The position numbers and the translations under genes are program-made. A DNA stretch of 64,000 nucleotides, taken from contig CBDETY010000003.1 in assembly GCA_965243025.1 (NCBI GenBank), forward strand, positions 4,992,001 to 5,056,000, written 5' to 3'. Source of the stretch: Candidatus Latescibacterota bacterium. GTDB taxonomy: Bacteria > Latescibacterota > UBA2968 > UBA8231. Below are positions 1-64,000 of this stretch, piece by piece (position 1 is the stretch's first letter; each line of letters begins with the position of its first letter). A model generated the notes under the pieces. That model was given only the letters and a program-made list of their open reading frames with translations. It was not told the origin of the DNA and did no database searches.

Positions 1-254
1 ACGGCTCCCAGGTCGGCGACTTCCTTGCTGATCGTGCAGTCCTGAAAGCGGCCCCCGGAAATGCCGTTTCCTGAAAACGAAAAGCGCAGCGCCGAAATGC
101 CGGCCGCGGCCAGGCCTTCGGCGAGGGCGGTCACGAAGGGGCGGTCCTTGTTTCCTGTAACCCCGTGTCCCAGTACGGCGAGGCGGTCGCCGCCGGCATC
201 GTGACAGGTATAGTCGATCTCTTCCCCGTGCCCGTTGGTGATTCTTCCGAACAT
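1..254 (-). CDS. Alpha/beta hydrolase (partial, runs off the window start)
   Basis: Manual translation MFGRITNGHGEEIDYTCHDAGGDRLAVLGHGVTGNKDRPFVTALAEGLAAAGISALRFSFSGNGISGG shows the HG oxyanion motif and an RFxFxGxGxS motif; purine-rich RBS upstream of ATG at 254. Confidence 0.8.
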   Translation of the reverse strand, partial: MFGRITNGHGEEIDYTCHDAGGDRLAVLGHGVTGNKDRPFVTALAEGLAAAGISALRFSFSGNGISGGRFQDCTISKEVADLGA

Positions 255-363
255 GCGGTTTTTCCCTTTCCGATTGACTGGCCCCGGATGCGCCGAGCCC
301 TTGCGGCGGGGCAAGGCGGCCCCCCTCTCCGGCAGTGGAACCCGCTGGCTGGGAGCGGGCGCT

Positions 364-1401
364 TCAGCCGCTGTTGACTTCGATCTGGCGGTCGGCTCCC
401 CGCAGGGGCAGCGCCGTCCAGGCGGCGTCGCGGCGGTGGGAGGCGTGAAAGGCGACGATGGTTTCGAGGGTGTCGACCGCCTCCTGCGCGTCGTAGGGAA
501 AGGGGCCGTTGCCGTCGAGCCAGTCGACGATCTCCCCCACGGCGACGTCCATGGACGGTCTCTGCGGCCCCGAAGTGAGGCGCTCACTGCCGCCGTCCGA
601 CTCGATTGAAATCCTGTCGGACTCGCAGACCGCCCTGGCCCTGGCCCCGTTGAGGCAGAAGCGCATCGGGATGGTCGCGTAATCGGCGGCGTCGACGGTG
701 ACGATCACCCCTCCTTCGAGGCGGAGCAGGCCCCAGCCTCCCGGATCGCTGAAGGCCGGACCGCGGCAGTCCGGCCTGCCGGCGAGATCCAGGGTGCCGG
801 ACACGGCTTCGACCCTGCGGCCCGAGAGCATGCGCACGGCGTCGAACACGTGGGTGCCGACGTTCCCCAGCCGGCCTGACGGCCATTGCACCGAGATCGA
901 AGTCAGGTCGCCGAGATCCCCGGCGGCGATGCGGTCCCGCAATGCGCGGAAGTCGGCGGTGAAGCGGCGGTTGTGGTTGACGGCCAGCAGCGTCCCGGAT
1001 GCCGCGCAGGCATCGAGCATCGCCTCGGCGTCGGCCATGGTCCGGGCCACCGGTTTTTCGCAGTAGACCACCTTTACCCCGGACCGGGCGCAGGCGACGG
1101 CGACCTCGGCGTGCTGCGGGGCGTAGGTGGCGACGCTGGCGATGTCGATCCGCTCCCGGTCGAGGAGCTCGCGCCAGTCGGCGTAGGTGCGGCAGCCCCC
1201 GGAGCGTTCGGCGAAGCGCTGCCGCCGGCCCTCGTCGCGGCTGCTGCCGGCGACCAGCTCGATTCGGGGATGCCGCGAAAGGGCGCTGAAGTGGGTGCCG
1301 TCGAGATCCTCCACGCGCTGCCCGAGGGCGTCCCCAGAGACCTGGTCGCCTCCGCCGATGAAACCGAGGCCGACGATGGCGGCGTTGTAGGTGTCAGGCA
1401 T
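364..1401 (-). CDS. Gfo/Idh/MocA family NAD(P)-dependent oxidoreductase
   Basis: AAIVGLGFIG Rossmann motif, CEKP motif, NHNRRF; ATG at 1401 overlaps the upstream stop. Confidence 0.9.
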   Translation of the reverse strand: MPDTYNAAIVGLGFIGGGDQVSGDALGQRVEDLDGTHFSALSRHPRIELVAGSSRDEGRRQRFAERSGGCRTYADWRELLDRERIDIASVATYAPQHAEVAVACARSGVKVVYCEKPVARTMADAEAMLDACAASGTLLAVNHNRRFTADFRALRDRIAAGDLGDLTSISVQWPSGRLGNVGTHVFDAVRMLSGRRVEAVSGTLDLAGRPDCRGPAFSDPGGWGLLRLEGGVIVTVDAADYATIPMRFCLNGARARAVCESDRISIESDGGSERLTSGPQRPSMDVAVGEIVDWLDGNGPFPYDAQEAVDTLETIVAFHASHRRDAAWTALPLRGADRQIEVNSG

Positions 1402-2506
1402 CGCCGCGGTCCCCTCCCTGGCGTTCCACGAGATCGGCGAGCACCTCTTCGTCGACCTCGACACCCCAACCCGGTTTTTCCGGCACGTCGATATGTCCGC
1501 CGGAGGGTTCCGGCACGCCTTTCAGCAGCGGCACCACGTCGTCGGGGCGGCGCGGGTACTCGAGCATTTCGAAGTTGGGGGTGCAGGCCCCCAGGTGCAG
1601 GCCGACCAGGGTCGAGATGGGACCGTTGGGATTGTGGGGAAGCACCCGCACGTGGTAGGTCTCGGCCATGGCGGCGATCTTGCGCCCCTCGGCGAAGCCG
1701 CCGCAGTGGCAGAGGTCGGGCTGAATGTAGTCGGCGGCCTGTTTTTCGAGCAGGTCGCGGAACCCCCAGCGGGTGTAGAGCCGCTCGCCGGTGGCGATCG
1801 GAACGTTCACCGAGGCCGCCACCTTGGCCATCTCGTCGACGTTCTCCGGCGCTACCGGCTCCTCGAAGAAGAAGGGATCGAACTCCTCGAAACGGTGGGC
1901 CATGCGGATCGCCATGTTGGGACTGAGGCGCCCGTGCCCCTCGATCAGCAGGCCGGCGTCGGGACCGATCGCCTCGCGGGTGGCGCGCACGCGGTCGACG
2001 GCGAGGCGCATCTCCTGCGGGCTCATGGACTGGTGGGCGTTGCCGAGGGGATCGAACTTGACCGCCGGGAAACCCGCGGCAATGGCCTCGGCCGCGGAAG
2101 CGGCGAAATCGCCGGGGGTCGTGTCGCCGAAGCGGGTGTGGGTGTACAGCTTGATGCGGTCGCGCACCCTTCCTCCGAGCAGCTCGTACACCGGCACGCC
2201 GAGCTGCCTGCCCTTGATGTCCCACAGCGCCTGCTCGACCGCGCTTACCGCGGAGTACCAGATCGGTCCGCCGCGCCAGAAGGTGTCGCGGATTCCGAAC
2301 GCCAGCCAGAAGGCCTCGATGCGGCCCGGGTCGCGCCCGACGAGGTCCATCTGGCCGACCGCATGCGCCACCGTGTCGCGGTGGCAGTCGGAGGCGACCT
2401 CCCCCAGTCCGGTTACGCCCTCGTCGGTATGGACGAGCACGAGGTACCCCAGCTCTGCGTGCCGGAGGGCAGGCACGCGCACGGTCTGAACGCCGGTGAT
2501 CTTCAT
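1394..2506 (-). CDS. Mandelate racemase/enolase superfamily acid-sugar dehydratase (galactonate dehydratase-like)
   Basis: ALWDIKG, LLGG, KxD, EGHGR, FFEEP, ATGERL, QPDLCHCGG and PHNP motifs typical of the DgoD subgroup. Confidence 0.9.
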   Translation of the reverse strand: MKITGVQTVRVPALRHAELGYLVLVHTDEGVTGLGEVASDCHRDTVAHAVGQMDLVGRDPGRIEAFWLAFGIRDTFWRGGPIWYSAVSAVEQALWDIKGRQLGVPVYELLGGRVRDRIKLYTHTRFGDTTPGDFAASAAEAIAAGFPAVKFDPLGNAHQSMSPQEMRLAVDRVRATREAIGPDAGLLIEGHGRLSPNMAIRMAHRFEEFDPFFFEEPVAPENVDEMAKVAASVNVPIATGERLYTRWGFRDLLEKQAADYIQPDLCHCGGFAEGRKIAAMAETYHVRVLPHNPNGPISTLVGLHLGACTPNFEMLEYPRRPDDVVPLLKGVPEPSGGHIDVPEKPGWGVEVDEEVLADLVERQGGDRGDA

Positions 2507-2572
2507 TTGGAATAGGCTGGAGGTCGGGGGGTATGCCGAGGGCTACAATTCTCGCCGCAGGGAGGAGGGGGG

Positions 2573-3839
2573 TCAAGAAACAGAGTGGCGCTCGCTCTGC
2601 ACGTCGCGCAGCGACCCGAAGCGGCGCAGCCGCGGCGAGGCGGCTGCCGTGATGGCGACAACCAGGATGGAGCCGATACCGCCGCTGACCACTGAGAAGA
2701 CCGGGCCGAACCAGTGCGCGACGAGACCCGACTCCATGCCGCCGAGGTTGTTGGAAGCGGAGATGAAGACGCTGTTGACCGCGGTGATGCGCCCCCGCAT
2801 CTCGTCGGGGGTCAGCAGCTGAACGAGGGTGTGGCGGATCACCATGCTCACCTGGTCGAAGGCGCCGGTGAGAAACAGCATGGCCAGCGACAGCCAGAAC
2901 GACAGTCGACAGGCCGAAGACGATCGTCGCCATCCCGAATCCGGCGACGCACAACAGGAGATTGCGGCCGCTCCTCCGCATCGGCGGCAGGTGGGCGAGA
3001 AGGATGGCCATGCAGAAAGCCCCTGCGGCCGGGGCGGCGCGAAGCCAGCCGAGGCCGCCGGGTCCCACCTCCAGGATGTCCCTGGCGAAGATGGGAAGCA
3101 GGTAGACGGCGCCGCCGAACAGCACGGCGAACATGTCGAGGCTGACCGCGGAGAGCACCAGCCGCGAGCGCCAGATGTAGCGGACACCCCCGAGAATCAC
3201 GGCGGCGGAGGTGGGGGCCGCCGGGCGGCGGTCTCGCTGCAGGCGGATGCGGCCGAACATGAAGATGAAGACGAGGGAGCCGGCGGCGGCGCAGAGATAG
3301 GCGGCGGGAACCGACCAGACGATTACCAGTCCGCCGGCAGCCGGACCCAGGACCGATGTCAGCTGCCACATGCTGCTGTTCCAGGTGACGGCGTTGTGAA
3401 AGACCGCCCGCGGCACGATCTGCGGCAGCAGGGCGGTGCGCGCCGGGCTTCCGAGGACGTTGGATGCCGCATCGAGAAGCAGCAGGGCGTACATCGCCTC
3501 GACCGGTCCCTCGGCGATCGACAGGGCCGCCAGCCCCAGGGAGGTGAGGGTGGCGCCGGTCAGGCTGAGCAGGGCCACGCGGCGCCGGTCGAAGCGGTCG
3601 GCCAGGTACCCCGCGGGAAGCGCCAGGGCCATCCAGGGCAACGCCTGCACGAGGCCGACCATCCCCAGGGCCAGGGCCTCGCCGGTGCGCTGGTACATCT
3701 CCCAGCCGACGGCTATTTCCTGAACGTGGGTGCCGACGGCGAGACCGACGCGGCCGTACAGGTAGCGGCGGAAGTCGGCTACCCTGAAGGCGGCGTACGG
3801 ATCGTGAGTCCCGGGGCCCATCCCCTGACCGCGGCTCAC
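2573..3839 (-). pseudogene. MFS transporter (MFS_3/EntS-like) interrupted by a frameshift near 2904
   Basis: N-terminal part (AGYLADRFDRRR motif A) is in one frame; the C-terminal TMs (SFWLSLAML...TPDEMRGR) are in another frame; could be a sequencing error. Confidence 0.75.
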
Positions 3840-3900
3840 GCCCGCCCGAGGCCGGCAGGCCGAACCTGCCCGAAAGCGGTCGGCCGCCGCTTTCCCCGGC

Positions 3901-4809
3901 TCATTCCAGGTCGAGCGACTTGCTCAACTGCCAGGTCCAGTCGACGACGCGGTAGCCGTGATTGCTGTAGAAGAGAAAGGCGCGGTTGTTGTGGCGGGCG
4001 GTGCTGATGGCGGTGTGGCGGTATCCGGCGGCGAGCATCTCGTTGCGGGCGCGGAACAACAACAGCTTTCCCAGGCCCCGGTGCTGGTACGGCTCCTCCA
4101 CACCCAGCCAGTTGACGAAGCCGTAGTCCTGGGCATCGGGGTGCCGCGAGTAGTCGCCGCCGCAGGCGATCTCGCATTCTCCCATGGTTTCGCCGTCCCG
4201 CTGCGCCACGACGCGGCAGCCGGGGCGCAGGCCCCTTTCCCGGGGCCAGGCGACCGTCAGGTCGAAGTCGAGGTCGAGGCGCGGCAGCCCGGCCGCTTCG
4301 TAGTCGAGCCCGTTGAGAAAGACCTCGCCCCCCGTGAGCCGGTAGCCGTTGAACTGCAGCAGGGCGCTGACGTGATCGAGGCGGTCGGAGAGGTAGGCGT
4401 GGGGAAAGCAGTAGAAGCGGTAGCGGTAACTGGAGTCGAAGGCGCAGACCTCGGTCAGGGATCGCGCCGCGAACGCACTCTCGGCCGCGGCGAGCAGTTT
4501 CTGGCCGGCGGCGCGGCAGCCGCGCTCGTAGCAGAGAAAGCAGATCGCCCCGCGAGGAGCCTCCTCGGGGTCCCGGCGGTCGATGCCGGTGTGCGCGAAT
4601 CCGACGACCTCACCCCCGAGGGCGGCCACGGACAGTGCCTGGTCCTCGACAGGGGGTCCTCCGTCGCTTTCGCCTCCCGAGACCGCGGCGACCGCCCCGG
4701 CGAAATCCGCCTCCTCCACCGGCCAGCAGTTGGGCACGCCGGCGACGCCGCGGTTGAAGAGGCCGGCGACGTCACCCAGCATTTCCGTCCTGTAGTCGAG
4801 GATTTCCAC
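3901..4809 (-). CDS. GNAT family N-acetyltransferase (tandem GNAT domains)
   Basis: LGVEEPYQHRGLG acetyl-CoA motif A; NNRAFLFYSNHGY motif B. Confidence 0.85.
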   Translation of the reverse strand: MEILDYRTEMLGDVAGLFNRGVAGVPNCWPVEEADFAGAVAAVSGGESDGGPPVEDQALSVAALGGEVVGFAHTGIDRRDPEEAPRGAICFLCYERGCRAAGQKLLAAAESAFAARSLTEVCAFDSSYRYRFYCFPHAYLSDRLDHVSALLQFNGYRLTGGEVFLNGLDYEAAGLPRLDLDFDLTVAWPRERGLRPGCRVVAQRDGETMGECEIACGGDYSRHPDAQDYGFVNWLGVEEPYQHRGLGKLLLFRARNEMLAAGYRHTAISTARHNNRAFLFYSNHGYRVVDWTWQLSKSLDLE

Positions 4810-4815
4810 AGCCGG

Positions 4816-5100
4816 TCAGGAGTTTCCCAGGCGTTTCTCCAGCTCACCGCGGCGTTCGAGCTCGTCGAGCGCCTCCTCGGTGCCCAGGTACTCCCCGTCG
4901 ACGAAGATCTGCGGGATCGTGCCGTCCCCGCCCGTTCGGCGCAGCATTTCCCTGTAGTTTGCGGTCGGCAGCTTGAAACCGAAGTAAAAGCGGATCGGGA
5001 TCCTGGTGTAGCGAATCCCCTTTCGCCGCAGCATCAGCCGCGCCTTCCAGCAGTACCCGCAGAACGGGCTGAGGTAGATTTCGACTTTCGGCATATCCAC
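4816..5100 (-). CDS. Glutaredoxin (GrxC-like)
   Basis: CGYC active site, TIPQIFVDG motif; alternative ATG start at 5094. Confidence 0.9.
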   Translation of the reverse strand: MDMPKVEIYLSPFCGYCWKARLMLRRKGIRYTRIPIRFYFGFKLPTANYREMLRRTGGDGTIPQIFVDGEYLGTEEALDELERRGELEKRLGNS

Positions 5101-5479
5101 GGAAAGAAAGCATCGCGAAGCCGGCGCTCAAAGGCACCATTGCCAACCGGGAAGTGGACGCGTCGACCAAATGCGACCCGGAAAACCCGGGAAACGCGGA
5201 GCCCCCGCCGCTGTAACCTGCCGGAAACGGGGTGTGTGCCGTGCGTTGCATACAGCCGCCGGACCGGTCCGGAGAATCCCGCTTTCGGCGACCGCGTCGA
5301 TGCAGCTGGGTCCGGAAACCCCGGGGATCCCCTACAAAAAAACTGACCCTGTACCAGATTACTGAGTGCGGCCGTTGCTTCTCGATCCGGCGGACGCATG
5401 GTCGCCTCCCCTGCACGTTTTCCCCAACCGCCAAGTGCGGCAACAAGTTGGCTCGAAGAACCAGTGTCATACCCGGTTT

Positions 5480-5496
5480 TTGGCACGGGATTTGCA
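5480..5496 (+). promoter_or_regulatory. Sigma54 (-24/-12) promoter
   Basis: TTGGCACGGGATTTGCA matches YTGGCACGNNNNTTGCW with exact GG-N10-GC spacing, about 45 bp upstream of the ORF at 5541. Confidence 0.75.
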
Positions 5497-5540
5497 CGTT
5501 GGGAGCAGGTGCAATTGGAGCTTATCGCGGGAGGAAGATC

Positions 5541-5765
5541 GTGGCCCACTACAGGTACAAAGGCGCGGAAGGAAGAGCCGGCGAGATAACCGTCATCGAG
5601 GACAGCAGCCTGTTTACCAGGGACACCAGGGGTAACTGGTCCCCAGGCTTCGAGTTCATCGACAGCCACACCGTGAAGGCGCACCCGTTCATCATCGACG
5701 CCCTGATCGAAGATGCCGAGCGCCTGTGGTCGATGGAGGAAGTGCTCGCCGAGCTGGCTGCCTGA
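5541..5765 (+). CDS. Small hypothetical protein (74 aa)
   Basis: GGAGGA RBS before a GTG start; GC3-rich codons; MAHYRYKGAEGRAGEITVIEDSSLFTRD...EEVLAELAA. Confidence 0.7.
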   Translation: MAHYRYKGAEGRAGEITVIEDSSLFTRDTRGNWSPGFEFIDSHTVKAHPFIIDALIEDAERLWSMEEVLAELAA

Positions 5766-5839
5766 GCGCACCTTTCCCGGGGGTTGCTGCAGTGCGGGGA
5801 AGCCCAACCGCGGCGGCAGGCTCGAAGGGCTTCGGGGAG

Positions 5840-7468
5840 TTACAGCGCCGCGGCCCGCTCGCGCAGCAGGTATTTCCGGATCTTTCCGGTCGATGTTTTT
5901 GGAAGCTCGCCGAAAACCACCGTCCTCGGGGCCTTGAAATGAGCGAGGTTGTCGCGGCAGTATCCGATGAGCTCGTCGGCGGTGACCGGTTCCGCTGACG
6001 GGGCAAGGGCGACGAAGGCGCAGGGGGTCTCGCCCCACTTGTCGTCGGGCCGGGCGACCACCGCGGCTTCCATCACCGCGGGGTGGCGGTAAAGGACCTC
6101 TTCCACCTCGAGGGTCGAGATGTTCTCACCGCCCGAGATGATGATGTCCTTGGAGCGGTCCTTCACCTCGACATATCCGTCCTCGTGGACGACTCCGAGG
6201 TCGCCGCTGCGGAACCACCCCCCGGCAAAGGCGGCGCGCGAAGCCTCCCCGTTCTTGAGGTAACCCTTCATCACGGTGTTTCCGCGCACCATGATCTCCC
6301 CGATGGTCGCCGCGTCCGCGGGGACCTCCTCCAGGCTTTCCGGATCGCATACGCGCACCTCCTCGAGCGTCGGCATGGCCACCCCCTGACGGGCGATCCG
6401 TTCGGCCTGCGAATTTTCGTCGAGACCGTCCCAGTCCTGCTGCCAGGCGCACAGCGTCGCCGGGCCGTAGGTCTCGGTCAGTCCGTACAGGTGGTGCACC
6501 CGGAACCCCATCTCCGCCATGCCGGCGATGACCGCGCTCGGGGGGGAGGCTCCCCCGGAGGCGACCTGCACCTCGTGGTCGAAACGCCGTTTCACCTCGT
6601 CCGGGGCGTGGATGAGCATGTTGAGCACCACCGGAGCCGCGCACAGCTGGGTTACTCCATGACGGGCTATTGCGGCAAAGATCGCCGCCGGTTCGGTCCT
6701 GCGCAGGCAGACCTGGGTGGCCCCCGCCGCGGCCAGCGCCCAGGGGTGGCACCATCCGTTGCAGTGGAACATCGGCAGCGTCCACAGGTATACGGTGCGC
6801 GGGCTCAACTGCAGGGCCATGACGTTGCCGAGCGCGTTCAGGTAGGCGCCGCGGTGGTGGTAGACCACCCCCTTGGGGTTGCCGGTGGTGCCGGAGGTGT
6901 AGTTGAGGGAGATCGCCTGCCATTCGTCTTCGGGCGGTTCCCAGGCGAAGTCGGGGGCGCCCCGGGCGCGGAACTCTTCGTATTCGACCTCGCCGACGGC
7001 GCCGCTCCCGCCCTCCCCGTCAGCGAACTCGTCATCGATGGCGACGACCAGCGGCGCTTTCCCCTTCAATCGGGAGAGCGCCTCGGCGGCGAGGCCGGCC
7101 AGCTCGCTGTCGACGAGCAGCACCCTGGCTTCCCCGTGGGAGAGGATGAAGGCCACGGCGGCGGCGTCGAGGCGGGTGTTGATCGTGTTGAGGACCGCCC
7201 CGCTCATTGGCACGGCAAAGTGGGCTTCCACCATGGCCGGAACGTTCGGCGCGAGCACCGATACCGTGTCGCCAATGCCGACGCCGGATTCGCGCAGCGC
7301 CGACGCCAGCTGGCGGCAGCGGCCGTACAGGGTGCCGTAGTCGCGCCCATGCCCGCCGTAGATGACGGCATTCCTGGCGGGGTATACCCGGGCCGCCCGC
7401 GCCAGGAAGCTCAGGGGCGTCAGCGGCACGTAGTTGGCGGGCCGTCGCTGCAGGTCTCTTTCGTACAT
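5840..7468 (-). CDS. Acyl-CoA synthetase (AMP-binding ligase)
   Basis: YTSGTTGNPKG P-loop, YGLTET, SGD, DRSKDIIISGGEN, PKTSTGK motifs. Confidence 0.95.
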   Translation of the reverse strand: MYERDLQRRPANYVPLTPLSFLARAARVYPARNAVIYGGHGRDYGTLYGRCRQLASALRESGVGIGDTVSVLAPNVPAMVEAHFAVPMSGAVLNTINTRLDAAAVAFILSHGEARVLLVDSELAGLAAEALSRLKGKAPLVVAIDDEFADGEGGSGAVGEVEYEEFRARGAPDFAWEPPEDEWQAISLNYTSGTTGNPKGVVYHHRGAYLNALGNVMALQLSPRTVYLWTLPMFHCNGWCHPWALAAAGATQVCLRRTEPAAIFAAIARHGVTQLCAAPVVLNMLIHAPDEVKRRFDHEVQVASGGASPPSAVIAGMAEMGFRVHHLYGLTETYGPATLCAWQQDWDGLDENSQAERIARQGVAMPTLEEVRVCDPESLEEVPADAATIGEIMVRGNTVMKGYLKNGEASRAAFAGGWFRSGDLGVVHEDGYVEVKDRSKDIIISGGENISTLEVEEVLYRHPAVMEAAVVARPDDKWGETPCAFVALAPSAEPVTADELIGYCRDNLAHFKAPRTVVFGELPKTSTGKIRKYLLRERAAAL

Positions 7469-7487
7469 GGTGTGAAACCCCGGGTCG

Positions 7488-8681
7488 TCAGCCGTCTCCG
7501 CCGAACCCGGGCGGCTCCCGTTTCAGGGGCTTGTCCTCCCGGTAGCCGAGTGCGTACTCGGCCTGCAGGACCTGGTGAATCTCTTCGGTCCCCTCGTAGA
7601 TGCGGGCCCCGCGGGCGTTGCGCAGGTAGCGCTCCACCGGGTACTCGTCGCTGTACCCGCGCGCCCCGTGAATCTGCACCGCGGCGTCCGCCGCGGCGAA
7701 GGCGTTGCGGCAGTTGATCCACTTGGCCAGCGAGACCTCGCGGGTGCAGCGCCGGCCGCGGTTTTTCAACCAGGCGACCTTGTTCCAGAGCAGGCGGCCG
7801 ATGTCCCTGCCGGCGGCCATCTCGGCGATTTTCTGCTGCACGAGCTGCTGCCTGCCGATCGGCCTGCCGAACGCCTGCCGTTCGCGGGCGAAGCTCGAGC
7901 CCGCCTCGAGGCAGGCCTCGATCAGCCCGACGGCTCCGGCCGCCACCGTGAAGCGCCCGTTGTCGAGGGCGCTCATCGCGATCCTGAAGCCGTCTCCCTC
8001 GTCCCCGAGGCGGTTTTCCACCGCGACAGCCGCGTCGCGCAGGGAAATGCCGCCGGTGGTGCCGGCGCGTCCCCCGAGCTTGTGCTCGATGCTCGACGTC
8101 CGCAGTCCCGGGTTGCCGCGTTCCACGATGAACGCGGACAGACCGCTGCTGCCCGGGCCCGGCCCGGTCCTGGCGAATATCAGAAAGTGATCGGCGGCGC
8201 CGGCAAAGCCGATCCAGCTCTTGTCCCCGTTGAGGATGTAGGCATCACCCTCGCGCCTGGCGCTGCACCGGAGTGCCGCTACGTCGCTGCCGGCTTCCGG
8301 TTCGGTCAGCCCGAAGGCTGCCAGCTTCTCGCCGCGCGCCTGCGGCCGCAGGTAGCGCCGCTTCTGCTCTTCGCTGCCCCATTGCAGCAGCGCCAGCGAG
8401 TTGAGGCCGAGGTGAACGGAGAGCAGTACCCGGAAGGCGGTGTCGGCGCGCTCCAGCTCCTCGCACAACAGCCCGAGGGCGAGGAAGTCCTCCCCCCGGC
8501 CACCTTCGGACCCGGGGATGCACAGTCCGAGGAATCCCTCTGCTGCCAGCTTTGCGACCATGCCCTCCGGGAAGCATCCGGCCCGGTCCCAGGCCCGGAT
8601 ATGGGGGGCTATCTCACGGTCGCAGAACTCCCTCGCCCGGCGGCGCAGTTCGTAATGGTTCCTGTCGAGGGAGAACTCCAT
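7488..8681 (-). CDS. Acyl-CoA dehydrogenase
   Basis: FGLTEPEAGSD, LNGxKxWI, RQAFG, QIHGARGY and IYEGT motifs. Confidence 0.95.
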   Translation of the reverse strand: MEFSLDRNHYELRRRAREFCDREIAPHIRAWDRAGCFPEGMVAKLAAEGFLGLCIPGSEGGRGEDFLALGLLCEELERADTAFRVLLSVHLGLNSLALLQWGSEEQKRRYLRPQARGEKLAAFGLTEPEAGSDVAALRCSARREGDAYILNGDKSWIGFAGAADHFLIFARTGPGPGSSGLSAFIVERGNPGLRTSSIEHKLGGRAGTTGGISLRDAAVAVENRLGDEGDGFRIAMSALDNGRFTVAAGAVGLIEACLEAGSSFARERQAFGRPIGRQQLVQQKIAEMAAGRDIGRLLWNKVAWLKNRGRRCTREVSLAKWINCRNAFAAADAAVQIHGARGYSDEYPVERYLRNARGARIYEGTEEIHQVLQAEYALGYREDKPLKREPPGFGGDG

Positions 8682-8756
8682 GGGTTTCCATCCGGTTGCG
8701 TCCGAAGGTTGCTCGACGGGGGCGTCGATCCCCCCGGGCAGGTGCCGGCAGCGCGG

Positions 8757-10253
8757 TCAGCCTGCGTAGCCGGCCTTGCGCATCTCCTCTCCCAGCGGTC
8801 TGGGAAACCGGCGCCGCCAGCCCCGGGCGCCGAACCGGGGATCGGCGGACATGTCGGAGACGTACACCTGCTTGTCGAGGTGGCCGAACTCTATCGAGCG
8901 CATGACCTGCGAGGTTATTGCGGCGTCGAGACCGCGGAACAGTTCCCCCCCTTCCCCGCGCTGCAGCAGGTCGCGCTGCTCCCCCGGGTCTTCGGCGAGA
9001 TCGAACATCAGCGACTCGCCTGTCGAGTACTTGGCCAGCCTGGTGCGGCCGTCGTACGCCATCCAGGCGCCCCCGAGCATGCCGATCAGAACGTCGCGTC
9101 GCCGCGTCGGGAGGCCGAGACCGGGAAGCGGCAGCGAGTCCATGAATCCCGGCGGATCGACGCCGGCGAAAGCGAGCAGGGTGGCGGTGACGTCGGTCAG
9201 CGACACCAGGTCGCTGCAGCGGCTCGCAGGCGGAAGACGGGAGTCCCCGCCGCTGCTTCGAGGCGGCCTGACGACGAGCGGAATGTGGCAGCTGCTCTCG
9301 AAGAAGGTCCCCTTTCCGATGAGGTTGTGGTCGCCGAGGCTGTCCCCGTGATCGGAGGTGAACAGGACCAGCGTGTCGTCGAGGGTCCCGTTTTCTTCCA
9401 GGACCGCCAGAATCTCACCGACCTGGTCGTCGATCTGCTTCACCATCGCCGCGTAATGGGCGCGAATCCTGCGCTTGTGGGCCTCGGTGAACTCGCTGTA
9501 GTCGACGCCGTTCCAGGGAAGCTTGTTGCCCTCGACGTTGAGGCGGCGGAGTTCGGGGTGATCCCCCTCCACTTCCGGAACCGCGGCAGGCATGTCCGCC
9601 TCGTCGAATTGCGCGAGGTATTCCGGGGTAGGGTCGTACGGGCAGTGAGGCCCCGGAAAGCTCACCATCGCGGCGAACGGCCGGCTGCCGCAGGTGCGCA
9701 GAAAAGCGGCGGCCTCGCGGCCGACGAAGCGGTCCCAGTAGCACTCCCAGGGGAGCAGGCTGACGATCGCTCCGCGGTTCTCGAAATATCCCTCGTGCTC
9801 GTTGCCGTGGTACTTGCGGAGGCCGCGGCGGGCGAGGAAGTGGAAGTAGTCGTCCTCGATCAGGAGCCAGCGCTTGTCTTCGCAGATGACGCGGTGGTCG
9901 AAGCCGAGCGCCTCGTCCCAGGGATAGAAATGCATCTTGCCGATGGCGCCGGTGAAGTACCCGGCAGCCGACAGCATAAGGGGCCAGGTGGGCAGACCTG
10001 CTTCGGCGTGGTCCGGGCGCAGGAACTGGCCGTTGTTGGTTACCCCCGTCTTGACGGCGTCCAGGCCGGTCAGCAGGGCGACGCGGGCGGACACGCAGAC
10101 CGGATGGGGGCTGTAAGCCTGTTCGTACAGCACTCCCTCGCGCGCGATGCGGTCGATGTTCGGAGTTGCGACGAATGGGGCGCCGTAGCAGCCGAGGAAG
10201 TCGTGGCGCAGCTGGTCGGCGATGATGAACAGGAGATTCGGTCTGGCCGGCAC
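8757..10253 (-). CDS. Sulfatase (choline-sulfatase/arylsulfatase-like)
   Basis: RPNLLFIIADQ, CVSAR...LLTG, GKMH, PHCPY, FTSDHG motifs; start at GTG 10253 is estimated. Confidence 0.9.
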   Translation of the reverse strand: MPARPNLLFIIADQLRHDFLGCYGAPFVATPNIDRIAREGVLYEQAYSPHPVCVSARVALLTGLDAVKTGVTNNGQFLRPDHAEAGLPTWPLMLSAAGYFTGAIGKMHFYPWDEALGFDHRVICEDKRWLLIEDDYFHFLARRGLRKYHGNEHEGYFENRGAIVSLLPWECYWDRFVGREAAAFLRTCGSRPFAAMVSFPGPHCPYDPTPEYLAQFDEADMPAAVPEVEGDHPELRRLNVEGNKLPWNGVDYSEFTEAHKRRIRAHYAAMVKQIDDQVGEILAVLEENGTLDDTLVLFTSDHGDSLGDHNLIGKGTFFESSCHIPLVVRPPRSSGGDSRLPPASRCSDLVSLTDVTATLLAFAGVDPPGFMDSLPLPGLGLPTRRRDVLIGMLGGAWMAYDGRTRLAKYSTGESLMFDLAEDPGEQRDLLQRGEGGELFRGLDAAITSQVMRSIEFGHLDKQVYVSDMSADPRFGARGWRRRFPRPLGEEMRKAGYAG

Positions 10254-10264
10254 GGTCGCGAAGG

Positions 10265-11254
10265 TCAGGTGGTCTTTTTCGCCAGCGGTCGCGCCGAAAG
10301 ATAAACCCCCGCCAGAACCAGGACGAGTCCGGCCGGAAGCTGCCAGGCGAGAGGCTCGGAAAGCAGCAGGACACCGAAAAACATTGCGGAAACGGGGTTC
10401 AGTCCCAGAGTCGCGGTTACCTGTCCAGCCTCGGCGCGGCCCAGGGCCCAGTGGTAGAGGAAGGACGGGACCGCACTGACGACGATGCACAGGTAGACGA
10501 GAACGAGCCATTGCAGGGAGGAAAGCTCCGGGACCGGCTCGATCCAGTCCGCCGCCAGCGATACGGAGAACATGGCGAGCCATCCGCTGGCCATGAAGAA
10601 GGCCGTTACCCGAACCGGCGGGTAGCGCTGCAGGAAGGGACGGCTCAAGGTGTTGAAAAGGGCGATCAGCCAGACCAGCCCGAGGACGATCGCGTCCCCC
10701 CGCAGGGTATCCTGTTCCGGGGTTGCCGAGGTGGACTCACTCACGACGACGGCGACCCCGGCGAAGGAGAGCAGGGCCCCGAGCAGCTTGTTGCGCGTAA
10801 GCGGCTCGCGGCGGAGCGCCGCTGCCGCCAGCAGGGTGGCGACCGGGGCAAGGGCAAGCTCGGTGGCGGCCCGGGTTGCCGTGGTGTGCTTCAGTGCGGT
10901 GGCGAACCCGGGTCCGAACAGCGCGAAGAACATTACCCCGAGCAGGGCGATCGGCAGCAGGTCGCCCCGTTCGAACCGGGGACCCGGGGCCAGAAGCGCC
11001 GGCGGCAACAGGCAGAGGACGCCGGCGCCGGTGCGGATCAGGGCCAGGGTGACCGGGTCGATGGAGGCAACCATGTAGCGCATGGCGACCGCCATCGTAC
11101 CGCCCAGGATGCAGGCGGTCGATGCAGCCAGAACCGGTACGAAGCGGCTGGAAGCGTGCAAACGGTCGGTGCGGACGACGGGTGATGGAGTGAGTCCCGG
11201 CTGTCCGGCCGGCTCCGAAGCGAGGTGGCAGGCCGGAGGAACCCGAAGGGACAT
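10265..11254 (-). CDS. DMT/EamA family transporter
   Basis: About 10 hydrophobic segments in two repeats; LNPVSAMFFGVLLLSE motif; start uncertain. Confidence 0.85.
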   Translation of the reverse strand: MSLRVPPACHLASEPAGQPGLTPSPVVRTDRLHASSRFVPVLAASTACILGGTMAVAMRYMVASIDPVTLALIRTGAGVLCLLPPALLAPGPRFERGDLLPIALLGVMFFALFGPGFATALKHTTATRAATELALAPVATLLAAAALRREPLTRNKLLGALLSFAGVAVVVSESTSATPEQDTLRGDAIVLGLVWLIALFNTLSRPFLQRYPPVRVTAFFMASGWLAMFSVSLAADWIEPVPELSSLQWLVLVYLCIVVSAVPSFLYHWALGRAEAGQVTATLGLNPVSAMFFGVLLLSEPLAWQLPAGLVLVLAGVYLSARPLAKKTT

Positions 11255-11342
11255 CAGCCTAACCAAACCTCGGGACCGCCGCCACGATTGCTTGACCGCT
11301 GCATGGCGAGGCAGACAGTTTCGTCGAAAAGGAGGGAAGGAC

Positions 11343-12290
11343 ATGAACCAGGTGAAACACCAGGGCAAGGCGGCGATCGTTACCGGCGGGGCCACCGGGA
11401 TCGGGGCGGGCATCGCCCGCAAGCTGGCTGCCGACGGCTCGCAGGTCCTCATCGTCGACATCGACGAGGCCGGGGCGGACGCCAGCGCCGGGCGCATCAG
11501 GGAAGCCGGAGGCACGGCGTCCTCGATGCCCGGCGACGTGTCGCAGGAAGAAGTTGCCCGGGGAATGGTGGAGCGCGCCGTCGACGAGTACGGGCGCCTC
11601 GACATACTCGTTCAGAACGCCTACGGGGTGATCGGATTTTCCGACGGCAGCGCCCTCGAGGTGGACGTCGAATCCTGGCGCAAGGGAATGGACCTGCTGG
11701 TTATGGCCCATTTCCTCGGCGCCAAGTACGGGGTGCCGGCGATGACGGAGTCGGGGCCGCCCCCCGGGTTCGACCCGGGGCCGTGGGAGGGCCGCGGCCT
11801 GCGCCACGGATCACCGCCGCCCATGGAAACAGGGCGCATCGTCAACATCTCCTCGGTGCACGGCCTGCTGCAGGCGGCCGGGACCATGGTGTACGAATCC
11901 GGGAAGGCCGCGGTCATCGGTCTCACGCGCCAGATGGCGATCGACTTCGGGCCGCTGGGAATCACAGTCAACGCCATCGCCCCGGGGCACATCGTGACCG
12001 AGGGGCTGGAGAAGCTGTGGTCGGAGGTGGCCAACGAAGACGGATTCCGGCTGCACGAGCTGCAGTACCCGGTGCGGCGCACCGGGGTGCCGGAGGACAT
12101 CGGCAACGCAGTTTCCTTTCTCTGTTCGGAGGAGGCGGCTTTCATCACCGGCGTGGTGCTTCCGGTCGACGGCGGGCTGAGCATACAGCTGCAGGAGAAC
12201 ATCGTTCTGGAGCTCAAGAGCTACATCCAGGAGCACCCCGGACTGAAGACTTTCTTCGACGGGGGCTACGGCGCCGGAGACCGGAAGTAG
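11343..12290 (+). CDS. SDR family oxidoreductase
   Basis: TGGATGIG, NISS, YESGK (YxxxK), VNAIAPG, VDGG motifs; AGGAGG RBS. Confidence 0.92.
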   Translation: MNQVKHQGKAAIVTGGATGIGAGIARKLAADGSQVLIVDIDEAGADASAGRIREAGGTASSMPGDVSQEEVARGMVERAVDEYGRLDILVQNAYGVIGFSDGSALEVDVESWRKGMDLLVMAHFLGAKYGVPAMTESGPPPGFDPGPWEGRGLRHGSPPPMETGRIVNISSVHGLLQAAGTMVYESGKAAVIGLTRQMAIDFGPLGITVNAIAPGHIVTEGLEKLWSEVANEDGFRLHELQYPVRRTGVPEDIGNAVSFLCSEEAAFITGVVLPVDGGLSIQLQENIVLELKSYIQEHPGLKTFFDGGYGAGDRK

Positions 12291-12356
12291 GCTCACCAGT
12301 CCGGCGGGATGGCATGGACGGGCGCCCTGCCCGATGCTTCCGGGCTGTGATTCCCG

Positions 12357-13613
12357 TCAGTCGGCGAGGATCTGGATGCTGGCGAAAGGGAACAGGGCGA
12401 CGCGCGCGTTGCCTGGCAGCCTGGCCGCGAGCTGGGACATCAGGTCTCCCCAGTCGCGGAAGAGTATTTCCCGGGAATGTCTTTCGTGGAAGTCCGCGGC
12501 GGGAAAATGCTGCGACCAGACCAGCGCCTGGTCCGGTTTGCCGATCCGGGGAGGCGGGAACTCGGCGGCGGGCCGGGATCTTTCCTTTTCCAGGAAGCGC
12601 TCGTAGTTCATGCGGTCGTACAGGCCGTGGTAGGAGATTCCGTCGCAGGCCGGGTTTATCGCGACCGTGTAGGCGCGGTCGAAGTACCGCCGCGGCCAGA
12701 ACGCCTTTCCGGTCTGAATCGGGTCGGAGTCGAGAGGGTAGCAGTTCACTACGAGGAGATCGGTCCGGCGCCGCACCTGCTCCGGGATGGCGGTTGCGTA
12801 CGTTTTCCTGGCGAACGCGGCTGCCTTGCGGTGAGCGGCGACCAGATCGCCGACGAACAGTCCGGCCACTTCGCGCCTGTGATTGAGCACGGCGTTGACG
12901 ATGACGTCGAGCCCGACAAGCCGGGCAACCTCTTCGGAGGCGTCTCTCGCGTCGCGCTGATCCACCTGTTTCTCGAGGTCGCCATGGCCGCGGCCCGAGT
13001 AGAAGGTGTGAAAGCAGAACATCGTCGCGAACCCCGAGACGCCGGGGAGAATCAGCTTGGAACCGCCGCCGAATCCCATCGCGCCGTGCGGATAGAGGCC
13101 GCCGAGACAGATCTTGAACTCCGCGGCGGCCACCACCGGATCGATGAAGACGGGAGTCCCGTCTTCGAGGTTCCCCAGGCCGCGCAGTTTTCCGCTCATG
13201 AAGTTGTGACAGGTGACGGGGAAATCGCGGACGACGTCGGCCCCGACCTTCAGGGCCATCTCTTCCCCGGTCAGGGGGCGGTGCGAACCGCAGCCGACGA
13301 CGAAGCGGATCTCACCGGCGGGAACCCCGGCTTCGGACAGTTCCTTCAGGATCGCGGGGATCAGCTCGCTGGCCGGGGTCGGCCGGCTGAGGTCGTCGAC
13401 GACGATGACGGCGCTCCTTTTTCCGCGGGCGGCCTCGGCGATCCGGGGTGTGCCGATCGGCCGCTCGAAAGCAGCACGGCGTTGGGATTCCCCGAGTGCG
13501 GGGGCCGTATCGGGTGCGAGCACGGTGACCTCCCATCCCTCGGGAAAGGTCAGGGTGATCTCCTCGTCGCCGAAGAAGGCGCGGGAGAAGACGGTTGCCT
13601 GGTTGGCGGCCAA
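12357..13613 (-). CDS. LarA-like nickel-pincer racemase/epimerase (DUF2088)
   Basis: VVDDLSRPTP, GSHR and PHGAMGFGGGSKLILPG motifs of the LarA family; TTG start after GGAGA. Confidence 0.88.
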   Translation of the reverse strand: MAANQATVFSRAFFGDEEITLTFPEGWEVTVLAPDTAPALGESQRRAAFERPIGTPRIAEAARGKRSAVIVVDDLSRPTPASELIPAILKELSEAGVPAGEIRFVVGCGSHRPLTGEEMALKVGADVVRDFPVTCHNFMSGKLRGLGNLEDGTPVFIDPVVAAAEFKICLGGLYPHGAMGFGGGSKLILPGVSGFATMFCFHTFYSGRGHGDLEKQVDQRDARDASEEVARLVGLDVIVNAVLNHRREVAGLFVGDLVAAHRKAAAFARKTYATAIPEQVRRRTDLLVVNCYPLDSDPIQTGKAFWPRRYFDRAYTVAINPACDGISYHGLYDRMNYERFLEKERSRPAAEFPPPRIGKPDQALVWSQHFPAADFHERHSREILFRDWGDLMSQLAARLPGNARVALFPFASIQILAD

Positions 13614-13654
13614 GGGGTTATCTCCGGAAGCAGCGGTTGTCAGATTGCCACAAT

Positions 13655-14242
13655 ATGGAAATGCAGTCGCAATCTCCCAAGGAGAAATGGGAGTCCCGTT
13701 ACAAGGCGGCGGGGTTCGAACCCGACCGGCAGCCGGTGCCGTTTCTCGTGCGGGCGGCCGGTGACCTGAAACCGGGACGAGTCCTGTGCCTGGCGGCGGG
13801 CGCCGGCAGAAACGCCGTCTACCTTGCGGAAATCGGATGGACCGTGACCGCCGTCGACATCTCCCCCGCGGGGTTGGCGTGGTGCCGCCGACTCGCGGAC
13901 GAACGAGGCGTCGAAGTCGAAACGATCGCAGCCGACCTGCTTTCCTTCGATACAGGGGTGGAGAGGTGGGATCTGGTGACCAACCTGTACTTCCACGAAC
14001 CGGCGCTGTTCCCCTCGGTCAGGGCTGCGCTCAAGAGCGGCGGTCACTTCCTGTTTCAGACCTACGCGAAAGCCCAGGCGAGACTCGGCTGGGGTCCTGG
14101 CAATCCCGGCCACCTTGTCGAGCCGCAGGAATTGCGGCATGCGTTTACCGGCTGGGACCTGCTGCATTTTTGCGAAGCGGAGAACGAGGTCGAAAGCGGA
14201 AGGCGCGAGGCCGTCGTACAGCTGCTTGCCAGGAAACCGTAA
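13655..14242 (+). CDS. Class I SAM-dependent methyltransferase (TehB-like)
   Basis: VLCLAAGAGRNA, VTAVDIS, LKSGG motifs. Confidence 0.85.
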   Translation: MEMQSQSPKEKWESRYKAAGFEPDRQPVPFLVRAAGDLKPGRVLCLAAGAGRNAVYLAEIGWTVTAVDISPAGLAWCRRLADERGVEVETIAADLLSFDTGVERWDLVTNLYFHEPALFPSVRAALKSGGHFLFQTYAKAQARLGWGPGNPGHLVEPQELRHAFTGWDLLHFCEAENEVESGRREAVVQLLARKP

Positions 14243-14383
14243 CCTCCTCCGGTAGTTGCCGCCCGGAAGCGGCGCACCAGGGGATGTCAGATCCGGGTCG
14301 GTTTCCGCTTTCGTCGGGTCAGGTGCGGCCGGTACAGGAAGGCCCCATCTCCAGAGGCCACAGTCGGGTCGGCAGGCAGCCGA

Positions 14384-15259
14384 TTAACCGAACTGTTCGT
14401 TCAGGCTCTGGAAGTCGCGGTAGAACAGCTGCGCAGCGCGCGACAGGTCTTTCTTCAGGGTCAGGTCGAAATAGTCGAACGCCTCGAACTCCACACTCAG
14501 GCAACCCCGGTAGCCGATCTGCTTCATGGCGCTGAAAAACCCGGACCAGTCGACGCGGCCTTCCCCGAGGAACGGAAACAGGAAGGTATCTCCCAGCACC
14601 TTGCCGGGAACTCCGGCGGTATCCTTGACGTGGCAGTGGAAAATGCGCTCCGCGAGCTGGTGGATGGTCCAGGGTACGGTGTTGTAATGGAGCGCCATGT
14701 GGGAGGGGTCGTAGTTGACCCCGAGGTGGCCGGAGTCGAAACGGCGCAGCAGCTCGGCCAGGGTGTAGTACTCGCGGCATACCATGCCGTAGACCGCCTC
14801 GACGGCGATCCGGACCCCCGCATTTTCAGCGACGGGAATGATCTCGTCGAAGGCCCCGCATACCATGTCCCAGGCCTCCCCTTCGGAGATTTCCCGGTGC
14901 AGGACGGGCGCTCCCAGACCCATGAACGGGGCGGGCCCGGTAAAGCAGTTGACCACCCCTATCCCCAGGTCGCCGGCGGCGCGGATGCACTCGCTCGTCA
15001 GCTCGATCTCGTCCCTGCGGACCGCGTCGTCTCGATGCACGAATTCCCGCTGAATCACCCATTCCGAAACCGTAAGTCCCCCCGCTTCCGTCGTCGCCAC
15101 GAGTTGCCGAAGCTGGGCCGGGCTCCGGGTTCGCGGATTCAGGTGCTGCAGTCCGTACTCGATGCATCGATATCCCGTTTCGGCCAGCATCTCGACGACT
15201 TCCTCGTCGCTCATGCTTCCCTGGTCGAGGTTGAGGAAGAATCCTACCTGGTTGTCCAC
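14384..15259 (-). CDS. Sugar phosphate isomerase/epimerase (xylose isomerase-like TIM barrel)
   Basis: AVE, NYDPSH, HCHVKD, GEGRVDW and SVEFE metal-binding motifs. Confidence 0.88.
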   Translation of the reverse strand: MDNQVGFFLNLDQGSMSDEEVVEMLAETGYRCIEYGLQHLNPRTRSPAQLRQLVATTEAGGLTVSEWVIQREFVHRDDAVRRDEIELTSECIRAAGDLGIGVVNCFTGPAPFMGLGAPVLHREISEGEAWDMVCGAFDEIIPVAENAGVRIAVEAVYGMVCREYYTLAELLRRFDSGHLGVNYDPSHMALHYNTVPWTIHQLAERIFHCHVKDTAGVPGKVLGDTFLFPFLGEGRVDWSGFFSAMKQIGYRGCLSVEFEAFDYFDLTLKKDLSRAAQLFYRDFQSLNEQFG

Positions 15260-15405
15260 GACGTGCCTCGGCTTTCTACCGTTGCGGGAATGCGTGCGGC
15301 AGTTTCACGATCAGGCCCCCGTCCAGACCGGGTAGTCAAAGGAGCGCGGCGGGGGAAAACCTCGTTGTTCAGAGGCTCTCGAAGGTGGCGGGAAGGGGAT
15401 ATTTC

Positions 15406-15494
15406 TGGTGCCGGGAGCCGGACTCGAACCGGCACGGCCGTAAACGGCCAATGGATTTTAAGTCCATCGCGTATACCAATTTCGCCATCCCGGC
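15406..15494 (-). tRNA. tRNA-Leu (anticodon TAA)
   Basis: Cloverleaf GCCGGGA...TCCCGGC-ACCA, anticodon loop CTTAAAA, long variable arm, TTCGAGT T-loop. Confidence 0.97.
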
Positions 15495-15536
15495 CCCGGG
15501 TGCGCGCGAGAATTGTGCGCAGGTATGGAAAGAAAA

Positions 15537-15610
15537 TGGAGGCGGCGCCCGGAATCGAACCGGGGATAAAGGCTTTGCAGGCCTCGGCCTTACCACTTGG
15601 CTACGCCGCC
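15537..15610 (-). tRNA. tRNA-Cys (anticodon GCA)
   Basis: GGCGGCG...CGCCGCC-TCCA acceptor stem, anticodon loop CTGCAAA, TTCGATT T-loop. Confidence 0.97.
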
Positions 15611-15622
15611 TCGCAAAAAGCA

Positions 15623-15650
15623 ATTATACTGGCTCTGGAAGTGCTGTCAA
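15623..15650 (-). promoter_or_regulatory. Sigma70 promoter of the tRNA-Cys/Leu pair
   Basis: TTGACA-N16-TATAAT on the minus strand, just upstream of tRNA-Cys. Confidence 0.85.
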
Positions 15651-15765
15651 CACTTGAACTTGCGGCAGATTTCGAGGTCAGAAGACGACCGTATGCCGGA
15701 CTTGCCGACCCCGCTTTCCTATATTTTGGCGGGTTCCCCAAGGGCTATTTTTCACAGGTAATTCC

Positions 15766-16560
15766 GTGAGGCAATACCTGCAACTGGTCGAGCGAATCCT
15801 CGACGAAGGGGTCGAAAAACCGGACCGGACAGGAACCGGGACTCTGGCAGTCTTCGGACACCAGATGCGCTTCGACCTCGGCGAGGGGTTTCCCTGCCTG
15901 ACGACCAAGAAGCTCAACCTGCGCGCCATCATCCACGAGCTGTTGTGGTTCCTGCAGGGGGACACGAACATCGCCTACCTGCGCGATAACCGCGTGGGCA
16001 TCTGGGACGAGTGGGCAGACGCTTCGGGGGATCTCGGTCCAATCTACGGAAAACAGTGGCGCTCATGGGCCGCCCCCGACGGGCGGACCGTGGACCAGAT
16101 CGGACAGCTCGTCGAAATGCTGCGCAGCAGTCCGCACAGCCGCCGCCTCGTGGTATCGGCCTGGAACGTCGGGGAAATCGACCTCATGGCACTGGCCCCC
16201 TGCCACTGCCTGTTCCAGTTCTTCGTGGCCGGAAACCGGCTGAGCTGCCAGCTCTACCAGCGCAGCTGCGACGTCGGGCTCGGGGTGCCGTTCAACATTG
16301 CCAGCTACAGCCTTCTGACCATGATGCTCTCCCAGGTTGGCGGATTCGATCCCGGTGACTTCGTGTGGACAGGCGGGGACGTTCACATCTACAGCAATCA
16401 CGTGGAGCCGCTGCGCGAACAGCTGCGACGCGACCCGCGCCCGTTGCCGCAGATGGTGATACAGGACCGCAACCAGGACATCTTCTCTTTCCGCCTGGAA
16501 GACTTCAGGCTGGCCGGCTACCGCCCGCACCCTCCAATTCCCATGGCCATCGCCGTTTAG
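15766..16560 (+). CDS. thyA: Thymidylate synthase
   Basis: DRTGTGT, ELLWFL, LAPCH, YQRSCD, PFNIASY, HIYSNH. Confidence 0.98.
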
Positions 16561-16562
16561 CG

Positions 16563-17459
16563 ATGACCCGGACGTCAGCCCGAGCCGTGTCCTCCTCCGC
16601 ATCCCAGGCGAGCGTCGCCATTCAGGGAGAGCGAGGCAGCAACAGCGAGCTGGCGGCTCTGGAGTACTTCGGCCCGGGTTTGGCCCTGGTGGCCTGTCCC
16701 TCCTTCGAAGAGCTGTTCGAAGCGGTGAGGGGAGGGCGCGCATCCTTCGGCATGGCACCGGTCGACAACTCCCTTGCCGGCAGCATCCACGAGGTCTGGG
16801 ACCTGTTCCTTCGCTGTCCGCTGCCGGTGGTCGGCGAGCTGTCCCTTCGCATCGGCCACTGCCTGATCGGCAACCCCGCCGGCGAGCTGTCGCGCACTCG
16901 CCGCATCTCTTCTCATCCACAGGCGCTTGCCCAGTGCGAGGATTTCCTGTCGAACCTGGACGGGGTCGAACTGCGGGAGGTGTACGACACTGCCGGCGCC
17001 GTCGCCATGATCAAGGAGGCAGGGAAGCCCGGGGATGCGGCCATCGCACCGGCGCAGGCAGCTGCGGATCACGGTATGAAGGTCCTTGCCTCGGCCATCG
17101 AATCGCGCACGGACAACTACACCCGCTTCCTCGTGATCTCCGGCGTACCGGGGGAGAGCCACAGCGGCGAGATGAAGACGAGCGCCGTGATACGCCTTGC
17201 GGATTCGGCCCGCGGCCTGGGGGAGATCCTGACCTGTCTGACATCGAGGCAGCTCCGGCTCCACAAGGTGGAGTCGCGAAAACGGCTCGGCGAGCCGTAT
17301 CTCTACGACGTGTACGTCGACTTCGCGGGAGCTGTGGGTGAAGAGGCGGTCGACCAGGCGCTGGCCGAGGCGGAAGGAATCGCTGCCTGCGTCACGGTAA
17401 TCGGGTCCTACCCGAAGGGAAGAAGGGTGGAGCCACGCCTTCATCCGGTGGATCGATAG
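16563..17459 (+). CDS. pheA: Prephenate dehydratase with ACT domain
   Basis: VAIQGERGS, NSLAGS, SHPQALAQC, DTAGA, NYTRF motifs. Confidence 0.9.
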   Translation: MTRTSARAVSSSASQASVAIQGERGSNSELAALEYFGPGLALVACPSFEELFEAVRGGRASFGMAPVDNSLAGSIHEVWDLFLRCPLPVVGELSLRIGHCLIGNPAGELSRTRRISSHPQALAQCEDFLSNLDGVELREVYDTAGAVAMIKEAGKPGDAAIAPAQAAADHGMKVLASAIESRTDNYTRFLVISGVPGESHSGEMKTSAVIRLADSARGLGEILTCLTSRQLRLHKVESRKRLGEPYLYDVYVDFAGAVGEEAVDQALAEAEGIAACVTVIGSYPKGRRVEPRLHPVDR

Positions 17460-17484
17460 CGGACCGGCGCCCGGACGGTCGGGG

Positions 17485-17652
17485 CTAGTGTCCTGTCGCA
17501 GAAATATGTCGACATCGGGAAGCCGATCCATCCCGGCTCACGGCGTTGCCTTCGCTCCCCGTACGCCCTCGGTACGACTCGCTCAGGCGCCTTGTGAGCC
17601 GGGCGCCTCGGCCTCCCGATTTTGTCAATCTATCTCTGCGACGGGACACTAG
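17485..17652. mobile_element. 168-bp palindromic MITE-like element, copy 1
   Basis: Terminal inverted repeats CTAGTGTCCYGTCGCAGA; about 94% identical to 45659..45826; right CTAG coincides with the stop of the 17649..17999 gene. Confidence 0.85.
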
Positions 17653-17999
17653 TCCGCGGCCAGCTTCTCGACCTCGGGGCTCTCGTTGCCGATGCGCCAG
17701 ACCCCGCTGACTCCGTCGCCGTCGAAGTCGGCCCGGACGGTGACGGAAAATCCCTCCGGACTCCAGTGAACCTCGCAGTCGCATTCCTGAAGCCAGGACA
17801 GCTGGCTGCGGTACGGCTCCGCCCGCGGATTGAAGAACTCCTGGTGCTCCCTGCGGTATTCCGCCTGCATCAGGTGAAACGCCTCCAGGCGGGCGGCAAG
17901 CTCGATCTCGTCCACTTCTTCCGGCTTGAGCTGTGAGAAGTGAAACATCACGATTGCCGCGAGAACCAGGAGTGCTCCGACGGTCTGGAGGTAGCGCAT
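17649..17999 (-). CDS. Hypothetical membrane-anchored protein (116 aa)
   Basis: N-terminal hydrophobic helix; starts 7 bp after the upstream gene's stop; C-terminal ADFDGDG..GVWRI. Confidence 0.7.
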   Translation of the reverse strand: MRYLQTVGALLVLAAIVMFHFSQLKPEEVDEIELAARLEAFHLMQAEYRREHQEFFNPRAEPYRSQLSWLQECDCEVHWSPEGFSVTVRADFDGDGVSGVWRIGNESPEVEKLAAD

Positions 18000-18006
18000 T
18001 CGTGGT

Positions 18007-19650
18007 TCACCTGAACTCGAGGTCGACTCCCTCCGCCGTTTGTCCTCTGCGAACCGCTACCATTTCGGCTGAGATCGAGACCGCTTCAGCTGGCGTGAAG
18101 GGATGGGGAGTGCCGGCATCCGCTACGAGATTGCCGTTCAGGTCTGCAAACGCCATCACCGAGTACTTCCCGGGAAGCACCTTCCCGAGGGAAAATGCTC
18201 CGCTGCTGTCGCAACCGGCGATGTAGGTGCGTCCATCCGGAACACCTCTGGCCAGCACCATCACCTCGCCCAGGTCGAGGAGGGAGTCCGCGGTGACCGT
18301 CCCGGAGAGCGACGGCAGCTCCGAATCCGGCGCCACCTCGAAGTCGAACTCGGCCAGGCTGTCCGCCGGGGCGTGTCCGGCGCGGTCGCTCAGCTGTCCC
18401 AGTCGGCCGCGCAGGGAGTAATGTCCCGGTCTCAGGGGTTCCCGCGGAATCAGCACCAGCCGTGTCGGAGTCTCCCATGTCCAGGTACCGTCTACCAAGG
18501 CGGTCGAATCGGTTTCGATCCAGAAATCGCCTGCAGGAGTATCCGTGGCCATCCCTTCGTCGAACTCGATGGCCAGTGAGTCGCCTGGGGCCCCCACTTT
18601 CGAGGGGCTTGCCGAGACGACGGATGGAGCCTTCTTGTCCTTCCGGGTGCTGGCGCGCCACGGCTGATCCCAGGACACCGGCTGTTTCTCGATGACGAGC
18701 TTGGCGAAACGGTAACTTGCCTCTGCCTGCTGTGGACCGGTCAGGACGTACAGCCGGGTTCGGTCACGCGCCGAGGAGTAGAATGCCGAAACCTCGAGCC
18801 CATCGATTTCAATCAGGGCGTCCAGGGGGTCTACCTCGCGATCGAAGGCCAGGAGAAGCCGGTTTTCGTCGAGTGCCTGCACCCGCTTCAGCCGGGGGGA
18901 AGGCAATTCTCCCTGGGACAGCAGCAGATCTCCTGCATGGACGTCTTCGCTCTGCGAGAGGTCGTGGATGCCTGCCGGCAGGGCAATGGGTTCTCCGGCG
19001 TCCCTGCGCGAATTGCGGTTTTCATCGCGGAAGGCGGTCACGAGGAAGCGTCCGGCCGAAAGGCGCATGAATTCGTACGAGCCGTCTCGCGATGATTGCG
19101 TCTCGTAATCCGGGGGATCGCTGCCCACGCGGCCGTCGAAGTGGCGGACGTCGTACGCCCACACGCGGGCTTTGGCTGCAGGTCTGTACCCCTCGTAGAC
19201 GCGGCCGCGAAGGCGCCCCTGGTTGAGTTCGGGCCCGGTGGCGAAGGCGAAGGTGTACGCTTCCGGCAGCGAGTTGCCGCGCCGGTCGCGTGCGTCCGTT
19301 CCGACAGTTACCACGTAAGTCTGCTCCTCCAGAAGGCGGCTGGCGGAGACTTCGAGGGTGGGTCCTTTCCAACGGAATTGCAGCTCGACCCGCGGAGCGA
19401 GAAAAATCGCCTCCTCCGTTCGCCTGCGGTCCATTCCCTCGCTGAAACGGAGGAAAATGGAGCTCTCCGGGGCAACCTCCGTTTCGTCGGCCTTCGGAGT
19501 ATGGCTGACGATGTCCGGGGCGGCCCGGTCGATCTCCCCCCCGGGGGGCCTTCCGACCTTGGCGCAATGTGCCGCAGCTACGGCGACAGTGACCAGGAGC
19601 GGCAACAGCGGATGGCGGCGAGGTTGTCGGTCCGCGAAAAAGGGCGGCAT
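18007..19650 (-). CDS. Ig-like (Big_5) domain lipoprotein
   Basis: Lipobox-like AAHC followed by AKVGRPPGGEID..P; two FSE/FDE-GM Ig-like repeats; D.N.N.D loops. Confidence 0.75.
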   Translation of the reverse strand: MPPFFADRQPRRHPLLPLLVTVAVAAAHCAKVGRPPGGEIDRAAPDIVSHTPKADETEVAPESSIFLRFSEGMDRRRTEEAIFLAPRVELQFRWKGPTLEVSASRLLEEQTYVVTVGTDARDRRGNSLPEAYTFAFATGPELNQGRLRGRVYEGYRPAAKARVWAYDVRHFDGRVGSDPPDYETQSSRDGSYEFMRLSAGRFLVTAFRDENRNSRRDAGEPIALPAGIHDLSQSEDVHAGDLLLSQGELPSPRLKRVQALDENRLLLAFDREVDPLDALIEIDGLEVSAFYSSARDRTRLYVLTGPQQAEASYRFAKLVIEKQPVSWDQPWRASTRKDKKAPSVVSASPSKVGAPGDSLAIEFDEGMATDTPAGDFWIETDSTALVDGTWTWETPTRLVLIPREPLRPGHYSLRGRLGQLSDRAGHAPADSLAEFDFEVAPDSELPSLSGTVTADSLLDLGEVMVLARGVPDGRTYIAGCDSSGAFSLGKVLPGKYSVMAFADLNGNLVADAGTPHPFTPAEAVSISAEMVAVRRGQTAEGVDLEFR

Positions 19651-19677
19651 ACGGGGCCGTTCGCCGGCAGCGGTCGG

Positions 19678-20673
19678 TCAGTGATCTCGCGGGTGACTGC
19701 CCGCGTATGTTTTCCGCAGGCCCTGCAGGACCTCTTGATCGTCAGCAGAGGGGTGGGCCGACGCAGGGGCCGCCTGTCCCAGCATTTCGGCGACGGCGCC
19801 GGCGTCGGCACCCGCCCCGAGCATGTGGTCGGCGCAGGCAGTTCGCAGTGCCCGGGGGCCGCCCCCGTTCACCGGGCTGAGCAGGCGTTCGACGATGCGC
19901 TGAACAGTCCTGCGGTGGAGTCGTTTACCCGAGGTGTTGAGAAAGAGCGCGCCCGCGTCGATATCGGCGATCTCCTTGTCGACCAGGAGGTCGGCCCGAA
20001 AAAGCAGGTAGTCCCCGACCGCGGCTGTGGCACGCGAACCGATCGGCACGAGCCTCGGCGCTTCCGGGGCCCCGACTTTCACCATCCCCGATTCGATCTC
20101 CAGAGAGGTCAGATTCAGGGCTACAAGTTCCCGGAGCCGCAGCCCTCCTCCGTAAAGGATTTCGACGATGGCGCGGTTGCGAACCGCGGCGAAGCTGTCC
20201 GCGGGGTTTTTTTCGATCGCCTCGGCCACGGCCTCCTTTCCGAGGCCGCCCCCTGCAGGTTGCGGTGAAGCATCGACTCTCAAACCGGCTGCAGGGTCGT
20301 CACCGCGAACGCCGCAACGGCGCAGGAAGCGGAACAGCGATTTCAACGCGGAGAGCTTTCGCTGTGCGGTTGCAGGTTTGAGTTTCCGCACCTGTTCGCC
20401 GAGGAACTCCGCTACCAGTTTGCGCCCGATGGAACCGAGCGATGCGTCCGCAGTGCGCGGATGAACGAAGAGGGTGAACTGGTTCAGGTCGGAGCGGTAA
20501 GCGGAAACGGTCGAATCGGGGCGCCCGCTCTTCCGAAGGTATTCGATAAAGTGGGCGACGCCGTCTTCGAGGGGCGCAGAGGGATTCGGTGGGTCTGCGA
20601 GCTGTGCTGTCGAATCGGGTGGCCGCCAGCTCTCCCCGGGATCAGGCGCGAGGCCCCGGCAGGTGCTGTTCAA
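19678..20673 (-). CDS. XerC-like tyrosine recombinase homolog with degenerate active site
   Basis: TVSAYRSDL N-domain, RNRAIVEILYGGGLRLREL box I, LFLN..G.RL, C-terminal HPR; follows topA with TTGA overlap (start estimated). Confidence 0.85.
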   Translation of the reverse strand: MNSTCRGLAPDPGESWRPPDSTAQLADPPNPSAPLEDGVAHFIEYLRKSGRPDSTVSAYRSDLNQFTLFVHPRTADASLGSIGRKLVAEFLGEQVRKLKPATAQRKLSALKSLFRFLRRCGVRGDDPAAGLRVDASPQPAGGGLGKEAVAEAIEKNPADSFAAVRNRAIVEILYGGGLRLRELVALNLTSLEIESGMVKVGAPEAPRLVPIGSRATAAVGDYLLFRADLLVDKEIADIDAGALFLNTSGKRLHRRTVQRIVERLLSPVNGGGPRALRTACADHMLGAGADAGAVAEMLGQAAPASAHPSADDQEVLQGLRKTYAGSHPRDH

Positions 20674-22940
20674 GCGGCGGGAGTGTTTTCGAACCGGTTT
20701 TCGCACACGCGGCAGAGCAGCATCGGCGCTCCCTTCCGGCTGTTCTTTTCGTACAGAAGCGGCGCCTCGCAGTGAGGACAGGGGCCTTCCACCGGCTTGT
20801 CCCAACTGGCGAACCTGCAATCAGGGTACTGGTTGCAGCTGTAGAACACCTTCCCCTTCCGGGATTGCTTTTCCACCAGTTCACCGCTACAGTCCTGTTC
20901 CGGGCAGGAAATCCCGAGCGAGTAAGGTTTGACGTTTCGACAATCGGGGTATCCGCTGCAGGCGAGAAAGCGTCCGTACAGTCCCGTCTTGACGACCATC
21001 GGGGAGCTGCAGATCTCGCACTTTTCGTCGGTCCGCGCCTGCTCACGATCCTGTTCGAGAGGCTTGGTGTTCTTGCATTGCGGGTAACCCGGGCATGCGA
21101 GAAAACGGCCGTTCCTGCCCCATTTGACCACCATGTTGCGATGGCAGTCCTCGCAGACTATGTCGGTCTCTTCCTGGAGCGACCGCTTGAGCTCGCGTCG
21201 GCGCGAGTTCGCGTCCTTCAGGGAGTCGCTCCAGGATCCGTAGAACTGGCGCACCGTCTCCACCCAGTTTTCCTTGCCGTCCTCGATGCGGTCGAGCTCG
21301 TCTTCCATTCTGGCGGTGAAGCGGACGTCGAAGATGTTGGGAAAGGTCTCGATAAGGAGCTTGTTGACCGTTTGTCCGCGCTCGGTGCCCACGAAGTAGC
21401 GATCCTGCTTTTCCACGTATTCCCGGTCCTGCAGGGTACTGATGATCTGCGCGTAGGTGCTGGGCCTGCCGATACCTTTCGCCTCGAGCTCTTTTACGAG
21501 GGAGGCCTCTGAGTACCTCGGGGGGGGCTTGGTGAAATGCTGTTCCGGCTTCAGGGTCTGGGGGTCAAGAGGTTGTCCCGCGGCGAGATCGGGGGGCAGC
21601 TGGGTCCTCTCCCCTTCACCATCGTCTTCTTTGCTTTCGGTGTACAGCACCGAGAACCCGGGGAATTTCGTCCGCGACCCGGTGGTTCGCAGCAGGTATT
21701 CGGAAGCGGAAATGTCGACACTGGTAATATCGAGAACCTGGGATCCCATCTGCGACGCGACGAAGCGTTTCCAGATGAGTTCGTAGAGCTTGGCCTGGTC
21801 CGGGTTCAACCTGTTTTTCATTTCACCGGGAAGCAGCTCCAGGTACGTAGGTCGGATCGCCTCGTGAGCGTCCTGTGCTCCACGCCGGGTCTTGTAGGCA
21901 TTTGGTTTGGGGGGAAGGTAACTTTCTCCGTACGTCTTGCCGATATGTTCGCGGACCTCGGCGATGGCGTCGTCCGAGACTCGCACCGAATCGGTCCGCA
22001 TGTAGGTGATCAAACCACGAGTCTCCCCCTGCACCTCGATTCCTTCGTAGAGCTGTTGTGCCACGGCCATCGTGCGTTTGACGGTAAAGCGCAGTCGCCG
22101 CGCGGCGTCTTGCTGCAAGGTGCTGGTGATGAAAGGGGGTGAGGGGTGCCGCCGTTGTTCTTTCCGCTTTACCTGCTTGACCACGAAATCCGCCTTGCGC
22201 AAGTCGGCAACGATGGCTTCTGCCTGCTCCTGGTTCGATATGGCGAGTTTCTCGTTTCGGTGCTGCAGCAACCGCGCGGTAAATGCAGGGTATTCGCTGT
22301 CTCCATCCGGGCCGCCGGAAGCTGTGAGGGACTCCATTCTCTGTTTGAGCAGGGCATCGATCGTCCAGTATTCCTGCGGCTCGAAAGCGTCGATTTCAGC
22401 ATCTCGCTCGCAGATCAATCGCAGAGCAACCGACTGCACCCGCCCGGCCGACAGGCCCGCGTGTATGACCTTCCACAACAAGGGACTGATTTCGTATCCC
22501 ACCAGGCGGTCCAGAACGCGGCGCGCCTGCTGTGCGTTGACTTTTCTGAGGTCGAGTTTACCCGACTTGGCGATGGATTCGCGAACCGCCTTGGGAGTGA
22601 TTTCGTTGAACAGAATACGTTTGACCTGGCGGTCTTCCTTGTTGCCGATTGCATGGGCGACGTGCCAGGCTATAGCCTCACCTTCGCGGTCGGGATCGGT
22701 TGCGAGGTAGATCTCGTCCGCTTTCCGGGCCTCCTTGCGCAGGTCGGCGAGGATCTTTCCCTTTCCCCGGATGGTGACGTACCGTGGATTGAAATCGTTG
22801 TCGACGTCGACGCCCAATTCCTTTGGGGGCAGGTCGCGCACATGTCCCATGCAGGACTTGACCAGATAGTCCTTGCCGAGAATCTTGTTGATCGTGGTGG
22901 CTTTTGCCGGTGATTCAACTACAACGAGGGACTTTGCCAT
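20670..22940 (-). CDS. topA: DNA topoisomerase I
   Basis: VVESPAK, ATDPDREGE, SAGRVQS, LITYMRTD, three C-terminal Zn ribbons. Confidence 0.98.
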   Translation of the reverse strand: MAKSLVVVESPAKATTINKILGKDYLVKSCMGHVRDLPPKELGVDVDNDFNPRYVTIRGKGKILADLRKEARKADEIYLATDPDREGEAIAWHVAHAIGNKEDRQVKRILFNEITPKAVRESIAKSGKLDLRKVNAQQARRVLDRLVGYEISPLLWKVIHAGLSAGRVQSVALRLICERDAEIDAFEPQEYWTIDALLKQRMESLTASGGPDGDSEYPAFTARLLQHRNEKLAISNQEQAEAIVADLRKADFVVKQVKRKEQRRHPSPPFITSTLQQDAARRLRFTVKRTMAVAQQLYEGIEVQGETRGLITYMRTDSVRVSDDAIAEVREHIGKTYGESYLPPKPNAYKTRRGAQDAHEAIRPTYLELLPGEMKNRLNPDQAKLYELIWKRFVASQMGSQVLDITSVDISASEYLLRTTGSRTKFPGFSVLYTESKEDDGEGERTQLPPDLAAGQPLDPQTLKPEQHFTKPPPRYSEASLVKELEAKGIGRPSTYAQIISTLQDREYVEKQDRYFVGTERGQTVNKLLIETFPNIFDVRFTARMEDELDRIEDGKENWVETVRQFYGSWSDSLKDANSRRRELKRSLQEETDIVCEDCHRNMVVKWGRNGRFLACPGYPQCKNTKPLEQDREQARTDEKCEICSSPMVVKTGLYGRFLACSGYPDCRNVKPYSLGISCPEQDCSGELVEKQSRKGKVFYSCNQYPDCRFASWDKPVEGPCPHCEAPLLYEKNSRKGAPMLLCRVCENRFENTPAA

Positions 22941-23042
22941 TACTTTGTGCCGCGGTTTTCGATCAGCATCAAGCCGTTCATGTGTATAACCCGAGTATGC
23001 AGTCCGACACTTCTATGTTTCCGATGACGCCACATTTTTCCC

Positions 23043-23071
23043 AATATATAGAGCGCCTCTGAGCATAGCAA
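23043..23071 (-). promoter_or_regulatory. Putative sigma70 promoter of the topA operon
   Basis: TTGCTA-N17-TATATT in an AT-rich intergenic region. Confidence 0.55.
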
Positions 23072-23205
23072 ACTCCGGCGGGCCAGGTGCGAATTTGCTG
23101 TCCATGCTCCATCCCGTGATTGCATTCCCGAAATAAAAAAAAGACAAATGGATAAACATTTGGATTTGCAGGCTCGCGGACAATCGGCCGGCTCTCACCG
23201 TTGAC

Positions 23206-23976
23206 ATGGTCGCGATAAGAACTCCGGAGGAGATCGAGAAGATCCGCTCCAGTTGCCGTATTGTGTTTCTGGTTCAGCAGGCGTTGGTGGCAGCAGCGCG
23301 GCCTGGTGTTTCGACCCTCGAGCTGGACCGACTGGCCGAGGAAACCATTCGGAATAGCGGCGCCAGCCCCGCATTCAAGGGATATCACGGCTTTCCCTCC
23401 AGCATATGTGCTTCCGTTAACGACGAAGCAGTGCACGGACTCCCGAGATCCGGAGGGCTGCGCTCGGGAGATATCCTCAGTGTCGATGTCGGCGTCGAGC
23501 TGGACGGGTATTTCGGGGACGGCGCCTTTACCCTCGGGGTGGGTACGATTACGGGTGACCAACAGCATCTCCTCGACACTACCCGAACCGCTCTCGAGGA
23601 GGGTATCAGCAAGGCCCGGGCGTGCGGACGGTTATCGGATATTTCTCATGCCATCCAGTCCCGGGCGGAGGCCAACGGTATGTCCGTAGTCCGTGAATTC
23701 GGAGGCCACGGAATCGGGCGGGCATTGCACGAAGCACCCCATATTCCAAACTTCGGCTCCCCCGGACGAGGGCCGAAGCTGAAACCCGGTCTGGTCGTTG
23801 CCATAGAACCGATCCTCAGTATGGGGAAACCTGACGTAGTCGTTGCCGAGGACGGCTGGACGACTTCGACCCGCGATGGCGCAACTGTCGCCCATTTCGA
23901 GCATACCGTTGCAATCACCGAAGATGGCCCCGATGTGCTGACTCTGTCGGTGGCGGATTTGGGGGAAGCGCGGTGA
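23206..23976 (+). CDS. map: Methionine aminopeptidase type I
   Basis: CASVN..HGLP, DVG, GD, GHGIG, EP, HFEHT metal ligands. Confidence 0.97.
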   Translation: MVAIRTPEEIEKIRSSCRIVFLVQQALVAAARPGVSTLELDRLAEETIRNSGASPAFKGYHGFPSSICASVNDEAVHGLPRSGGLRSGDILSVDVGVELDGYFGDGAFTLGVGTITGDQQHLLDTTRTALEEGISKARACGRLSDISHAIQSRAEANGMSVVREFGGHGIGRALHEAPHIPNFGSPGRGPKLKPGLVVAIEPILSMGKPDVVVAEDGWTTSTRDGATVAHFEHTVAITEDGPDVLTLSVADLGEAR

Positions 23977-24731
23977 AAATAACAATGTTGGGGACCGGCA
24001 CCTCGGTCGGTGTTCCCCGCATCGGATGCGACTGCCCGGTTTGCCTGTCTGAAAATCCCCGCAACAAGCGGCTTCGCTGTTCCATACTGATCGAGTTCGG
24101 GGACCGGGTCGTTCTTGTCGACACCACACCTGACCTGCGCACCCAGGCGCTCCGTTACGAAGTCCGCCGCCTCGATGCTGTCCTGTTCACGCATGGCCAC
24201 GCCGACCACCTGCACGGACTCGACGATCTGCGTTGCTACTGCTTCGACCGGGACGAACCGCTGCCCTGCTTTGCCGATCACAACACACTGGAACGCATCA
24301 ATCGGGTTTTCGATTACGCTTTCGATTCACCGTATCCGCAGTCGCTTCCGCGGCTGGACCTGCACGTGATCAACGGTACGATCACGCTGTTCGGCCTGCA
24401 GATCCAGCCCATTACCGTGTATCACGGAAGATTGCCGGTCTTGGCGTTCCGCATCGGGCAGTTCGCCTACGTGACGGACTGCAACCGGATTCCATCGGAA
24501 TCCATGGGCCAGCTGCGCGATCTCGACGTGCTTGTGCTCGATGCTTTGCGGCACACTGAACACCCGACCCACTTCAACATCGAAGAGGCGCTCGATGTCG
24601 TCGATGACCTGAGGCCTAAACGGACCTTCTTCACCCACATCGCCCACGACTTGGACCACGAAGCGACAAATGCGTCCCTTCCCGGGAATGTGGAGTTGGC
24701 GTACGACGGACTCGTCCTCGATGTGAACTGA
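23973..24731 (+). CDS. MBL-fold metallohydrolase (PhnP-like)
   Basis: LGTGTSVGVP..CDCPVC, THGHADHLHG, THIAH, AYDG. Confidence 0.92.
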   Translation: MKITMLGTGTSVGVPRIGCDCPVCLSENPRNKRLRCSILIEFGDRVVLVDTTPDLRTQALRYEVRRLDAVLFTHGHADHLHGLDDLRCYCFDRDEPLPCFADHNTLERINRVFDYAFDSPYPQSLPRLDLHVINGTITLFGLQIQPITVYHGRLPVLAFRIGQFAYVTDCNRIPSESMGQLRDLDVLVLDALRHTEHPTHFNIEEALDVVDDLRPKRTFFTHIAHDLDHEATNASLPGNVELAYDGLVLDVN

Positions 24732-24748
24732 CACCCGGATCGACAAAG

Positions 24749-24785
24749 AAAAGGGGCGTGATCCAGTCGGATCACGCCCCCTTTT
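24749..24785. terminator. Bidirectional intrinsic terminator
   Basis: AAAAGGGGCGTGATCC-AGTC-GGATCACGCCCCCTTTT between convergent genes. Confidence 0.85.
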
Positions 24786-24826
24786 GTTTACGGGACCGCG
24801 TTATCAGGATGCGGCCCATTCTCCCT

Positions 24827-27217
24827 TCAACACTTCGACCAGCCGCAGTGCCTGCAGTTGAGACAGTTGCTTTCGTGCACGACAGTCGAGCCGCACTCCG
24901 GGCAGGTGACGCTGGACCGGGGCCCTGCAGTTTCGGTACCGGAGCCCGGGAAATCCGCACGAGGTTCCGCTTCCCGTTGCAGGTAGCGCTCCAGAGCCCG
25001 GCCGATGGCGTCGGGGGCCGACAGGATCAGTTCGCCGTCTTCCCAGACAGGGGTGGGTCCGGAAATTCCCTTAAGGGACTTCACGATTTCCTGCGGGTCG
25101 ATGCCGGAGCGCAGCGCCAGCGAGATCAGTCGGCTTATAGCCTCCGACTGCGCGGCGGCGTTGCCTCCCGCCTTGCCGATGGTGCTGAACACCTCGCACA
25201 GCCCCTGGTCGTCCTCGTTGATGGTGACGTAGATGTTGCCCTCTCCGGTGCGGATGCGTTCGGTCACACCCTGGGTGACCGCCGGCCGTCGCCGCGGATG
25301 GTAGCCGCGCTCGCTGCGCCCGGAGGCAACCGGGGTTTCGGCTTCAGGAGGATCCTCCTTCTGCGGGGTATCCTCCTCCTCCTGACTGTCTTCGGTCTGC
25401 AGGATCCCCTGGCGGCTTCCCTCCCTGTAGACCGTCACACCCTTGAGGCCCTCCCGGTAGGCGGTGATGTAGATGTCGGCCACCGTTTCCGCACTCGTCT
25501 CCTCGGGCAGATTGATCGTCGAAGAAATGCTGCTGTCGGTGTATTTCTGGATAACCCCCTGCATCTTTACCCGGAAATACGGATCGATTTCGTGGGAACT
25601 GATGACGTAGTCCGGCAGGTTCTCGTCGTCGCCGAAGAGGCGCTGAATCAGCGGGTGATACACTTTGTACTCGCGAAAGGACTCGCCGTCCGCCTGTTTG
25701 ACGCGCCGCTTGTAGCTGGTGCAGAAAATCGGCTCGATGCCGGAAGTCGTCTGGGCGACGATCGATCCCGTGCCGACCGGAGGAACCGTGATGAGGGTGG
25801 CGTTGCGCAAGCCGTGTTCTCTTGCACGCTCCTGAATGGTCTTCGGCAGACTCTGAATGAACTTGCTTTGCGAAATGCCGTCCCAGTCGAACAGCTTGAA
25901 GGGTCCTTTTTCGCTCGCCAGGTCGATGGAAGTCTCGTAGGAGCAGTAACAGATCGTCTGCATCACTTTCTCGACCGTCTCGAGTGCCTCGTCCGAGTCG
26001 TACCTGAGCTTCATCAGTGTCAGCGCGTCCGCCAGGCCCGTGATCCCCAGCCCGACGCGACGGTCTGAGGCCACCGCGTCCCTGATCTTGGGAAGGGCGT
26101 GGTTGTCCATGTTGTAATCGATGACGTCGTCGAGAAAACGGGTCGCCACCCGGGTGCTCTCGGCCAGATCCTCGTAATCGAACGTACCGTCTTCGCTGAC
26201 AAACTTTACCAGGTTGAGGTTGCCGAGGTTGCACGCAGTGTACGAAGCCAGGGGTTGTTCGCCGCAGGGGTTGGTGCTGGTCAGCGGATTGGCATACTCG
26301 ACGTTGTGGTACTCCTTCATGGTGTCCCAGAAGATGATTCCCGGTTCGGCGCTGGCATGGGCATTGGCGATGATGGTGTTCCACAGGTCCCGCGCGCGCA
26401 CGGTGCGGTACACCTTTCCCCCCCACCTGAGGCCGAAGTCCGTGTCCCCGAGGACGGCCTCCATGAACTCGTGCGTAATCAGAACGCTGATGTTGGCGTA
26501 CTGCACTTTGGTGCGAGTTGCGTCGTTCTTGATCGTAATGAAGTCCTCGATGTCGGGATGATCGACCCTCAGAGTCAGCATCAGCGCACCCCGCCTGCCT
26601 GCCTGGGACACCGCGTTGGTGCTTTCGCTCAACAGGTTCATGAAAGCGGTGCACCCGGGAGACTGGTCGACGGTGGCGTTGACCGGTGCGCCCTTGGGCC
26701 GGAGCGACGACAGGTCGGTACCCACTCCACCGCCGGTTCGGTACACCATCGCCGACTCGCTCAGGCAGCGGTAAATACCTTCGAGGCTGTCCTGTTCGAT
26801 GGGAACGACGTAGCAGTTGGAAAGCGTGGGCTTGCGACGGGCCTCGTCACGGCCTGCCCCGTGCATTACCCGGCCGCCGGGGATGAATTTGAAGTCGAGA
26901 AGAAGGGTGAAGAAGCGGTTGTACCAATGTGCCTCCTCCTCTTCGACGGAGGCCATTGCCCGGGCGATGCGGTCCCACATTTGCAGGGGGCCGCTTTCCC
27001 CCGGAGCCAGGTACTTGCTGCGCAGAACATCGATCGCCAGATCGTTGTCGGCATAGTAGGTCTCTGCGTCGGCAGCTGTTTTCAGAATGTCGTCGTGGCC
27101 GTTGCGCCTGTAGCCGCGATCTTCCACCTGAGCCAGTAAGTCCTCGAGGCGATGGCCATTCTCCGCCGCGGTATCGTCAGTTCCGGAGGCCCCTGATTCG
27201 TAGATATTGGACGACAT
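24827..27217 (-). CDS. nrdJ: Adenosylcobalamin-dependent class II ribonucleotide reductase
   Basis: PGGR, LSNC, TNPCGEQ, RxxGLG, PPVGT, SGIEP, KGVTVYR; C-terminal TSCPD domain and Zn ribbon; no R2 gene adjacent. Confidence 0.93.
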   Translation of the reverse strand: MSSNIYESGASGTDDTAAENGHRLEDLLAQVEDRGYRRNGHDDILKTAADAETYYADNDLAIDVLRSKYLAPGESGPLQMWDRIARAMASVEEEEAHWYNRFFTLLLDFKFIPGGRVMHGAGRDEARRKPTLSNCYVVPIEQDSLEGIYRCLSESAMVYRTGGGVGTDLSSLRPKGAPVNATVDQSPGCTAFMNLLSESTNAVSQAGRRGALMLTLRVDHPDIEDFITIKNDATRTKVQYANISVLITHEFMEAVLGDTDFGLRWGGKVYRTVRARDLWNTIIANAHASAEPGIIFWDTMKEYHNVEYANPLTSTNPCGEQPLASYTACNLGNLNLVKFVSEDGTFDYEDLAESTRVATRFLDDVIDYNMDNHALPKIRDAVASDRRVGLGITGLADALTLMKLRYDSDEALETVEKVMQTICYCSYETSIDLASEKGPFKLFDWDGISQSKFIQSLPKTIQERAREHGLRNATLITVPPVGTGSIVAQTTSGIEPIFCTSYKRRVKQADGESFREYKVYHPLIQRLFGDDENLPDYVISSHEIDPYFRVKMQGVIQKYTDSSISSTINLPEETSAETVADIYITAYREGLKGVTVYREGSRQGILQTEDSQEEEDTPQKEDPPEAETPVASGRSERGYHPRRRPAVTQGVTERIRTGEGNIYVTINEDDQGLCEVFSTIGKAGGNAAAQSEAISRLISLALRSGIDPQEIVKSLKGISGPTPVWEDGELILSAPDAIGRALERYLQREAEPRADFPGSGTETAGPRSSVTCPECGSTVVHESNCLNCRHCGWSKC

Positions 27218-27357
27218 TTCTCCCTCTCTAGTGCGCGTCGCGCGCAGAAAATACGGGCTCCGCCTCTTGGTCAAGGACCGAGAGAGCACAGCCCCAAAAT
27301 CAGTATATACAGTAGGTTATGCGGGGAGGAGACACGAGGAAATCAGTTCCGCTGGAA

Positions 27358-27404
27358 CCACATTATCTCCTGCTGTCTACCAGACGGAACACAAGATATT
27401 GTGG
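27358..27404. promoter_or_regulatory. Tandem NrdR boxes
   Basis: ACACAAGATATTGTGG (27389-27404) plus a degenerate CCACATTATCTCCTGC 31 bp away, upstream of nrdJ. Confidence 0.75.
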
Positions 27405-27414
27405 AAACGCTTCG

Positions 27415-27444
27415 AATATACAGCCCTTGATTCTGGCGTGTCAA
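27415..27444 (-). promoter_or_regulatory. Sigma70 promoter of nrdJ
   Basis: TTGACA-N18-TATATT immediately upstream of the NrdR box. Confidence 0.7.
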
Positions 27445-27609
27445 GGAATTTCAAGGGACTGGGGATCGAGCTTCCGAGGGGTTCGAGGAGGCTCGGAAAA
27501 CGCCGGATTCAACCGGGGTGATGCCTGACGGGGCCGCTGTTCTGTTTTCACGGGCAGGGCAGGCGTCGTTGCGGCCCCGCCGCGTACCGGCCGGAGGGAT
27601 GCCGCCTTC

Positions 27610-28065
27610 TCAGGGGGCCGGTGAGAGCTGCTCCAACTCGCGGACGAAATCGCTCCTGTCCCTGAATTGCCGATAGACCGACGCAAACCGGACATAAGCC
27701 ACCTCGTTCAACCTGCGCAACGCCTCCATGACCAACTCACCAACCTGAATGCTTGGAACCTCTTTCTCGGCAAGGTTTCCCAACTCGCTTTCGACCTGGT
27801 CGACGAGCTCTTCGATCTGATCGCTGGAGACAGGTGTCTTGTAGCAGGCGAGTTGGATTTTTCCGAGGAGTTTGCCACGGTCGAACGGTTCCCGACTGCC
27901 GTCGCGTTTGATGATGGTCAGCGGTGCGTGTTCGATGTATTCGTAGGTCGTGAACCGCTGATTGCAGTTGACGCATTCCCGGCGTCTGCGGATGGCCTGG
28001 CCATCCCGGCACGACCTCGAGTCAACCACGCGGTCGTCCTGATGATCGCAAAACGGGCAACGCAT
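27610..28065 (-). CDS. nrdR: Transcriptional repressor NrdR
   Basis: MRCPFC, VVDSR, IRRRREC..C..RFTTYE, ATP cone, AYVRFASVY. Confidence 0.98.
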   Translation of the reverse strand: MRCPFCDHQDDRVVDSRSCRDGQAIRRRRECVNCNQRFTTYEYIEHAPLTIIKRDGSREPFDRGKLLGKIQLACYKTPVSSDQIEELVDQVESELGNLAEKEVPSIQVGELVMEALRRLNEVAYVRFASVYRQFRDRSDFVRELEQLSPAP

Positions 28066-28249
28066 GTGCAACCTCCCGAACACCTCGTTGGGGTGCGCGA
28101 GGTGTCGTCATTCGGGGATGTGTGTCCCTACTGGCGGGGAGATGCTTGGAGGGATCCCGGTGGTTTCGAAAATCGATGCATCGAGAGCACCTCCGAGATA
28201 AAAATACTAAATGGCAGCAGTGGTCGCGTGGTCAGGTGCTGCCAAAGGC

Positions 28250-28936
28250 TCAATTGAGGCGGAATTTGAACGGGAGACTGACCCAGACCTTGACTGGTTT
28301 GTCGTTCTGGAGGGCAGGTGTAAACTCAGTCTTCATGGCGGCCGCCTTGGCGGCTTCGTGAAAGATTTCGTTGCCGACTACCTGCCCGATCGCCTCGACC
28401 TTTCCGTCTTTACCGATCAGGACGGTAACTGTTACCGAGCCCTCGATACCGGCCTTTCGGGCGATCACGGGATATTCGGGTTCGACCTGCTTCTTGCGCT
28501 TCGGTTTTTTCTCGACCTTCCAAAGGTCGACGATCTCCTCTTCCTCTTCTTCAACCTCTATGGTGGGAAGCTCCTCGAACTCGGGCGGGGGTGGCAAGTC
28601 GTCGAAAAGGTCGAGTTCGGTGGTTTCGATAGTAACGTCGTCAGGAATGTCTTCGCTGTCGGTGGGAATCGGGACGACCGGTCGTGGCGGGGGTGGCGGA
28701 CGCCGCTCCTGGCGGGTTTCCGGAATCTGCTCCAGTTCGATAATGACCGGCGCTTGCGGTTTTTCGTAGGCTTCGACTTCGAAGGACGGAAAGACGATGA
28801 ACAGCAGCGCGTGAGCTGCAGCCGAGGCCGCAACCGAGAGCCAGAAGGCCTTGGGATAGGTCTGCCGGAGATCGGCCTCCGGGGCTTTTCGACGCGGCAT
28901 TTTCCAGGGCCGCTGGGGGATGCCGGGGCTGGTCAT
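28250..28936 (-). CDS. tonB: Energy transducer TonB
   Basis: TM with SxxxH, Pro/Glu-rich linker, YP..A...GIEG.V TonB_C domain; ATGA overlap with exbD. Confidence 0.92.
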   Translation of the reverse strand: MTSPGIPQRPWKMPRRKAPEADLRQTYPKAFWLSVAASAAAHALLFIVFPSFEVEAYEKPQAPVIIELEQIPETRQERRPPPPPRPVVPIPTDSEDIPDDVTIETTELDLFDDLPPPPEFEELPTIEVEEEEEEIVDLWKVEKKPKRKKQVEPEYPVIARKAGIEGSVTVTVLIGKDGKVEAIGQVVGNEIFHEAAKAAAMKTEFTPALQNDKPVKVWVSLPFKFRLN

Positions 28937-29352
28937 GGTTGCGGCTTCCTCTCCCGGTCGGTGGCGAAGTTGACGCGCAGCGCTTCGACCCTGCGCAGCT
29001 CCTGAAGGACATCCGAAATGACACCGAACTCGGCCTCGCCGTCTCCTTTGATGGAAATGATAAGCCGGGGATTCGCCATCAATTTGGAGTGGACGAGCTG
29101 CCCCACATGTTCGAGCAGAACCGTTTGGTCGTCGATATTGACTGAACCCGTCTTGCTTACCCAAACACTTGTTACGTGCCTTCGCATCTCGAGTTTTTCG
29201 ACACTTTGAGCATCAGGCAGTTCGACCGGGATGCCGCGGTAGCGGACGAACACCGTCGAAACCATGAAGAAGACCAGCAACAGAAAAGAGATGTCCGCCA
29301 TGGAAGCAGTCGGGATCACGCTTGCGACCTTGGCTTTGCGGTTGAACTTCAC
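28933..29352 (-). CDS. exbD: Biopolymer transporter ExbD
   Basis: PTASMADISFLLLVFFMV transmembrane motif with conserved Asp. Confidence 0.92.
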   Translation of the reverse strand: MKFNRKAKVASVIPTASMADISFLLLVFFMVSTVFVRYRGIPVELPDAQSVEKLEMRRHVTSVWVSKTGSVNIDDQTVLLEHVGQLVHSKLMANPRLIISIKGDGEAEFGVISDVLQELRRVEALRVNFATDRERKPQP

Positions 29353-29762
29353 TGCTCCGGCTCCGCGATCGAGATGCGGGTGGCACCCGCCAGCTTGAGT
29401 TCGTCGAGGACGTCGACAAACATTCGATACGTGGCACCACGTTCCGCTTTGAGCGAAATGATCAATTTGTCGTTTGCGGCGAGACGGCTCTGAATCTGGC
29501 TTCGGAGGTCACCAAACGAGACCAGGGTCAGGTCTTCGTTCTCGAAGAAAGCGATTTCGTCGCGCTCGTTGATCCAGACGTTGCAGATGTTTTTCTGCTT
29601 GATCTCCTTGCTCTCGCCCAAGGGCGGCAGATGCAGCGACAACCCCTTGTCCTGGTTCATCGTCGTCGTCACAAGAAAGAAGACGATGAGGAGGAAGGCG
29701 ATATCCGCCATCGAGGCGGTAGGTATCTCCGGGGGGACTCTGTGCCCTCGTTTCCAGTTCAT
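29349..29762 (-). CDS. exbD: Biopolymer transporter ExbD
   Basis: PTASMADIAFLLIVFFLV transmembrane motif. Confidence 0.92.
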   Translation of the reverse strand: MNWKRGHRVPPEIPTASMADIAFLLIVFFLVTTTMNQDKGLSLHLPPLGESKEIKQKNICNVWINERDEIAFFENEDLTLVSFGDLRSQIQSRLAANDKLIISLKAERGATYRMFVDVLDELKLAGATRISIAEPEQ

Positions 29763-29810
29763 CCGTGCGGCCCGTCCTTGAGCGGCATCATCGCCGTCTG
29801 TTGAGAGGCG

Positions 29811-30425
29811 TCAGTCCCCCTGGCCGGTATCCGCCAGCAGATCGATGAATCCAGCCGTGTGCTCCTGCATGTCGGCGATGATGCGGTCGATCCTGGAAGC
29901 GAAAAAGTTGTGAAGGAACTGGATGATGATACCGACGATGAGACCGGACGCCGTAGTGATGAGCGCCTCCGAAATTCCGCCGGCGACCATCGACGGTTCG
30001 ACATCACCGGCCCTCTCGATGGCCTGAAACGCGGAGATCATCCCGCTGACGGTTCCGAGGAAGCCGATCATGGGGGCCAGGTTGGCAACCGTGGAGAGCC
30101 AGACCATTCCTCGTTCGAGAAAGGCCATCTCCACCGCCCCGGCATTGTCGATCGCTTTTTCAACGTGATCGATGCCGCGGTGCATGCGCAGCAAGCCGGC
30201 GTGTATGACCGAGGCGACCGGGCCCCGCGTTTCCGAGCAGATCCGCGCCGCCTCGTCGGGCCCCCCGGACCGCAGCGCATCCTCAAGGCTCTGGAAGAAC
30301 GAGTTTGCGTCGATACCTGCCCGGGTCAGGTTGATCATTCTTTCGATGGCGATGGCGATCCCCAGCACCAGAAGCACCACCAGCGGATACATCGCCCACC
30401 CACCATCCAGAAATAGGTCCCACAT
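29811..30425 (-). CDS. exbB: MotA/TolQ/ExbB proton channel
   Basis: APMIGFLGTVSGMI and GISEALITTA.GL motifs. Confidence 0.93.
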   Translation of the reverse strand: MWDLFLDGGWAMYPLVVLLVLGIAIAIERMINLTRAGIDANSFFQSLEDALRSGGPDEAARICSETRGPVASVIHAGLLRMHRGIDHVEKAIDNAGAVEMAFLERGMVWLSTVANLAPMIGFLGTVSGMISAFQAIERAGDVEPSMVAGGISEALITTASGLIVGIIIQFLHNFFASRIDRIIADMQEHTAGFIDLLADTGQGD

Positions 30426-30472
30426 AATCTCTCCTCAGCTTGGGGCCGGCGTCGGCCCCGTTTGGGGGCTGA

Positions 30473-31690
30473 TCAGCCCCCCGTTTGGTCTTCTTCGTCA
30501 CCTCCGAAGAATTCCCGTTTCAGTTTCTCTTCTTCAGTTTCAGGCGGTCGCAGCTGCCAGATGCGCTGTTGGGCGATTTTTTCCCACTCGGGATCCTGTC
30601 GCGACCGTTCGAAGGCGGCAATCGCCGCATCTTCGTCTCCCTGCAATACCAACAGCTCTCCCTGAAGAAGCTGCAGGTGGCCGTGCTTCCCGTTGACCGC
30701 CAGGCCCCGGCGCAGCCAGGTCGAGGCAGCTTTCAGGTCCTTTCCCCTCAGGTGGAGCTCCACCAGTGTAGCCAATGGCCCCAGATCATGCGGTTGGGCC
30801 TCGACCATTCCCTCGAGCCCTTCCAGCTGCTGGGGCAGGTCGCCGGCTTCGGCAGCGACCGCAGCCATGCGGTCGAAGTAGGAGTAACTGCTGAGCGAGT
30901 CGAGGCGCACAAGCTTTCTGAGCGTCTCGTAAGCCCCGGGGCGGTCGCCGCTGCCGGTCTGCAATTCCAGCCTGCGGTTGAGGATTTCCACAGTGGAAGG
31001 CCCCGCCTCCGATGCCGGGGACGACAAGGCGCGCAAACTCCAGGAAAGAGCCTGCTCTGTGTCGCCATTGGCTTCGTGCATCTGGGAGAGCAGGTCGAAG
31101 ATCTGGCGCGCGTCGGCGCCGGTGTCGGAGGCAAGCCCCTCGTAGTGGGATATGGCGGCCTTGTGGTTTCCCTGAATGCGATGGAGGTCGGCGATCTCGC
31201 GCCTGAACTGGCGGTACTTGGAGACAGAGGGCTTGAGGCTGAGAACGGGCTCCAGGAAAACCCAGGCCGAATCGGCGTCTTCTTCCTGGCGCAGGTACAG
31301 TTGCGTCAACAGCACATTGCTGTTGACGTGCAGGGAGTCGAGGGAGACACAGATGAGCAGGTGGCGTTTTGCCGCTTCCGTATCTCCCTTTTTTGCGAGG
31401 AGTTTGCCGCTGAAATAGTGGGCTTTGAGATCGTCGGGCTTGTAGCTGATTACCTGCCCGTAGTACCGCAGCGCCTCGTCGGTCTGTTTCTTTTCGCGGG
31501 CGGTCTTTGCGAGAAAACGGTATTTCCGAAGGCTGTCCGCGGTTGCCGGTTCGTCCGCCTGCGCCCCTGTTACGGGCGCGGACAGTCCCAAGGCGATCAG
31601 GGCGAGAGGGATCGCCCGTGAAACGGACAGGGGAACTTTCGGAAGCCTGCGCGATATTCCTGCGAAAGCTTTGCGTGCCGGCAAATTCAT
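30473..31690 (-). CDS. Exported TPR-repeat protein
   Basis: Signal peptide (AQA cleavage) followed by repeated TPR-like helices. Confidence 0.8.
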   Translation of the reverse strand: MNLPARKAFAGISRRLPKVPLSVSRAIPLALIALGLSAPVTGAQADEPATADSLRKYRFLAKTAREKKQTDEALRYYGQVISYKPDDLKAHYFSGKLLAKKGDTEAAKRHLLICVSLDSLHVNSNVLLTQLYLRQEEDADSAWVFLEPVLSLKPSVSKYRQFRREIADLHRIQGNHKAAISHYEGLASDTGADARQIFDLLSQMHEANGDTEQALSWSLRALSSPASEAGPSTVEILNRRLELQTGSGDRPGAYETLRKLVRLDSLSSYSYFDRMAAVAAEAGDLPQQLEGLEGMVEAQPHDLGPLATLVELHLRGKDLKAASTWLRRGLAVNGKHGHLQLLQGELLVLQGDEDAAIAAFERSRQDPEWEKIAQQRIWQLRPPETEEEKLKREFFGGDEEDQTGG

Positions 31691-31701
31691 TTTGGATGAG
31701 G

Positions 31702-31730
31702 AATATATCGCCGCTCTATGGAGCAGTAAA
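31702..31730 (-). promoter_or_regulatory. Putative sigma70 promoter of the TPR-exbBDD-tonB cluster
   Basis: TTTACT-N17-TATATT ending 11 bp before the ATG at 31690. Confidence 0.5.
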
Positions 31731-31764
31731 CGGGCGAAAGGTTACGATTGAACGACTTCGGTTG

Positions 31765-33687
31765 TCAAATCCGGTATCCCCCTCCAGGCTCGCCGACCAG
31801 GGAGACCGCAGCCCATACCAGGCGCATCAGAAGGTCGCCGAGGATCAACCCCATGAAGAACGGACGCAGGCGGCGGTACTGCGCGGCTCCCCCGTATCGG
31901 ACTACGAGCAATTTTACTGCCCAACCGACCAGCGCCGACCCCCAGATCAGATAACCGATTCCGGTTCCGTAGACGAACCCGGCGGGGTGAAACGGAAGTT
32001 GCGTGAACAGGACGCGCAGGAATGAGAGAACCGCCGTTACGGCGAATCCCACGGCCACCGCGCCCATCCTGATCAGGTCGGGACCGGCCGGGCGCGTTCC
32101 AGCCTCGTAGTACAGGTAGTGGTAGTAGCGTCCGAGGCGTGCGGCCGGCCGGGCACCGCCGTGGCGGTCGAGGGAAAAAATCCCGGGGTCGTACACCAGT
32201 TCCAGCATCGACCAGAAACCGCAGACAAGGCCCGCGAGTATTCCGACCGCCACTGCTGCACCGATCTGGCCGGCGCCGGAACCCAGGGATCCGGCCATTT
32301 TCCAACCTTCGACATGCAGCATCGTCACCGCGGCGATCCCCGAGTAGCTCAGGAGGTTGAGAAACGCAAAAGCGACGTACTCGGAGGGGCTGAAAACACC
32401 GGGCCCGGTCCCCCAGGCGAAGAAGAGAAGGTTGGGCACGAGAAAGTAGACGCTGATTACCGGCAGACCGGCGTCCAGGCGCAGGCGAGCCATTCCGATG
32501 GCCGTCAGCAGCAACAGGAGGACGAAAATCGTCCCCAGTGGCAGCGAGAGGCCGGCCGCCTTCCCCCAGGCAAGAAGGCCGGCGCTTCCTGCCGACAGAC
32601 AGAAAAACCCCCAGCGCTCCCTTCCCCGGCCGCACAGGGCCCGACGCCAGGCATCCGCAAGCGCCTTGCGCGCCGCCCAAAGGCTCAGTACGGCGAGGCA
32701 GAGCAGGCCGCCGCGGGCCTGGGAATGCAGGTGAGGGGTGAAGTTGGGCCATTCCCGCCACTGTCCACCGAGCCCGATGAAAACCCCATGGTCGCCGCTG
32801 CGTCCGATCAGCTCCGCGGCGAGGAGTTGGGCCCGGGTCAGCAGATAAAAAAACCAGGTGCTGAAAGCGACTTCGACCGACAGCAGATAGGCGATCCCGA
32901 CCAGGAACGGGGTAACGGTGAATTCGAAGCGGGAGGTGAACGGAGCAAGGGCGGCCCACGGCTTGTCAGTCAGCACATCCGCCAGGTTGAAGGACAGCGG
33001 GATTTCCGCCGGGAAAAGGTGGTAGTGGTGGAGTCCGTTCAGCCCGTAGATCAGGGCCGGCACCGCGATGCCGGCCCCGAGGGTCTTGCTGCGCAGCAGT
33101 TCCCGACCGTTGAGAGCGAGAGTCACGGGCACTTCTGCCAGTGGGAGCCGCAGCCGTTCCTCCTCGAGCCAGCGCTTGCGCAGAAGGGTCATGCATCCAC
33201 ACATGGCGACCAGGAAGGCGACGGCGAGCGCCGCCCATGCCATCAGCGGCAGCGCCCAGGCTGCCCAGGGAACCTCGGGGCGGCCCTCAAAGAACCCCTC
33301 GACCGCGTCGCTGCCTTCCCTGCCCGGCACCATCCAGTCCGGGATCAGTTTGAGAAAGGGGTAGTAGCCGCCGGAAGGGTCGCTGAACTGAAAAAACCCG
33401 GTGACAAGGCCGGGAAGCAGGTACTGGGTGTACCCGCCGGCCGCCAGGGGCAGGCCGACCGCGGTCATCAGGTAACACCCGAGCAGCTCGCCCTCCTTGA
33501 ACTGGAGCCAGCCGGCCCCGAGGCGGCGCAGGAGAACGAGGAGCAGCAACAGGGCAATCGGCAGGGCCGGCAGCGGTCCATGAGTGAGAGAAGGTCCCCC
33601 GTATACGAGGTCTACTCGCTGAATCGACCAGGATCCGAGGAAGATGGCGGTGACAGCCAGAGCGACGGAACGGGTTGTGACCGGCAT
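31765..33687 (-). CDS. Polytopic membrane protein, DUF6785/DUF6784-like (OPT-related)
   Basis: Many TM segments; W..WALPL..W, ERLRLPLA, PFHPAGF, VVRYGG..YRRLRPFFMGLILG motifs; family name recalled, not searched. Confidence 0.75.
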   Translation of the reverse strand: MPVTTRSVALAVTAIFLGSWSIQRVDLVYGGPSLTHGPLPALPIALLLLLVLLRRLGAGWLQFKEGELLGCYLMTAVGLPLAAGGYTQYLLPGLVTGFFQFSDPSGGYYPFLKLIPDWMVPGREGSDAVEGFFEGRPEVPWAAWALPLMAWAALAVAFLVAMCGCMTLLRKRWLEEERLRLPLAEVPVTLALNGRELLRSKTLGAGIAVPALIYGLNGLHHYHLFPAEIPLSFNLADVLTDKPWAALAPFTSRFEFTVTPFLVGIAYLLSVEVAFSTWFFYLLTRAQLLAAELIGRSGDHGVFIGLGGQWREWPNFTPHLHSQARGGLLCLAVLSLWAARKALADAWRRALCGRGRERWGFFCLSAGSAGLLAWGKAAGLSLPLGTIFVLLLLLTAIGMARLRLDAGLPVISVYFLVPNLLFFAWGTGPGVFSPSEYVAFAFLNLLSYSGIAAVTMLHVEGWKMAGSLGSGAGQIGAAVAVGILAGLVCGFWSMLELVYDPGIFSLDRHGGARPAARLGRYYHYLYYEAGTRPAGPDLIRMGAVAVGFAVTAVLSFLRVLFTQLPFHPAGFVYGTGIGYLIWGSALVGWAVKLLVVRYGGAAQYRRLRPFFMGLILGDLLMRLVWAAVSLVGEPGGGYRI

Positions 33688-33695
33688 CCGGTTTT

Positions 33696-35684
33696 TCAGT
33701 ATGGCAGCTGGGCTACGGAACGGACGATCAGGACGATGGCGACGGCGGCCATGCCTATCAGACCGTTGCCGCAGGCGAAGCCGGCCAGCAACACCGGCGC
33801 CCAGCGGCGCCAGCGCTCCCTCCCGAAGCGGCGCTCGAAGTAGTAGCGGCCCAGGCATGCCCCCAGCATTTCCGGGATGAGCAGATGCGGCATCGATTGC
33901 AGGCCGCGGATGAATCCGTATACCAGGGCGAGAGGGAACCCCCACACGCTGGCGGCGATGAGGGCGATCCCGGAGAGGGAGAAGGCCCCTGCGACCCACC
34001 CGGAATGCACGACATCCTGCAGCTCGAGACCTCCTTCGGTGGTAAAGGAGAACCACAGAAACTGCCGCATCGCGAACAGGTGCCAGTACTTCTGGGCAAA
34101 AGGAAAGACGACCGACGGAATCGGCTGCAGTTTCCAGATCAGAGCCCAGAACAGGAAGCCGCACCCCAACGCCACCGGGAGAATCAGCAGCTCCGCCTTG
34201 AGGATGCTGGTGAACCGGGTCCCGGTCAGTTCCACCTCGCGGAACAGCTGGGCCCGCCGTCCGTGATCGCTGTAGGGGATTGGCGCGAACCAGATGTCGA
34301 CCCCTCGATAGCCGCTGAGCAGAAAGGCTCCCTCGCGCACGAGGGGAATCCCGGCGGTCTGTCCTGTAAGCCCGATCATGCGGGCGTTGACGTAGGAAAT
34401 CAGGGGGGTCAGCAGGAAGGCGAAGGCGAGCAGGAAAAGCAGGGGAAAGCTGTCATCGGCAAGCAGTTGCCGGCACAACAGGACGTACCCGGCGGCTGCA
34501 AGCACGTAAGCGACCGCCGCCGCCCACAGGGGAAAGTCCCCCCTTCCCCGAGGCGGCTGCGCGCCCTTTCCAGTTCCTTTGCCCTTGCGCCCGAACGAGG
34601 TCGCTGCCTGGGCGATTCCCGCTGCCGCCACCGCGGCCCCGGTGCCGATATACACGCTCAGCCAGACGTCGAGATCGTTGGAGAAATGCGTCGCGATTGC
34701 ATCCATCCCGGGCTGCCAGCGTTCCAGCAGACCCGCCTGGTACAGGATCGGGTTGGCGGCCGTCTGAAAGGCCGCCGCGGCGAACGACCCGGCGACAACC
34801 CAGAAGGGGAGGACGAATCCCGCGAGGACAAGCCCGAGGTCGGTGCCGATTCCGAGGGTGGCCGCGGGGAGCTGGTTCTCGAAGTCCCGGGTGAAATCGA
34901 TCCACGGTATGGGCAGCAGCTCGAGTGGACGCGCGGCGACGAGACCGGAAAGGGCCGGCAGCCCGATGAAGACCGTTCCGAACAGCAGCCCGATTCCCAT
35001 GCCGATACAGAACAGGCGCCAGCGCCAGCTCGCGTGCGGCTGATCGCTTTCGGCCAGGGCGGTGGCCCCCTGCGCCGCCACCGCCGCCAGCGGGAACGGC
35101 ATGCGCTCGGCGTCCGAGGTGACGCGAAAAAGCAGGTAGCCGAGACCGAACCACTCGGCGCGGGCAAGCACCTGCCCGCCGACCAGGAGTGCCGCGGGGA
35201 GGAGCCAGTCCCGGTGCAGGAAGTCCCGTTCGACAATGGCGGGAGAATCGGCGGGAGGGGAGACCCAGGCGGGGATCTGCCCGGCGATGCCGAGCGCCTG
35301 CCCGACCTGGGACTGGACGAGGTACTGATGCCAGATCAGGCTGGCGAAAGGTCCCCCGGCGAGCATGACGCCGCCGATGACGTGCGTCAGTCCCCCGGCG
35401 ATGTAGTACAGGACGTAGATCTCCTGCCGGCCGAGCGGGGCGAAGGAGCGCCGCGCCACCTCTGCAAACAGGATGATCGTCACCCACTCGGCAGCCGGCC
35501 CCAGGCTGGAACCGGCGATCAGGCCCATGTAGATGGCCCCGGGCATCATCAGGAAGCCAATGAAGAATGCCCCCAGGATCGTACGCCCCGTGAAGCCGTC
35601 TGCGAACTCCCGGGGAGTTGCAAGCAGATCGCGGTACCCCGCCCGAACCTGTCCGCTGTTGCCTCCGGGGGTAGCGGGTTTCAT
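33696..35684 (-). CDS. OPT/YSL-like polytopic 'peptide transporter'
   Basis: N-terminal GFTGRTILGA, AERMPFPLA (OPT-like E.L.FP), many TM segments; ATGA overlap with the upstream gene. Confidence 0.75.
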   Translation of the reverse strand: MKPATPGGNSGQVRAGYRDLLATPREFADGFTGRTILGAFFIGFLMMPGAIYMGLIAGSSLGPAAEWVTIILFAEVARRSFAPLGRQEIYVLYYIAGGLTHVIGGVMLAGGPFASLIWHQYLVQSQVGQALGIAGQIPAWVSPPADSPAIVERDFLHRDWLLPAALLVGGQVLARAEWFGLGYLLFRVTSDAERMPFPLAAVAAQGATALAESDQPHASWRWRLFCIGMGIGLLFGTVFIGLPALSGLVAARPLELLPIPWIDFTRDFENQLPAATLGIGTDLGLVLAGFVLPFWVVAGSFAAAAFQTAANPILYQAGLLERWQPGMDAIATHFSNDLDVWLSVYIGTGAAVAAAGIAQAATSFGRKGKGTGKGAQPPRGRGDFPLWAAAVAYVLAAAGYVLLCRQLLADDSFPLLFLLAFAFLLTPLISYVNARMIGLTGQTAGIPLVREGAFLLSGYRGVDIWFAPIPYSDHGRRAQLFREVELTGTRFTSILKAELLILPVALGCGFLFWALIWKLQPIPSVVFPFAQKYWHLFAMRQFLWFSFTTEGGLELQDVVHSGWVAGAFSLSGIALIAASVWGFPLALVYGFIRGLQSMPHLLIPEMLGACLGRYYFERRFGRERWRRWAPVLLAGFACGNGLIGMAAVAIVLIVRSVAQLPY

Positions 35685-38600
35685 GTCGCAGGCTCGAGGT
35701 AGGCGCCCCGATGCTCGGCCGGGAGGTTGCGCCAGACGAGAAACTGCTTGCGAATCGAGTCGACGAATATCCGGTTTGCCCGCCACCAGGTGGCCTCGTT
35801 CCCCGAGAGCCGCTCGATGGTCGTTTCAAGGGTGAAAAACCGATGGTCGACATCGGGCGCCAGAACCAGCCTGACCGTTTGCGAAACCCCCTGGTCGAAG
35901 GGTGCCAGCCAGACCCGGGCATCGATTTCTCCCGCCGATTTCTCCGCGACGTCTTCGGCGTAGAACAGGGCTCCCGTCGATTGATCGTCGAACGCCCCGA
36001 GGTATTCGCGCAGGAACCGCGCGAAGCCGTGGGCTTCTTTGCGGTTGAGGGAAAACGGCAGCGACAGCATCAGGAGGTCTCCCCGAGGCCGCGGCAAGGT
36101 CCAGCTGCGCTCGATTCCCGGGGTGCAGATCCGGGAGGCCATGAGCGCCGGGTACGCCGCCGAGGCGAGGACGACGGCCATCACCACCGCCACGGTCGCG
36201 ACTGCCGACAGGGACGAGTAGTTGACGGTCAGGCCTGGAAGCAGGTGGAAGGTGCCGGCCTGGGCGATTGCGAACCCGAGAAGCGATCCCAGCACCGCGC
36301 TCAGCAGACAGAAAGCCCCGGCTTCGGCGAGGAAGAGCCCGGCCACGTGTCCCGGGGCGAGCCCGACGGCATTCAGAGTCCCTATCTCGGGCAGGCGCTC
36401 GTACACGCTTCCGAGCATGGTGTTGAAGGCGATCAGGGCGGCGATCAACAGCGGGATCCAGACACCGCGGCGGCCGCTGAAGACACGTACTCCGACGGTG
36501 TTGATGCGAAAAGTGCCGTCGTCGAGGCGGGCGAAGAGGTTGAGCTCGGAGGTCAGGGCCATTTCGTCGATATCCCTGCGAGCCGCCGCCTGGTTCTCGA
36601 AGAGGACGGCAATCGAGGCGACGCGGGACCACTCCCCCCAGCGGGCCACCGCGTCGCCGGAAAGGAAGAGAACCTGACTGCTGGACAAGTGGACGAAGGC
36701 CGGCTGCAGGCCACCGCGATCGATGCCGACCCGTTGCTCGTCCGGCTGGTGAACCTCGACATCGAGGGGAGTCAACGGGTCGCCGGAGATATCGCGAAGC
36801 TGGTCGTAGCGCTCGGGATCGACAATGCCCACGACCGGGTAGTCGGCGCCGAAGACGCGGACGGTGGCGGTCCCGAGGTTTCCCGCTTGCACGCCGAGGA
36901 GATCCGCCTGGTTCGCGGGCAGCACACAGGCGGTTTCACCTGCTGCCATCCAGCGCCCCGAGAGCAGGGCGTCGTCGATCGGGTTGACCAGGTTTTCGAA
37001 AGCCGATACGCCTGCCACCGCCTCGACGCGGCTGCTGCCGTTGCGGCCCCGCACCTGCACCGGCTTCAGGTACCACCTGCGCGCGGCTACCGTGCCGCTG
37101 GAAAAACGCAGGGCGAGGTGGTCGATCACGGCGGCCTCGATGGCGGCGAACTCCGGCATGCGCAGCATCAGGGCAGGAGGCACCGTACCGCCCGGAAGGT
37201 GGTCGGAGACCGGGGTGCGGTTGAAGCGATGACCTGCCCGCACCGAAGTGAACGAGGCCAGGGTGCAGGTCAGCAGGACGAGTGTGGAGGCAGTGAGGGC
37301 CGTTCTCCAGGGCCGCCGGCGCATCTGCGCGACACCCAGCGCGAATGACCGCCAGAGTATGCCGCCCCTCGCCGAGCCCGCGCGGTGGAGTGCGGACGCA
37401 GGGGAACCGGCCAGCCGCAGTTGCGCGTTGAGGCGGGTTATCCCCAGACCGATGACCGCCAGGCTGAGGGACAGAATGGCGAACCCGAGCAGGATCAGCG
37501 AGGGGTAGAGCGACAGCTCGAAGGAGGGATGCGAAAACCGAAGCACCGCGAAAGCGGCCGCAAAAAGGGCGACCGAGCCGGCGACCTGGCCGCGAATTCC
37601 GCGGCTTGCCAATAGAAGGCGTTCGCCAAGTACGGCAAAGGGAATAAGCAGAAACAGGACGAAGACGACTCCCTGTACCGCCCCGGCGGAAAGGCTCTGC
37701 GTCGCTCCGTAGGCCTGCGAAGCGAGCGCCCAGGCGCGGCGGCTTTCTCCCGTGCAAGCGGTGTTGCGGCCCTCTTCGCAGGCGCTGGCCGCTCTTCCAA
37801 GAGTTTCTTGGGCAGCGTCGTTCAAGTCCGAAAGAAGGGAGCTGGCGATGCCGTGCGATTCCAGTTGCTCCAGTCGCTCGCGGTTGAGCCCGTGGGTGTC
37901 CCGGGCGAGGTGCAAGGCCGTTGCCGGCAAGCGCGAAGCGAACGCGGAATACCCGGAACCGGTTGCCGCATCCGGGCTGCCGTTGAGCAGCAGACCGCGG
38001 CGTCCGAGGCCGAAGCGACCCCCGGAAAGGATCGCCTTGAGGTCCGTTCCGGGTGGGACGAACAGAACCGCAGTGCTCTCGGTGTCCGGTCCGACGAGGT
38101 GGTGGTAACCGTCGCGGGCGACTTGGGAAGCGGTCGGTGGGAGGCAATAGCCGAAGCTCGCCGGCTCCGCCTCCTTTCCGGACTCGAGGATCCGGACGTG
38201 GTCGAGGACCGCCAGCCGGCGCGGGTCTACGAGGTCGAAAAGGGTCACCCCTGCGCAAGGGAAAGTCACCAGGGTGCATTCCTTCTCGAGATCGTCCATG
38301 AGGACCTCGGCGGGGTACTTGCCGGTCCCGAGCGGGCCGCGATCGAGAGCGGAGATTACCCTTCCGGACGCCGGATCCACCTGGTAAGCTTCCAGTCGGG
38401 TGCCCTTGAGGTAGAGCGTCCGGGCCTCGAGACCGGTCAAGGTGAAGCGGCCGTCCTTCCCGGTCATCGCCAGCGGATCCGCGTGCACGCCCATGGTCGT
38501 CTTGCCGAAAGTGCGCGCGCGAACAAGGGCTCCCTCGACCGGTTCGTCAGGCTGATAACTCTGCGGGCCCCACCTCACCACGCGTCCCTCGAGCCGGCCG

Positions 38601-40114
38601 AAGGAATCGCTTCCCCCCTCGGGGGACATGTCGATATCGGCGTCGATCAGGTGTTGGATCAGGGCTACGATGAAACGGGTCTGCGCCGCCAGGCCGGGGT
38701 ACTCCAGCATCCCCGGGAGATCTCCCGGGGAATCGAAACGGGCGCGCTCGTCGGCTGCCGAAACCAGTGTCATCCCCAGCATGCCCGACAGAGACGCCAC
38801 GGCCCCGGAGACCGGAACCCGTTCGGGAAGGGCACCGAGAAGCCGGCGCCGGCGCAAGGGCTTCAAAGCCCCGCCCAGAATCATCTCCCCCTGAAGGTTG
38901 CGCTCCTCGTAAGTCTCGGTAAACGAGGTGATCGGGTCGTAGATCGAGGGGGGGATCCGGCGCACCCGGTACGGTGGGCCGGCCTGTACCAGTGCCAGCT
39001 GCCGGCTGCGGGAACTCAGGTCCAGGCCGATGTAGCACGCGATCTCCAGACCGCAAAGAAGGCTTCTCAACTGCCGGTCCTGCGAGCCCGCGTGCGAGCT
39101 CGGGCTGCTCTCTTCTCCGGCCGTGCCGCAGGAGCGCAGGAAATCGATGAAATCCCGCATTCCGGCAAGTGCCTGAAAGTGGCCTGCCGTCGCCACGAGT
39201 ACGGCGGTGCGCCGCGGGGGGTGGGCGGCCAGGGCCGCTGCCAGCTCCATCCAGGCGGCGGCGCCGCTCGCCTGATCGGCTCCCGGTGCCAGGGCCGGTA
39301 CCGCGGAGATGGCGTCGTAGTACGAGCCGACAACAACCGCTTCCCGGCGGAGGGCGGGATCGATGCCCGGAATCACGGCGACCACGGTTCGGGCGGGCGC
39401 GTTGCGCCAGACCATGCTCCCGGAGATGACGGCCCTGACCGGCTGCGCCGGAGACCGGGTATCGGACAGCACGTTCCGAAGTTTCCCGCTCGCAGCTGCC
39501 GGGGCGTAGAATCGCGGCAAGTCCGCTGGGGTCGTCAGGTATTTTTGCGAGCTCTCCCAACGACGGCCGGGTCCAGGACCGGAGGGGGCCAGGAATATTA
39601 CCGCCTCTGCGCCGAGGTCGAAGGCGCGGACCCAGCGGCGGCCGCAGTCGTATTCGAAGACGGCGATGGCCCCCCGCATCGGGGATCCGTCCAACTCGGA
39701 AGGGTTGCCGCTGCCGGCGTAGACCAGGGGACCCGCGATTCCGGGTGGGGGGACGGTGGAGGTGCGCACCAGGTTGGGCCACATGTGCTGGAGCGCGTAC
39801 GCGCTCGAACCCGGCACCCCCGGGAAGCGCAGGGCGGCTCCCCGATCCAGGGGGACCGGAGTGTGGAACCGGCGCGCGTGGACTTCGCGCAGACCCAGGT
39901 TTTCCAGGTATTCGGTCAGGAATTGCGCCGCTGCGAAGGCGCCGGGATATCCGGTAACCCTCGAGTCCATGGCCGCCAGCTGCTCGATACGGTACTGCAG
40001 CCTCGCTTCCAGGTCCTCTTCCGACAGTTCCCCCATTATTGCCCCGGCGCTGAGAAACAGGGTGGCAAAGGCTGTCCATCCCAGCAATTGACAGGGGGCG
40101 TTGATGAGACTCAT
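35681..40114 (-). CDS. Large fusion: M28 peptidase-like/PA domain + MacB/FtsX-like permease (1477 aa)
   Basis: SRVTGYPG and PGAD.ASG..WMEL (M28 fold); RRRPWRTALT TM and SVYER..EIGTLNAVG..FLAEA (FtsX domain). Confidence 0.85.
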   Translation of the reverse strand: MSLINAPCQLLGWTAFATLFLSAGAIMGELSEEDLEARLQYRIEQLAAMDSRVTGYPGAFAAAQFLTEYLENLGLREVHARRFHTPVPLDRGAALRFPGVPGSSAYALQHMWPNLVRTSTVPPPGIAGPLVYAGSGNPSELDGSPMRGAIAVFEYDCGRRWVRAFDLGAEAVIFLAPSGPGPGRRWESSQKYLTTPADLPRFYAPAAASGKLRNVLSDTRSPAQPVRAVISGSMVWRNAPARTVVAVIPGIDPALRREAVVVGSYYDAISAVPALAPGADQASGAAAWMELAAALAAHPPRRTAVLVATAGHFQALAGMRDFIDFLRSCGTAGEESSPSSHAGSQDRQLRSLLCGLEIACYIGLDLSSRSRQLALVQAGPPYRVRRIPPSIYDPITSFTETYEERNLQGEMILGGALKPLRRRRLLGALPERVPVSGAVASLSGMLGMTLVSAADERARFDSPGDLPGMLEYPGLAAQTRFIVALIQHLIDADIDMSPEGGSDSFGRLEGRVVRWGPQSYQPDEPVEGALVRARTFGKTTMGVHADPLAMTGKDGRFTLTGLEARTLYLKGTRLEAYQVDPASGRVISALDRGPLGTGKYPAEVLMDDLEKECTLVTFPCAGVTLFDLVDPRRLAVLDHVRILESGKEAEPASFGYCLPPTASQVARDGYHHLVGPDTESTAVLFVPPGTDLKAILSGGRFGLGRRGLLLNGSPDAATGSGYSAFASRLPATALHLARDTHGLNRERLEQLESHGIASSLLSDLNDAAQETLGRAASACEEGRNTACTGESRRAWALASQAYGATQSLSAGAVQGVVFVLFLLIPFAVLGERLLLASRGIRGQVAGSVALFAAAFAVLRFSHPSFELSLYPSLILLGFAILSLSLAVIGLGITRLNAQLRLAGSPASALHRAGSARGGILWRSFALGVAQMRRRPWRTALTASTLVLLTCTLASFTSVRAGHRFNRTPVSDHLPGGTVPPALMLRMPEFAAIEAAVIDHLALRFSSGTVAARRWYLKPVQVRGRNGSSRVEAVAGVSAFENLVNPIDDALLSGRWMAAGETACVLPANQADLLGVQAGNLGTATVRVFGADYPVVGIVDPERYDQLRDISGDPLTPLDVEVHQPDEQRVGIDRGGLQPAFVHLSSSQVLFLSGDAVARWGEWSRVASIAVLFENQAAARRDIDEMALTSELNLFARLDDGTFRINTVGVRVFSGRRGVWIPLLIAALIAFNTMLGSVYERLPEIGTLNAVGLAPGHVAGLFLAEAGAFCLLSAVLGSLLGFAIAQAGTFHLLPGLTVNYSSLSAVATVAVVMAVVLASAAYPALMASRICTPGIERSWTLPRPRGDLLMLSLPFSLNRKEAHGFARFLREYLGAFDDQSTGALFYAEDVAEKSAGEIDARVWLAPFDQGVSQTVRLVLAPDVDHRFFTLETTIERLSGNEATWWRANRIFVDSIRKQFLVWRNLPAEHRGAYLEPAT

Positions 40115-40208
40115 CTTCTTGTTTTACAAATAGCTATGGCAATTTGCAGGCAGCCGGAACGAGCTTTCCTCGAACACGCACAGACGCATCGGTGTCGGTG
40201 AGAGTATC

Positions 40209-40859
40209 ATGGAATCATCTGCGGACAGACCTTCGCCTGGCAGAAGACCGGCGTTGAAGCTCGTTGAAAAGGCGGTGCCCGAAATCGGCATGGACGAGGA
40301 GGAGCGCATCGGCCGCATAGTGGCCGGGGATGGTTCGGCTTTCGCTGAACTCGTCCGGGAATTTTATCCGCTGGCATATGGGTTGGCTCACCGGGTACTT
40401 CTGGATCCCGAAGACGCGGAGGAAGTCGTTCAGGACGCATTCGTGAAGATTCACGCGGCGCTGATCAGCTTCCGCGGCCATTCCTCGCTCAAAACGTGGA
40501 TTCTGCGGATCGTCCTGCGCCTCAGTCTCAATCGCCGCCGCGACCGCTCCCGCAGCAATTGGTACCGTCTGGGATTGCACCGCGGAAGCGACGATCTGTT
40601 CAACCCTCCGGATCCTCGAGGGTTTTCCGCCAATCCCGAAGCGGAGTGCATTTCTGCCGAAACCCGTCGCGTGGTGCTCAGGTTGGTGGACGAACTTCCC
40701 GAGGGACTGCGTGAAACCCTGCTGTTGAACAGCATGGAAGAACTGTCTTACGAAGAGATTGCCCGGGTGCTGGGTGTCCCGATCGGGACTGTCAGCTCCC
40801 GGATTTACAGCGCGCGCCGCCGGCTGCTTCCGAAGCTGCGCCGGCACGGGCTCGTCTGA
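40209..40859 (+). CDS. ECF (group 4) RNA polymerase sigma factor
   Basis: DAEEVVQDAF region 2, SLKTWILRI, LSYEEIA..LGVPIGTVSSRI region 4. Confidence 0.95.
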   Translation: MESSADRPSPGRRPALKLVEKAVPEIGMDEEERIGRIVAGDGSAFAELVREFYPLAYGLAHRVLLDPEDAEEVVQDAFVKIHAALISFRGHSSLKTWILRIVLRLSLNRRRDRSRSNWYRLGLHRGSDDLFNPPDPRGFSANPEAECISAETRRVVLRLVDELPEGLRETLLLNSMEELSYEEIARVLGVPIGTVSSRIYSARRRLLPKLRRHGLV

Positions 40860-40891
40860 ACCGGCGCGCACCTGGCCTGGAGAGGCAACGA

Positions 40892-41263
40892 ATGTCGATA
40901 CTGCCGTGGGACAAGAAGAAACTGGAAACGCCGCTTTCCGCCTACATCGACGGCGAGCTCGGCAGCGAGGAACAGGCCGAAATCGGAGAACGGGTTGTCT
41001 TCGAGCCACAGGCGCGGGAGCTACTCGACCTGTTTCGCCGTGCCAAAGGCCTGGTGGACCGGGCCGCAATCCCCGACCGGGTCCCGGCGCGGGAAATGCC
41101 CGAACATCTTTGGGAACAGGTTGGCGTGGAAGACGGGTTTGATCCGGGCCCGCAACGAACCAGCAGGTGGCGGACGCGTAATTCTGCAGCCATCCTCTCG
41201 GTCGGTCTGCTGGTCACTGCCGGGGTAGCGCTGCTCGGCCTGCGCCGCCGGGGATTGGTTTGA
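40892..41263 (+). CDS. Membrane-anchored anti-sigma factor
   Basis: LSAYIDGEL anti-sigma domain start, single C-terminal TM, directly downstream of the ECF sigma. Confidence 0.8.
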   Translation: MSILPWDKKKLETPLSAYIDGELGSEEQAEIGERVVFEPQARELLDLFRRAKGLVDRAAIPDRVPAREMPEHLWEQVGVEDGFDPGPQRTSRWRTRNSAAILSVGLLVTAGVALLGLRRRGLV

Positions 41264-41293
41264 TCGGAATCGCCCCGTAGAGGGGAGAGAAAT

Positions 41294-42163
41294 GTGAGCT
41301 GGTTCGATAAAATGAAGAGCGGGATTCTGACCCGCATCCGCCGCGAGATTCCGGAGGGTATCTGGTCGAAATGCGAGCAATGCGGCGAGACAACCTACAA
41401 CAATGCTCTCGAGCGGAGCGGCTGGATCTGCCCCGGCTGCGGAAATCACCTTCACATAGGCTTCGACAAATACGTCGAACTGTTGCTCGACCGCGGGACA
41501 GTCGAGCAGATCAATGCCGGCATCTCCACCGCCGATCCGCTTCGCTTTCGCGATCACCGCCGCTACACCGACCGGATCCGGGACGGGCGCAAGGCCAGCA
41601 ACCTCAACGAAGCGGTGTGGACCGGAACAGGTTTGCTCGACGGCCACCAGGTTGCTTTGGGAATCATGGATACCCGCTACATTCTCGGAAGCATGGGCGG
41701 GGCCACGGGTGAGAAAGTCGCGCGCTTGATAGATCGCGCCCTCGTCGACCGGCGGACCTTGATCATCGTTTGCCAGTCGGGCGGAGCCCGCATGCAGGAG
41801 AGCACCTACTCGCTGATGCAGATGGCCAAAATCAGCTCCCGGCTGCGCCGTCTCTCGGATGCCGGCCTGCTTTACGTGTCGGTGTTGACCGACCCGACGT
41901 ACGGGGGAGTGACCGCCAGCTTCGCCATGCTCGGGGATGTCATCCTCGCCGAGCCGGGGGCCCGCGTCGGGTTCGCAGGACCCTCCGTCATCAAGCAGTT
42001 TCTCGGAGTCGACGAGCTGCCGGACGGTTTCCAGATAGCCGAGAACGTACTGAGGCACGGGTTCGTCGATCGGGTGGTGCGCCGGGATGAACTGGTCCCC
42101 ACTCTGTCCCGGCTGATGGCCCTGCTTGCTCCCGAGCCCGCCCGAGCCGCCGTCGCCGGCTGA
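41294..42163 (+). CDS. accD: Acetyl-CoA carboxylase carboxyltransferase beta subunit
   Basis: WSKCEQC..CPGC Zn finger, GSMG, SGGARMQE, PTYGGVTASF, GFAG. Confidence 0.97.
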   Translation: MSWFDKMKSGILTRIRREIPEGIWSKCEQCGETTYNNALERSGWICPGCGNHLHIGFDKYVELLLDRGTVEQINAGISTADPLRFRDHRRYTDRIRDGRKASNLNEAVWTGTGLLDGHQVALGIMDTRYILGSMGGATGEKVARLIDRALVDRRTLIIVCQSGGARMQESTYSLMQMAKISSRLRRLSDAGLLYVSVLTDPTYGGVTASFAMLGDVILAEPGARVGFAGPSVIKQFLGVDELPDGFQIAENVLRHGFVDRVVRRDELVPTLSRLMALLAPEPARAAVAG

Positions 42164-42260
42164 GACCGGTTTTGGCCGAATCGACCCGGCCCCGATATCT
42201 ACCCCTCCCGCTTCTCGCCCGCGCCTTTTCCATATAGTAAGCGCACCCGGGTTTTTCCGG

Positions 42261-43604
42261 TCAGAAAATGTTGCGGAATTTGAGACTGGTGTAGTTCTGC
42301 TCCTCGGAGAACCCGATTTCCAGGCGGATCACGAAATCCGAGTTCCAGTAAAGCCGTTGTGCAGCCCCTGCGGTCCAGTGCATTTCGAACATGTTCAGTC
42401 TTTTCAGTCCCGGCTGCGCCTGGCCCGAATCGATGAAAAGCACCGTGTGCCATTCGAGGTACTGCTTGAACAGGTGGTCCGACCGCACGTGACAGCGGAG
42501 CTCGGTATTGGTGATAACCCGGACGTTGTCGGTGAAGCGCTGTCGGTCGAAGCCCCGCAGGGAATCGGACCCGCCGAGTCCCTTCAAGCGGCGGCTCCCT
42601 CCTATTTCTCCGTAGGCGTACAGTGGCACGGTGCCTTTCAGGATATCGAGAACCGTACGGTGGGCGAGATTTAGACGGGTCGACAGGGGAAGAAAGCGGC
42701 TGTCGGTGAGTGTCGAACGCTGAAAGTCGATCTGCTCGAACAGCAATCCCAGCAACGAATTGCGCGACGATTCGTACGACCATTCGTGAAAGGTCCCGGT
42801 TCTGGGGATAACCGGGTCGTCCCGGGTGTCCCAGCGCACGGTGATGCTCGCGAATCCGGTGATTCCGTCCTTGACGCCGTCCGGGGTGTCGTTGACGACA
42901 TAGAACGCCGTGTCGCCGCGCCGGTCGATGTCGGTGCGTTCCAGTCCGAAGCCGACCGAGAGGAGCATGGGACCGTAGATCTTCCGCAGGAGGTTCATCA
43001 GCAGCCGGGGAGAGCTGAGTATGTAGTGGTAATAGTCCTTGTCGATAAACGAGGGGTGATTCCGGTCCACGAACCCCTTGTTGTTCTCGCTGTCGTTTCC
43101 AAGTCCGTAGTAACGCACGCCGATATCCCGCTTGACGCTGGCCAGCAGGCGTACCCCGAAACCGGTTCCGGAGATACGGGGCACCTTGAGCTTCAGGAAG
43201 TAGTTGATGCGGCCGTTGGTGGAGTTCTGTGAGAAGAAAGTCAGCTTGAACCGGTATGGCCTGCGGCTGTAGTCGGCCAGCTGCAACCGCGTTCCGTAGT
43301 TCCATCCAGTGGAGGGGCTGAAGTATAGAATAGGGAGACCGGTGAACCCGTAGTCGACGCCGCCAATGGTGAACTGGCGTCTTTTTGCCATCCAGCGAAC
43401 CGCTTCCAGTTTGCCTGGTATCGAGTTCGCCGAGTCGGAAGCAACAGCGTTTTGTGCGTCGCCGGAATCGGTGTCCGCAATCGCCGCGGACGGCTGGAGC
43501 CCTGGCCCCGCGATCATCCAGAAAGCGGCGGAAAGCAGGAAGGCGGCCGCCACCCCTGCCTGCCGGGGGTATGTGGGCAGGTGCGCGCGCCGGGGAGGTG
43601 TCAC
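42261..43604 (-). CDS. Omp85/BamA-TamA family outer membrane beta-barrel protein
   Basis: Signal peptide, alternating beta strands, DTRD, LGG..SLRGF lid motif, C-terminal Phe. Confidence 0.82.
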   Translation of the reverse strand: MTPPRRAHLPTYPRQAGVAAAFLLSAAFWMIAGPGLQPSAAIADTDSGDAQNAVASDSANSIPGKLEAVRWMAKRRQFTIGGVDYGFTGLPILYFSPSTGWNYGTRLQLADYSRRPYRFKLTFFSQNSTNGRINYFLKLKVPRISGTGFGVRLLASVKRDIGVRYYGLGNDSENNKGFVDRNHPSFIDKDYYHYILSSPRLLMNLLRKIYGPMLLSVGFGLERTDIDRRGDTAFYVVNDTPDGVKDGITGFASITVRWDTRDDPVIPRTGTFHEWSYESSRNSLLGLLFEQIDFQRSTLTDSRFLPLSTRLNLAHRTVLDILKGTVPLYAYGEIGGSRRLKGLGGSDSLRGFDRQRFTDNVRVITNTELRCHVRSDHLFKQYLEWHTVLFIDSGQAQPGLKRLNMFEMHWTAGAAQRLYWNSDFVIRLEIGFSEEQNYTSLKFRNIF

Positions 43605-43620
43605 TGGCTTTTTGCGGATT

Positions 43621-44460
43621 TCAGCGCCTGGTTGCTCCCCGTTCGAATCGACAGCGGTCTTGGGAACTGGCTTCCACGTTGAGATCGAATCGAAGCGGGG
43701 TCATCGCCACGGCCCCGTCGGCGAGGGTTTTCAGGTCCCCGCGTCGACCTGACGGGACGGCGGGATTGGCGAAAAAATCCAGTTTATCGAAACCATACGC
43801 GTAACCCCCTTTCCCAGTCTCCTGGAAGAAGGATCCGTAGCGGCAATCGGTGACTCCAGCGAAGCGCCTCGGGCTGTCCCGGGTTACACCTGGCGGCATG
43901 TTTACCGAGAGAATGGAAGCTTCGGAGGGCAGACCGCCTGCCAGTACCTCGCCGACGATCTCAGCCGCTACCGAGGCGGCCCTGCAAAAGGTTTTGCCCA
44001 GGCGGCCGGGGTTGCGGTTCGTCCTCCAGTCCCGGTAGTCCTCGCTGCGCAGCTGCAAAGAAAAAGCCACCGCGGGAATGCCGCTGAGCATGCCCTCGAC
44101 AGCCGCGCCGATGGTGCCGGAGCTGAGCAGGTAAGCCAGACCTGCATTGGCGCCGATGTTGATGCCGGAAACCAGCAGCGAAGGTTTGCCCGGCCTGAGT
44201 TTGTGGATTCCGAGGTTGGCGCAGTCGGCCGGGGAGCCGTTCGCAGTGAAGAACGGAATGCTTTCGCGTTCCCGGGGGGTGAGTTCCACCTCGCCGAAGC
44301 GGCTCATGGTCTTCGAGGACCAGCTGTACTCCCGATCGGGGACAAGGGCGCTCACCTCCGACCGGGCCAGCAACTCCCGCATCAACGGCACCAATCCCGG
44401 GGAATCGCACCCATCGTCATTGGTCACCAGCACCCAGGAAGTCTCATCCCTGACGGTCAT
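43621..44460 (-). CDS. surE: 5'/3'-nucleotidase SurE
   Basis: LVTNDDG, GSPADC, VSGINIGAN, SGT motifs. Confidence 0.95.
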   Translation of the reverse strand: MTVRDETSWVLVTNDDGCDSPGLVPLMRELLARSEVSALVPDREYSWSSKTMSRFGEVELTPRERESIPFFTANGSPADCANLGIHKLRPGKPSLLVSGINIGANAGLAYLLSSGTIGAAVEGMLSGIPAVAFSLQLRSEDYRDWRTNRNPGRLGKTFCRAASVAAEIVGEVLAGGLPSEASILSVNMPPGVTRDSPRRFAGVTDCRYGSFFQETGKGGYAYGFDKLDFFANPAVPSGRRGDLKTLADGAVAMTPLRFDLNVEASSQDRCRFERGATRR

Positions 44461-44649
44461 CGAACACCATTTGGCATCGCTCGAAGCGAGTGGTTGACGG
44501 CCGGAACCGGTCGGATTCCGACCCTTCTCTCACGCCCTCGGAAGATATACTATCAACAAATCGGCTGTGCACCAACCAGCGATTTGATTATCTTGTGTAA
44601 ATGATGTACAGGCTTTGGGTTAAGAGCGTTTTTCGGGTGTGCGGACAGC

Positions 44650-44961
44650 ATGGATAATGCAGCGATTCACCGCGAGCTCGAGGCGGTTACGGAACAGCTC
44701 GGAGTCGAGATCCGTGTCGCTGATCTGGAGGGTAGCAGGGGGGGCATTTGCAGGCTCGGCGAAAAGCGATTCCTGCTGGTCGACGCCAACCTGTCCCTGG
44801 CAGAACGTGTTCGGCTGATGCTCGACGAGATCGTCAATCTGCCGCTGGAGACGGTTTTCGTGCGGCCTCAGGTGCGGGAACTGCTCGAAGCCCGGGGCGT
44901 CGGTTTCCCCCCGAAAGCATCGCCCCGACGACCGTCGGAAAACGGGAAAACCTCTGCATAG
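44650..44961 (+). CDS. Hypothetical protein (103 aa)
   Basis: Compact ORF with typical codon usage; GGICRL and VFVRPQVRELLE segments. Confidence 0.7.
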   Translation: MDNAAIHRELEAVTEQLGVEIRVADLEGSRGGICRLGEKRFLLVDANLSLAERVRLMLDEIVNLPLETVFVRPQVRELLEARGVGFPPKASPRRPSENGKTSA

Positions 44962-45008
44962 TCTCCGGCACGAGGTTGGCTGCTGAAGCAGTCCCCCCCC
45001 GGGAATCC

Positions 45009-45037
45009 TTGCCGGGTGAACGGCAGCTCTGTATATT
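45009..45037 (+). promoter_or_regulatory. Putative sigma70 promoter of rpmI-rplT
   Basis: TTGCCG-N17-TATATT about 33 bp upstream of rpmI. Confidence 0.6.
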
Positions 45038-45070
45038 CTGAGATTTGCCCAAACGCCAAACCCCCGCAAA

Positions 45071-45268
45071 ATGCCCAAGCTCAAGACACACAGGTCTTCC
45101 GGCAAGCGTTTCAAGAGACGCGGCGGCTCCAATCTGAAACGGCAGAAGGCATATGGCACCCATATGCTGCGCAAGCGATCTACGAAGCGAAAGCGGGAAT
45201 TGCGGAAGAACCTCGCAGTCTCCGCTGCCGACAGCGCCAACGTCAGGCGCGCCCTGGGAATGAAGTAG
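45071..45268 (+). CDS. rpmI: 50S ribosomal protein L35
   Basis: MPKLKTH...KRFK, basic 65 aa, directly upstream of rplT. Confidence 0.96.
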   Translation: MPKLKTHRSSGKRFKRRGGSNLKRQKAYGTHMLRKRSTKRKRELRKNLAVSAADSANVRRALGMK

Positions 45269-45271
45269 CCC

Positions 45272-45625
45272 ATGCCCCGCGCCAAGAACAGCGTCGCATC
45301 CAGACGGCGGCGAAAAAAGGTCCTGAAACAGGCCAAGGGGTACTTTGGTGCCCGAGGGCGTCTGTTCAGGACTGCCAGGGAGGCGGTGAACCGCGCCCAG
45401 GCATACGCATACCGCGACCGGCGCAATCGAAAGCGTGATTTTCGTCGTCTTTGGATTGCCCGTATCAACGCGGCCGCCCGCCTGCATGGACTGTCTTACA
45501 GTCAGTTGATGAACGGCCTTTCCCGGGCCGACATCGCCGTAAACCGCAAAATCCTCGCCGATCTGGCCGTTCGCGACCCAGGCGCATTTGCGTCGGTCGT
45601 TGAAGAGGCCAAGTCACACCTGTAG
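45272..45625 (+). CDS. rplT: 50S ribosomal protein L20
   Basis: [31 protein letters not shown]. Confidence 0.98.
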
Positions 45626-45658
45626 GTCGCGAGCCTGTGGGGCGTCGACTTCGAGCCC

Positions 45659-45826
45659 CTAGTGCCCCGTCGCAGAAATATCTCGACATTGGGACACCGA
45701 TCCATCCCGGCTCACGGCGTTGCCTTCGCTCGCCGTACACCCTCGGTACGACTCGCTCAGGCGCCTTGTGAGCCGGGCGCCTCGGCGTCCCAATTTTGTC
45801 AATCTATCTCTGCGACGGGACACTAG
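45659..45826. mobile_element. 168-bp palindromic MITE-like element, copy 2
   Basis: Same element as 17485..17652 (10 substitutions counted by eye), CTAG at both ends. Confidence 0.85.
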
Positions 45827-45927
45827 CGACTCGCGGCGTTCCACTTTTTTCAATCATTCCCACCGACCGACCGAACCGATGGTCGTTCCGATGATGTGTC
45901 AACGGTGCGCTGCGGTGGAGTCAGGCA

Positions 45928-46941
45928 ATGCTGAACGAGATCGAGATACTGAAAGCGCATGCTGAAGAAGTGATCGCCGCGGCGAAGGACGAGAAGACTC
46001 TGGAAGAGGTACGGGTTCAGCTCACCGGTCGAAGAAGCCGTATGCGCGAGATCATGAGCGGCATCGGATCCCTTCCTGCCGAACAAAGGCCTGCCGCAGG
46101 GCAGGCCGGGAGCGAGCTTCGGTCGGCGATCGAACAAGCCTTGGCATCCAGGCGCCGCCAACTCAAAGAGGAAAGCGAAGCCGAAGAAGCCCTCGACGTA
46201 ACGTTACCCGGCAGGAAGCCGGCAACAGGCAAGCTTCATCCTCTGACCCGGGTTGCAAATGAGGTAATCGATATCCTCAGGGGCATGGGATTCGCCATCG
46301 CCGACGGTCCGGAAATCGAGGACGAGTATCACAACTTCGACGCCCTGAACACCCCGGCCAATCACCCCGCCCGCGATCTGCACGCTACCATCTACCTCGA
46401 GAATGGCGAGCTGCTCCGAACGCAGACTTCGACCGTGCAGATACGAGTAATGGAGCAGATGAATCCTCCGGTCCGCGTCATCAGTCCGGGCCGTTGCTAC
46501 CGGCGTGACAACATCGACGCCACTCACCACGTGGTTTTCCACCAGATCGAGGGGCTTTACGTCGACAAGGGGGTCTCGATGGCCGACTTGAAGGGCACCT
46601 TGACGGCGATCGGGCGGGGAATTCTGGGCGAGGGTATCCAGACCAGGTTGAGGCCCCACTTCTTTCCCTTTACCGAACCCAGCGTCGAGTGTGATTTCTC
46701 CTGCAGTCTGTGCGAGGGCAAGAAGCGTACCTGCCGAGTCTGCAAAGGCAGCGGCTGGATCGAAGTCGCAGGCGCCGGCATGGTCGATCCGAACGTGTTC
46801 GAGGCGGTTGGATACGACCCGGAGGTGTACACCGGGTTCGCGTTCGGGCTCGGTTTCGAGCGGATCGAGATGATTCGCCGCGGCATCGACGATATCCGCC
46901 TTTTTCTCGAAAACGACCTGCGCTTCACCCGCCAGTTCTGA
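45928..46941 (+). CDS. pheS: Phenylalanine--tRNA ligase alpha subunit
   Basis: HPAR, LLRTQTS, FHQIEG, FPFTEPS, GFAFGLG.ER. Confidence 0.98.
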   Translation: MLNEIEILKAHAEEVIAAAKDEKTLEEVRVQLTGRRSRMREIMSGIGSLPAEQRPAAGQAGSELRSAIEQALASRRRQLKEESEAEEALDVTLPGRKPATGKLHPLTRVANEVIDILRGMGFAIADGPEIEDEYHNFDALNTPANHPARDLHATIYLENGELLRTQTSTVQIRVMEQMNPPVRVISPGRCYRRDNIDATHHVVFHQIEGLYVDKGVSMADLKGTLTAIGRGILGEGIQTRLRPHFFPFTEPSVECDFSCSLCEGKKRTCRVCKGSGWIEVAGAGMVDPNVFEAVGYDPEVYTGFAFGLGFERIEMIRRGIDDIRLFLENDLRFTRQF

Positions 46942-46992
46942 CAGGCACGGTTTCCCGTGGTCGCCATGCCGACCACAACTGCGAGCTGAGTT

Positions 46993-49374
46993 TTGAAAGT
47001 CACCCTCAATTGGCTCCGGGAGTACATCGACTTCGACTGGGACGCGGCCGAGCTCGAAAATCGCCTTACCATGTCCGGCCTGGAGTCCGAATCGCTGGAT
47101 GATCTCGGCGAGCGCTACCGCGGCGTTGTGGTCGGACGCGTAATGGCCCGTTCTCGACACCCCCGGGCCGACAGGCTGAGTGTTTGTCAGGTCGATGTCG
47201 GCGAAGCCGACAGGGCGACCATTGTCTGCGGTGCTCCAAACGTCGCCCCCGGGCAGAAGGTCGCCGTGATCCTCCCGGGCCACTCCCTCCCGAACGGCAC
47301 CGGGATAGAGCGAACCCGTATCAGGGGAGTGGAGTCGGAGGGCATGATCTGTTCGGAGGCGGAACTCGATCTCGGCACGGACGCCGACGGCATCCTCGTG
47401 CTTCCAGCCGACTGCGGGGTGGGAACGCCGTTCGCCGAAGCCACAGGACTCGATGACGTGGTCGTGGAATTCGAGGTCACCCCCAACCGCCCCGACTGCC
47501 TCTCCGTCGTCGGGATCGCAAGGGAAATACGGGCCCTGACCGGAGCGGAGCTCAGGCGGCCCGAAGAGGAACCAGCCGCATCGGGTGAATCAGGTTCAGC
47601 TTCGGCCAGCGTCGAGATCGAAGATGCGGCAGGCTGTCCGCGTTACGTCTGCCGGGTTGTGCGCGGCGTCGGAATCGGCCCCTCTCCGGTGTGGATGCAG
47701 CGTCGTCTGCAGGCGGTGGGAATGCGTCCTGTCAACAACGTCGTCGACGTGACCAACTTCGCCATGCTCGAACTTGGACAACCCCTTCACGCATTCGACC
47801 TGGCGACGATTCCCGACGGGAGCGTGGTTGTTCGCAGGGCGCGGGTCGGGGAGCGTCTGCGGTTGCTGGATGACAGGGACTGCGACCTCGATGAAAGCAT
47901 CCTGGTGATTGCTGACTGCCGGCGTCCGATCGCTCTCGCCGGAATCATGGGGGGCGCGGAGACCGAAGTGACCGGCAGGACAACCGACATCCTCCTGGAG
48001 TCGGCCTACTTTTCGCCGGAAACCGTTCGAGCCGGGGCTCGGCGGCTGGGCGTGAGCACCGAGGCATCCGCCCGCTTTGAGCGCGGAACCGACTGGGAGT
48101 TGCCGCCACTGGCCAGCGACAGGGCAGCAGGTTTGCTCGCGGAGTTGACCGGGGGAACCGTGGCTCCCGGTCGTATCGATGCCTACCCCTCTCCCTTGCA
48201 GCGGCCGAGAGTTCCACTGCGTACGGAGCGGGTAAATGCCCTGTTGTCCACGCGGTTGCGGGCGCGCGATTGCAAGCGGATTCTCGAACTGCTGGGGTGC
48301 GAGGTCGAACCTCGGGACGAAACCCTGCAGGTAACGGTTCCCGGGTTTCGTCCCGACCTCCGGCGCGAGGTCGACCTCGTCGAGGAAGTTGGCCGCATTT
48401 ACGGGTTCGACCGCATCGAAGCGAGCAGTTCTCTTCGGGGTCCGCTGGAAAACACGGTGGTCAGCGACTTCGAGATCCAGCAGGGGTTTCGCCAGCGAAT
48501 GACCGCCGCGGGAGTCGACGAGGTAGTGACCAGTACCATCGTCGACGGCGGTTGGACCTCTTGGAACCGGTTGCCGTCCGCCCCGGCTCTGGCCAATCCG
48601 GCGACCTCCAGCGACGTGTTGCGGTCTTCCCTCATACCCAGCCTCGCCGATGTCGCTCGCCGCAATTTCAACCGTCGCACCCGCACGGTCTGCATTTTCG
48701 AGATCGGGAAGTGTTTCCTCGATGGAGATGCCCAGGCAACAGCCCTCCACACCGAAAATCTGAGACTGGGTGGACTGTGGTTCGGTCTCGGAAAGGAGTC
48801 TTCCTGGCGGGATGAGCGTCGGCAGGTGGACTTTCTCGACTTGAAAGGTCTGATCGAGTCGGTAACGGAGGATCTGGACCCCGGGATTCACAGCGGAGCC
48901 CATCCCCTGATGCGCGTCGGGCACTGCGCCGAACTGAGCATTTCCGGGAAACCGGCGGGAAATCTCGGAGAGTGCAGCCGGGAACTTCGCGAAGCATTTG
49001 ATCTGCCTGAACCTGTGTATATTTTTGAGCTGGAATTCGAGGTGTTGGCGACGGCTTGGAAGGCGCGCGAGGCAGCCTTTCGGCCGCCCCCGAAGTTCCC
49101 CCCGATCGAACGCGATCTCGCGATCGTGCTGGATGAGTCGGTTCCGGCAGGCGAAGTCATCGCCGCTGTCCGGCAGGTCGATCCGAAGCTGATCGAATTC
49201 GTCGAGTTGTTCGATGTCTACACCGGCGACCAGGTAGGGCCTGGTGAAAAGAGTCTTGCCTTCAACCTGCGTTTGCGCTCGCCTGAGCGCACTTTGCAGG
49301 ATCGGGAGGCGGACGAGGTAATCGCGGGTGTGCTGGCGGATTTGGGGAGAGCTTTCGGTGTCAGGTTGCGATAA
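46993..49374 (+). CDS. pheT: Phenylalanine--tRNA ligase beta subunit
   Basis: IVCGAPN, GMICS, TPNRPD, RFERG, DLVEEV.RIYG, C-terminal FDX-ACB domain. Confidence 0.97.
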   Translation: MKVTLNWLREYIDFDWDAAELENRLTMSGLESESLDDLGERYRGVVVGRVMARSRHPRADRLSVCQVDVGEADRATIVCGAPNVAPGQKVAVILPGHSLPNGTGIERTRIRGVESEGMICSEAELDLGTDADGILVLPADCGVGTPFAEATGLDDVVVEFEVTPNRPDCLSVVGIAREIRALTGAELRRPEEEPAASGESGSASASVEIEDAAGCPRYVCRVVRGVGIGPSPVWMQRRLQAVGMRPVNNVVDVTNFAMLELGQPLHAFDLATIPDGSVVVRRARVGERLRLLDDRDCDLDESILVIADCRRPIALAGIMGGAETEVTGRTTDILLESAYFSPETVRAGARRLGVSTEASARFERGTDWELPPLASDRAAGLLAELTGGTVAPGRIDAYPSPLQRPRVPLRTERVNALLSTRLRARDCKRILELLGCEVEPRDETLQVTVPGFRPDLRREVDLVEEVGRIYGFDRIEASSSLRGPLENTVVSDFEIQQGFRQRMTAAGVDEVVTSTIVDGGWTSWNRLPSAPALANPATSSDVLRSSLIPSLADVARRNFNRRTRTVCIFEIGKCFLDGDAQATALHTENLRLGGLWFGLGKESSWRDERRQVDFLDLKGLIESVTEDLDPGIHSGAHPLMRVGHCAELSISGKPAGNLGECSRELREAFDLPEPVYIFELEFEVLATAWKAREAAFRPPPKFPPIERDLAIVLDESVPAGEVIAAVRQVDPKLIEFVELFDVYTGDQVGPGEKSLAFNLRLRSPERTLQDREADEVIAGVLADLGRAFGVRLR

Positions 49375-49394
49375 AGACAGGAGAAACGAGCGGG

Positions 49395-49673
49395 ATGGGA
49401 GTAGATGGAAATTTCAGGCGCCTGGAAAGTGAGGTTAACCGCCTCCTGGGGGTGCTGGAGCAGTTCCGGCAGGAGAACGAGACGCTTCGAGCGCAGGTGG
49501 AAGCCGGTGAATCGCTCAAGGTCGAGATTGAAGAGCTGAAGACCCGGCTCGTGAAGGCAGATGAAGAGAACCGCCAGGCGACCGAGGATCGGGAGCAGGT
49601 CAGGGAAAAAATCCAGGAGATCCTGACTCGTCTCGAGCAGGTTGCAATCGAGCATCCAGAGGCAGCAGAATAA
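49395..49673 (+). CDS. ZapB-like coiled-coil protein
   Basis: Heptad-rich 92 aa; pheT-X-zapA-rny synteny. Confidence 0.7.
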   Translation: MGVDGNFRRLESEVNRLLGVLEQFRQENETLRAQVEAGESLKVEIEELKTRLVKADEENRQATEDREQVREKIQEILTRLEQVAIEHPEAAE

Positions 49674-49721
49674 ACCCACACCCCGCTGGGAGTAACGGGA
49701 ACACCTTCCAGGGGAGGATCG

Positions 49722-50132
49722 ATGGACAGCGATCGCAGCAGCGGAGTGGATGTCGACATTCTCGACCGGAAGTACACCTTTGCCAGCAAGGACGCCGCCA
49801 CTTCACGGCAGATCGCAGAAATAGCAGCCCTGGTCGACGAAAAATTGAGGCGCGTTCAATCGGTCCACGGCTCCCGGCCTCCCCGGCATTCGGCAATTAT
49901 CGCCGCCCTCGAGTTGATCGACGAGCTTTTTTGTCTTCGCCAGCGCTATCAGTCGACGGAGGCCGATATAGCCATCCGCACCTCTCGCCTGACGACCAGT
50001 CTAGGCAGGTTGTTGCAGGATGTCGGTCCTCGCTGGCCCTCCGGAACCCGGGCTGAACGGCAAGCCGTCGCTGATTGGGACCGGCAGCAACCCCCCGCTG
50101 CCGAGGCGAATCCTGCCCGGGAAGATTCATAG
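49722..50132 (+). CDS. zapA: Cell division protein ZapA
   Basis: VDILDRKY, IAALVDEKL, AIIAAL.L.DEL motifs; synteny. Confidence 0.85.
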   Translation: MDSDRSSGVDVDILDRKYTFASKDAATSRQIAEIAALVDEKLRRVQSVHGSRPPRHSAIIAALELIDELFCLRQRYQSTEADIAIRTSRLTTSLGRLLQDVGPRWPSGTRAERQAVADWDRQQPPAAEANPAREDS

Positions 50133-50144
50133 ATCCAAAAAGAA

Positions 50145-51707
50145 ATGGCTATGGCAGGCGCCATATTGTCGGCTCTTGCATTGGTGGTGGTCGGCGCATT
50201 GGTCGGGTGGTTGTTGAATGCCCGCTTTCGGCGTGGGAGGGCAGCCGATGCCCAGGAAAGAGTTCAGCGCATCGTCGAGGATGCCCGCTGTGAAGTCGAG
50301 TCGATGAAGAAAACCGCAGCCCTCGAAGCCAAAGACGAGTGGCGGCGGGAGCGAGAGCCCCAGGAGCGCGAGATCGAGAATTCCCGGCGATCGTTGCGGG
50401 AACTGGAAACCGGTCTGTTGGAGCGGGAACGCCAGCTGGATCGCAAGGTCGATATTCTCGAAGGCAAGGAGCGGAGTCTCCTGAAGACCGAGAGGGAACT
50501 GTCGCAGCGAGAGGAACATATCGCGGCGAAGGAAGAAACAGTCAACGAGCGCGTCAGCGAGCAAGGGCGGCTTCTCGAGGAATTGGCGGGCCTGAGCCAG
50601 GCGGAAGTCAGGGCCATGCTCATCGAGCAGGAGGAAGACAGCGCCCGCCAGTTCGCCGCGCGCAAGGTCCGCGAAATCAGGGACGAGGCCGTGGCGATGG
50701 GGAATCGCGAAGCCAAGGAAATCATTTCCCGGTCTATCCAACGCTATGCGGGAGAGTTGGCGCGCGAGAGCACGGTTTCCGTCGTCAGCCTTCCCTCAGA
50801 GGAGATGAAGGGGCGTATCATCGGTCGGGACGGCCGCAACATTCGCTCTTTCGACATGATTACCGGCGTGGAGGTCATTGTCGACGACACTCCCGGAGTC
50901 GTCATGCTCTCCAGCTTTGATCCGTTGCGTCGCGAGGTTGCGAGGAACGCTCTGGAAAAGCTTATCCTCGATGGCCGCATTCACCCCGGACGCATAGAGG
51001 AGGCGTATGAGAAAGCTCGGGAGGATGTCGAGGAGATGATTCGCGAGTCGGGATCCAAAGCGGCCTTCGACCTCGGCATCCACGACATGGCCGAGCCGCT
51101 GCTCGAACTCCTCGGCAAACTGAGATTCCTTTCCAGCTACGGCCAGAACCTCCTGGTTCATTCTCAGGAAGTCGGCATGCTTGCAGGCACCATGGCGGAG
51201 AGCCTCGAAATCGACGCCAACCTCGCGCGCCGCGCGGGACTGCTGCACGACATCGGCAAGGCGATGGAGTTCCAGATCGGAACCGACAGTGCTCAATCGA
51301 GCGGAGCCCTGGCGCGCAAGTGCGGTGAAAGTCCGGAAGTCGTCGAGGTTATCGAGACTCACGATCTCGAGATGCCCACGCGTTCCGCGATTGCCATCAT
51401 CGTAAAGGCAGCGGACGAGATCTCGACCAGCAGGCCGGGGGCCCGCAAGGAAAAGGCGGAGGATTACGTGCGTCGCATGCGCGAGATCGAGGAGATTGCC
51501 AGCGCCAACCCAGGGGTCAAAACCGCCCATGCGCTCCAAAACGGCAGGGAAGTTCGCGTCCTCGTCGACAGCGCCACGGTTGACGACGCCTATGCCGATC
51601 AGCTGGCCGAAGAAATAACCGAGACTCTCGAGGAAGAACTCGGACAGCCCGGCCAGATCAAGGTCTGCGTGATACGCGAAGTGCGCGCGGTTCATTTCGC
51701 CCGCTGA
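50145..51707 (+). CDS. rny: Ribonuclease Y
   Basis: N-terminal TM, coiled coil, KH domain (KGRIIGRDGRNIR), HD domain (LLHDIGKA), SRPGAR. Confidence 0.95.
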   Translation: MAMAGAILSALALVVVGALVGWLLNARFRRGRAADAQERVQRIVEDARCEVESMKKTAALEAKDEWRREREPQEREIENSRRSLRELETGLLERERQLDRKVDILEGKERSLLKTERELSQREEHIAAKEETVNERVSEQGRLLEELAGLSQAEVRAMLIEQEEDSARQFAARKVREIRDEAVAMGNREAKEIISRSIQRYAGELARESTVSVVSLPSEEMKGRIIGRDGRNIRSFDMITGVEVIVDDTPGVVMLSSFDPLRREVARNALEKLILDGRIHPGRIEEAYEKAREDVEEMIRESGSKAAFDLGIHDMAEPLLELLGKLRFLSSYGQNLLVHSQEVGMLAGTMAESLEIDANLARRAGLLHDIGKAMEFQIGTDSAQSSGALARKCGESPEVVEVIETHDLEMPTRSAIAIIVKAADEISTSRPGARKEKAEDYVRRMREIEEIASANPGVKTAHALQNGREVRVLVDSATVDDAYADQLAEEITETLEEELGQPGQIKVCVIREVRAVHFAR

Positions 51708-51721
51708 ATCCGCGGCCCGCA

Positions 51722-52540
51722 TTGAGAATCCTTTTCGCAGCCGACATCTACGCCCGGCCCGGGAGGCGTGTCGCGGCTGATGTCATTCCACGCCTTGTGC
51801 GCGAGCGCGCAATCGATCTGTGCATAGCGAACGGGGAGAACGCCGCGGGGGGTTTCGGCATGACCGAAACGATCGCCCGCAAGCTGCACAGTTACGGGGT
51901 GGATGTAATTACTTCCGGCAATCACATCTGGAATCGGGCGGACTTCGCTCGTTTCCTGTCCAAGTCGGACAGGGTGCTGCGACCCTTGAATTATCCCAGG
52001 GAGGCTCCCGGGTGGGGATCGACCATCGTACCCGCCAAGTCTGGAACGCCGGTGGGGGTGGTCAACCTGCAAGGGCGGACCTTCATGCCCACCATAAACT
52101 GTCCGTTCGTGCTCGGGCGGGAGGAAGCCGAACGGCTGAAAAGAGAAACACCGGTCGTTTTCGTCGACTTCCACGCTGAAGCCACGGCGGAAAAGGTCGC
52201 TCTGGGGCGCTATCTCGACGGGATCGCCTCGGCTGTCATCGGGACCCACACCCATGTCCAGACGGCGGACGAACGCGTGCTTTCCGGAGGAACGGCTTAC
52301 CTCACCGACGCGGGGATGACCGGGGTCCAGGATTCGGTGATCGGCACGCGTTCGGAAATCGCGGTGAGACGCTTCGTCGAGCAGGTGCCGGCACGTTTCA
52401 AGCCGGCGGAAGGCAGGGCGGTTTTTTGCGGCGCGGTAATCGAGGTCGACGAGACCGACGGTCGCGCCCTTGGCATCGAGCGCCTGCAGATCTCGGAGAG
52501 CCGCACGGCAGCTTGGGTCCCGGACGACGAGGAAGAGTGA
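51722..52540 (+). CDS. YmdB-like metallophosphoesterase (TIGR00282)
   Basis: NGENAAGG, TSGNH, DFHAEAT.EK, GTHTHV; follows rny. Confidence 0.95.
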   Translation: MRILFAADIYARPGRRVAADVIPRLVRERAIDLCIANGENAAGGFGMTETIARKLHSYGVDVITSGNHIWNRADFARFLSKSDRVLRPLNYPREAPGWGSTIVPAKSGTPVGVVNLQGRTFMPTINCPFVLGREEAERLKRETPVVFVDFHAEATAEKVALGRYLDGIASAVIGTHTHVQTADERVLSGGTAYLTDAGMTGVQDSVIGTRSEIAVRRFVEQVPARFKPAEGRAVFCGAVIEVDETDGRALGIERLQISESRTAAWVPDDEEE

Positions 52541-53787
52541 TGGCAAACCGGGCCCTGACAGTCTCGGAGATCACGGCGCGGGTAAAAAGCGTTCTGGAAG
52601 ACTCGCTCGAGATGGGTTGGGTCATCGGCGAGGTATCAGATTTTTCGCGCGCTTCGTCCGGACACTGCTACTGGACCCTGCGGGACGAGTCGAGTCAGAT
52701 CAGCTGCGTGATGTTTCGGTTTTACGCCCGCGAGCTGACCTTCATTCCCGAGCCGGGTGTACAGCTGCTGGTCTACGGCAACGTCTCGGTCTACGAGCGC
52801 GGAGGACGCTACCAGTTGCACGTGTACTGGGTGCAGCCGGTCGGGGTCGGTGAGATGGCGGTCGCTTTCGAGCGCCTTCGCGACCGCTTGGCAGCGGAGG
52901 GCCTGTTCGCGGAGGAACGGAAGAAACCCCTGCCGCGATTTCCGCGGTGCGTCGGGGTTGTAACCTCCGCCAGCGGAGCGGCAGTCAGGGACATCCTTCA
53001 GATCGTGCAGCGGCGCTCACCGGGAGTGCAGATCGTGTTGCGCCCTACGCGGGTACAAGGTCCCGGTGCCGCCGAGGCAATCGCACACGGAATCGCCGAT
53101 CTGAACGCCCATTCCGACGCGGACCTGCTGATCGTCGGCCGCGGCGGCGGGTCGCCGGAGGATCTGTGGCCATTCAACGAGGAAGTGGTGGCCCGCGCGA
53201 TACACAACTCCCGCCTTCCGGTGGTATCTGCCGTGGGACACGAGATCGACTATACGATCGCCGATTACGCAGCCGATCTCCGCGCACCAACTCCTTCCGC
53301 CGCGGCCGAGCTGGCGACCCCCGACCAGATGGAGCTGCGGCGGGAAGTCGCCGCGCGTACCAGGGCTCTGCTGCGGGCAAGCCGCGAACGCCTCGCCGAG
53401 TCCAGGCAGCGCTTGGAAGACCGCGACCCCGAGCGTTTGCTGTACGCCCTGCGGGGGCGCCTGGAGCAATCGGAGCAGAGCCTGGACGAGATGCGCCGCC
53501 GGCTCGTCGACGCCCTGGACCGGCACCTGAAAAAAACGGGGTCCCGTTTCGTGACGTCCGTTCTGCGGCTGAAATCCACCGATCCGCTCGCCGGCTTGTC
53601 GCGCGGGTTTGCCTACTGTTCGCATGCCGGCAGCGGTCTGTCCGTGAGCAAAGGCGGCGACCTGAGTCCCGGTGACCGCTTGCGGCTGCGTTTCGCGGAG
53701 GGAGAGGCGGGTTGTCTCGTCGAGGAGGTCTCACCGGGCAGTCGGTTCACCACCCGGACGGCACCCGGGACCAAAGGCAATGGCTGA
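52540..53787 (+). CDS. xseA: Exodeoxyribonuclease VII large subunit
   Basis: SGH.Y..L.D OB fold, VGRGGGS.EDLW.FN, SAVGHE.D, PTPSAAAE. Confidence 0.97.
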   Translation: MANRALTVSEITARVKSVLEDSLEMGWVIGEVSDFSRASSGHCYWTLRDESSQISCVMFRFYARELTFIPEPGVQLLVYGNVSVYERGGRYQLHVYWVQPVGVGEMAVAFERLRDRLAAEGLFAEERKKPLPRFPRCVGVVTSASGAAVRDILQIVQRRSPGVQIVLRPTRVQGPGAAEAIAHGIADLNAHSDADLLIVGRGGGSPEDLWPFNEEVVARAIHNSRLPVVSAVGHEIDYTIADYAADLRAPTPSAAAELATPDQMELRREVAARTRALLRASRERLAESRQRLEDRDPERLLYALRGRLEQSEQSLDEMRRRLVDALDRHLKKTGSRFVTSVLRLKSTDPLAGLSRGFAYCSHAGSGLSVSKGGDLSPGDRLRLRFAEGEAGCLVEEVSPGSRFTTRTAPGTKGNG

Positions 53788-54058
53788 AGACTCGACCGCT
53801 CCCCAGAGTTTCGAAGAGGCGATGGCGCTGCTGGAAGAAAGCGTAGAGCGCCTGGAGTCCGGGACCCTGACGCTGGAGGAGTCGCTATTGGTCTTCGAGC
53901 GTGGAGTTGCGGCCTCGCGTGCCTGTGGCAGGATGCTGGATCAGACGCGCAAGCGGGTCCAGGTTCTGATAGAGAAAGTCGGGGGAGAGTTCGAGCTCGA
54001 GTTTCTCGAAGAAACACCCGACCAGGACTTCGATACCGGGACTGAGGGCAGGCGGTGA
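53780..54058 (+). CDS. xseB: Exodeoxyribonuclease VII small subunit
   Basis: SFEEAM..LE..V..LESG.L.LEESL..FERG. Confidence 0.95.
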   Translation: MAEDSTAPQSFEEAMALLEESVERLESGTLTLEESLLVFERGVAASRACGRMLDQTRKRVQVLIEKVGGEFELEFLEETPDQDFDTGTEGRR

Positions 54059-55764
54059 TGCTGACCCGGCTCCTGATTGAAAACTTCGCGCTGATCGAGC
54101 ACGCCGAGATCGAATTCGATCGCGGACTCAACATCATCACAGGGGAAACCGGCGCCGGAAAGTCTATTCTTCTCGGCGCCCTGAACTGCATTCTCGGCGG
54201 GACGGCGAGATCCGACCTGATTCGCGGCGGCTGCGACCGCTGTGCGGTCGAGGGACTGTTCGAGTTCGATGAGGCCGGCGCAGGCAGGCAAGCCTTGAAA
54301 AGGTTGGGGCAGATGGGAGTCGAAGTCACCGGTCAACAGCTTGCACTGCGGCGCGAAATCAGGGAGAGCACCCGCTCCCGCGCCTTTGTCGACGGCCGTA
54401 TCGTGCCGCTGAAAAGGCTGCAGGAGATCGGGGGAGCCCTGATCGATCTTCACGGACAGCACGAGCACCAGTCTCTTCTCGACGAGGACCAGCACGCCCG
54501 TTTCCTCGACACCTGCGCACAGCTGGGGGAATCCGCAGCCGGCGTGGGCGCTTCCTTCCACGAGGTGGAGCGCTGCGCGGAGGAGCTGGCGAACCTCGAG
54601 CGCGAACGCGCCGCGTTGCTGCGAGAGGAGGAGCTCCGCGCTTTCCAGCTCGAGGAAATCCGGCGCATCGGCCCCGAGGAGGGAGAGGACGAGCTCCTGG
54701 AAACGGAGGTGAAAGTGCTGGCAAACCAGGCCGAGCTCTCCTCCGAAGTAGGTTCTGTCTTCGATCGGCTGTATCGGAACGACGGAGCCACCGTGGAGGT
54801 TCTGGGTGGGTGCCGGCGCCAGCTGGATCGCCTCATCGAGATCGACCCCCGTCTCGGGCGGCTTGCCGAGGAGGTGGAGCAGCTGCTGTTTCGCGCCGAG
54901 GACGTGGCAGCCGGCTTCAGGGAGTATCTCGATCGCCTCGAGCCCGACCCCGAGCGGCTGGAACAGGCTCGGGAGCGTCTGTTCGAGCTCGGCCGCCTGA
55001 CCCGGAAGTACGGTGGCACACTGGCCGACGTGGCCCGGACCGCACGGGAACTGGAGGTCGCAGGAGATCGCCTGGAGGAAATGGAGAGCGCGATCGCTGC
55101 GGCGGGCGGCCGCTACGCCGAAATCGTGGGAAATTTTGCCCGGGACTGCCGGGTTCTGTCAGGGCGGAGGGAGAAAGCCGCATCTGCGCTGGCAGGAGAG
55201 GTTGAGAAGGGACTCGGGGCCCTGGGGATCCCCGGTGCCAGTTTCAAAGCGAGGTGCACCCGGGAGCAGGATCCGAACGGCCTCGTTGAAATCGACGGGG
55301 TTCGCTACCGGGCCGACGCCGCCGGGGTCGAGAAAGTGGTTTTTTTCATTACAACCAACCCCGGGGAGCCGCCCCGCCCCCTCGCACGTGTCGCCTCGGG
55401 CGGGGAGATATCGCGCATCATGCTCGTGCTCAAGGGGATCATCGCCGAGCGGGACGTGGTGTCTACCCTCGTTTTCGACGAGATCGACTCCGGTATCTCC
55501 GGGCGCATCGCCAGCGCAGTCGGGCAGCGGCTCAAACACCTCGCCCACTCCCACCAGGCGATTGCGATCACGCATCTGCCGCAGATAGCCAGTCTGGCTG
55601 ACTGTCATTTCTCGGTACGCAAGGTCCAGCGCCGCGGGCGCACCGTGACCGAGGTCCACCGCCTGTCCGATGCATCCGAGCGCCGAGACGAAGTCGCCCG
55701 CCTGCTGGCAGGGGAGTCGGTATCGGAAACAGCGCGACAGCACGCCGAAGAACTGCTCAGGTGA
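54055..55764 (+). CDS. recN: DNA repair protein RecN
   Basis: TGETGAGKS Walker A, HGQHEHQ, ASGGE.SR, FDEID, THLPQIA. Confidence 0.97.
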   Translation: MMLTRLLIENFALIEHAEIEFDRGLNIITGETGAGKSILLGALNCILGGTARSDLIRGGCDRCAVEGLFEFDEAGAGRQALKRLGQMGVEVTGQQLALRREIRESTRSRAFVDGRIVPLKRLQEIGGALIDLHGQHEHQSLLDEDQHARFLDTCAQLGESAAGVGASFHEVERCAEELANLERERAALLREEELRAFQLEEIRRIGPEEGEDELLETEVKVLANQAELSSEVGSVFDRLYRNDGATVEVLGGCRRQLDRLIEIDPRLGRLAEEVEQLLFRAEDVAAGFREYLDRLEPDPERLEQARERLFELGRLTRKYGGTLADVARTARELEVAGDRLEEMESAIAAAGGRYAEIVGNFARDCRVLSGRREKAASALAGEVEKGLGALGIPGASFKARCTREQDPNGLVEIDGVRYRADAAGVEKVVFFITTNPGEPPRPLARVASGGEISRIMLVLKGIIAERDVVSTLVFDEIDSGISGRIASAVGQRLKHLAHSHQAIAITHLPQIASLADCHFSVRKVQRRGRTVTEVHRLSDASERRDEVARLLAGESVSETARQHAEELLR

Positions 55765-56318
55765 CCGCCGCAGGGACTCTTTCCGCGCTTCCGAATGCGC
55801 TCAGCGCTCTGCGCGTCGCCCTTGTTCCTGTATTGCTGGTGAGTCTGCGCCGGGACGCCGAAACCGGGGGGGGCGCCGGGGCATCCTGGCTTTCGGGTGC
55901 TATCCTGATCGGGGCAGCAGCCACCGATTTCCTGGACGGCTATTGCGCCCGCCGGCTCGGGTTTGTTTCGCGAACCGGCAAGATCCTCGATCCCCTGGCC
56001 GACAAGATCGCCGTCGGCGGACTCGGTTTGGCGCTGGTTGCGTGGTTCGGCTTTCCGGTGTGGCTGATTGCCTTGCAGCTCGTCAGGGATGCCGCCATCG
56101 TGGCGGTGGGCGTGTACCTGTTCCGAACTCGCGGGCTGGTCCTTTCCCCCTCGCCGCTGGGAAAGGGCGCCACCGCCACCATGGTTCTCGCCCTGGCCTG
56201 TTACGTTTTTGGCGCCCCTCCCGGTGTGGCGCTGGCCGCGGTCGCAACTGCAGCCGCTTTGCTGCTGGCGTCGAGCATCGATTACCTTCGCCGCGTGCTG
56301 CGAATTCAATCCAGTTGA
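55761..56318 (+). CDS. CDP-alcohol phosphatidyltransferase (PgsA-like)
   Basis: PN.LS..R and D..DG..AR......G..LDP.ADK signature. Confidence 0.92.
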   Translation: MTAAGTLSALPNALSALRVALVPVLLVSLRRDAETGGGAGASWLSGAILIGAAATDFLDGYCARRLGFVSRTGKILDPLADKIAVGGLGLALVAWFGFPVWLIALQLVRDAAIVAVGVYLFRTRGLVLSPSPLGKGATATMVLALACYVFGAPPGVALAAVATAAALLLASSIDYLRRVLRIQSS

Positions 56319-56340
56319 ACCCAACTGCAGGAGTCGACCG

Positions 56341-56715
56341 ATGGTCCACAGGATCCACAAGATCGCCTTCGTTACCGACGACGTGGAAAGCGCCGTGCGG
56401 TTTTACACCGAAACTCTCGGACTCGAGGTCAGTGAGCGTTTCCCCAACGAGGATGACGACGACTACGTTTTCATGAAGAGTGGCGACATCATCCTCGAGC
56501 TGATGCCCGCAAAGTCGACGGGGAACCCTGTTGGGTTTCACCACGTATCCCTGGTGGTGGAGGATATCCAGGCGGCGACCGAGGAGCTTCGGGAGAAGGG
56601 GGTGACTATAACGAAGGAGCCCTTCGACGCGGGAGCGGGAGGCATCCACCTGGCTTTCTTCGAAGGGCCCAACGGGCTGAACCTGCAGCTGTTCGAACGC
56701 AGGCTGTCGGGGTAG
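56341..56715 (+). CDS. VOC/glyoxalase family protein
   Basis: FY...LGL, LELM, HHVSL.V.DI, GPNG..LQL motifs; GGAG RBS. Confidence 0.9.
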   Translation: MVHRIHKIAFVTDDVESAVRFYTETLGLEVSERFPNEDDDDYVFMKSGDIILELMPAKSTGNPVGFHHVSLVVEDIQAATEELREKGVTITKEPFDAGAGGIHLAFFEGPNGLNLQLFERRLSG

Positions 56716-56865
56716 GCCGGGCAGCTGTCTCAGGGCGAGCTGTCGCCGTAGGCCATCAGCTCCGAATGCGCTGATGCGCGCTGGACCGGGAGGCGGCCGG
56801 GATGGCCGCGGCAGGCAACAAAGCCGCTTTGAAACGCTGGATTTTCACTCGCGCCGCACCGGCCG

Positions 56866-56994
56866 TCAGTTGGGCCGGATCAGGCGGCGCCAGATGGCCG
56901 GCGCCTCACGCATCCGTCTGCGCTCGGCGTAGATCCTGAGCATTTCCACGACTTTGAGCCGTAGCGCCAGTTTGCGCAGGTCGACCCGGACCAC
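56866..56994 (-). CDS. Possible 42-aa basic small protein
   Basis: GTG start 7 bp after the upstream stop; MVRVDLRKLALRLKVVEMLRIYAERRRMREAPAIWRRLIRPN; GC3-biased codons. Confidence 0.4.
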   Translation of the reverse strand: MVRVDLRKLALRLKVVEMLRIYAERRRMREAPAIWRRLIRPN

Positions 56995-57001
56995 GCGGCT
57001 T

Positions 57002-60000
57002 CTACAACCCCCGTCCCACCAGTCCGAGACCGAAGTAGTACCGCCATTTGTCGATCTTCGGCTCGTCCGGCTCGCGCTCCACCCGATCGCGGTTGAGGGG
57101 ATGGGCGACCTGGAAGAATGCCCGCATCGGAATACGGTAGAAGGTGTACAGCTCCATGCGCACCTCTCCGCCGACGTCCGACAGGAACGAGTCGGTATCG
57201 AAGTCATCGAGCTTCAGGGTGCGGAAGTTGCCGACCGCCCCGGTCTCGGCAAACAGCTCGGCGTAGACCTTGGTGAAGTTGAAGTTCAGGAATCCCATGT
57301 CGAGACGGCGAAACAGGGGAAAACCGTAGGCAAAACGGCCGTACAGAAGCTTGGAGCCCGAACGCACGAAATACGGATATCCACTCAGGAAATTCCGTCC
57401 CCCCAGATAATAGCGCAGCGGCCAGTAGAAGCGGCCCTCGAAAAAACCTCCATCCACGGTGTAAGGTTTCACGCTCAGGTTGCGGTAGGCCGCAACGACC
57501 TCCCAGGTCAGGGTGTTTCGAAACGGCAGGCCCACCCTCTCGGTATAGGCGCCGACGTACTCGTTGACAGTAAACGGCCGCTTTGCGGGAATCAGCATGT
57601 CGCGGGGCATTCCGTCATCTACTGTAAAGGCGAGCGAATCGGCGAGGTTGGCCTTCATGTACCGGTAGATGAGGGCCATCGAGCGTCCGGTCGCGTTGAT
57701 CATGCGATCGGCGGTCGGTTTGACCCTGCGGTAGTTCCAGGCGAGCGTGAGATCGTTCGAAGTGTAAAAGTCGAGATCGTCATAGAAGGAGTAATGGTCG
57801 TCGGGAGTAACCGTGGTGGTGTCGAGACTGGTGAGGGAGGAGGGCAGGGTCCCGGTAATGTCGACGCTGTCCTGGATCACGAATATTTCGAGGCGCTGGC
57901 GATACCTGTGCAGCAGCCAGTTCTCGTCGTAGTTGCGGTTGGTGTACAACCCGGTCAGCTGTTGCCGCCTGCTGATCGGCAGATCGACCCCCAGGGACCA
58001 CATCTGGAAGACATCCTTGAACAGGTCCTTCCTCGAGAATCCTTCATAGATGTGCTGGGTGGCGTTAGGGATCAGCAGGTTTGCGGTGTCCACCGGGGCC
58101 GGGTAGATCGTAGATGCCACTGTATCTGCGAAAACCTCCACGCTGCTCCCGCGGATGATCCAGTCCACTTCGCGCCGCCGCCACCCCCCCCATAGAGTGG
58201 GGTTGAAAGTGCGGTTGTTGCCCACCGCAGGGAGCAACCGGCGCTCGGCGTAGAGGCCGAAATCGGTGTTGAGATCGGTGCTCTCTCGAAAGTTCTTGCC
58301 GAGAACTCCCCAGAAAACAAAGACGTCGCCTCCGAGGGTTTCACGAACGGAAACCTGGCCGCCGCCGCTGATCTGGTTGAGTCCGAAAGTATTGCCGACG
58401 AAGGTCGGTCCGACCTGAAACAGGGGAATGACGTCGAGCACGCGCCGTCCCCGGTAGCGGAACACGCTGTAGTCCTCCGAAAGTTTCGGCCCGCGAACCA
58501 CGGTTTGGTAGTCGCGGTCGGCAAGGGGATCCCAGTGGACTATGCGTTCCCCGGGTCCGTCGAGATCGAACTCGTAGAGGTCGAAGTTGTTGGCGTGGTA
58601 GCTCGCGTAGGTCACGCGCCCGTCGCCTGCCACGGTCGGCGAAAAAGCCCCGCCGAGAACGTTGGTGAGCTGCCGCACTTCCCCGGTCTCCAGTGTGTAC
58701 TGGTAGATGTTGAAGATCCCGGTGCGGTCGCAGGAGAAGACGAAGCCGCTGCCGTCGGGCAGCCAGTACGGATCGCGCTCGTCAGCGGACGATGCCAGCA
58801 GCGGGGTGAATCCCGAGGTGTCCGCCGCCGGGTAGGCGAGACTGTCGGGAAAAACCTTGAGCGAGTCCGGGGTGTCGTCTTTAGGGGGGCGCAGACCTGT
58901 TTTCTTGGGAAGCGGGGGGCTGTCCGCCCGCATCATGGCGATGTCGCGGTCTTCGCCGCTGAAGATGCTGAAGAGGATCCACTCGCCGTCGGGGGACCAT
59001 CGCGGCGCGTAGATCTGGGTGCGGTCGTTGTGGTTGGTGAGCTGGACGAGGTCGGTGCCGTCGGCATCGATCAGACAGAGGCTGTGATTGCCGTCGCGGA
59101 GGCGAACGAAAGCGATGCGCTCTCCGTCGGGAGAGACGTTCGGGTCCCTGGCGCGGAGGCGGGCGCTGATGCGGCGCTCCTCATCCTCTTCGATGTCGTA
59201 GACGAAGAAGTCGTTGTAGCCGCTCTTGTTGCGCAGAAACAGGATTTTGTCGGAGTCGGGAAACCAGGATATCCGCGTGTCGACGAATTCCTTGAGCACT
59301 TTCTTTTTTCGCGTTGCGAAGTCGTAGATGGCGACGTACGGGATGCGGTAATCCCGGTCCTGACTGGTGATGTAGGCGAGTTTCCTGCCATCTGGAGAAT
59401 ACGATGGGTGGTAGTCGATAACGCCTTCGTTGACATCTCCGAGTTCGTTACCCTCGAAGAACCCCTCCGCGACTATCTCCTCGACCTGCTGGCCGTACTG
59501 GTCCTCCATGAAGCGGACCCAGTCGTCGTACAGCTGATCGGCCGAAATGCCGAGCACCTTGCGGATCGCCGGGTCGAAGCTCAACGAGCCGACATGGTCC
59601 TGCAGTTCCTCGACCTTTTCCGTGCCATAGGTCGCCGCCGTGTATGTCAGGAGTCCGAAACCCTGGTTGTAGACCTGCTCGGCCCGGTAGCCGCCGGCGC
59701 GGTGACTCAGCCCCCCCATCTCGTTCAGGGTTGACAGATCGTCTTCGAGCACGGCCATCCGCAACAGCATGTCTCGATGGGAGTCCCAGGTGTCCCACCC
59801 GAACTGCGCGGGAGCGAGTTGGGCGATTCCCTCGACCCACCACGCGGGTGTGTTCAGGTAGTAAAGCGGGAAGTTGAAGCTGATGTCCGGATTGGAGTCG
59901 AACCTGGAGACCGAAAACAGGGCGATGCGGAAGGGCCACCGCTTGCGCGCCTTGTCCAGTGTCATGACGTGGGCGATCTCGTGGGTGAGGACGTTCTTGA

Positions 60001-60352
60001 TCCACGGGTGGTCGCCGCGGATCTCCCAGTCGAGGGCGGAAGCCCAGATGTAGACGGTGTTGCTGTAGTTGTCCGCGGCCCCGTTGCCGAAGTCGCTGTT
60101 GTCGAGAACGACAATGTGAATCGGAGAGTAATCGTCGTAATACCCGTACGCGGCAGCCAGCGGCGCGAATACCTCTTCGGCGACCTCTGCCACCCGCCGC
60201 GCCGTTCCCTCGGCGCCGGGAAAGTAGCTGATGACGTAGTGGTCGGTCTGAAAGCTGGTCAGCTGGGCTTCGGCAGGTGGCGCCAAGCCGAGAACCAGCG
60301 TGGGAATCGCCGCGTAAATCGCTGTTTTTCCGGTGGTTTTCAGAATTCGCAA
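57002..60352 (-). CDS. Zn-metallopeptidase (HExxH) + PD40/TolB beta-propeller + Omp85-like barrel protein
   Basis: Signal peptide, THEIAH...WWVEGIA gluzincin, SPDG repeats, YLGG...LSGY lid-like motif and C-terminal beta strands. Confidence 0.85.
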   Translation of the reverse strand: MRILKTTGKTAIYAAIPTLVLGLAPPAEAQLTSFQTDHYVISYFPGAEGTARRVAEVAEEVFAPLAAAYGYYDDYSPIHIVVLDNSDFGNGAADNYSNTVYIWASALDWEIRGDHPWIKNVLTHEIAHVMTLDKARKRWPFRIALFSVSRFDSNPDISFNFPLYYLNTPAWWVEGIAQLAPAQFGWDTWDSHRDMLLRMAVLEDDLSTLNEMGGLSHRAGGYRAEQVYNQGFGLLTYTAATYGTEKVEELQDHVGSLSFDPAIRKVLGISADQLYDDWVRFMEDQYGQQVEEIVAEGFFEGNELGDVNEGVIDYHPSYSPDGRKLAYITSQDRDYRIPYVAIYDFATRKKKVLKEFVDTRISWFPDSDKILFLRNKSGYNDFFVYDIEEDEERRISARLRARDPNVSPDGERIAFVRLRDGNHSLCLIDADGTDLVQLTNHNDRTQIYAPRWSPDGEWILFSIFSGEDRDIAMMRADSPPLPKKTGLRPPKDDTPDSLKVFPDSLAYPAADTSGFTPLLASSADERDPYWLPDGSGFVFSCDRTGIFNIYQYTLETGEVRQLTNVLGGAFSPTVAGDGRVTYASYHANNFDLYEFDLDGPGERIVHWDPLADRDYQTVVRGPKLSEDYSVFRYRGRRVLDVIPLFQVGPTFVGNTFGLNQISGGGQVSVRETLGGDVFVFWGVLGKNFRESTDLNTDFGLYAERRLLPAVGNNRTFNPTLWGGWRRREVDWIIRGSSVEVFADTVASTIYPAPVDTANLLIPNATQHIYEGFSRKDLFKDVFQMWSLGVDLPISRRQQLTGLYTNRNYDENWLLHRYRQRLEIFVIQDSVDITGTLPSSLTSLDTTTVTPDDHYSFYDDLDFYTSNDLTLAWNYRRVKPTADRMINATGRSMALIYRYMKANLADSLAFTVDDGMPRDMLIPAKRPFTVNEYVGAYTERVGLPFRNTLTWEVVAAYRNLSVKPYTVDGGFFEGRFYWPLRYYLGGRNFLSGYPYFVRSGSKLLYGRFAYGFPLFRRLDMGFLNFNFTKVYAELFAETGAVGNFRTLKLDDFDTDSFLSDVGGEVRMELYTFYRIPMRAFFQVAHPLNRDRVEREPDEPKIDKWRYYFGLGLVGRGL

Positions 60353-60396
60353 ATGTGGTCTACCTTTCTAATTTTTCTATACTTAGACGAGCGTTG

Positions 60397-60425
60397 AAGG
60401 TAACCGGACGGTTTTTGGATGTCAA
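60397..60425 (-). promoter_or_regulatory. Putative sigma70 promoter of the PD40/Omp85 gene
   Basis: TTGACA-N17-TACCTT about 45 bp upstream of the TTG start. Confidence 0.6.
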
Positions 60426-60597
60426 TCGACTGGAAGGGTGTATCGGGCCCCGGGAACAGCCTTTCCGCGGAGAGGGATTTTCGTCGCAGAACGGCTTCAG
60501 ACGTTCTCGAAAGGTCCCCTCGCAAAGATCAAGTGCTCCCCGGATTCCTCGCCGTTTCCCGGGCGTTTCGGAATCCCTGTCGCGCCTTCCCTGCCGA

Positions 60598-61734
60598 GTG
60601 AACGCGCCCTGGCACCTCGCCGCTGTCGCCGCGGCGTCGATGCTCGCCACCCTGGGGGCGGTTCCCCTGGCCCGGCGCCTGGCCCTTCGGGTGGGTCTGG
60701 TGGACGACCCGGGCAGCGCCTCTTACAAGTCACACCACAGCGTAACTCCGTACGGAGGCGGGCTCGCCATGTACGCCGCCTGCCTGCTTCCCGCCGCCGG
60801 CGCGCTGGCCGCGGTTCTGTACGACAACTCCGGCCTGCTCCGGGACGGTTCGGGCTGGATCAGCCCCTGGTCCCCGTACTGGGTCACGCCTTTCGGCAAC
60901 TTTCCCGCGACGGTCAAGGAGGTGAGCCAGGTCGCAGCCTTGTTCGCCTGCGCCTCGGTGGTCTGGCTTGTCGGCATGGTCGATGATTTCCGCGGGCTGT
61001 CGCCCCTGTTTCGCCTGGCGGCGCAGCTGGCGGTCGCCATCCTGCTGGCGGGGTGGATCCCGGGTTTCAGACTGCCGGTTGCCGGCTCCGAGCCGCTGTT
61101 TTCAGCGGCTCTCAGCGCATTCTGGATCGCTTCCATTACGAACGCCTTCAACATGCTCGACAACATGGAAGGGCTGGCGGCGGGAGTCGCGGCCATTGCC
61201 CTGTCCGGGTTGGTCAGTCTGTCTCTGGTATGCGGCCACACTCCGGCGGCGCTGCTGGGACTGCTCGTCATCGGTGCCGCGTGCGGCTTCCTGGTGTTCA
61301 ACTTCCCCCGGGCCACCGTGTTCATGGGGGACAGCGGGGCATTGTTCCTCGGTTTCGTCGCCGGCGGCCTCAGCGTCCTGGTCACCGGGCGACTCGCCGA
61401 AATCCAGGCTTTGGATGGCCAGGCCGTGCTTGTGCCGCTGCTCGTGCTCGCAGTGCCGGCATACGACCTCGCTTCGGTGGTGGCCATCCGTCTGTCGCGC
61501 AGAATCCCCCCCTGGCGCGGGGATCAGAACCACACCAGCCATCGCCTCGTGCGCCTGGGGCTGTCGCGCCGCGACAGCGTCCTCGTCCTGTACGGGGCGA
61601 CCGCGGCAGCTGTCGGGGCGACACTGCTGCTGACCCGGGCGCCCATTCCGGTCGCCATAGCGGTGGCGTCGGCGGCCGCACTCCTTGTCGGGGCCCTCGA
61701 CTTCGCTGCATTTCGCCGCGGTGCAAACCAGTGA
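60598..61734 (+). CDS. WecA/TagO-like polyprenyl-phosphate sugar-1-phosphate transferase (MraY family)
   Basis: TPYGGG, GMVDD, NAFNMLDNMEG, FMGDSG, D..H.SHRL motifs; start estimated. Confidence 0.9.
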   Translation: MNAPWHLAAVAAASMLATLGAVPLARRLALRVGLVDDPGSASYKSHHSVTPYGGGLAMYAACLLPAAGALAAVLYDNSGLLRDGSGWISPWSPYWVTPFGNFPATVKEVSQVAALFACASVVWLVGMVDDFRGLSPLFRLAAQLAVAILLAGWIPGFRLPVAGSEPLFSAALSAFWIASITNAFNMLDNMEGLAAGVAAIALSGLVSLSLVCGHTPAALLGLLVIGAACGFLVFNFPRATVFMGDSGALFLGFVAGGLSVLVTGRLAEIQALDGQAVLVPLLVLAVPAYDLASVVAIRLSRRIPPWRGDQNHTSHRLVRLGLSRRDSVLVLYGATAAAVGATLLLTRAPIPVAIAVASAAALLVGALDFAAFRRGANQ

Positions 61735-62396
61735 GGGACGCCTCTCTTCTGGGTGGAGGGTACGCCGGGTCGCGACCCCGGCCGTTGCCTACCGTAGAGG
61801 CGGTGCTCCGAGCCGCAGTCCCGGGCTCGGCAGCGGCTCGCCTCGCCGTCATCGCGGGGCCGCCCGGCTCCGGCAAGAGCAGCCTTGCCGGGGCCCTGCA
61901 GCGGCTGCTTCCCGGATCGTTTGTCGTGGACAAGGACTGGTGCTCCGGTCCCTTCATTCTCGAGATCGCCCGGCAGACCGCAACCCCGACGGAAGAAGCC
62001 TACGGCACCGATCTGTACTGGGAGCGGCTGCGCCCGATCGAGTACGGAACCGCCGTTGCCTTCGCCTGTGCCAACCTCGCGGGTGCGCGAACCGTATTCC
62101 TGGTCGGGGGATGGGGGCCGGAGCTGGGTGTCGAGCACCTGTGGACATCGCTGCGGGACAGAATCGCCCCTTCGAAGCTGGCCGTAATTCACCTCGACCC
62201 CCCCCGAGTCGAGGAGTGGCGGGGGCGCATGGCGGCGCGCGGGTCGCGCACCGACAGCCCCTGGTTCGAAGCGTTCTGCAGCGCCGTCGGCGAGCTCCCG
62301 GTGTGGGAGGGGGCAGTTCGTCTTTGCGGCGGCGGCTGCTGCAACGAGGTGGTGGAGCAGGCGCTTGCGGCGCTGGCCGCGCAGGAAGGAGGGTAG
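61731..62396 (+). CDS. P-loop (AAA_33/nucleotide kinase-like) protein
   Basis: IAGPPGSGKS Walker A, VVDKD, RM..RG lid; GTGA overlap with the upstream stop. Confidence 0.8.
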   Translation: MRDASLLGGGYAGSRPRPLPTVEAVLRAAVPGSAAARLAVIAGPPGSGKSSLAGALQRLLPGSFVVDKDWCSGPFILEIARQTATPTEEAYGTDLYWERLRPIEYGTAVAFACANLAGARTVFLVGGWGPELGVEHLWTSLRDRIAPSKLAVIHLDPPRVEEWRGRMAARGSRTDSPWFEAFCSAVGELPVWEGAVRLCGGGCCNEVVEQALAALAAQEGG

Positions 62397-62401
62397 AGGC
62401 G

Positions 62402-63664
62402 GTGCCCGCCCTGCACAGCGCTTTCGGATACGGTGCGCTGCTGCTGATCGCCTGGGCGTGCGGCACCCGCCGCGGCGGAGTTCCGGTGCGCGCCCTCGTC
62501 ATCGCCGCTGTGATGCAGGTGGGTTTCGCGGCTCTGCTCCTGCATACCGGCCTGCGACACCAGGTTTTCGCCCTGATCGGAGGGCTCACCGACCTGCTCC
62601 GCGAGACCGCCCTGAAGGCGAACGAGTCGCTGCTGTTCGCCGGACTCTCGAACCCTGACTTCACGACCGCGTACGGAGCGACGATCGCCCTCGAGATCGC
62701 CGCCATCCTCGTGTTCGTCGCATCGCTTTCCAGGGTCCTGTACCACTATCGGCTCCTTCCCTGGCTGATCCGGGCAATGAGCCGTTTCATGCAGCGAGCC
62801 TTCGGAATCAGCAGCGCCGAGGCCGTGGGAGTCTCCGCCAACATCTTCCTCGGCATGACGGAAGCGCCGCTGCTGATCCGCCCCTACGTAGCTGGCCTGA
62901 CCCAGAGCGAGCTTTTCTGCCTGATGACAGCCGGAATGGCGACGATCGCGGGGACGGTCATGGTCGTCTACGCGAGCATGCTGTCCGGGGTGGATGCGGA
63001 AATCGCCGGGCACCTTTTCACCGCTTCCATGATCAGCGCGCCGGCGGCGGTCGCCGTGGCGAAGCTGATGATGCCCGAGACAGGGCAGCCGGCGACTGCC
63101 GGAGTGGTCGCCCAGCTGCCCGAAGACGACACCCGCAACGGTCTGGATGCGGCCGCCCGCGGGGCGACCGAGGGGATGCATCTCTTCATTAATATCATGG
63201 CCATGCTGATTGCCTTCATCGGCCTCGTCGCTCTCGTCAACGCCCTGATCGGGCTTGCGGACAAGCTGGTGAACGGGGCTGAGGCCGGGGCGTGGAGCCT
63301 GCAGGCGGGTTTGGGGATCGCGCTGCGGATTCCCGCCTGGCTCATGGGCATTTCCTGGCAGGAAGCCGCCAGCGTTGGAAGGCTGCTGGGACTGAAGACG
63401 ATCCTGAACGAATTCGTCGCTTACGTGGAGCTTTCCCGGGTGATGTCGAGCGAGCCGGCCCCCCTGAGCCAGCGCGGCTTCCTCGTGGCGACCTATGCGC
63501 TTTGCGGGTTTGCCAACTTCGGTTCGGTGGCGATCATGATCGGCGGAATCGGGGGAATCGCCCCGGAGAGACGGCCCGATCTCGCCCGCCTCGGTTTGCG
63601 CTCCCTTGTTGCCGGAACCCTGGCGACAATGCTGACCGGGTGCGTGATAGGGATCCTGGCCTGA
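62402..63664 (+). CDS. nupC: Concentrative nucleoside transporter (NupC/CNT family)
   Basis: NIFLGMTEAPL, GMATIAG, NEFVAY, YALCGFAN signature motifs. Confidence 0.93.
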   Translation: MPALHSAFGYGALLLIAWACGTRRGGVPVRALVIAAVMQVGFAALLLHTGLRHQVFALIGGLTDLLRETALKANESLLFAGLSNPDFTTAYGATIALEIAAILVFVASLSRVLYHYRLLPWLIRAMSRFMQRAFGISSAEAVGVSANIFLGMTEAPLLIRPYVAGLTQSELFCLMTAGMATIAGTVMVVYASMLSGVDAEIAGHLFTASMISAPAAVAVAKLMMPETGQPATAGVVAQLPEDDTRNGLDAAARGATEGMHLFINIMAMLIAFIGLVALVNALIGLADKLVNGAEAGAWSLQAGLGIALRIPAWLMGISWQEAASVGRLLGLKTILNEFVAYVELSRVMSSEPAPLSQRGFLVATYALCGFANFGSVAIMIGGIGGIAPERRPDLARLGLRSLVAGTLATMLTGCVIGILA

Positions 63665-64000
63665 CAATCGCCTCGCCGGGGGGCATGAGCTGCCTTTTTT
63701 CGGGGGCAGCGAGGTGGGGGCGGGTTTTCATCATTCACATAACATATTGTAATTAAAGGAATTGCACTATTTACAGGCAGCGTATCGTGGCGCGGGGAAA
63801 GTTTCGCTGACCGGGGAGGAATGCAAAAAAACCGGATCTCGAAGCCTGTCGAAACGTCTTTTCAATGCTTAGATTAAAGTGGCGGTTTTCAAGACGAAAT
63901 TCAGTTTGTGAATGTTCCCATACTGGCTTTGAGAAATGGCAAAAGAACGCAAATCGGCGTATCGCTCCCAGTTTGACGGTCACCGCCGCCTCGCGGCGGC

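Follow-up and report, generated by a model that had tools for sequence, protein, structure and literature searches.

On balance, we read three linked genes (P1, P2 and P3) in the window, the whole 64,000-nt stretch of DNA analysed here, as the "head plus permease" part of an envelope system that is conserved but undescribed, in which a type VII ABC mechanotransducer is coupled to OPT-fold permeases, draws on a shared ATP motor and serves uptake. An ATP motor is encoded in cis with the module in other phyla, where its FtsX component shows nearly the same presence pattern as P1, and has an orthologous pair in the present genome. The genes therefore belong to a type VII ABC/OPT-permease system that is probably powered in trans rather than ATPase-less. 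Literature searches found no published description of such a system, and the preliminary description had known of no functional account either.

The module and the regions of P1 are as follows.

31765-33687, minus strand: P3 (640 aa), membrane protein with DUF6785 and DUF6784 (Pfam E 1.5e-92 and 5.7e-25; hhalign)
33696-35684, minus strand: P2 (662 aa), divergent permease of the OPT/Yellow-Stripe fold, no Pfam family of its own (Pfam, AF2 model)
35681-40114, minus strand: P1 (1477 aa; ORF and translation, Pfam, profiles against the PDB, AF2 model and fold searches)
38615..40021, minus strand: P1 residues ~32-500, M28 aminopeptidase-like domain on the periplasmic side, carrying a PA insert; catalytic motifs altered (profile alignments)
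37700..38614, minus strand: P1 residues 501-805, middle region of the periplasmic part, fold unassigned, with a long helical stalk at its end (no Pfam family; 770-805 helical in the model)
37412..37681, minus strand: P1 residues ~812-901, three additional TM helices before the FtsX module (AF2 model, hydrophobic stretches)
36110..37375, minus strand: P1 residues ~914-1335, MacB/FtsX-type module (VIA matches, HMMER alignment to MacB)
35684..36103, minus strand: P1 residues 1338-1477, conserved alpha+beta tail in the cytoplasm, without a nucleotide-binding domain (VIA)

ORF calls and translations bear out the tight linkage first noted for these genes: the ATG of P2 overlaps the P1 stop codon as ATGA, and P2 and P3 are spaced by 8 bp. 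RNA-library contigs cover P3, P2 and P1, one of them spanning the P1/P2 junction at 35576-35911; since such libraries can hold DNA, this is weak support. P1 itself begins with an M28/PA-like head; three added TM helices precede its MacB/FtsX module, and the small tail at its end is not an ATPase.

The head was recognised by Pfam as Peptidase_M28 (residues 244-316, E 4.9e-5; 23.6 bits, cut-off 21.3). Its profile matches the M28 aminopeptidases with PA domain 2ek8 (Aneurinibacillus, E 3e-18) and YwaD of B. subtilis (6hc6, E 1.7e-13), with similarity over the PA insert and the core of the peptidase; Nicalin (7tm3, E 2.8e-9) is matched too. This agrees with the fold originally proposed. Unlike in the aminopeptidases, the metal-ligand and catalytic positions are replaced. 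In the printed profile alignments HHDS has become YYDA, GAxDDASG has become GA(D/E)QASG, GAEE has become (G/A)H, the last His is an Asp, and HTPED pairs with D.P.D. The P1 head thus lacks, in these alignments, the co-catalytic metal ligands and the catalytic Glu of the aligned enzymes, residues whose ligand role we take as given. Judged by its sequence, the peptidase head is dead-looking. However, Y265, Y266, D267 and H312 are invariant in alignments of 11 and 16 sequences, and since the replacing residues are themselves invariant, the site has been remodelled, not decayed. Like the non-catalytic relative Nicalin, the head would belong to a membrane complex rather than being a free enzyme. The Ig/carboxypeptidase-regulatory-like segment reported earlier could not be confirmed, as no such Pfam family is found in P1 (E<=0.1), and residues 501-805 match no Pfam family at all at E<=1e-4.

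The C-terminal half of P1 is a permease of the type VII ABC class (MacB, LolCDE, FtsEX, HrtBA, YtrEF, YbbAP, BceAB; PF02687). FtsX (PF02687) is matched by Pfam at residues 1222-1328 (E 4e-12; 46.7 bits, cut-off 25.5), and the C-terminal profile matches MacB (5lil, E 1.2e-18), YtrF and LolF/C/E. Residues 770-1477 were modelled with AF2 (pLDDT 82); helices 15-66, 71-92 and 102-132 (model numbering) are the added TM helices. Foldseek relates this model to MacB/LolCE/HrtB/YtrF with a probability of 1.0, and VIA gives Z 17.3 to 11.9 for the same set (YtrF 17.3, MacB 16.2). The VIA matches span model residues 145-566 and include domains of YknZ, LolC and LolE; the MacB periplasmic domain 3ftj aligns over 180 residues (Z 13.1, rmsd 3.7). 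Its Pfam counterpart PF12704 is not matched by P1 itself and is found in the relatives L088 and L091 and in precomputed Pfam assignments of homologues. The module runs from an elbow helix through TM1, the MacB-like periplasmic domain, TM2 and an ER..EIG helix to TM3 and TM4, so that P1 has in common with type VII ABC permeases the four-helix FtsX topology, a periplasmic domain flanked by TM1 and TM2, and the helix that links TM2 to TM3. In MacB the ER..EIG helix touches the ATPase. Across 51 P1 sequences, with or without an ATPase in cis, this helix varies little or not at all; R1240, I1244, G1251, L1252 and P1254 are invariant. The cytoplasmic tail contains invariant residues too (W1338, P1341, G1345, P1405 and D1407 among others). 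In VIA it resembles KA1, BamC-N and AHSA1/START-like folds with middling scores (model residues 569-695, Z 7.3-8.5), and it has no match in the ESM Atlas. The TM block, MacB-type periplasmic domain, FtsX domain and tail of the initial annotation are thus all present in the model.

P2 and P3 had been labelled OPT-like, and both assignments hold. The AF2 model of P2 (pLDDT 92.4) aligns over its whole length with the barley transporter YS1 (7wst/7wsr; E 9e-12, probability 1.00, TM 0.60-0.67), and the next fold match reaches only E 7e-3. PF03169, the Pfam OPT family, is matched by 28 of 65 P2-family members (best E 1.3e-17). P2 and P3, however, do not reach that model (E<=0.1), nor does any protein genome-wide (E<=0.001). 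P3 scores 311.1 and 87.9 bits against PF20581 and PF20580, above the cut-offs. When the P2 family was compared by hhalign with 48 DUF6785 sequences (P3 and 47 paralogs of the same genome), the two aligned end to end over 570 columns (probability 98.6, E 9e-16). By this profile comparison P3 is a distant homologue of P2 and, therefore, of the OPT superfamily.

We then surveyed the neighbourhoods of P1 for co-occurrence, a check the preliminary description had asked for. The survey covered 48 loci from several phyla, mostly Latescibacterota, in which P1 is complete and flanked by 2.5 kb or more on each side. Of these, 40 have a same-strand OPT-like gene within 1.5 kb, and eight have no adjoining OPT-like gene. 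The present genome encodes seven P1 paralogs. Six of them are accompanied by a P2-like or DUF6785 gene, in one case as a P1-DUF6785 fusion (ORF of 2287 aa); one paralog is paired instead with a UPF0182 protein. The 40 loci and the fusion uphold the view of one conserved multi-subunit membrane system.

None of the genome's 80 ABC_tran matches falls inside the 64,000-nt window, as had been stated. The match nearest to this P1 is 95.7 kb away, and the distances for all seven paralogs are 16.6-189 kb; the other 30 FtsX domains of the genome have an ABC_tran match at 0.4-6.6 kb. Moreover, no MacB-type ATPase lies directly beside P1 in the 48 well-flanked loci. In Armatimonadota and Planctomycetota, however, a small FtsX protein (mini-FtsX) and a LolD-type ATPase are encoded in cis with the P1 set. 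The full gene set there comprises a DUF6785-type permease, P1, a P2-type permease, a protein of ~340-360 aa, a PqqD-like protein, mini-FtsX and a LolD/MacB-type ATPase, so that, as in type VII ABC systems, an ATPase and a second FtsX protein share the cluster. L041, L045, L052 and L069 hold this motor in cis, and so do nine of ten further loci from the two phyla, L173 showing mini-FtsX only; six of these nine also have X343 and PqqD as separate genes. Presence patterns match as well: P1 and mini-FtsX occur together in 97 of 121 sampled Armatimonadota genomes (P1 only in 1, mini-FtsX only in 0, neither in 23) and in 24 of 151 Planctomycetota (neither in 127, none discordant), counts that overstate the support because related genomes are not independent. 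In 52 of the 97 and 14 of the 24 genomes mini-FtsX lies within about 10 kb of a P1 (hand count, listed rows).

A putative motor pair is also present in this genome, at C3:4455966-4457492, ~570 kb from P1. It consists of a mini-FtsX of 234 aa and an ATPase of 262 aa (C3:4456704-4457492), the latter a candidate trans ATPase by co-occurrence only. Compared with the Armatimonadota cluster genes, the two are 37-42% and 65-68% identical, respectively, and each is the best match. Mini-FtsX has exactly one match in 41/41 relatives and 5/5 distant P1 carriers. The pair lies among housekeeping genes (GT2, trpE) and may have another role. Since none of the seven P1 paralogs is linked to an ATPase, we infer service in trans rather than observe it. 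From the cis motor, the matching presence and the orthologous pair it follows that "no ATPase", the headline of the preliminary description, is true of the window and probably false of the machine. The two power sources offered there fare differently: the same observations favour a distant ATPase, and the OPT-powered option is not needed.

In the mechanism we propose, the single-copy mini-FtsX and ATPase would form an ATP motor, mini-FtsX would heterodimerise with P1, and this one motor would act in trans for each of the seven P1 paralogs. Driven by ATP, the FtsX pair would move and transmit its motion to the periplasmic head, which might bind an extracytoplasmic oligomer (a peptide, glycopeptide or similar) and pass it to P2/P3, and these would import it by means of the proton gradient. 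Compared with type VII ABC permeases, P1 has ~800 additional periplasmic residues, three added TM helices and a non-ATPase tail, and it is locked to OPT-fold secondary permeases, with which it is at times fused. As its partner we presume a minimal FtsX of 234 aa, and in this genome the ATPase is unlinked and the heads are multiplied to seven. We know of no OPT protein that works with an FtsX-type partner, and literature searches for one were also empty. More tentatively, the whole could be a modular hybrid importer, with one shared trans motor and seven interchangeable pseudo-peptidase heads, each with its own proton-driven OPT-fold permease or permeases; we regard this as possible but doubtful. 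In Group II ECF transporters several substrate-specific components use one energising module, and the single-copy motor pair facing seven P1/permease modules resembles this by analogy only: the two are not homologous, and sharing is read here from gene counts alone. If the hybrid-importer reading is true, no earlier type VII ABC system would have been one that supplies the cell with substrates, nor would a primary/secondary transporter chimera of such kind have a precedent; in sponge-associated Latescibacterota it may be the main route for oligomeric nutrients.

The module is flanked by the following genes.

28250-29164, minus strand: TonB (Pfam; ORF start provisional)
28933-29352, minus strand: ExbD (Pfam)
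29349-29762, minus strand: ExbD (Pfam)
29811-30425, minus strand: ExbB (Pfam)
30473..31690, minus strand: TPR protein (Pfam TPR families), 74 bp downstream of P3
40209-40859, plus strand: ECF sigma factor, divergent from P1 (Pfam, NCBIfam)
40892-41263, plus strand: putative zf-HC2 anti-sigma factor (Pfam, NCBIfam)

A machine that works without an ATPase, P1 being a passive receptor or scaffold and its FtsX module a mere anchor or, as in the OPT-powered option of the preliminary description, a part moved by the proton-driven cycle of the permeases, seems to us quite unlikely. It would account for seven paralogs that all lie at least 16.6 kb from an ABC_tran match and for the 48 loci without a directly adjoining MacB-type ATPase, and it would spare the awkward stoichiometry of seven heads to one motor pair; moreover, P1's own conserved tail occupies the place where a nucleotide-binding domain would dock. 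It fits poorly, however, with the near-identical presence of P1 and mini-FtsX in two phyla, often as neighbours, with the single-copy motor pair in 41/41 relatives and with the invariance of a helix that contacts the ATPase in MacB.

In the ATP-driven system we prefer, direction and substrate are the least secure points; uptake is favoured, and the peptide or glycoconjugate proposed as substrate in the preliminary description remains conjectural. Characterised OPT/YSL transporters are importers, and the DUF6785 branch is expanded to about 50 copies in this genome, of which solitary genes adjoin catabolic enzymes, which fits importers. If the system instead served export or envelope biogenesis, which we consider unlikely, the OPT-fold proteins would move a cytoplasmic product outward, e.g. 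a PqqD-bound ribosomal peptide or a lipid-linked intermediate, and the type VII ABC part would extract it or hand it on in the periplasm, as in MacB and LolCDE. Characterised type VII ABC systems all act outward or on periplasmic targets, and to our knowledge none imports into the cytoplasm. PqqD-like proteins are cytoplasmic peptide binders in other systems, and the one in the full gene set, together with the 340-360-aa protein, could point to export, as could the housekeeping-like conservation of P2 (63-82% identity to its top 120 relatives) and the proximity of a TPR protein, of the sigma/anti-sigma pair and of the sole TonB system in the genome; precursor-peptide or biosynthetic genes, in contrast, were not seen beside the module. 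Least probable, in our estimate, is that the module acts at the inner membrane in a TonB-dependent uptake route, perhaps for a metal chelate: the P1 head would catch what TonB-dependent outer-membrane receptors bring in, the YSL-like permeases would import it, and the ECF sigma factor would be in control. None of the 29 Plug-domain receptor genes of the genome is near a P1 locus, and no siderophore or metal-regulation genes were seen. The adjacency may also be incidental, as the TonB in the window probably serves all receptors, being the genome's only strong TonB_C match. The TPR gene adjoins P3 orthologues in L022, L026-L029, L035 and L037; in L022 and L026 no ExbB/ExbD follows it. Yet the order P1-P2-P3 and then TPR-ExbB-ExbD-ExbD-TonB recurs in the orthologous loci L027-L029, L035 and L037, each of the genome's three ExbD-ExbD pairs has a P1 paralog at a distance of 0.4-6 kb, and among solved structures P2 is closest in fold to an iron-phytosiderophore transporter. 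Finally, the sigma/anti-sigma pair starts 94 bp from the P1 start, and a divergent ECF sigma gene is likewise found upstream of P1 in L025, L028, L029, L033, L035, L036 and L037.

The three linked genes P1, P2 and P3 form a real, conserved and undescribed system that is built from parts of known kinds. P1 is the giant M28/PA-like protein that also carries an FtsX module; P2 and P3 are the two OPT-like permeases encoded downstream of it. All three lie in the window (G000:C3:4992001-5056000), which has 61-69% G+C, within a 6.8-Mb genome.

35681-40114, minus strand: P1, an ORF of 1477 aa
33696-35684, minus strand: P2, 662 aa; its ATG and the stop codon of P1 overlap in ATGA
31765-33687, minus strand: P3, 640 aa, after an 8-bp gap behind P2

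ORFs and translations thus bear out the tight linkage, with its ATGA overlap and short gap, that had been read from the sequence. A TPR protein is encoded 74 bp past P3 on the same strand and is followed by ExbB, two ExbD and TonB. Upstream, an ECF sigma factor and a putative zf-HC2 anti-sigma factor are found in divergent orientation, 94 bp from the P1 start. A scan of 27400-41400 detected two promoter-like sites (1.9 expected) and 16 terminator-like sites (12.1 expected), which did not help to place the ends of the operon. In one metatranscriptomic library, contigs that are 90-99% alike lie on P1, P2, P3 and the TPR gene, one of them spanning the P1/P2 junction, which is a weak sign that P1-P2-P3 is expressed. 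None of the contigs from this library lies over 27967-30301, the ExbB/ExbD/TonB region.

We analyzed the linkage of P1 to OPT-like genes across genomes. At least 396 related P1 loci were confirmed, and 80 of them were kept for scanning with custom HMMs; their records come from Latescibacterota, Gemmatimonadota, Armatimonadota, Planctomycetota, Omnitrophota, Ratteibacteria, Zixiibacteriota and others. The preliminary description had proposed a survey of co-occurrence, and the genes do co-occur: 48 loci are well flanked, with P1 complete and 2.5 kb or more to either side, and in 40 of them P1 has a same-strand gene of P2 type and/or DUF6785 type no more than 1.5 kb away. Five of the remaining eight adjoin an ABC ATPase, and three have neither. 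Over all kept loci an OPT-like neighbour is seen in 53 of 80, the others being mostly truncated by contig ends. Moreover, the order P1-P2-DUF6785-TPR(-ExbB-ExbD-ExbD) of the window is repeated in the closest orthologues (loci L022, L026-L029 and L035-L037). The source genome itself contains seven P1 and five P2 paralogs, and an OPT-like gene accompanies six of the seven P1 copies.

Two of these paralogous loci deserve mention. At G000:C3:562835-569698 (L016:6835-13698) a single ORF of 2287 aa combines M28, FtsX, DUF6785 and DUF6784; in it, P1 and its permease partner are naturally fused. Further fusions of this kind are suggested by the long open frames (1914-2863 aa) of relatives. The seventh P1 paralog, at G000:C3:6089150-6097024 (L019:4150-12024), has as its partner, in place of an OPT-like protein, a UPF0182 membrane protein of 944 aa (PF03699, E 8e-288), and an ExbD pair is found divergent upstream. 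The genome has three tandem ExbD-ExbD pairs, which account for six of its seven ExbD matches, and each is 0.4-6 kb away from a P1 paralog. Their positions are as follows.

28933-29762 of the window: ExbD-ExbD pair
L019:12082-12926: ExbD-ExbD pair
L020:2741-3610: ExbD-ExbD pair

The TonB of the window is the sole strong TonB_C match in the genome.

Both P2 and P3 had been described as OPT-like, and this reading is correct, since it rests on the P2 model and OPT matches of the P2 family on the one hand and on profile alignment of that family with DUF6785 on the other. P2 matches no family in Pfam or NCBIfam. Of 8000 candidates scored, 3776 are relatives at E≤0.001; the best 120 show 61-97% identity (63-82% once the top one is set aside), and some relatives carry the NCBI name 'peptide transporter'. 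The family comprises 956 representative clusters (E≤0.001), and 28 of its 65 aligned members match Pfam OPT (best E 1.3e-17). The only clear match of the AF2 model of P2 (pLDDT 92.4, pTM 0.93) is the barley Yellow Stripe 1 transporter (E 9e-12, TM 0.60-0.67), the next one having an E of 7e-3. Searching PDB sequences with the P2 profile returned aquaporin alone (E 0.24). P3 consists of DUF6785 and DUF6784 in Pfam and has no match in NCBIfam. No relation between P2 and P3 is visible by BLASTP (best E 0.25), and a shallow hhalign comparison gave a probability of 92 over 192 columns only. Deep alignment of the P2 family with P3 and the 47 DUF6785 paralogs of the genome, however, reached a probability of 98.6 (E 9e-16) over 570 columns. 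The OPT model PF03169 itself matches nothing in this genome.

In P1, Pfam detects FtsX at residues 1222-1328 (E 4e-12); it also reports M28 over a short stretch, residues 244-316, barely above the cut-off (E 4.9e-5). A profile of the periplasmic head, built from the first ~560 residues of P1 in 16 sequences, matches M28 aminopeptidases with a PA insert (2ek8, E 3e-18; YwaD, 6hc6, E 1.7e-13) and also Nicalin, a non-catalytic M28 relative (E 2.8e-9). In alignments, the motifs HHDS, GAxDDASG, GAEE and HTPED of the M28 enzymes, where the metal-ligand and catalytic positions lie, face YYDA, GA(D/E)QASG, (G/A)H and D.P.D in the P1 family. The head accordingly has an M28 fold that lacks the canonical catalytic set. 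Y265, Y266, D267 and H312 do not vary across the family, and the site looks remodelled rather than decayed.

For the C-terminal part (residues 770-1477), a profile of 51 sequences matches MacB (E 1.2e-18), YtrF, LolF/C/E and FtsX. The corresponding AF2 model (pLDDT 82, pTM 0.60) resembles MacB, LolC/E, HrtB, YtrF, YbbP and BceB (Foldseek probability 1.0), with VIA Z-scores of up to 17.3; for the MacB periplasmic domain the Z-score is 13.1 (rmsd 3.7, 180 residues). Three extra membrane helices precede the FtsX module, and a 140-residue alpha+beta tail follows it. The closest structural neighbours of the tail, KA1, BamC-N and AHSA1/START-like domains, have middling Z-scores of 7.3-8.5; the best VIA neighbours include no nucleotide-binding domain, and the ESM Atlas yielded no usable match. 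The Ig/carboxypeptidase-regulatory-like segment that had been proposed for P1 found no confirmation in Pfam, where residues 501-805 match neither CarboxypepD_reg nor any other family. The P1 family was detected in all 41 relatives searched, and in public databases relatives of P1 bear the name 'FtsX-like permease family protein', 'M28 family peptidase' or 'hypothetical protein'.

The preliminary description had noted the lack of an ATPase. This holds for the window, into which none of the 80 ABC_tran matches of the genome falls. For the machine as a whole it most likely does not hold, and reflects gene placement in this lineage. In the source genome, the distance from FtsX to ABC_tran is 16.6-189 kb for the seven P1 proteins but 0.4-6.6 kb for 30 non-P1 FtsX domains. 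Four Armatimonadota loci show the order P1, P2, a 300-362-aa unknown protein, a PqqD-like protein, an FtsX of 226-240 aa (here called mini-FtsX) and a LolD/MacB-type ATPase. The best-match counterparts of the last two (identity 37-42% for mini-FtsX and 65-68% for the ATPase) lie side by side in the source genome at C3:4455966-4457492, flanked by a GT2 glycosyltransferase gene and trpE.

Mini-FtsX gave a single match in each of 41/41 relatives and 5/5 distant P1 carriers. Of 121 Armatimonadota genomes sampled, P1 and mini-FtsX are both present in 97 and both missing from 23, one has P1 alone and none has mini-FtsX alone; of 151 sampled in Planctomycetota, the two genes occur together in 24 and are both missing from 127, which leaves no genome discordant, although these counts overstate the statistics because related genomes are not independent. 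By hand count of the rows listed, both genes lie within ~10 kb on the same contig in 52 of the 97 and 14 of the 24 genomes. Ten further fetched loci all contain P1, a P2-type gene and mini-FtsX; the ATPase is present in nine, separate unknown-protein and PqqD-like genes in six and two strong ATPase matches in three. Co-absence and frequent adjacency in two phyla are hard to explain without a functional link between P1 and mini-FtsX. Finally, across 51 P1 sequences there is little or no variation in the ER..EIG helix, which lies between TM2 and TM3; in MacB this helix touches the ATPase. Co-absence and adjacency, the presence of motor genes in the clusters of other phyla and the kept helix together make it most likely that the machine has an ATP motor, encoded here in trans. 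We infer that one motor pair serves all seven P1 heads.

We considered whether the mini-FtsX/ATPase pair is simply the FtsEX division pair and co-occurs trivially. This is argued against by its absence from 23/121 and 127/151 genomes, exactly where P1 is absent, and by its position inside P1 clusters; the pair may have a second role as well. The ABC ATPases beside P1 in L065, L072, L088, L094 and L095 were rejected as P1 motors, since the one in L088, the sole locus scanned with Pfam, belongs to a BPD_transp_1/TOBE importer that is separated from P1 by a PhyH gene, and gene calls show the same order in the other four.

The genome also encodes an orphan ATPase of the LolD/MacB type (250 aa; G000:C3:1351305-1352057; L182:8305-9057), which is flanked by uvrB and the gene of a short-chain dehydrogenase and has no permease gene close by. 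This ATPase shares 58-60% identity with the Armatimonadota cluster ATPase and could be a second motor subunit, because three of the ten fetched clusters (L176-L178) have two strong ATPase matches. The only PqqD-like and unknown-protein (343 aa) counterparts lie behind another P1/P2-like pair (G000:C3:2769663-2771040; L018:5663-7040), so that the components of the full system occupy three or more separate places in this genome.

Starting from the observed parts and their conservation, we propose that P1 and mini-FtsX would pair in the membrane as part of a type VII ABC motor, whose ATP-driven movements would be passed to the pseudo-peptidase head of P1. The head would bind an oligomeric substrate and hand it on to the OPT-fold permeases, which may import it driven by protons. 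An ATPase-independent scaffold would agree with the ATPase-free window, and we regard it as quite improbable given the evidence for a motor in trans. Export or biogenesis is somewhat easier to entertain, yet still unlikely: the PqqD-like protein of the full gene set is a hint in this direction, as is the fact that, to our knowledge, all known type VII systems act outward, and on the side of import the surroundings of DUF6785 genes fit nutrient importers. Least probable is a dedicated inner-membrane leg of TonB-dependent uptake, perhaps of metal chelates; ExbB, ExbD and TonB are encoded behind P3, and none of the 29 Plug-domain genes of the genome lies near a P1.

Type VII ABC systems are regarded as ATP-driven mechanotransducers that work outward, to drive efflux, to release lipoproteins or to control wall hydrolases, and OPT transporters as stand-alone proton symporters. 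A conserved machine that unites both would be a new transport architecture, found in Latescibacterota, Armatimonadota, Planctomycetota, Omnitrophota, Zixibacteria and other uncultured lineages, and DUF6785, DUF6784 and the unnamed P2 family would gain a function. The split between motor and head also yields a clear, testable prediction on shared energising modules. In full-text searches no paper came up on DUF6785 or DUF6784, on FtsX with Peptidase_M28, on FtsX with an oligopeptide transporter and M28, or joining type VII ABC with OPT; the papers that came up for Latescibacteria together with an oligopeptide transporter do not appear to deal with this system.

DUF6785 has 50 matches in the genome, and most copies are solitary, beside catabolic enzymes, among them ones for sugars and organic acids. 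For 45 copies in 39 further loci (e.g. L132-L170), the immediate neighbours include xylose-isomerase-like and enolase-superfamily enzymes, GH95/GH32/GHL10, CBM9, sulfatase, FG-GAP/ASPIC, PhyH, amidohydrolases, peptidases S15 and M3 and T9SS-tailed proteins. With ~50 copies adjoining catabolic enzymes, this OPT-like branch may be the chief cytoplasmic-membrane importer family of the organism and its main route of nutrient entry.

The segment 32001-40000, which covers P1-P3, has a G+C of 0.66-0.68 (flanks 0.58-0.61) and a strongly positive AT skew on the plus strand. Near-identical DNA or close variants of 27500-41500 occur in runs labelled sponge metagenome and marine metagenome. Elsewhere, the window encodes housekeeping proteins, namely topoisomerase I, class II RNR with NrdR, PheST, ZapA/ZapB, RNase Y, exonuclease VII and RecN, and, at 57002-60352 on the minus strand, a protein of 1116 aa that carries PD40 beta-propeller repeats and matches Peptidase_MA_2 weakly.
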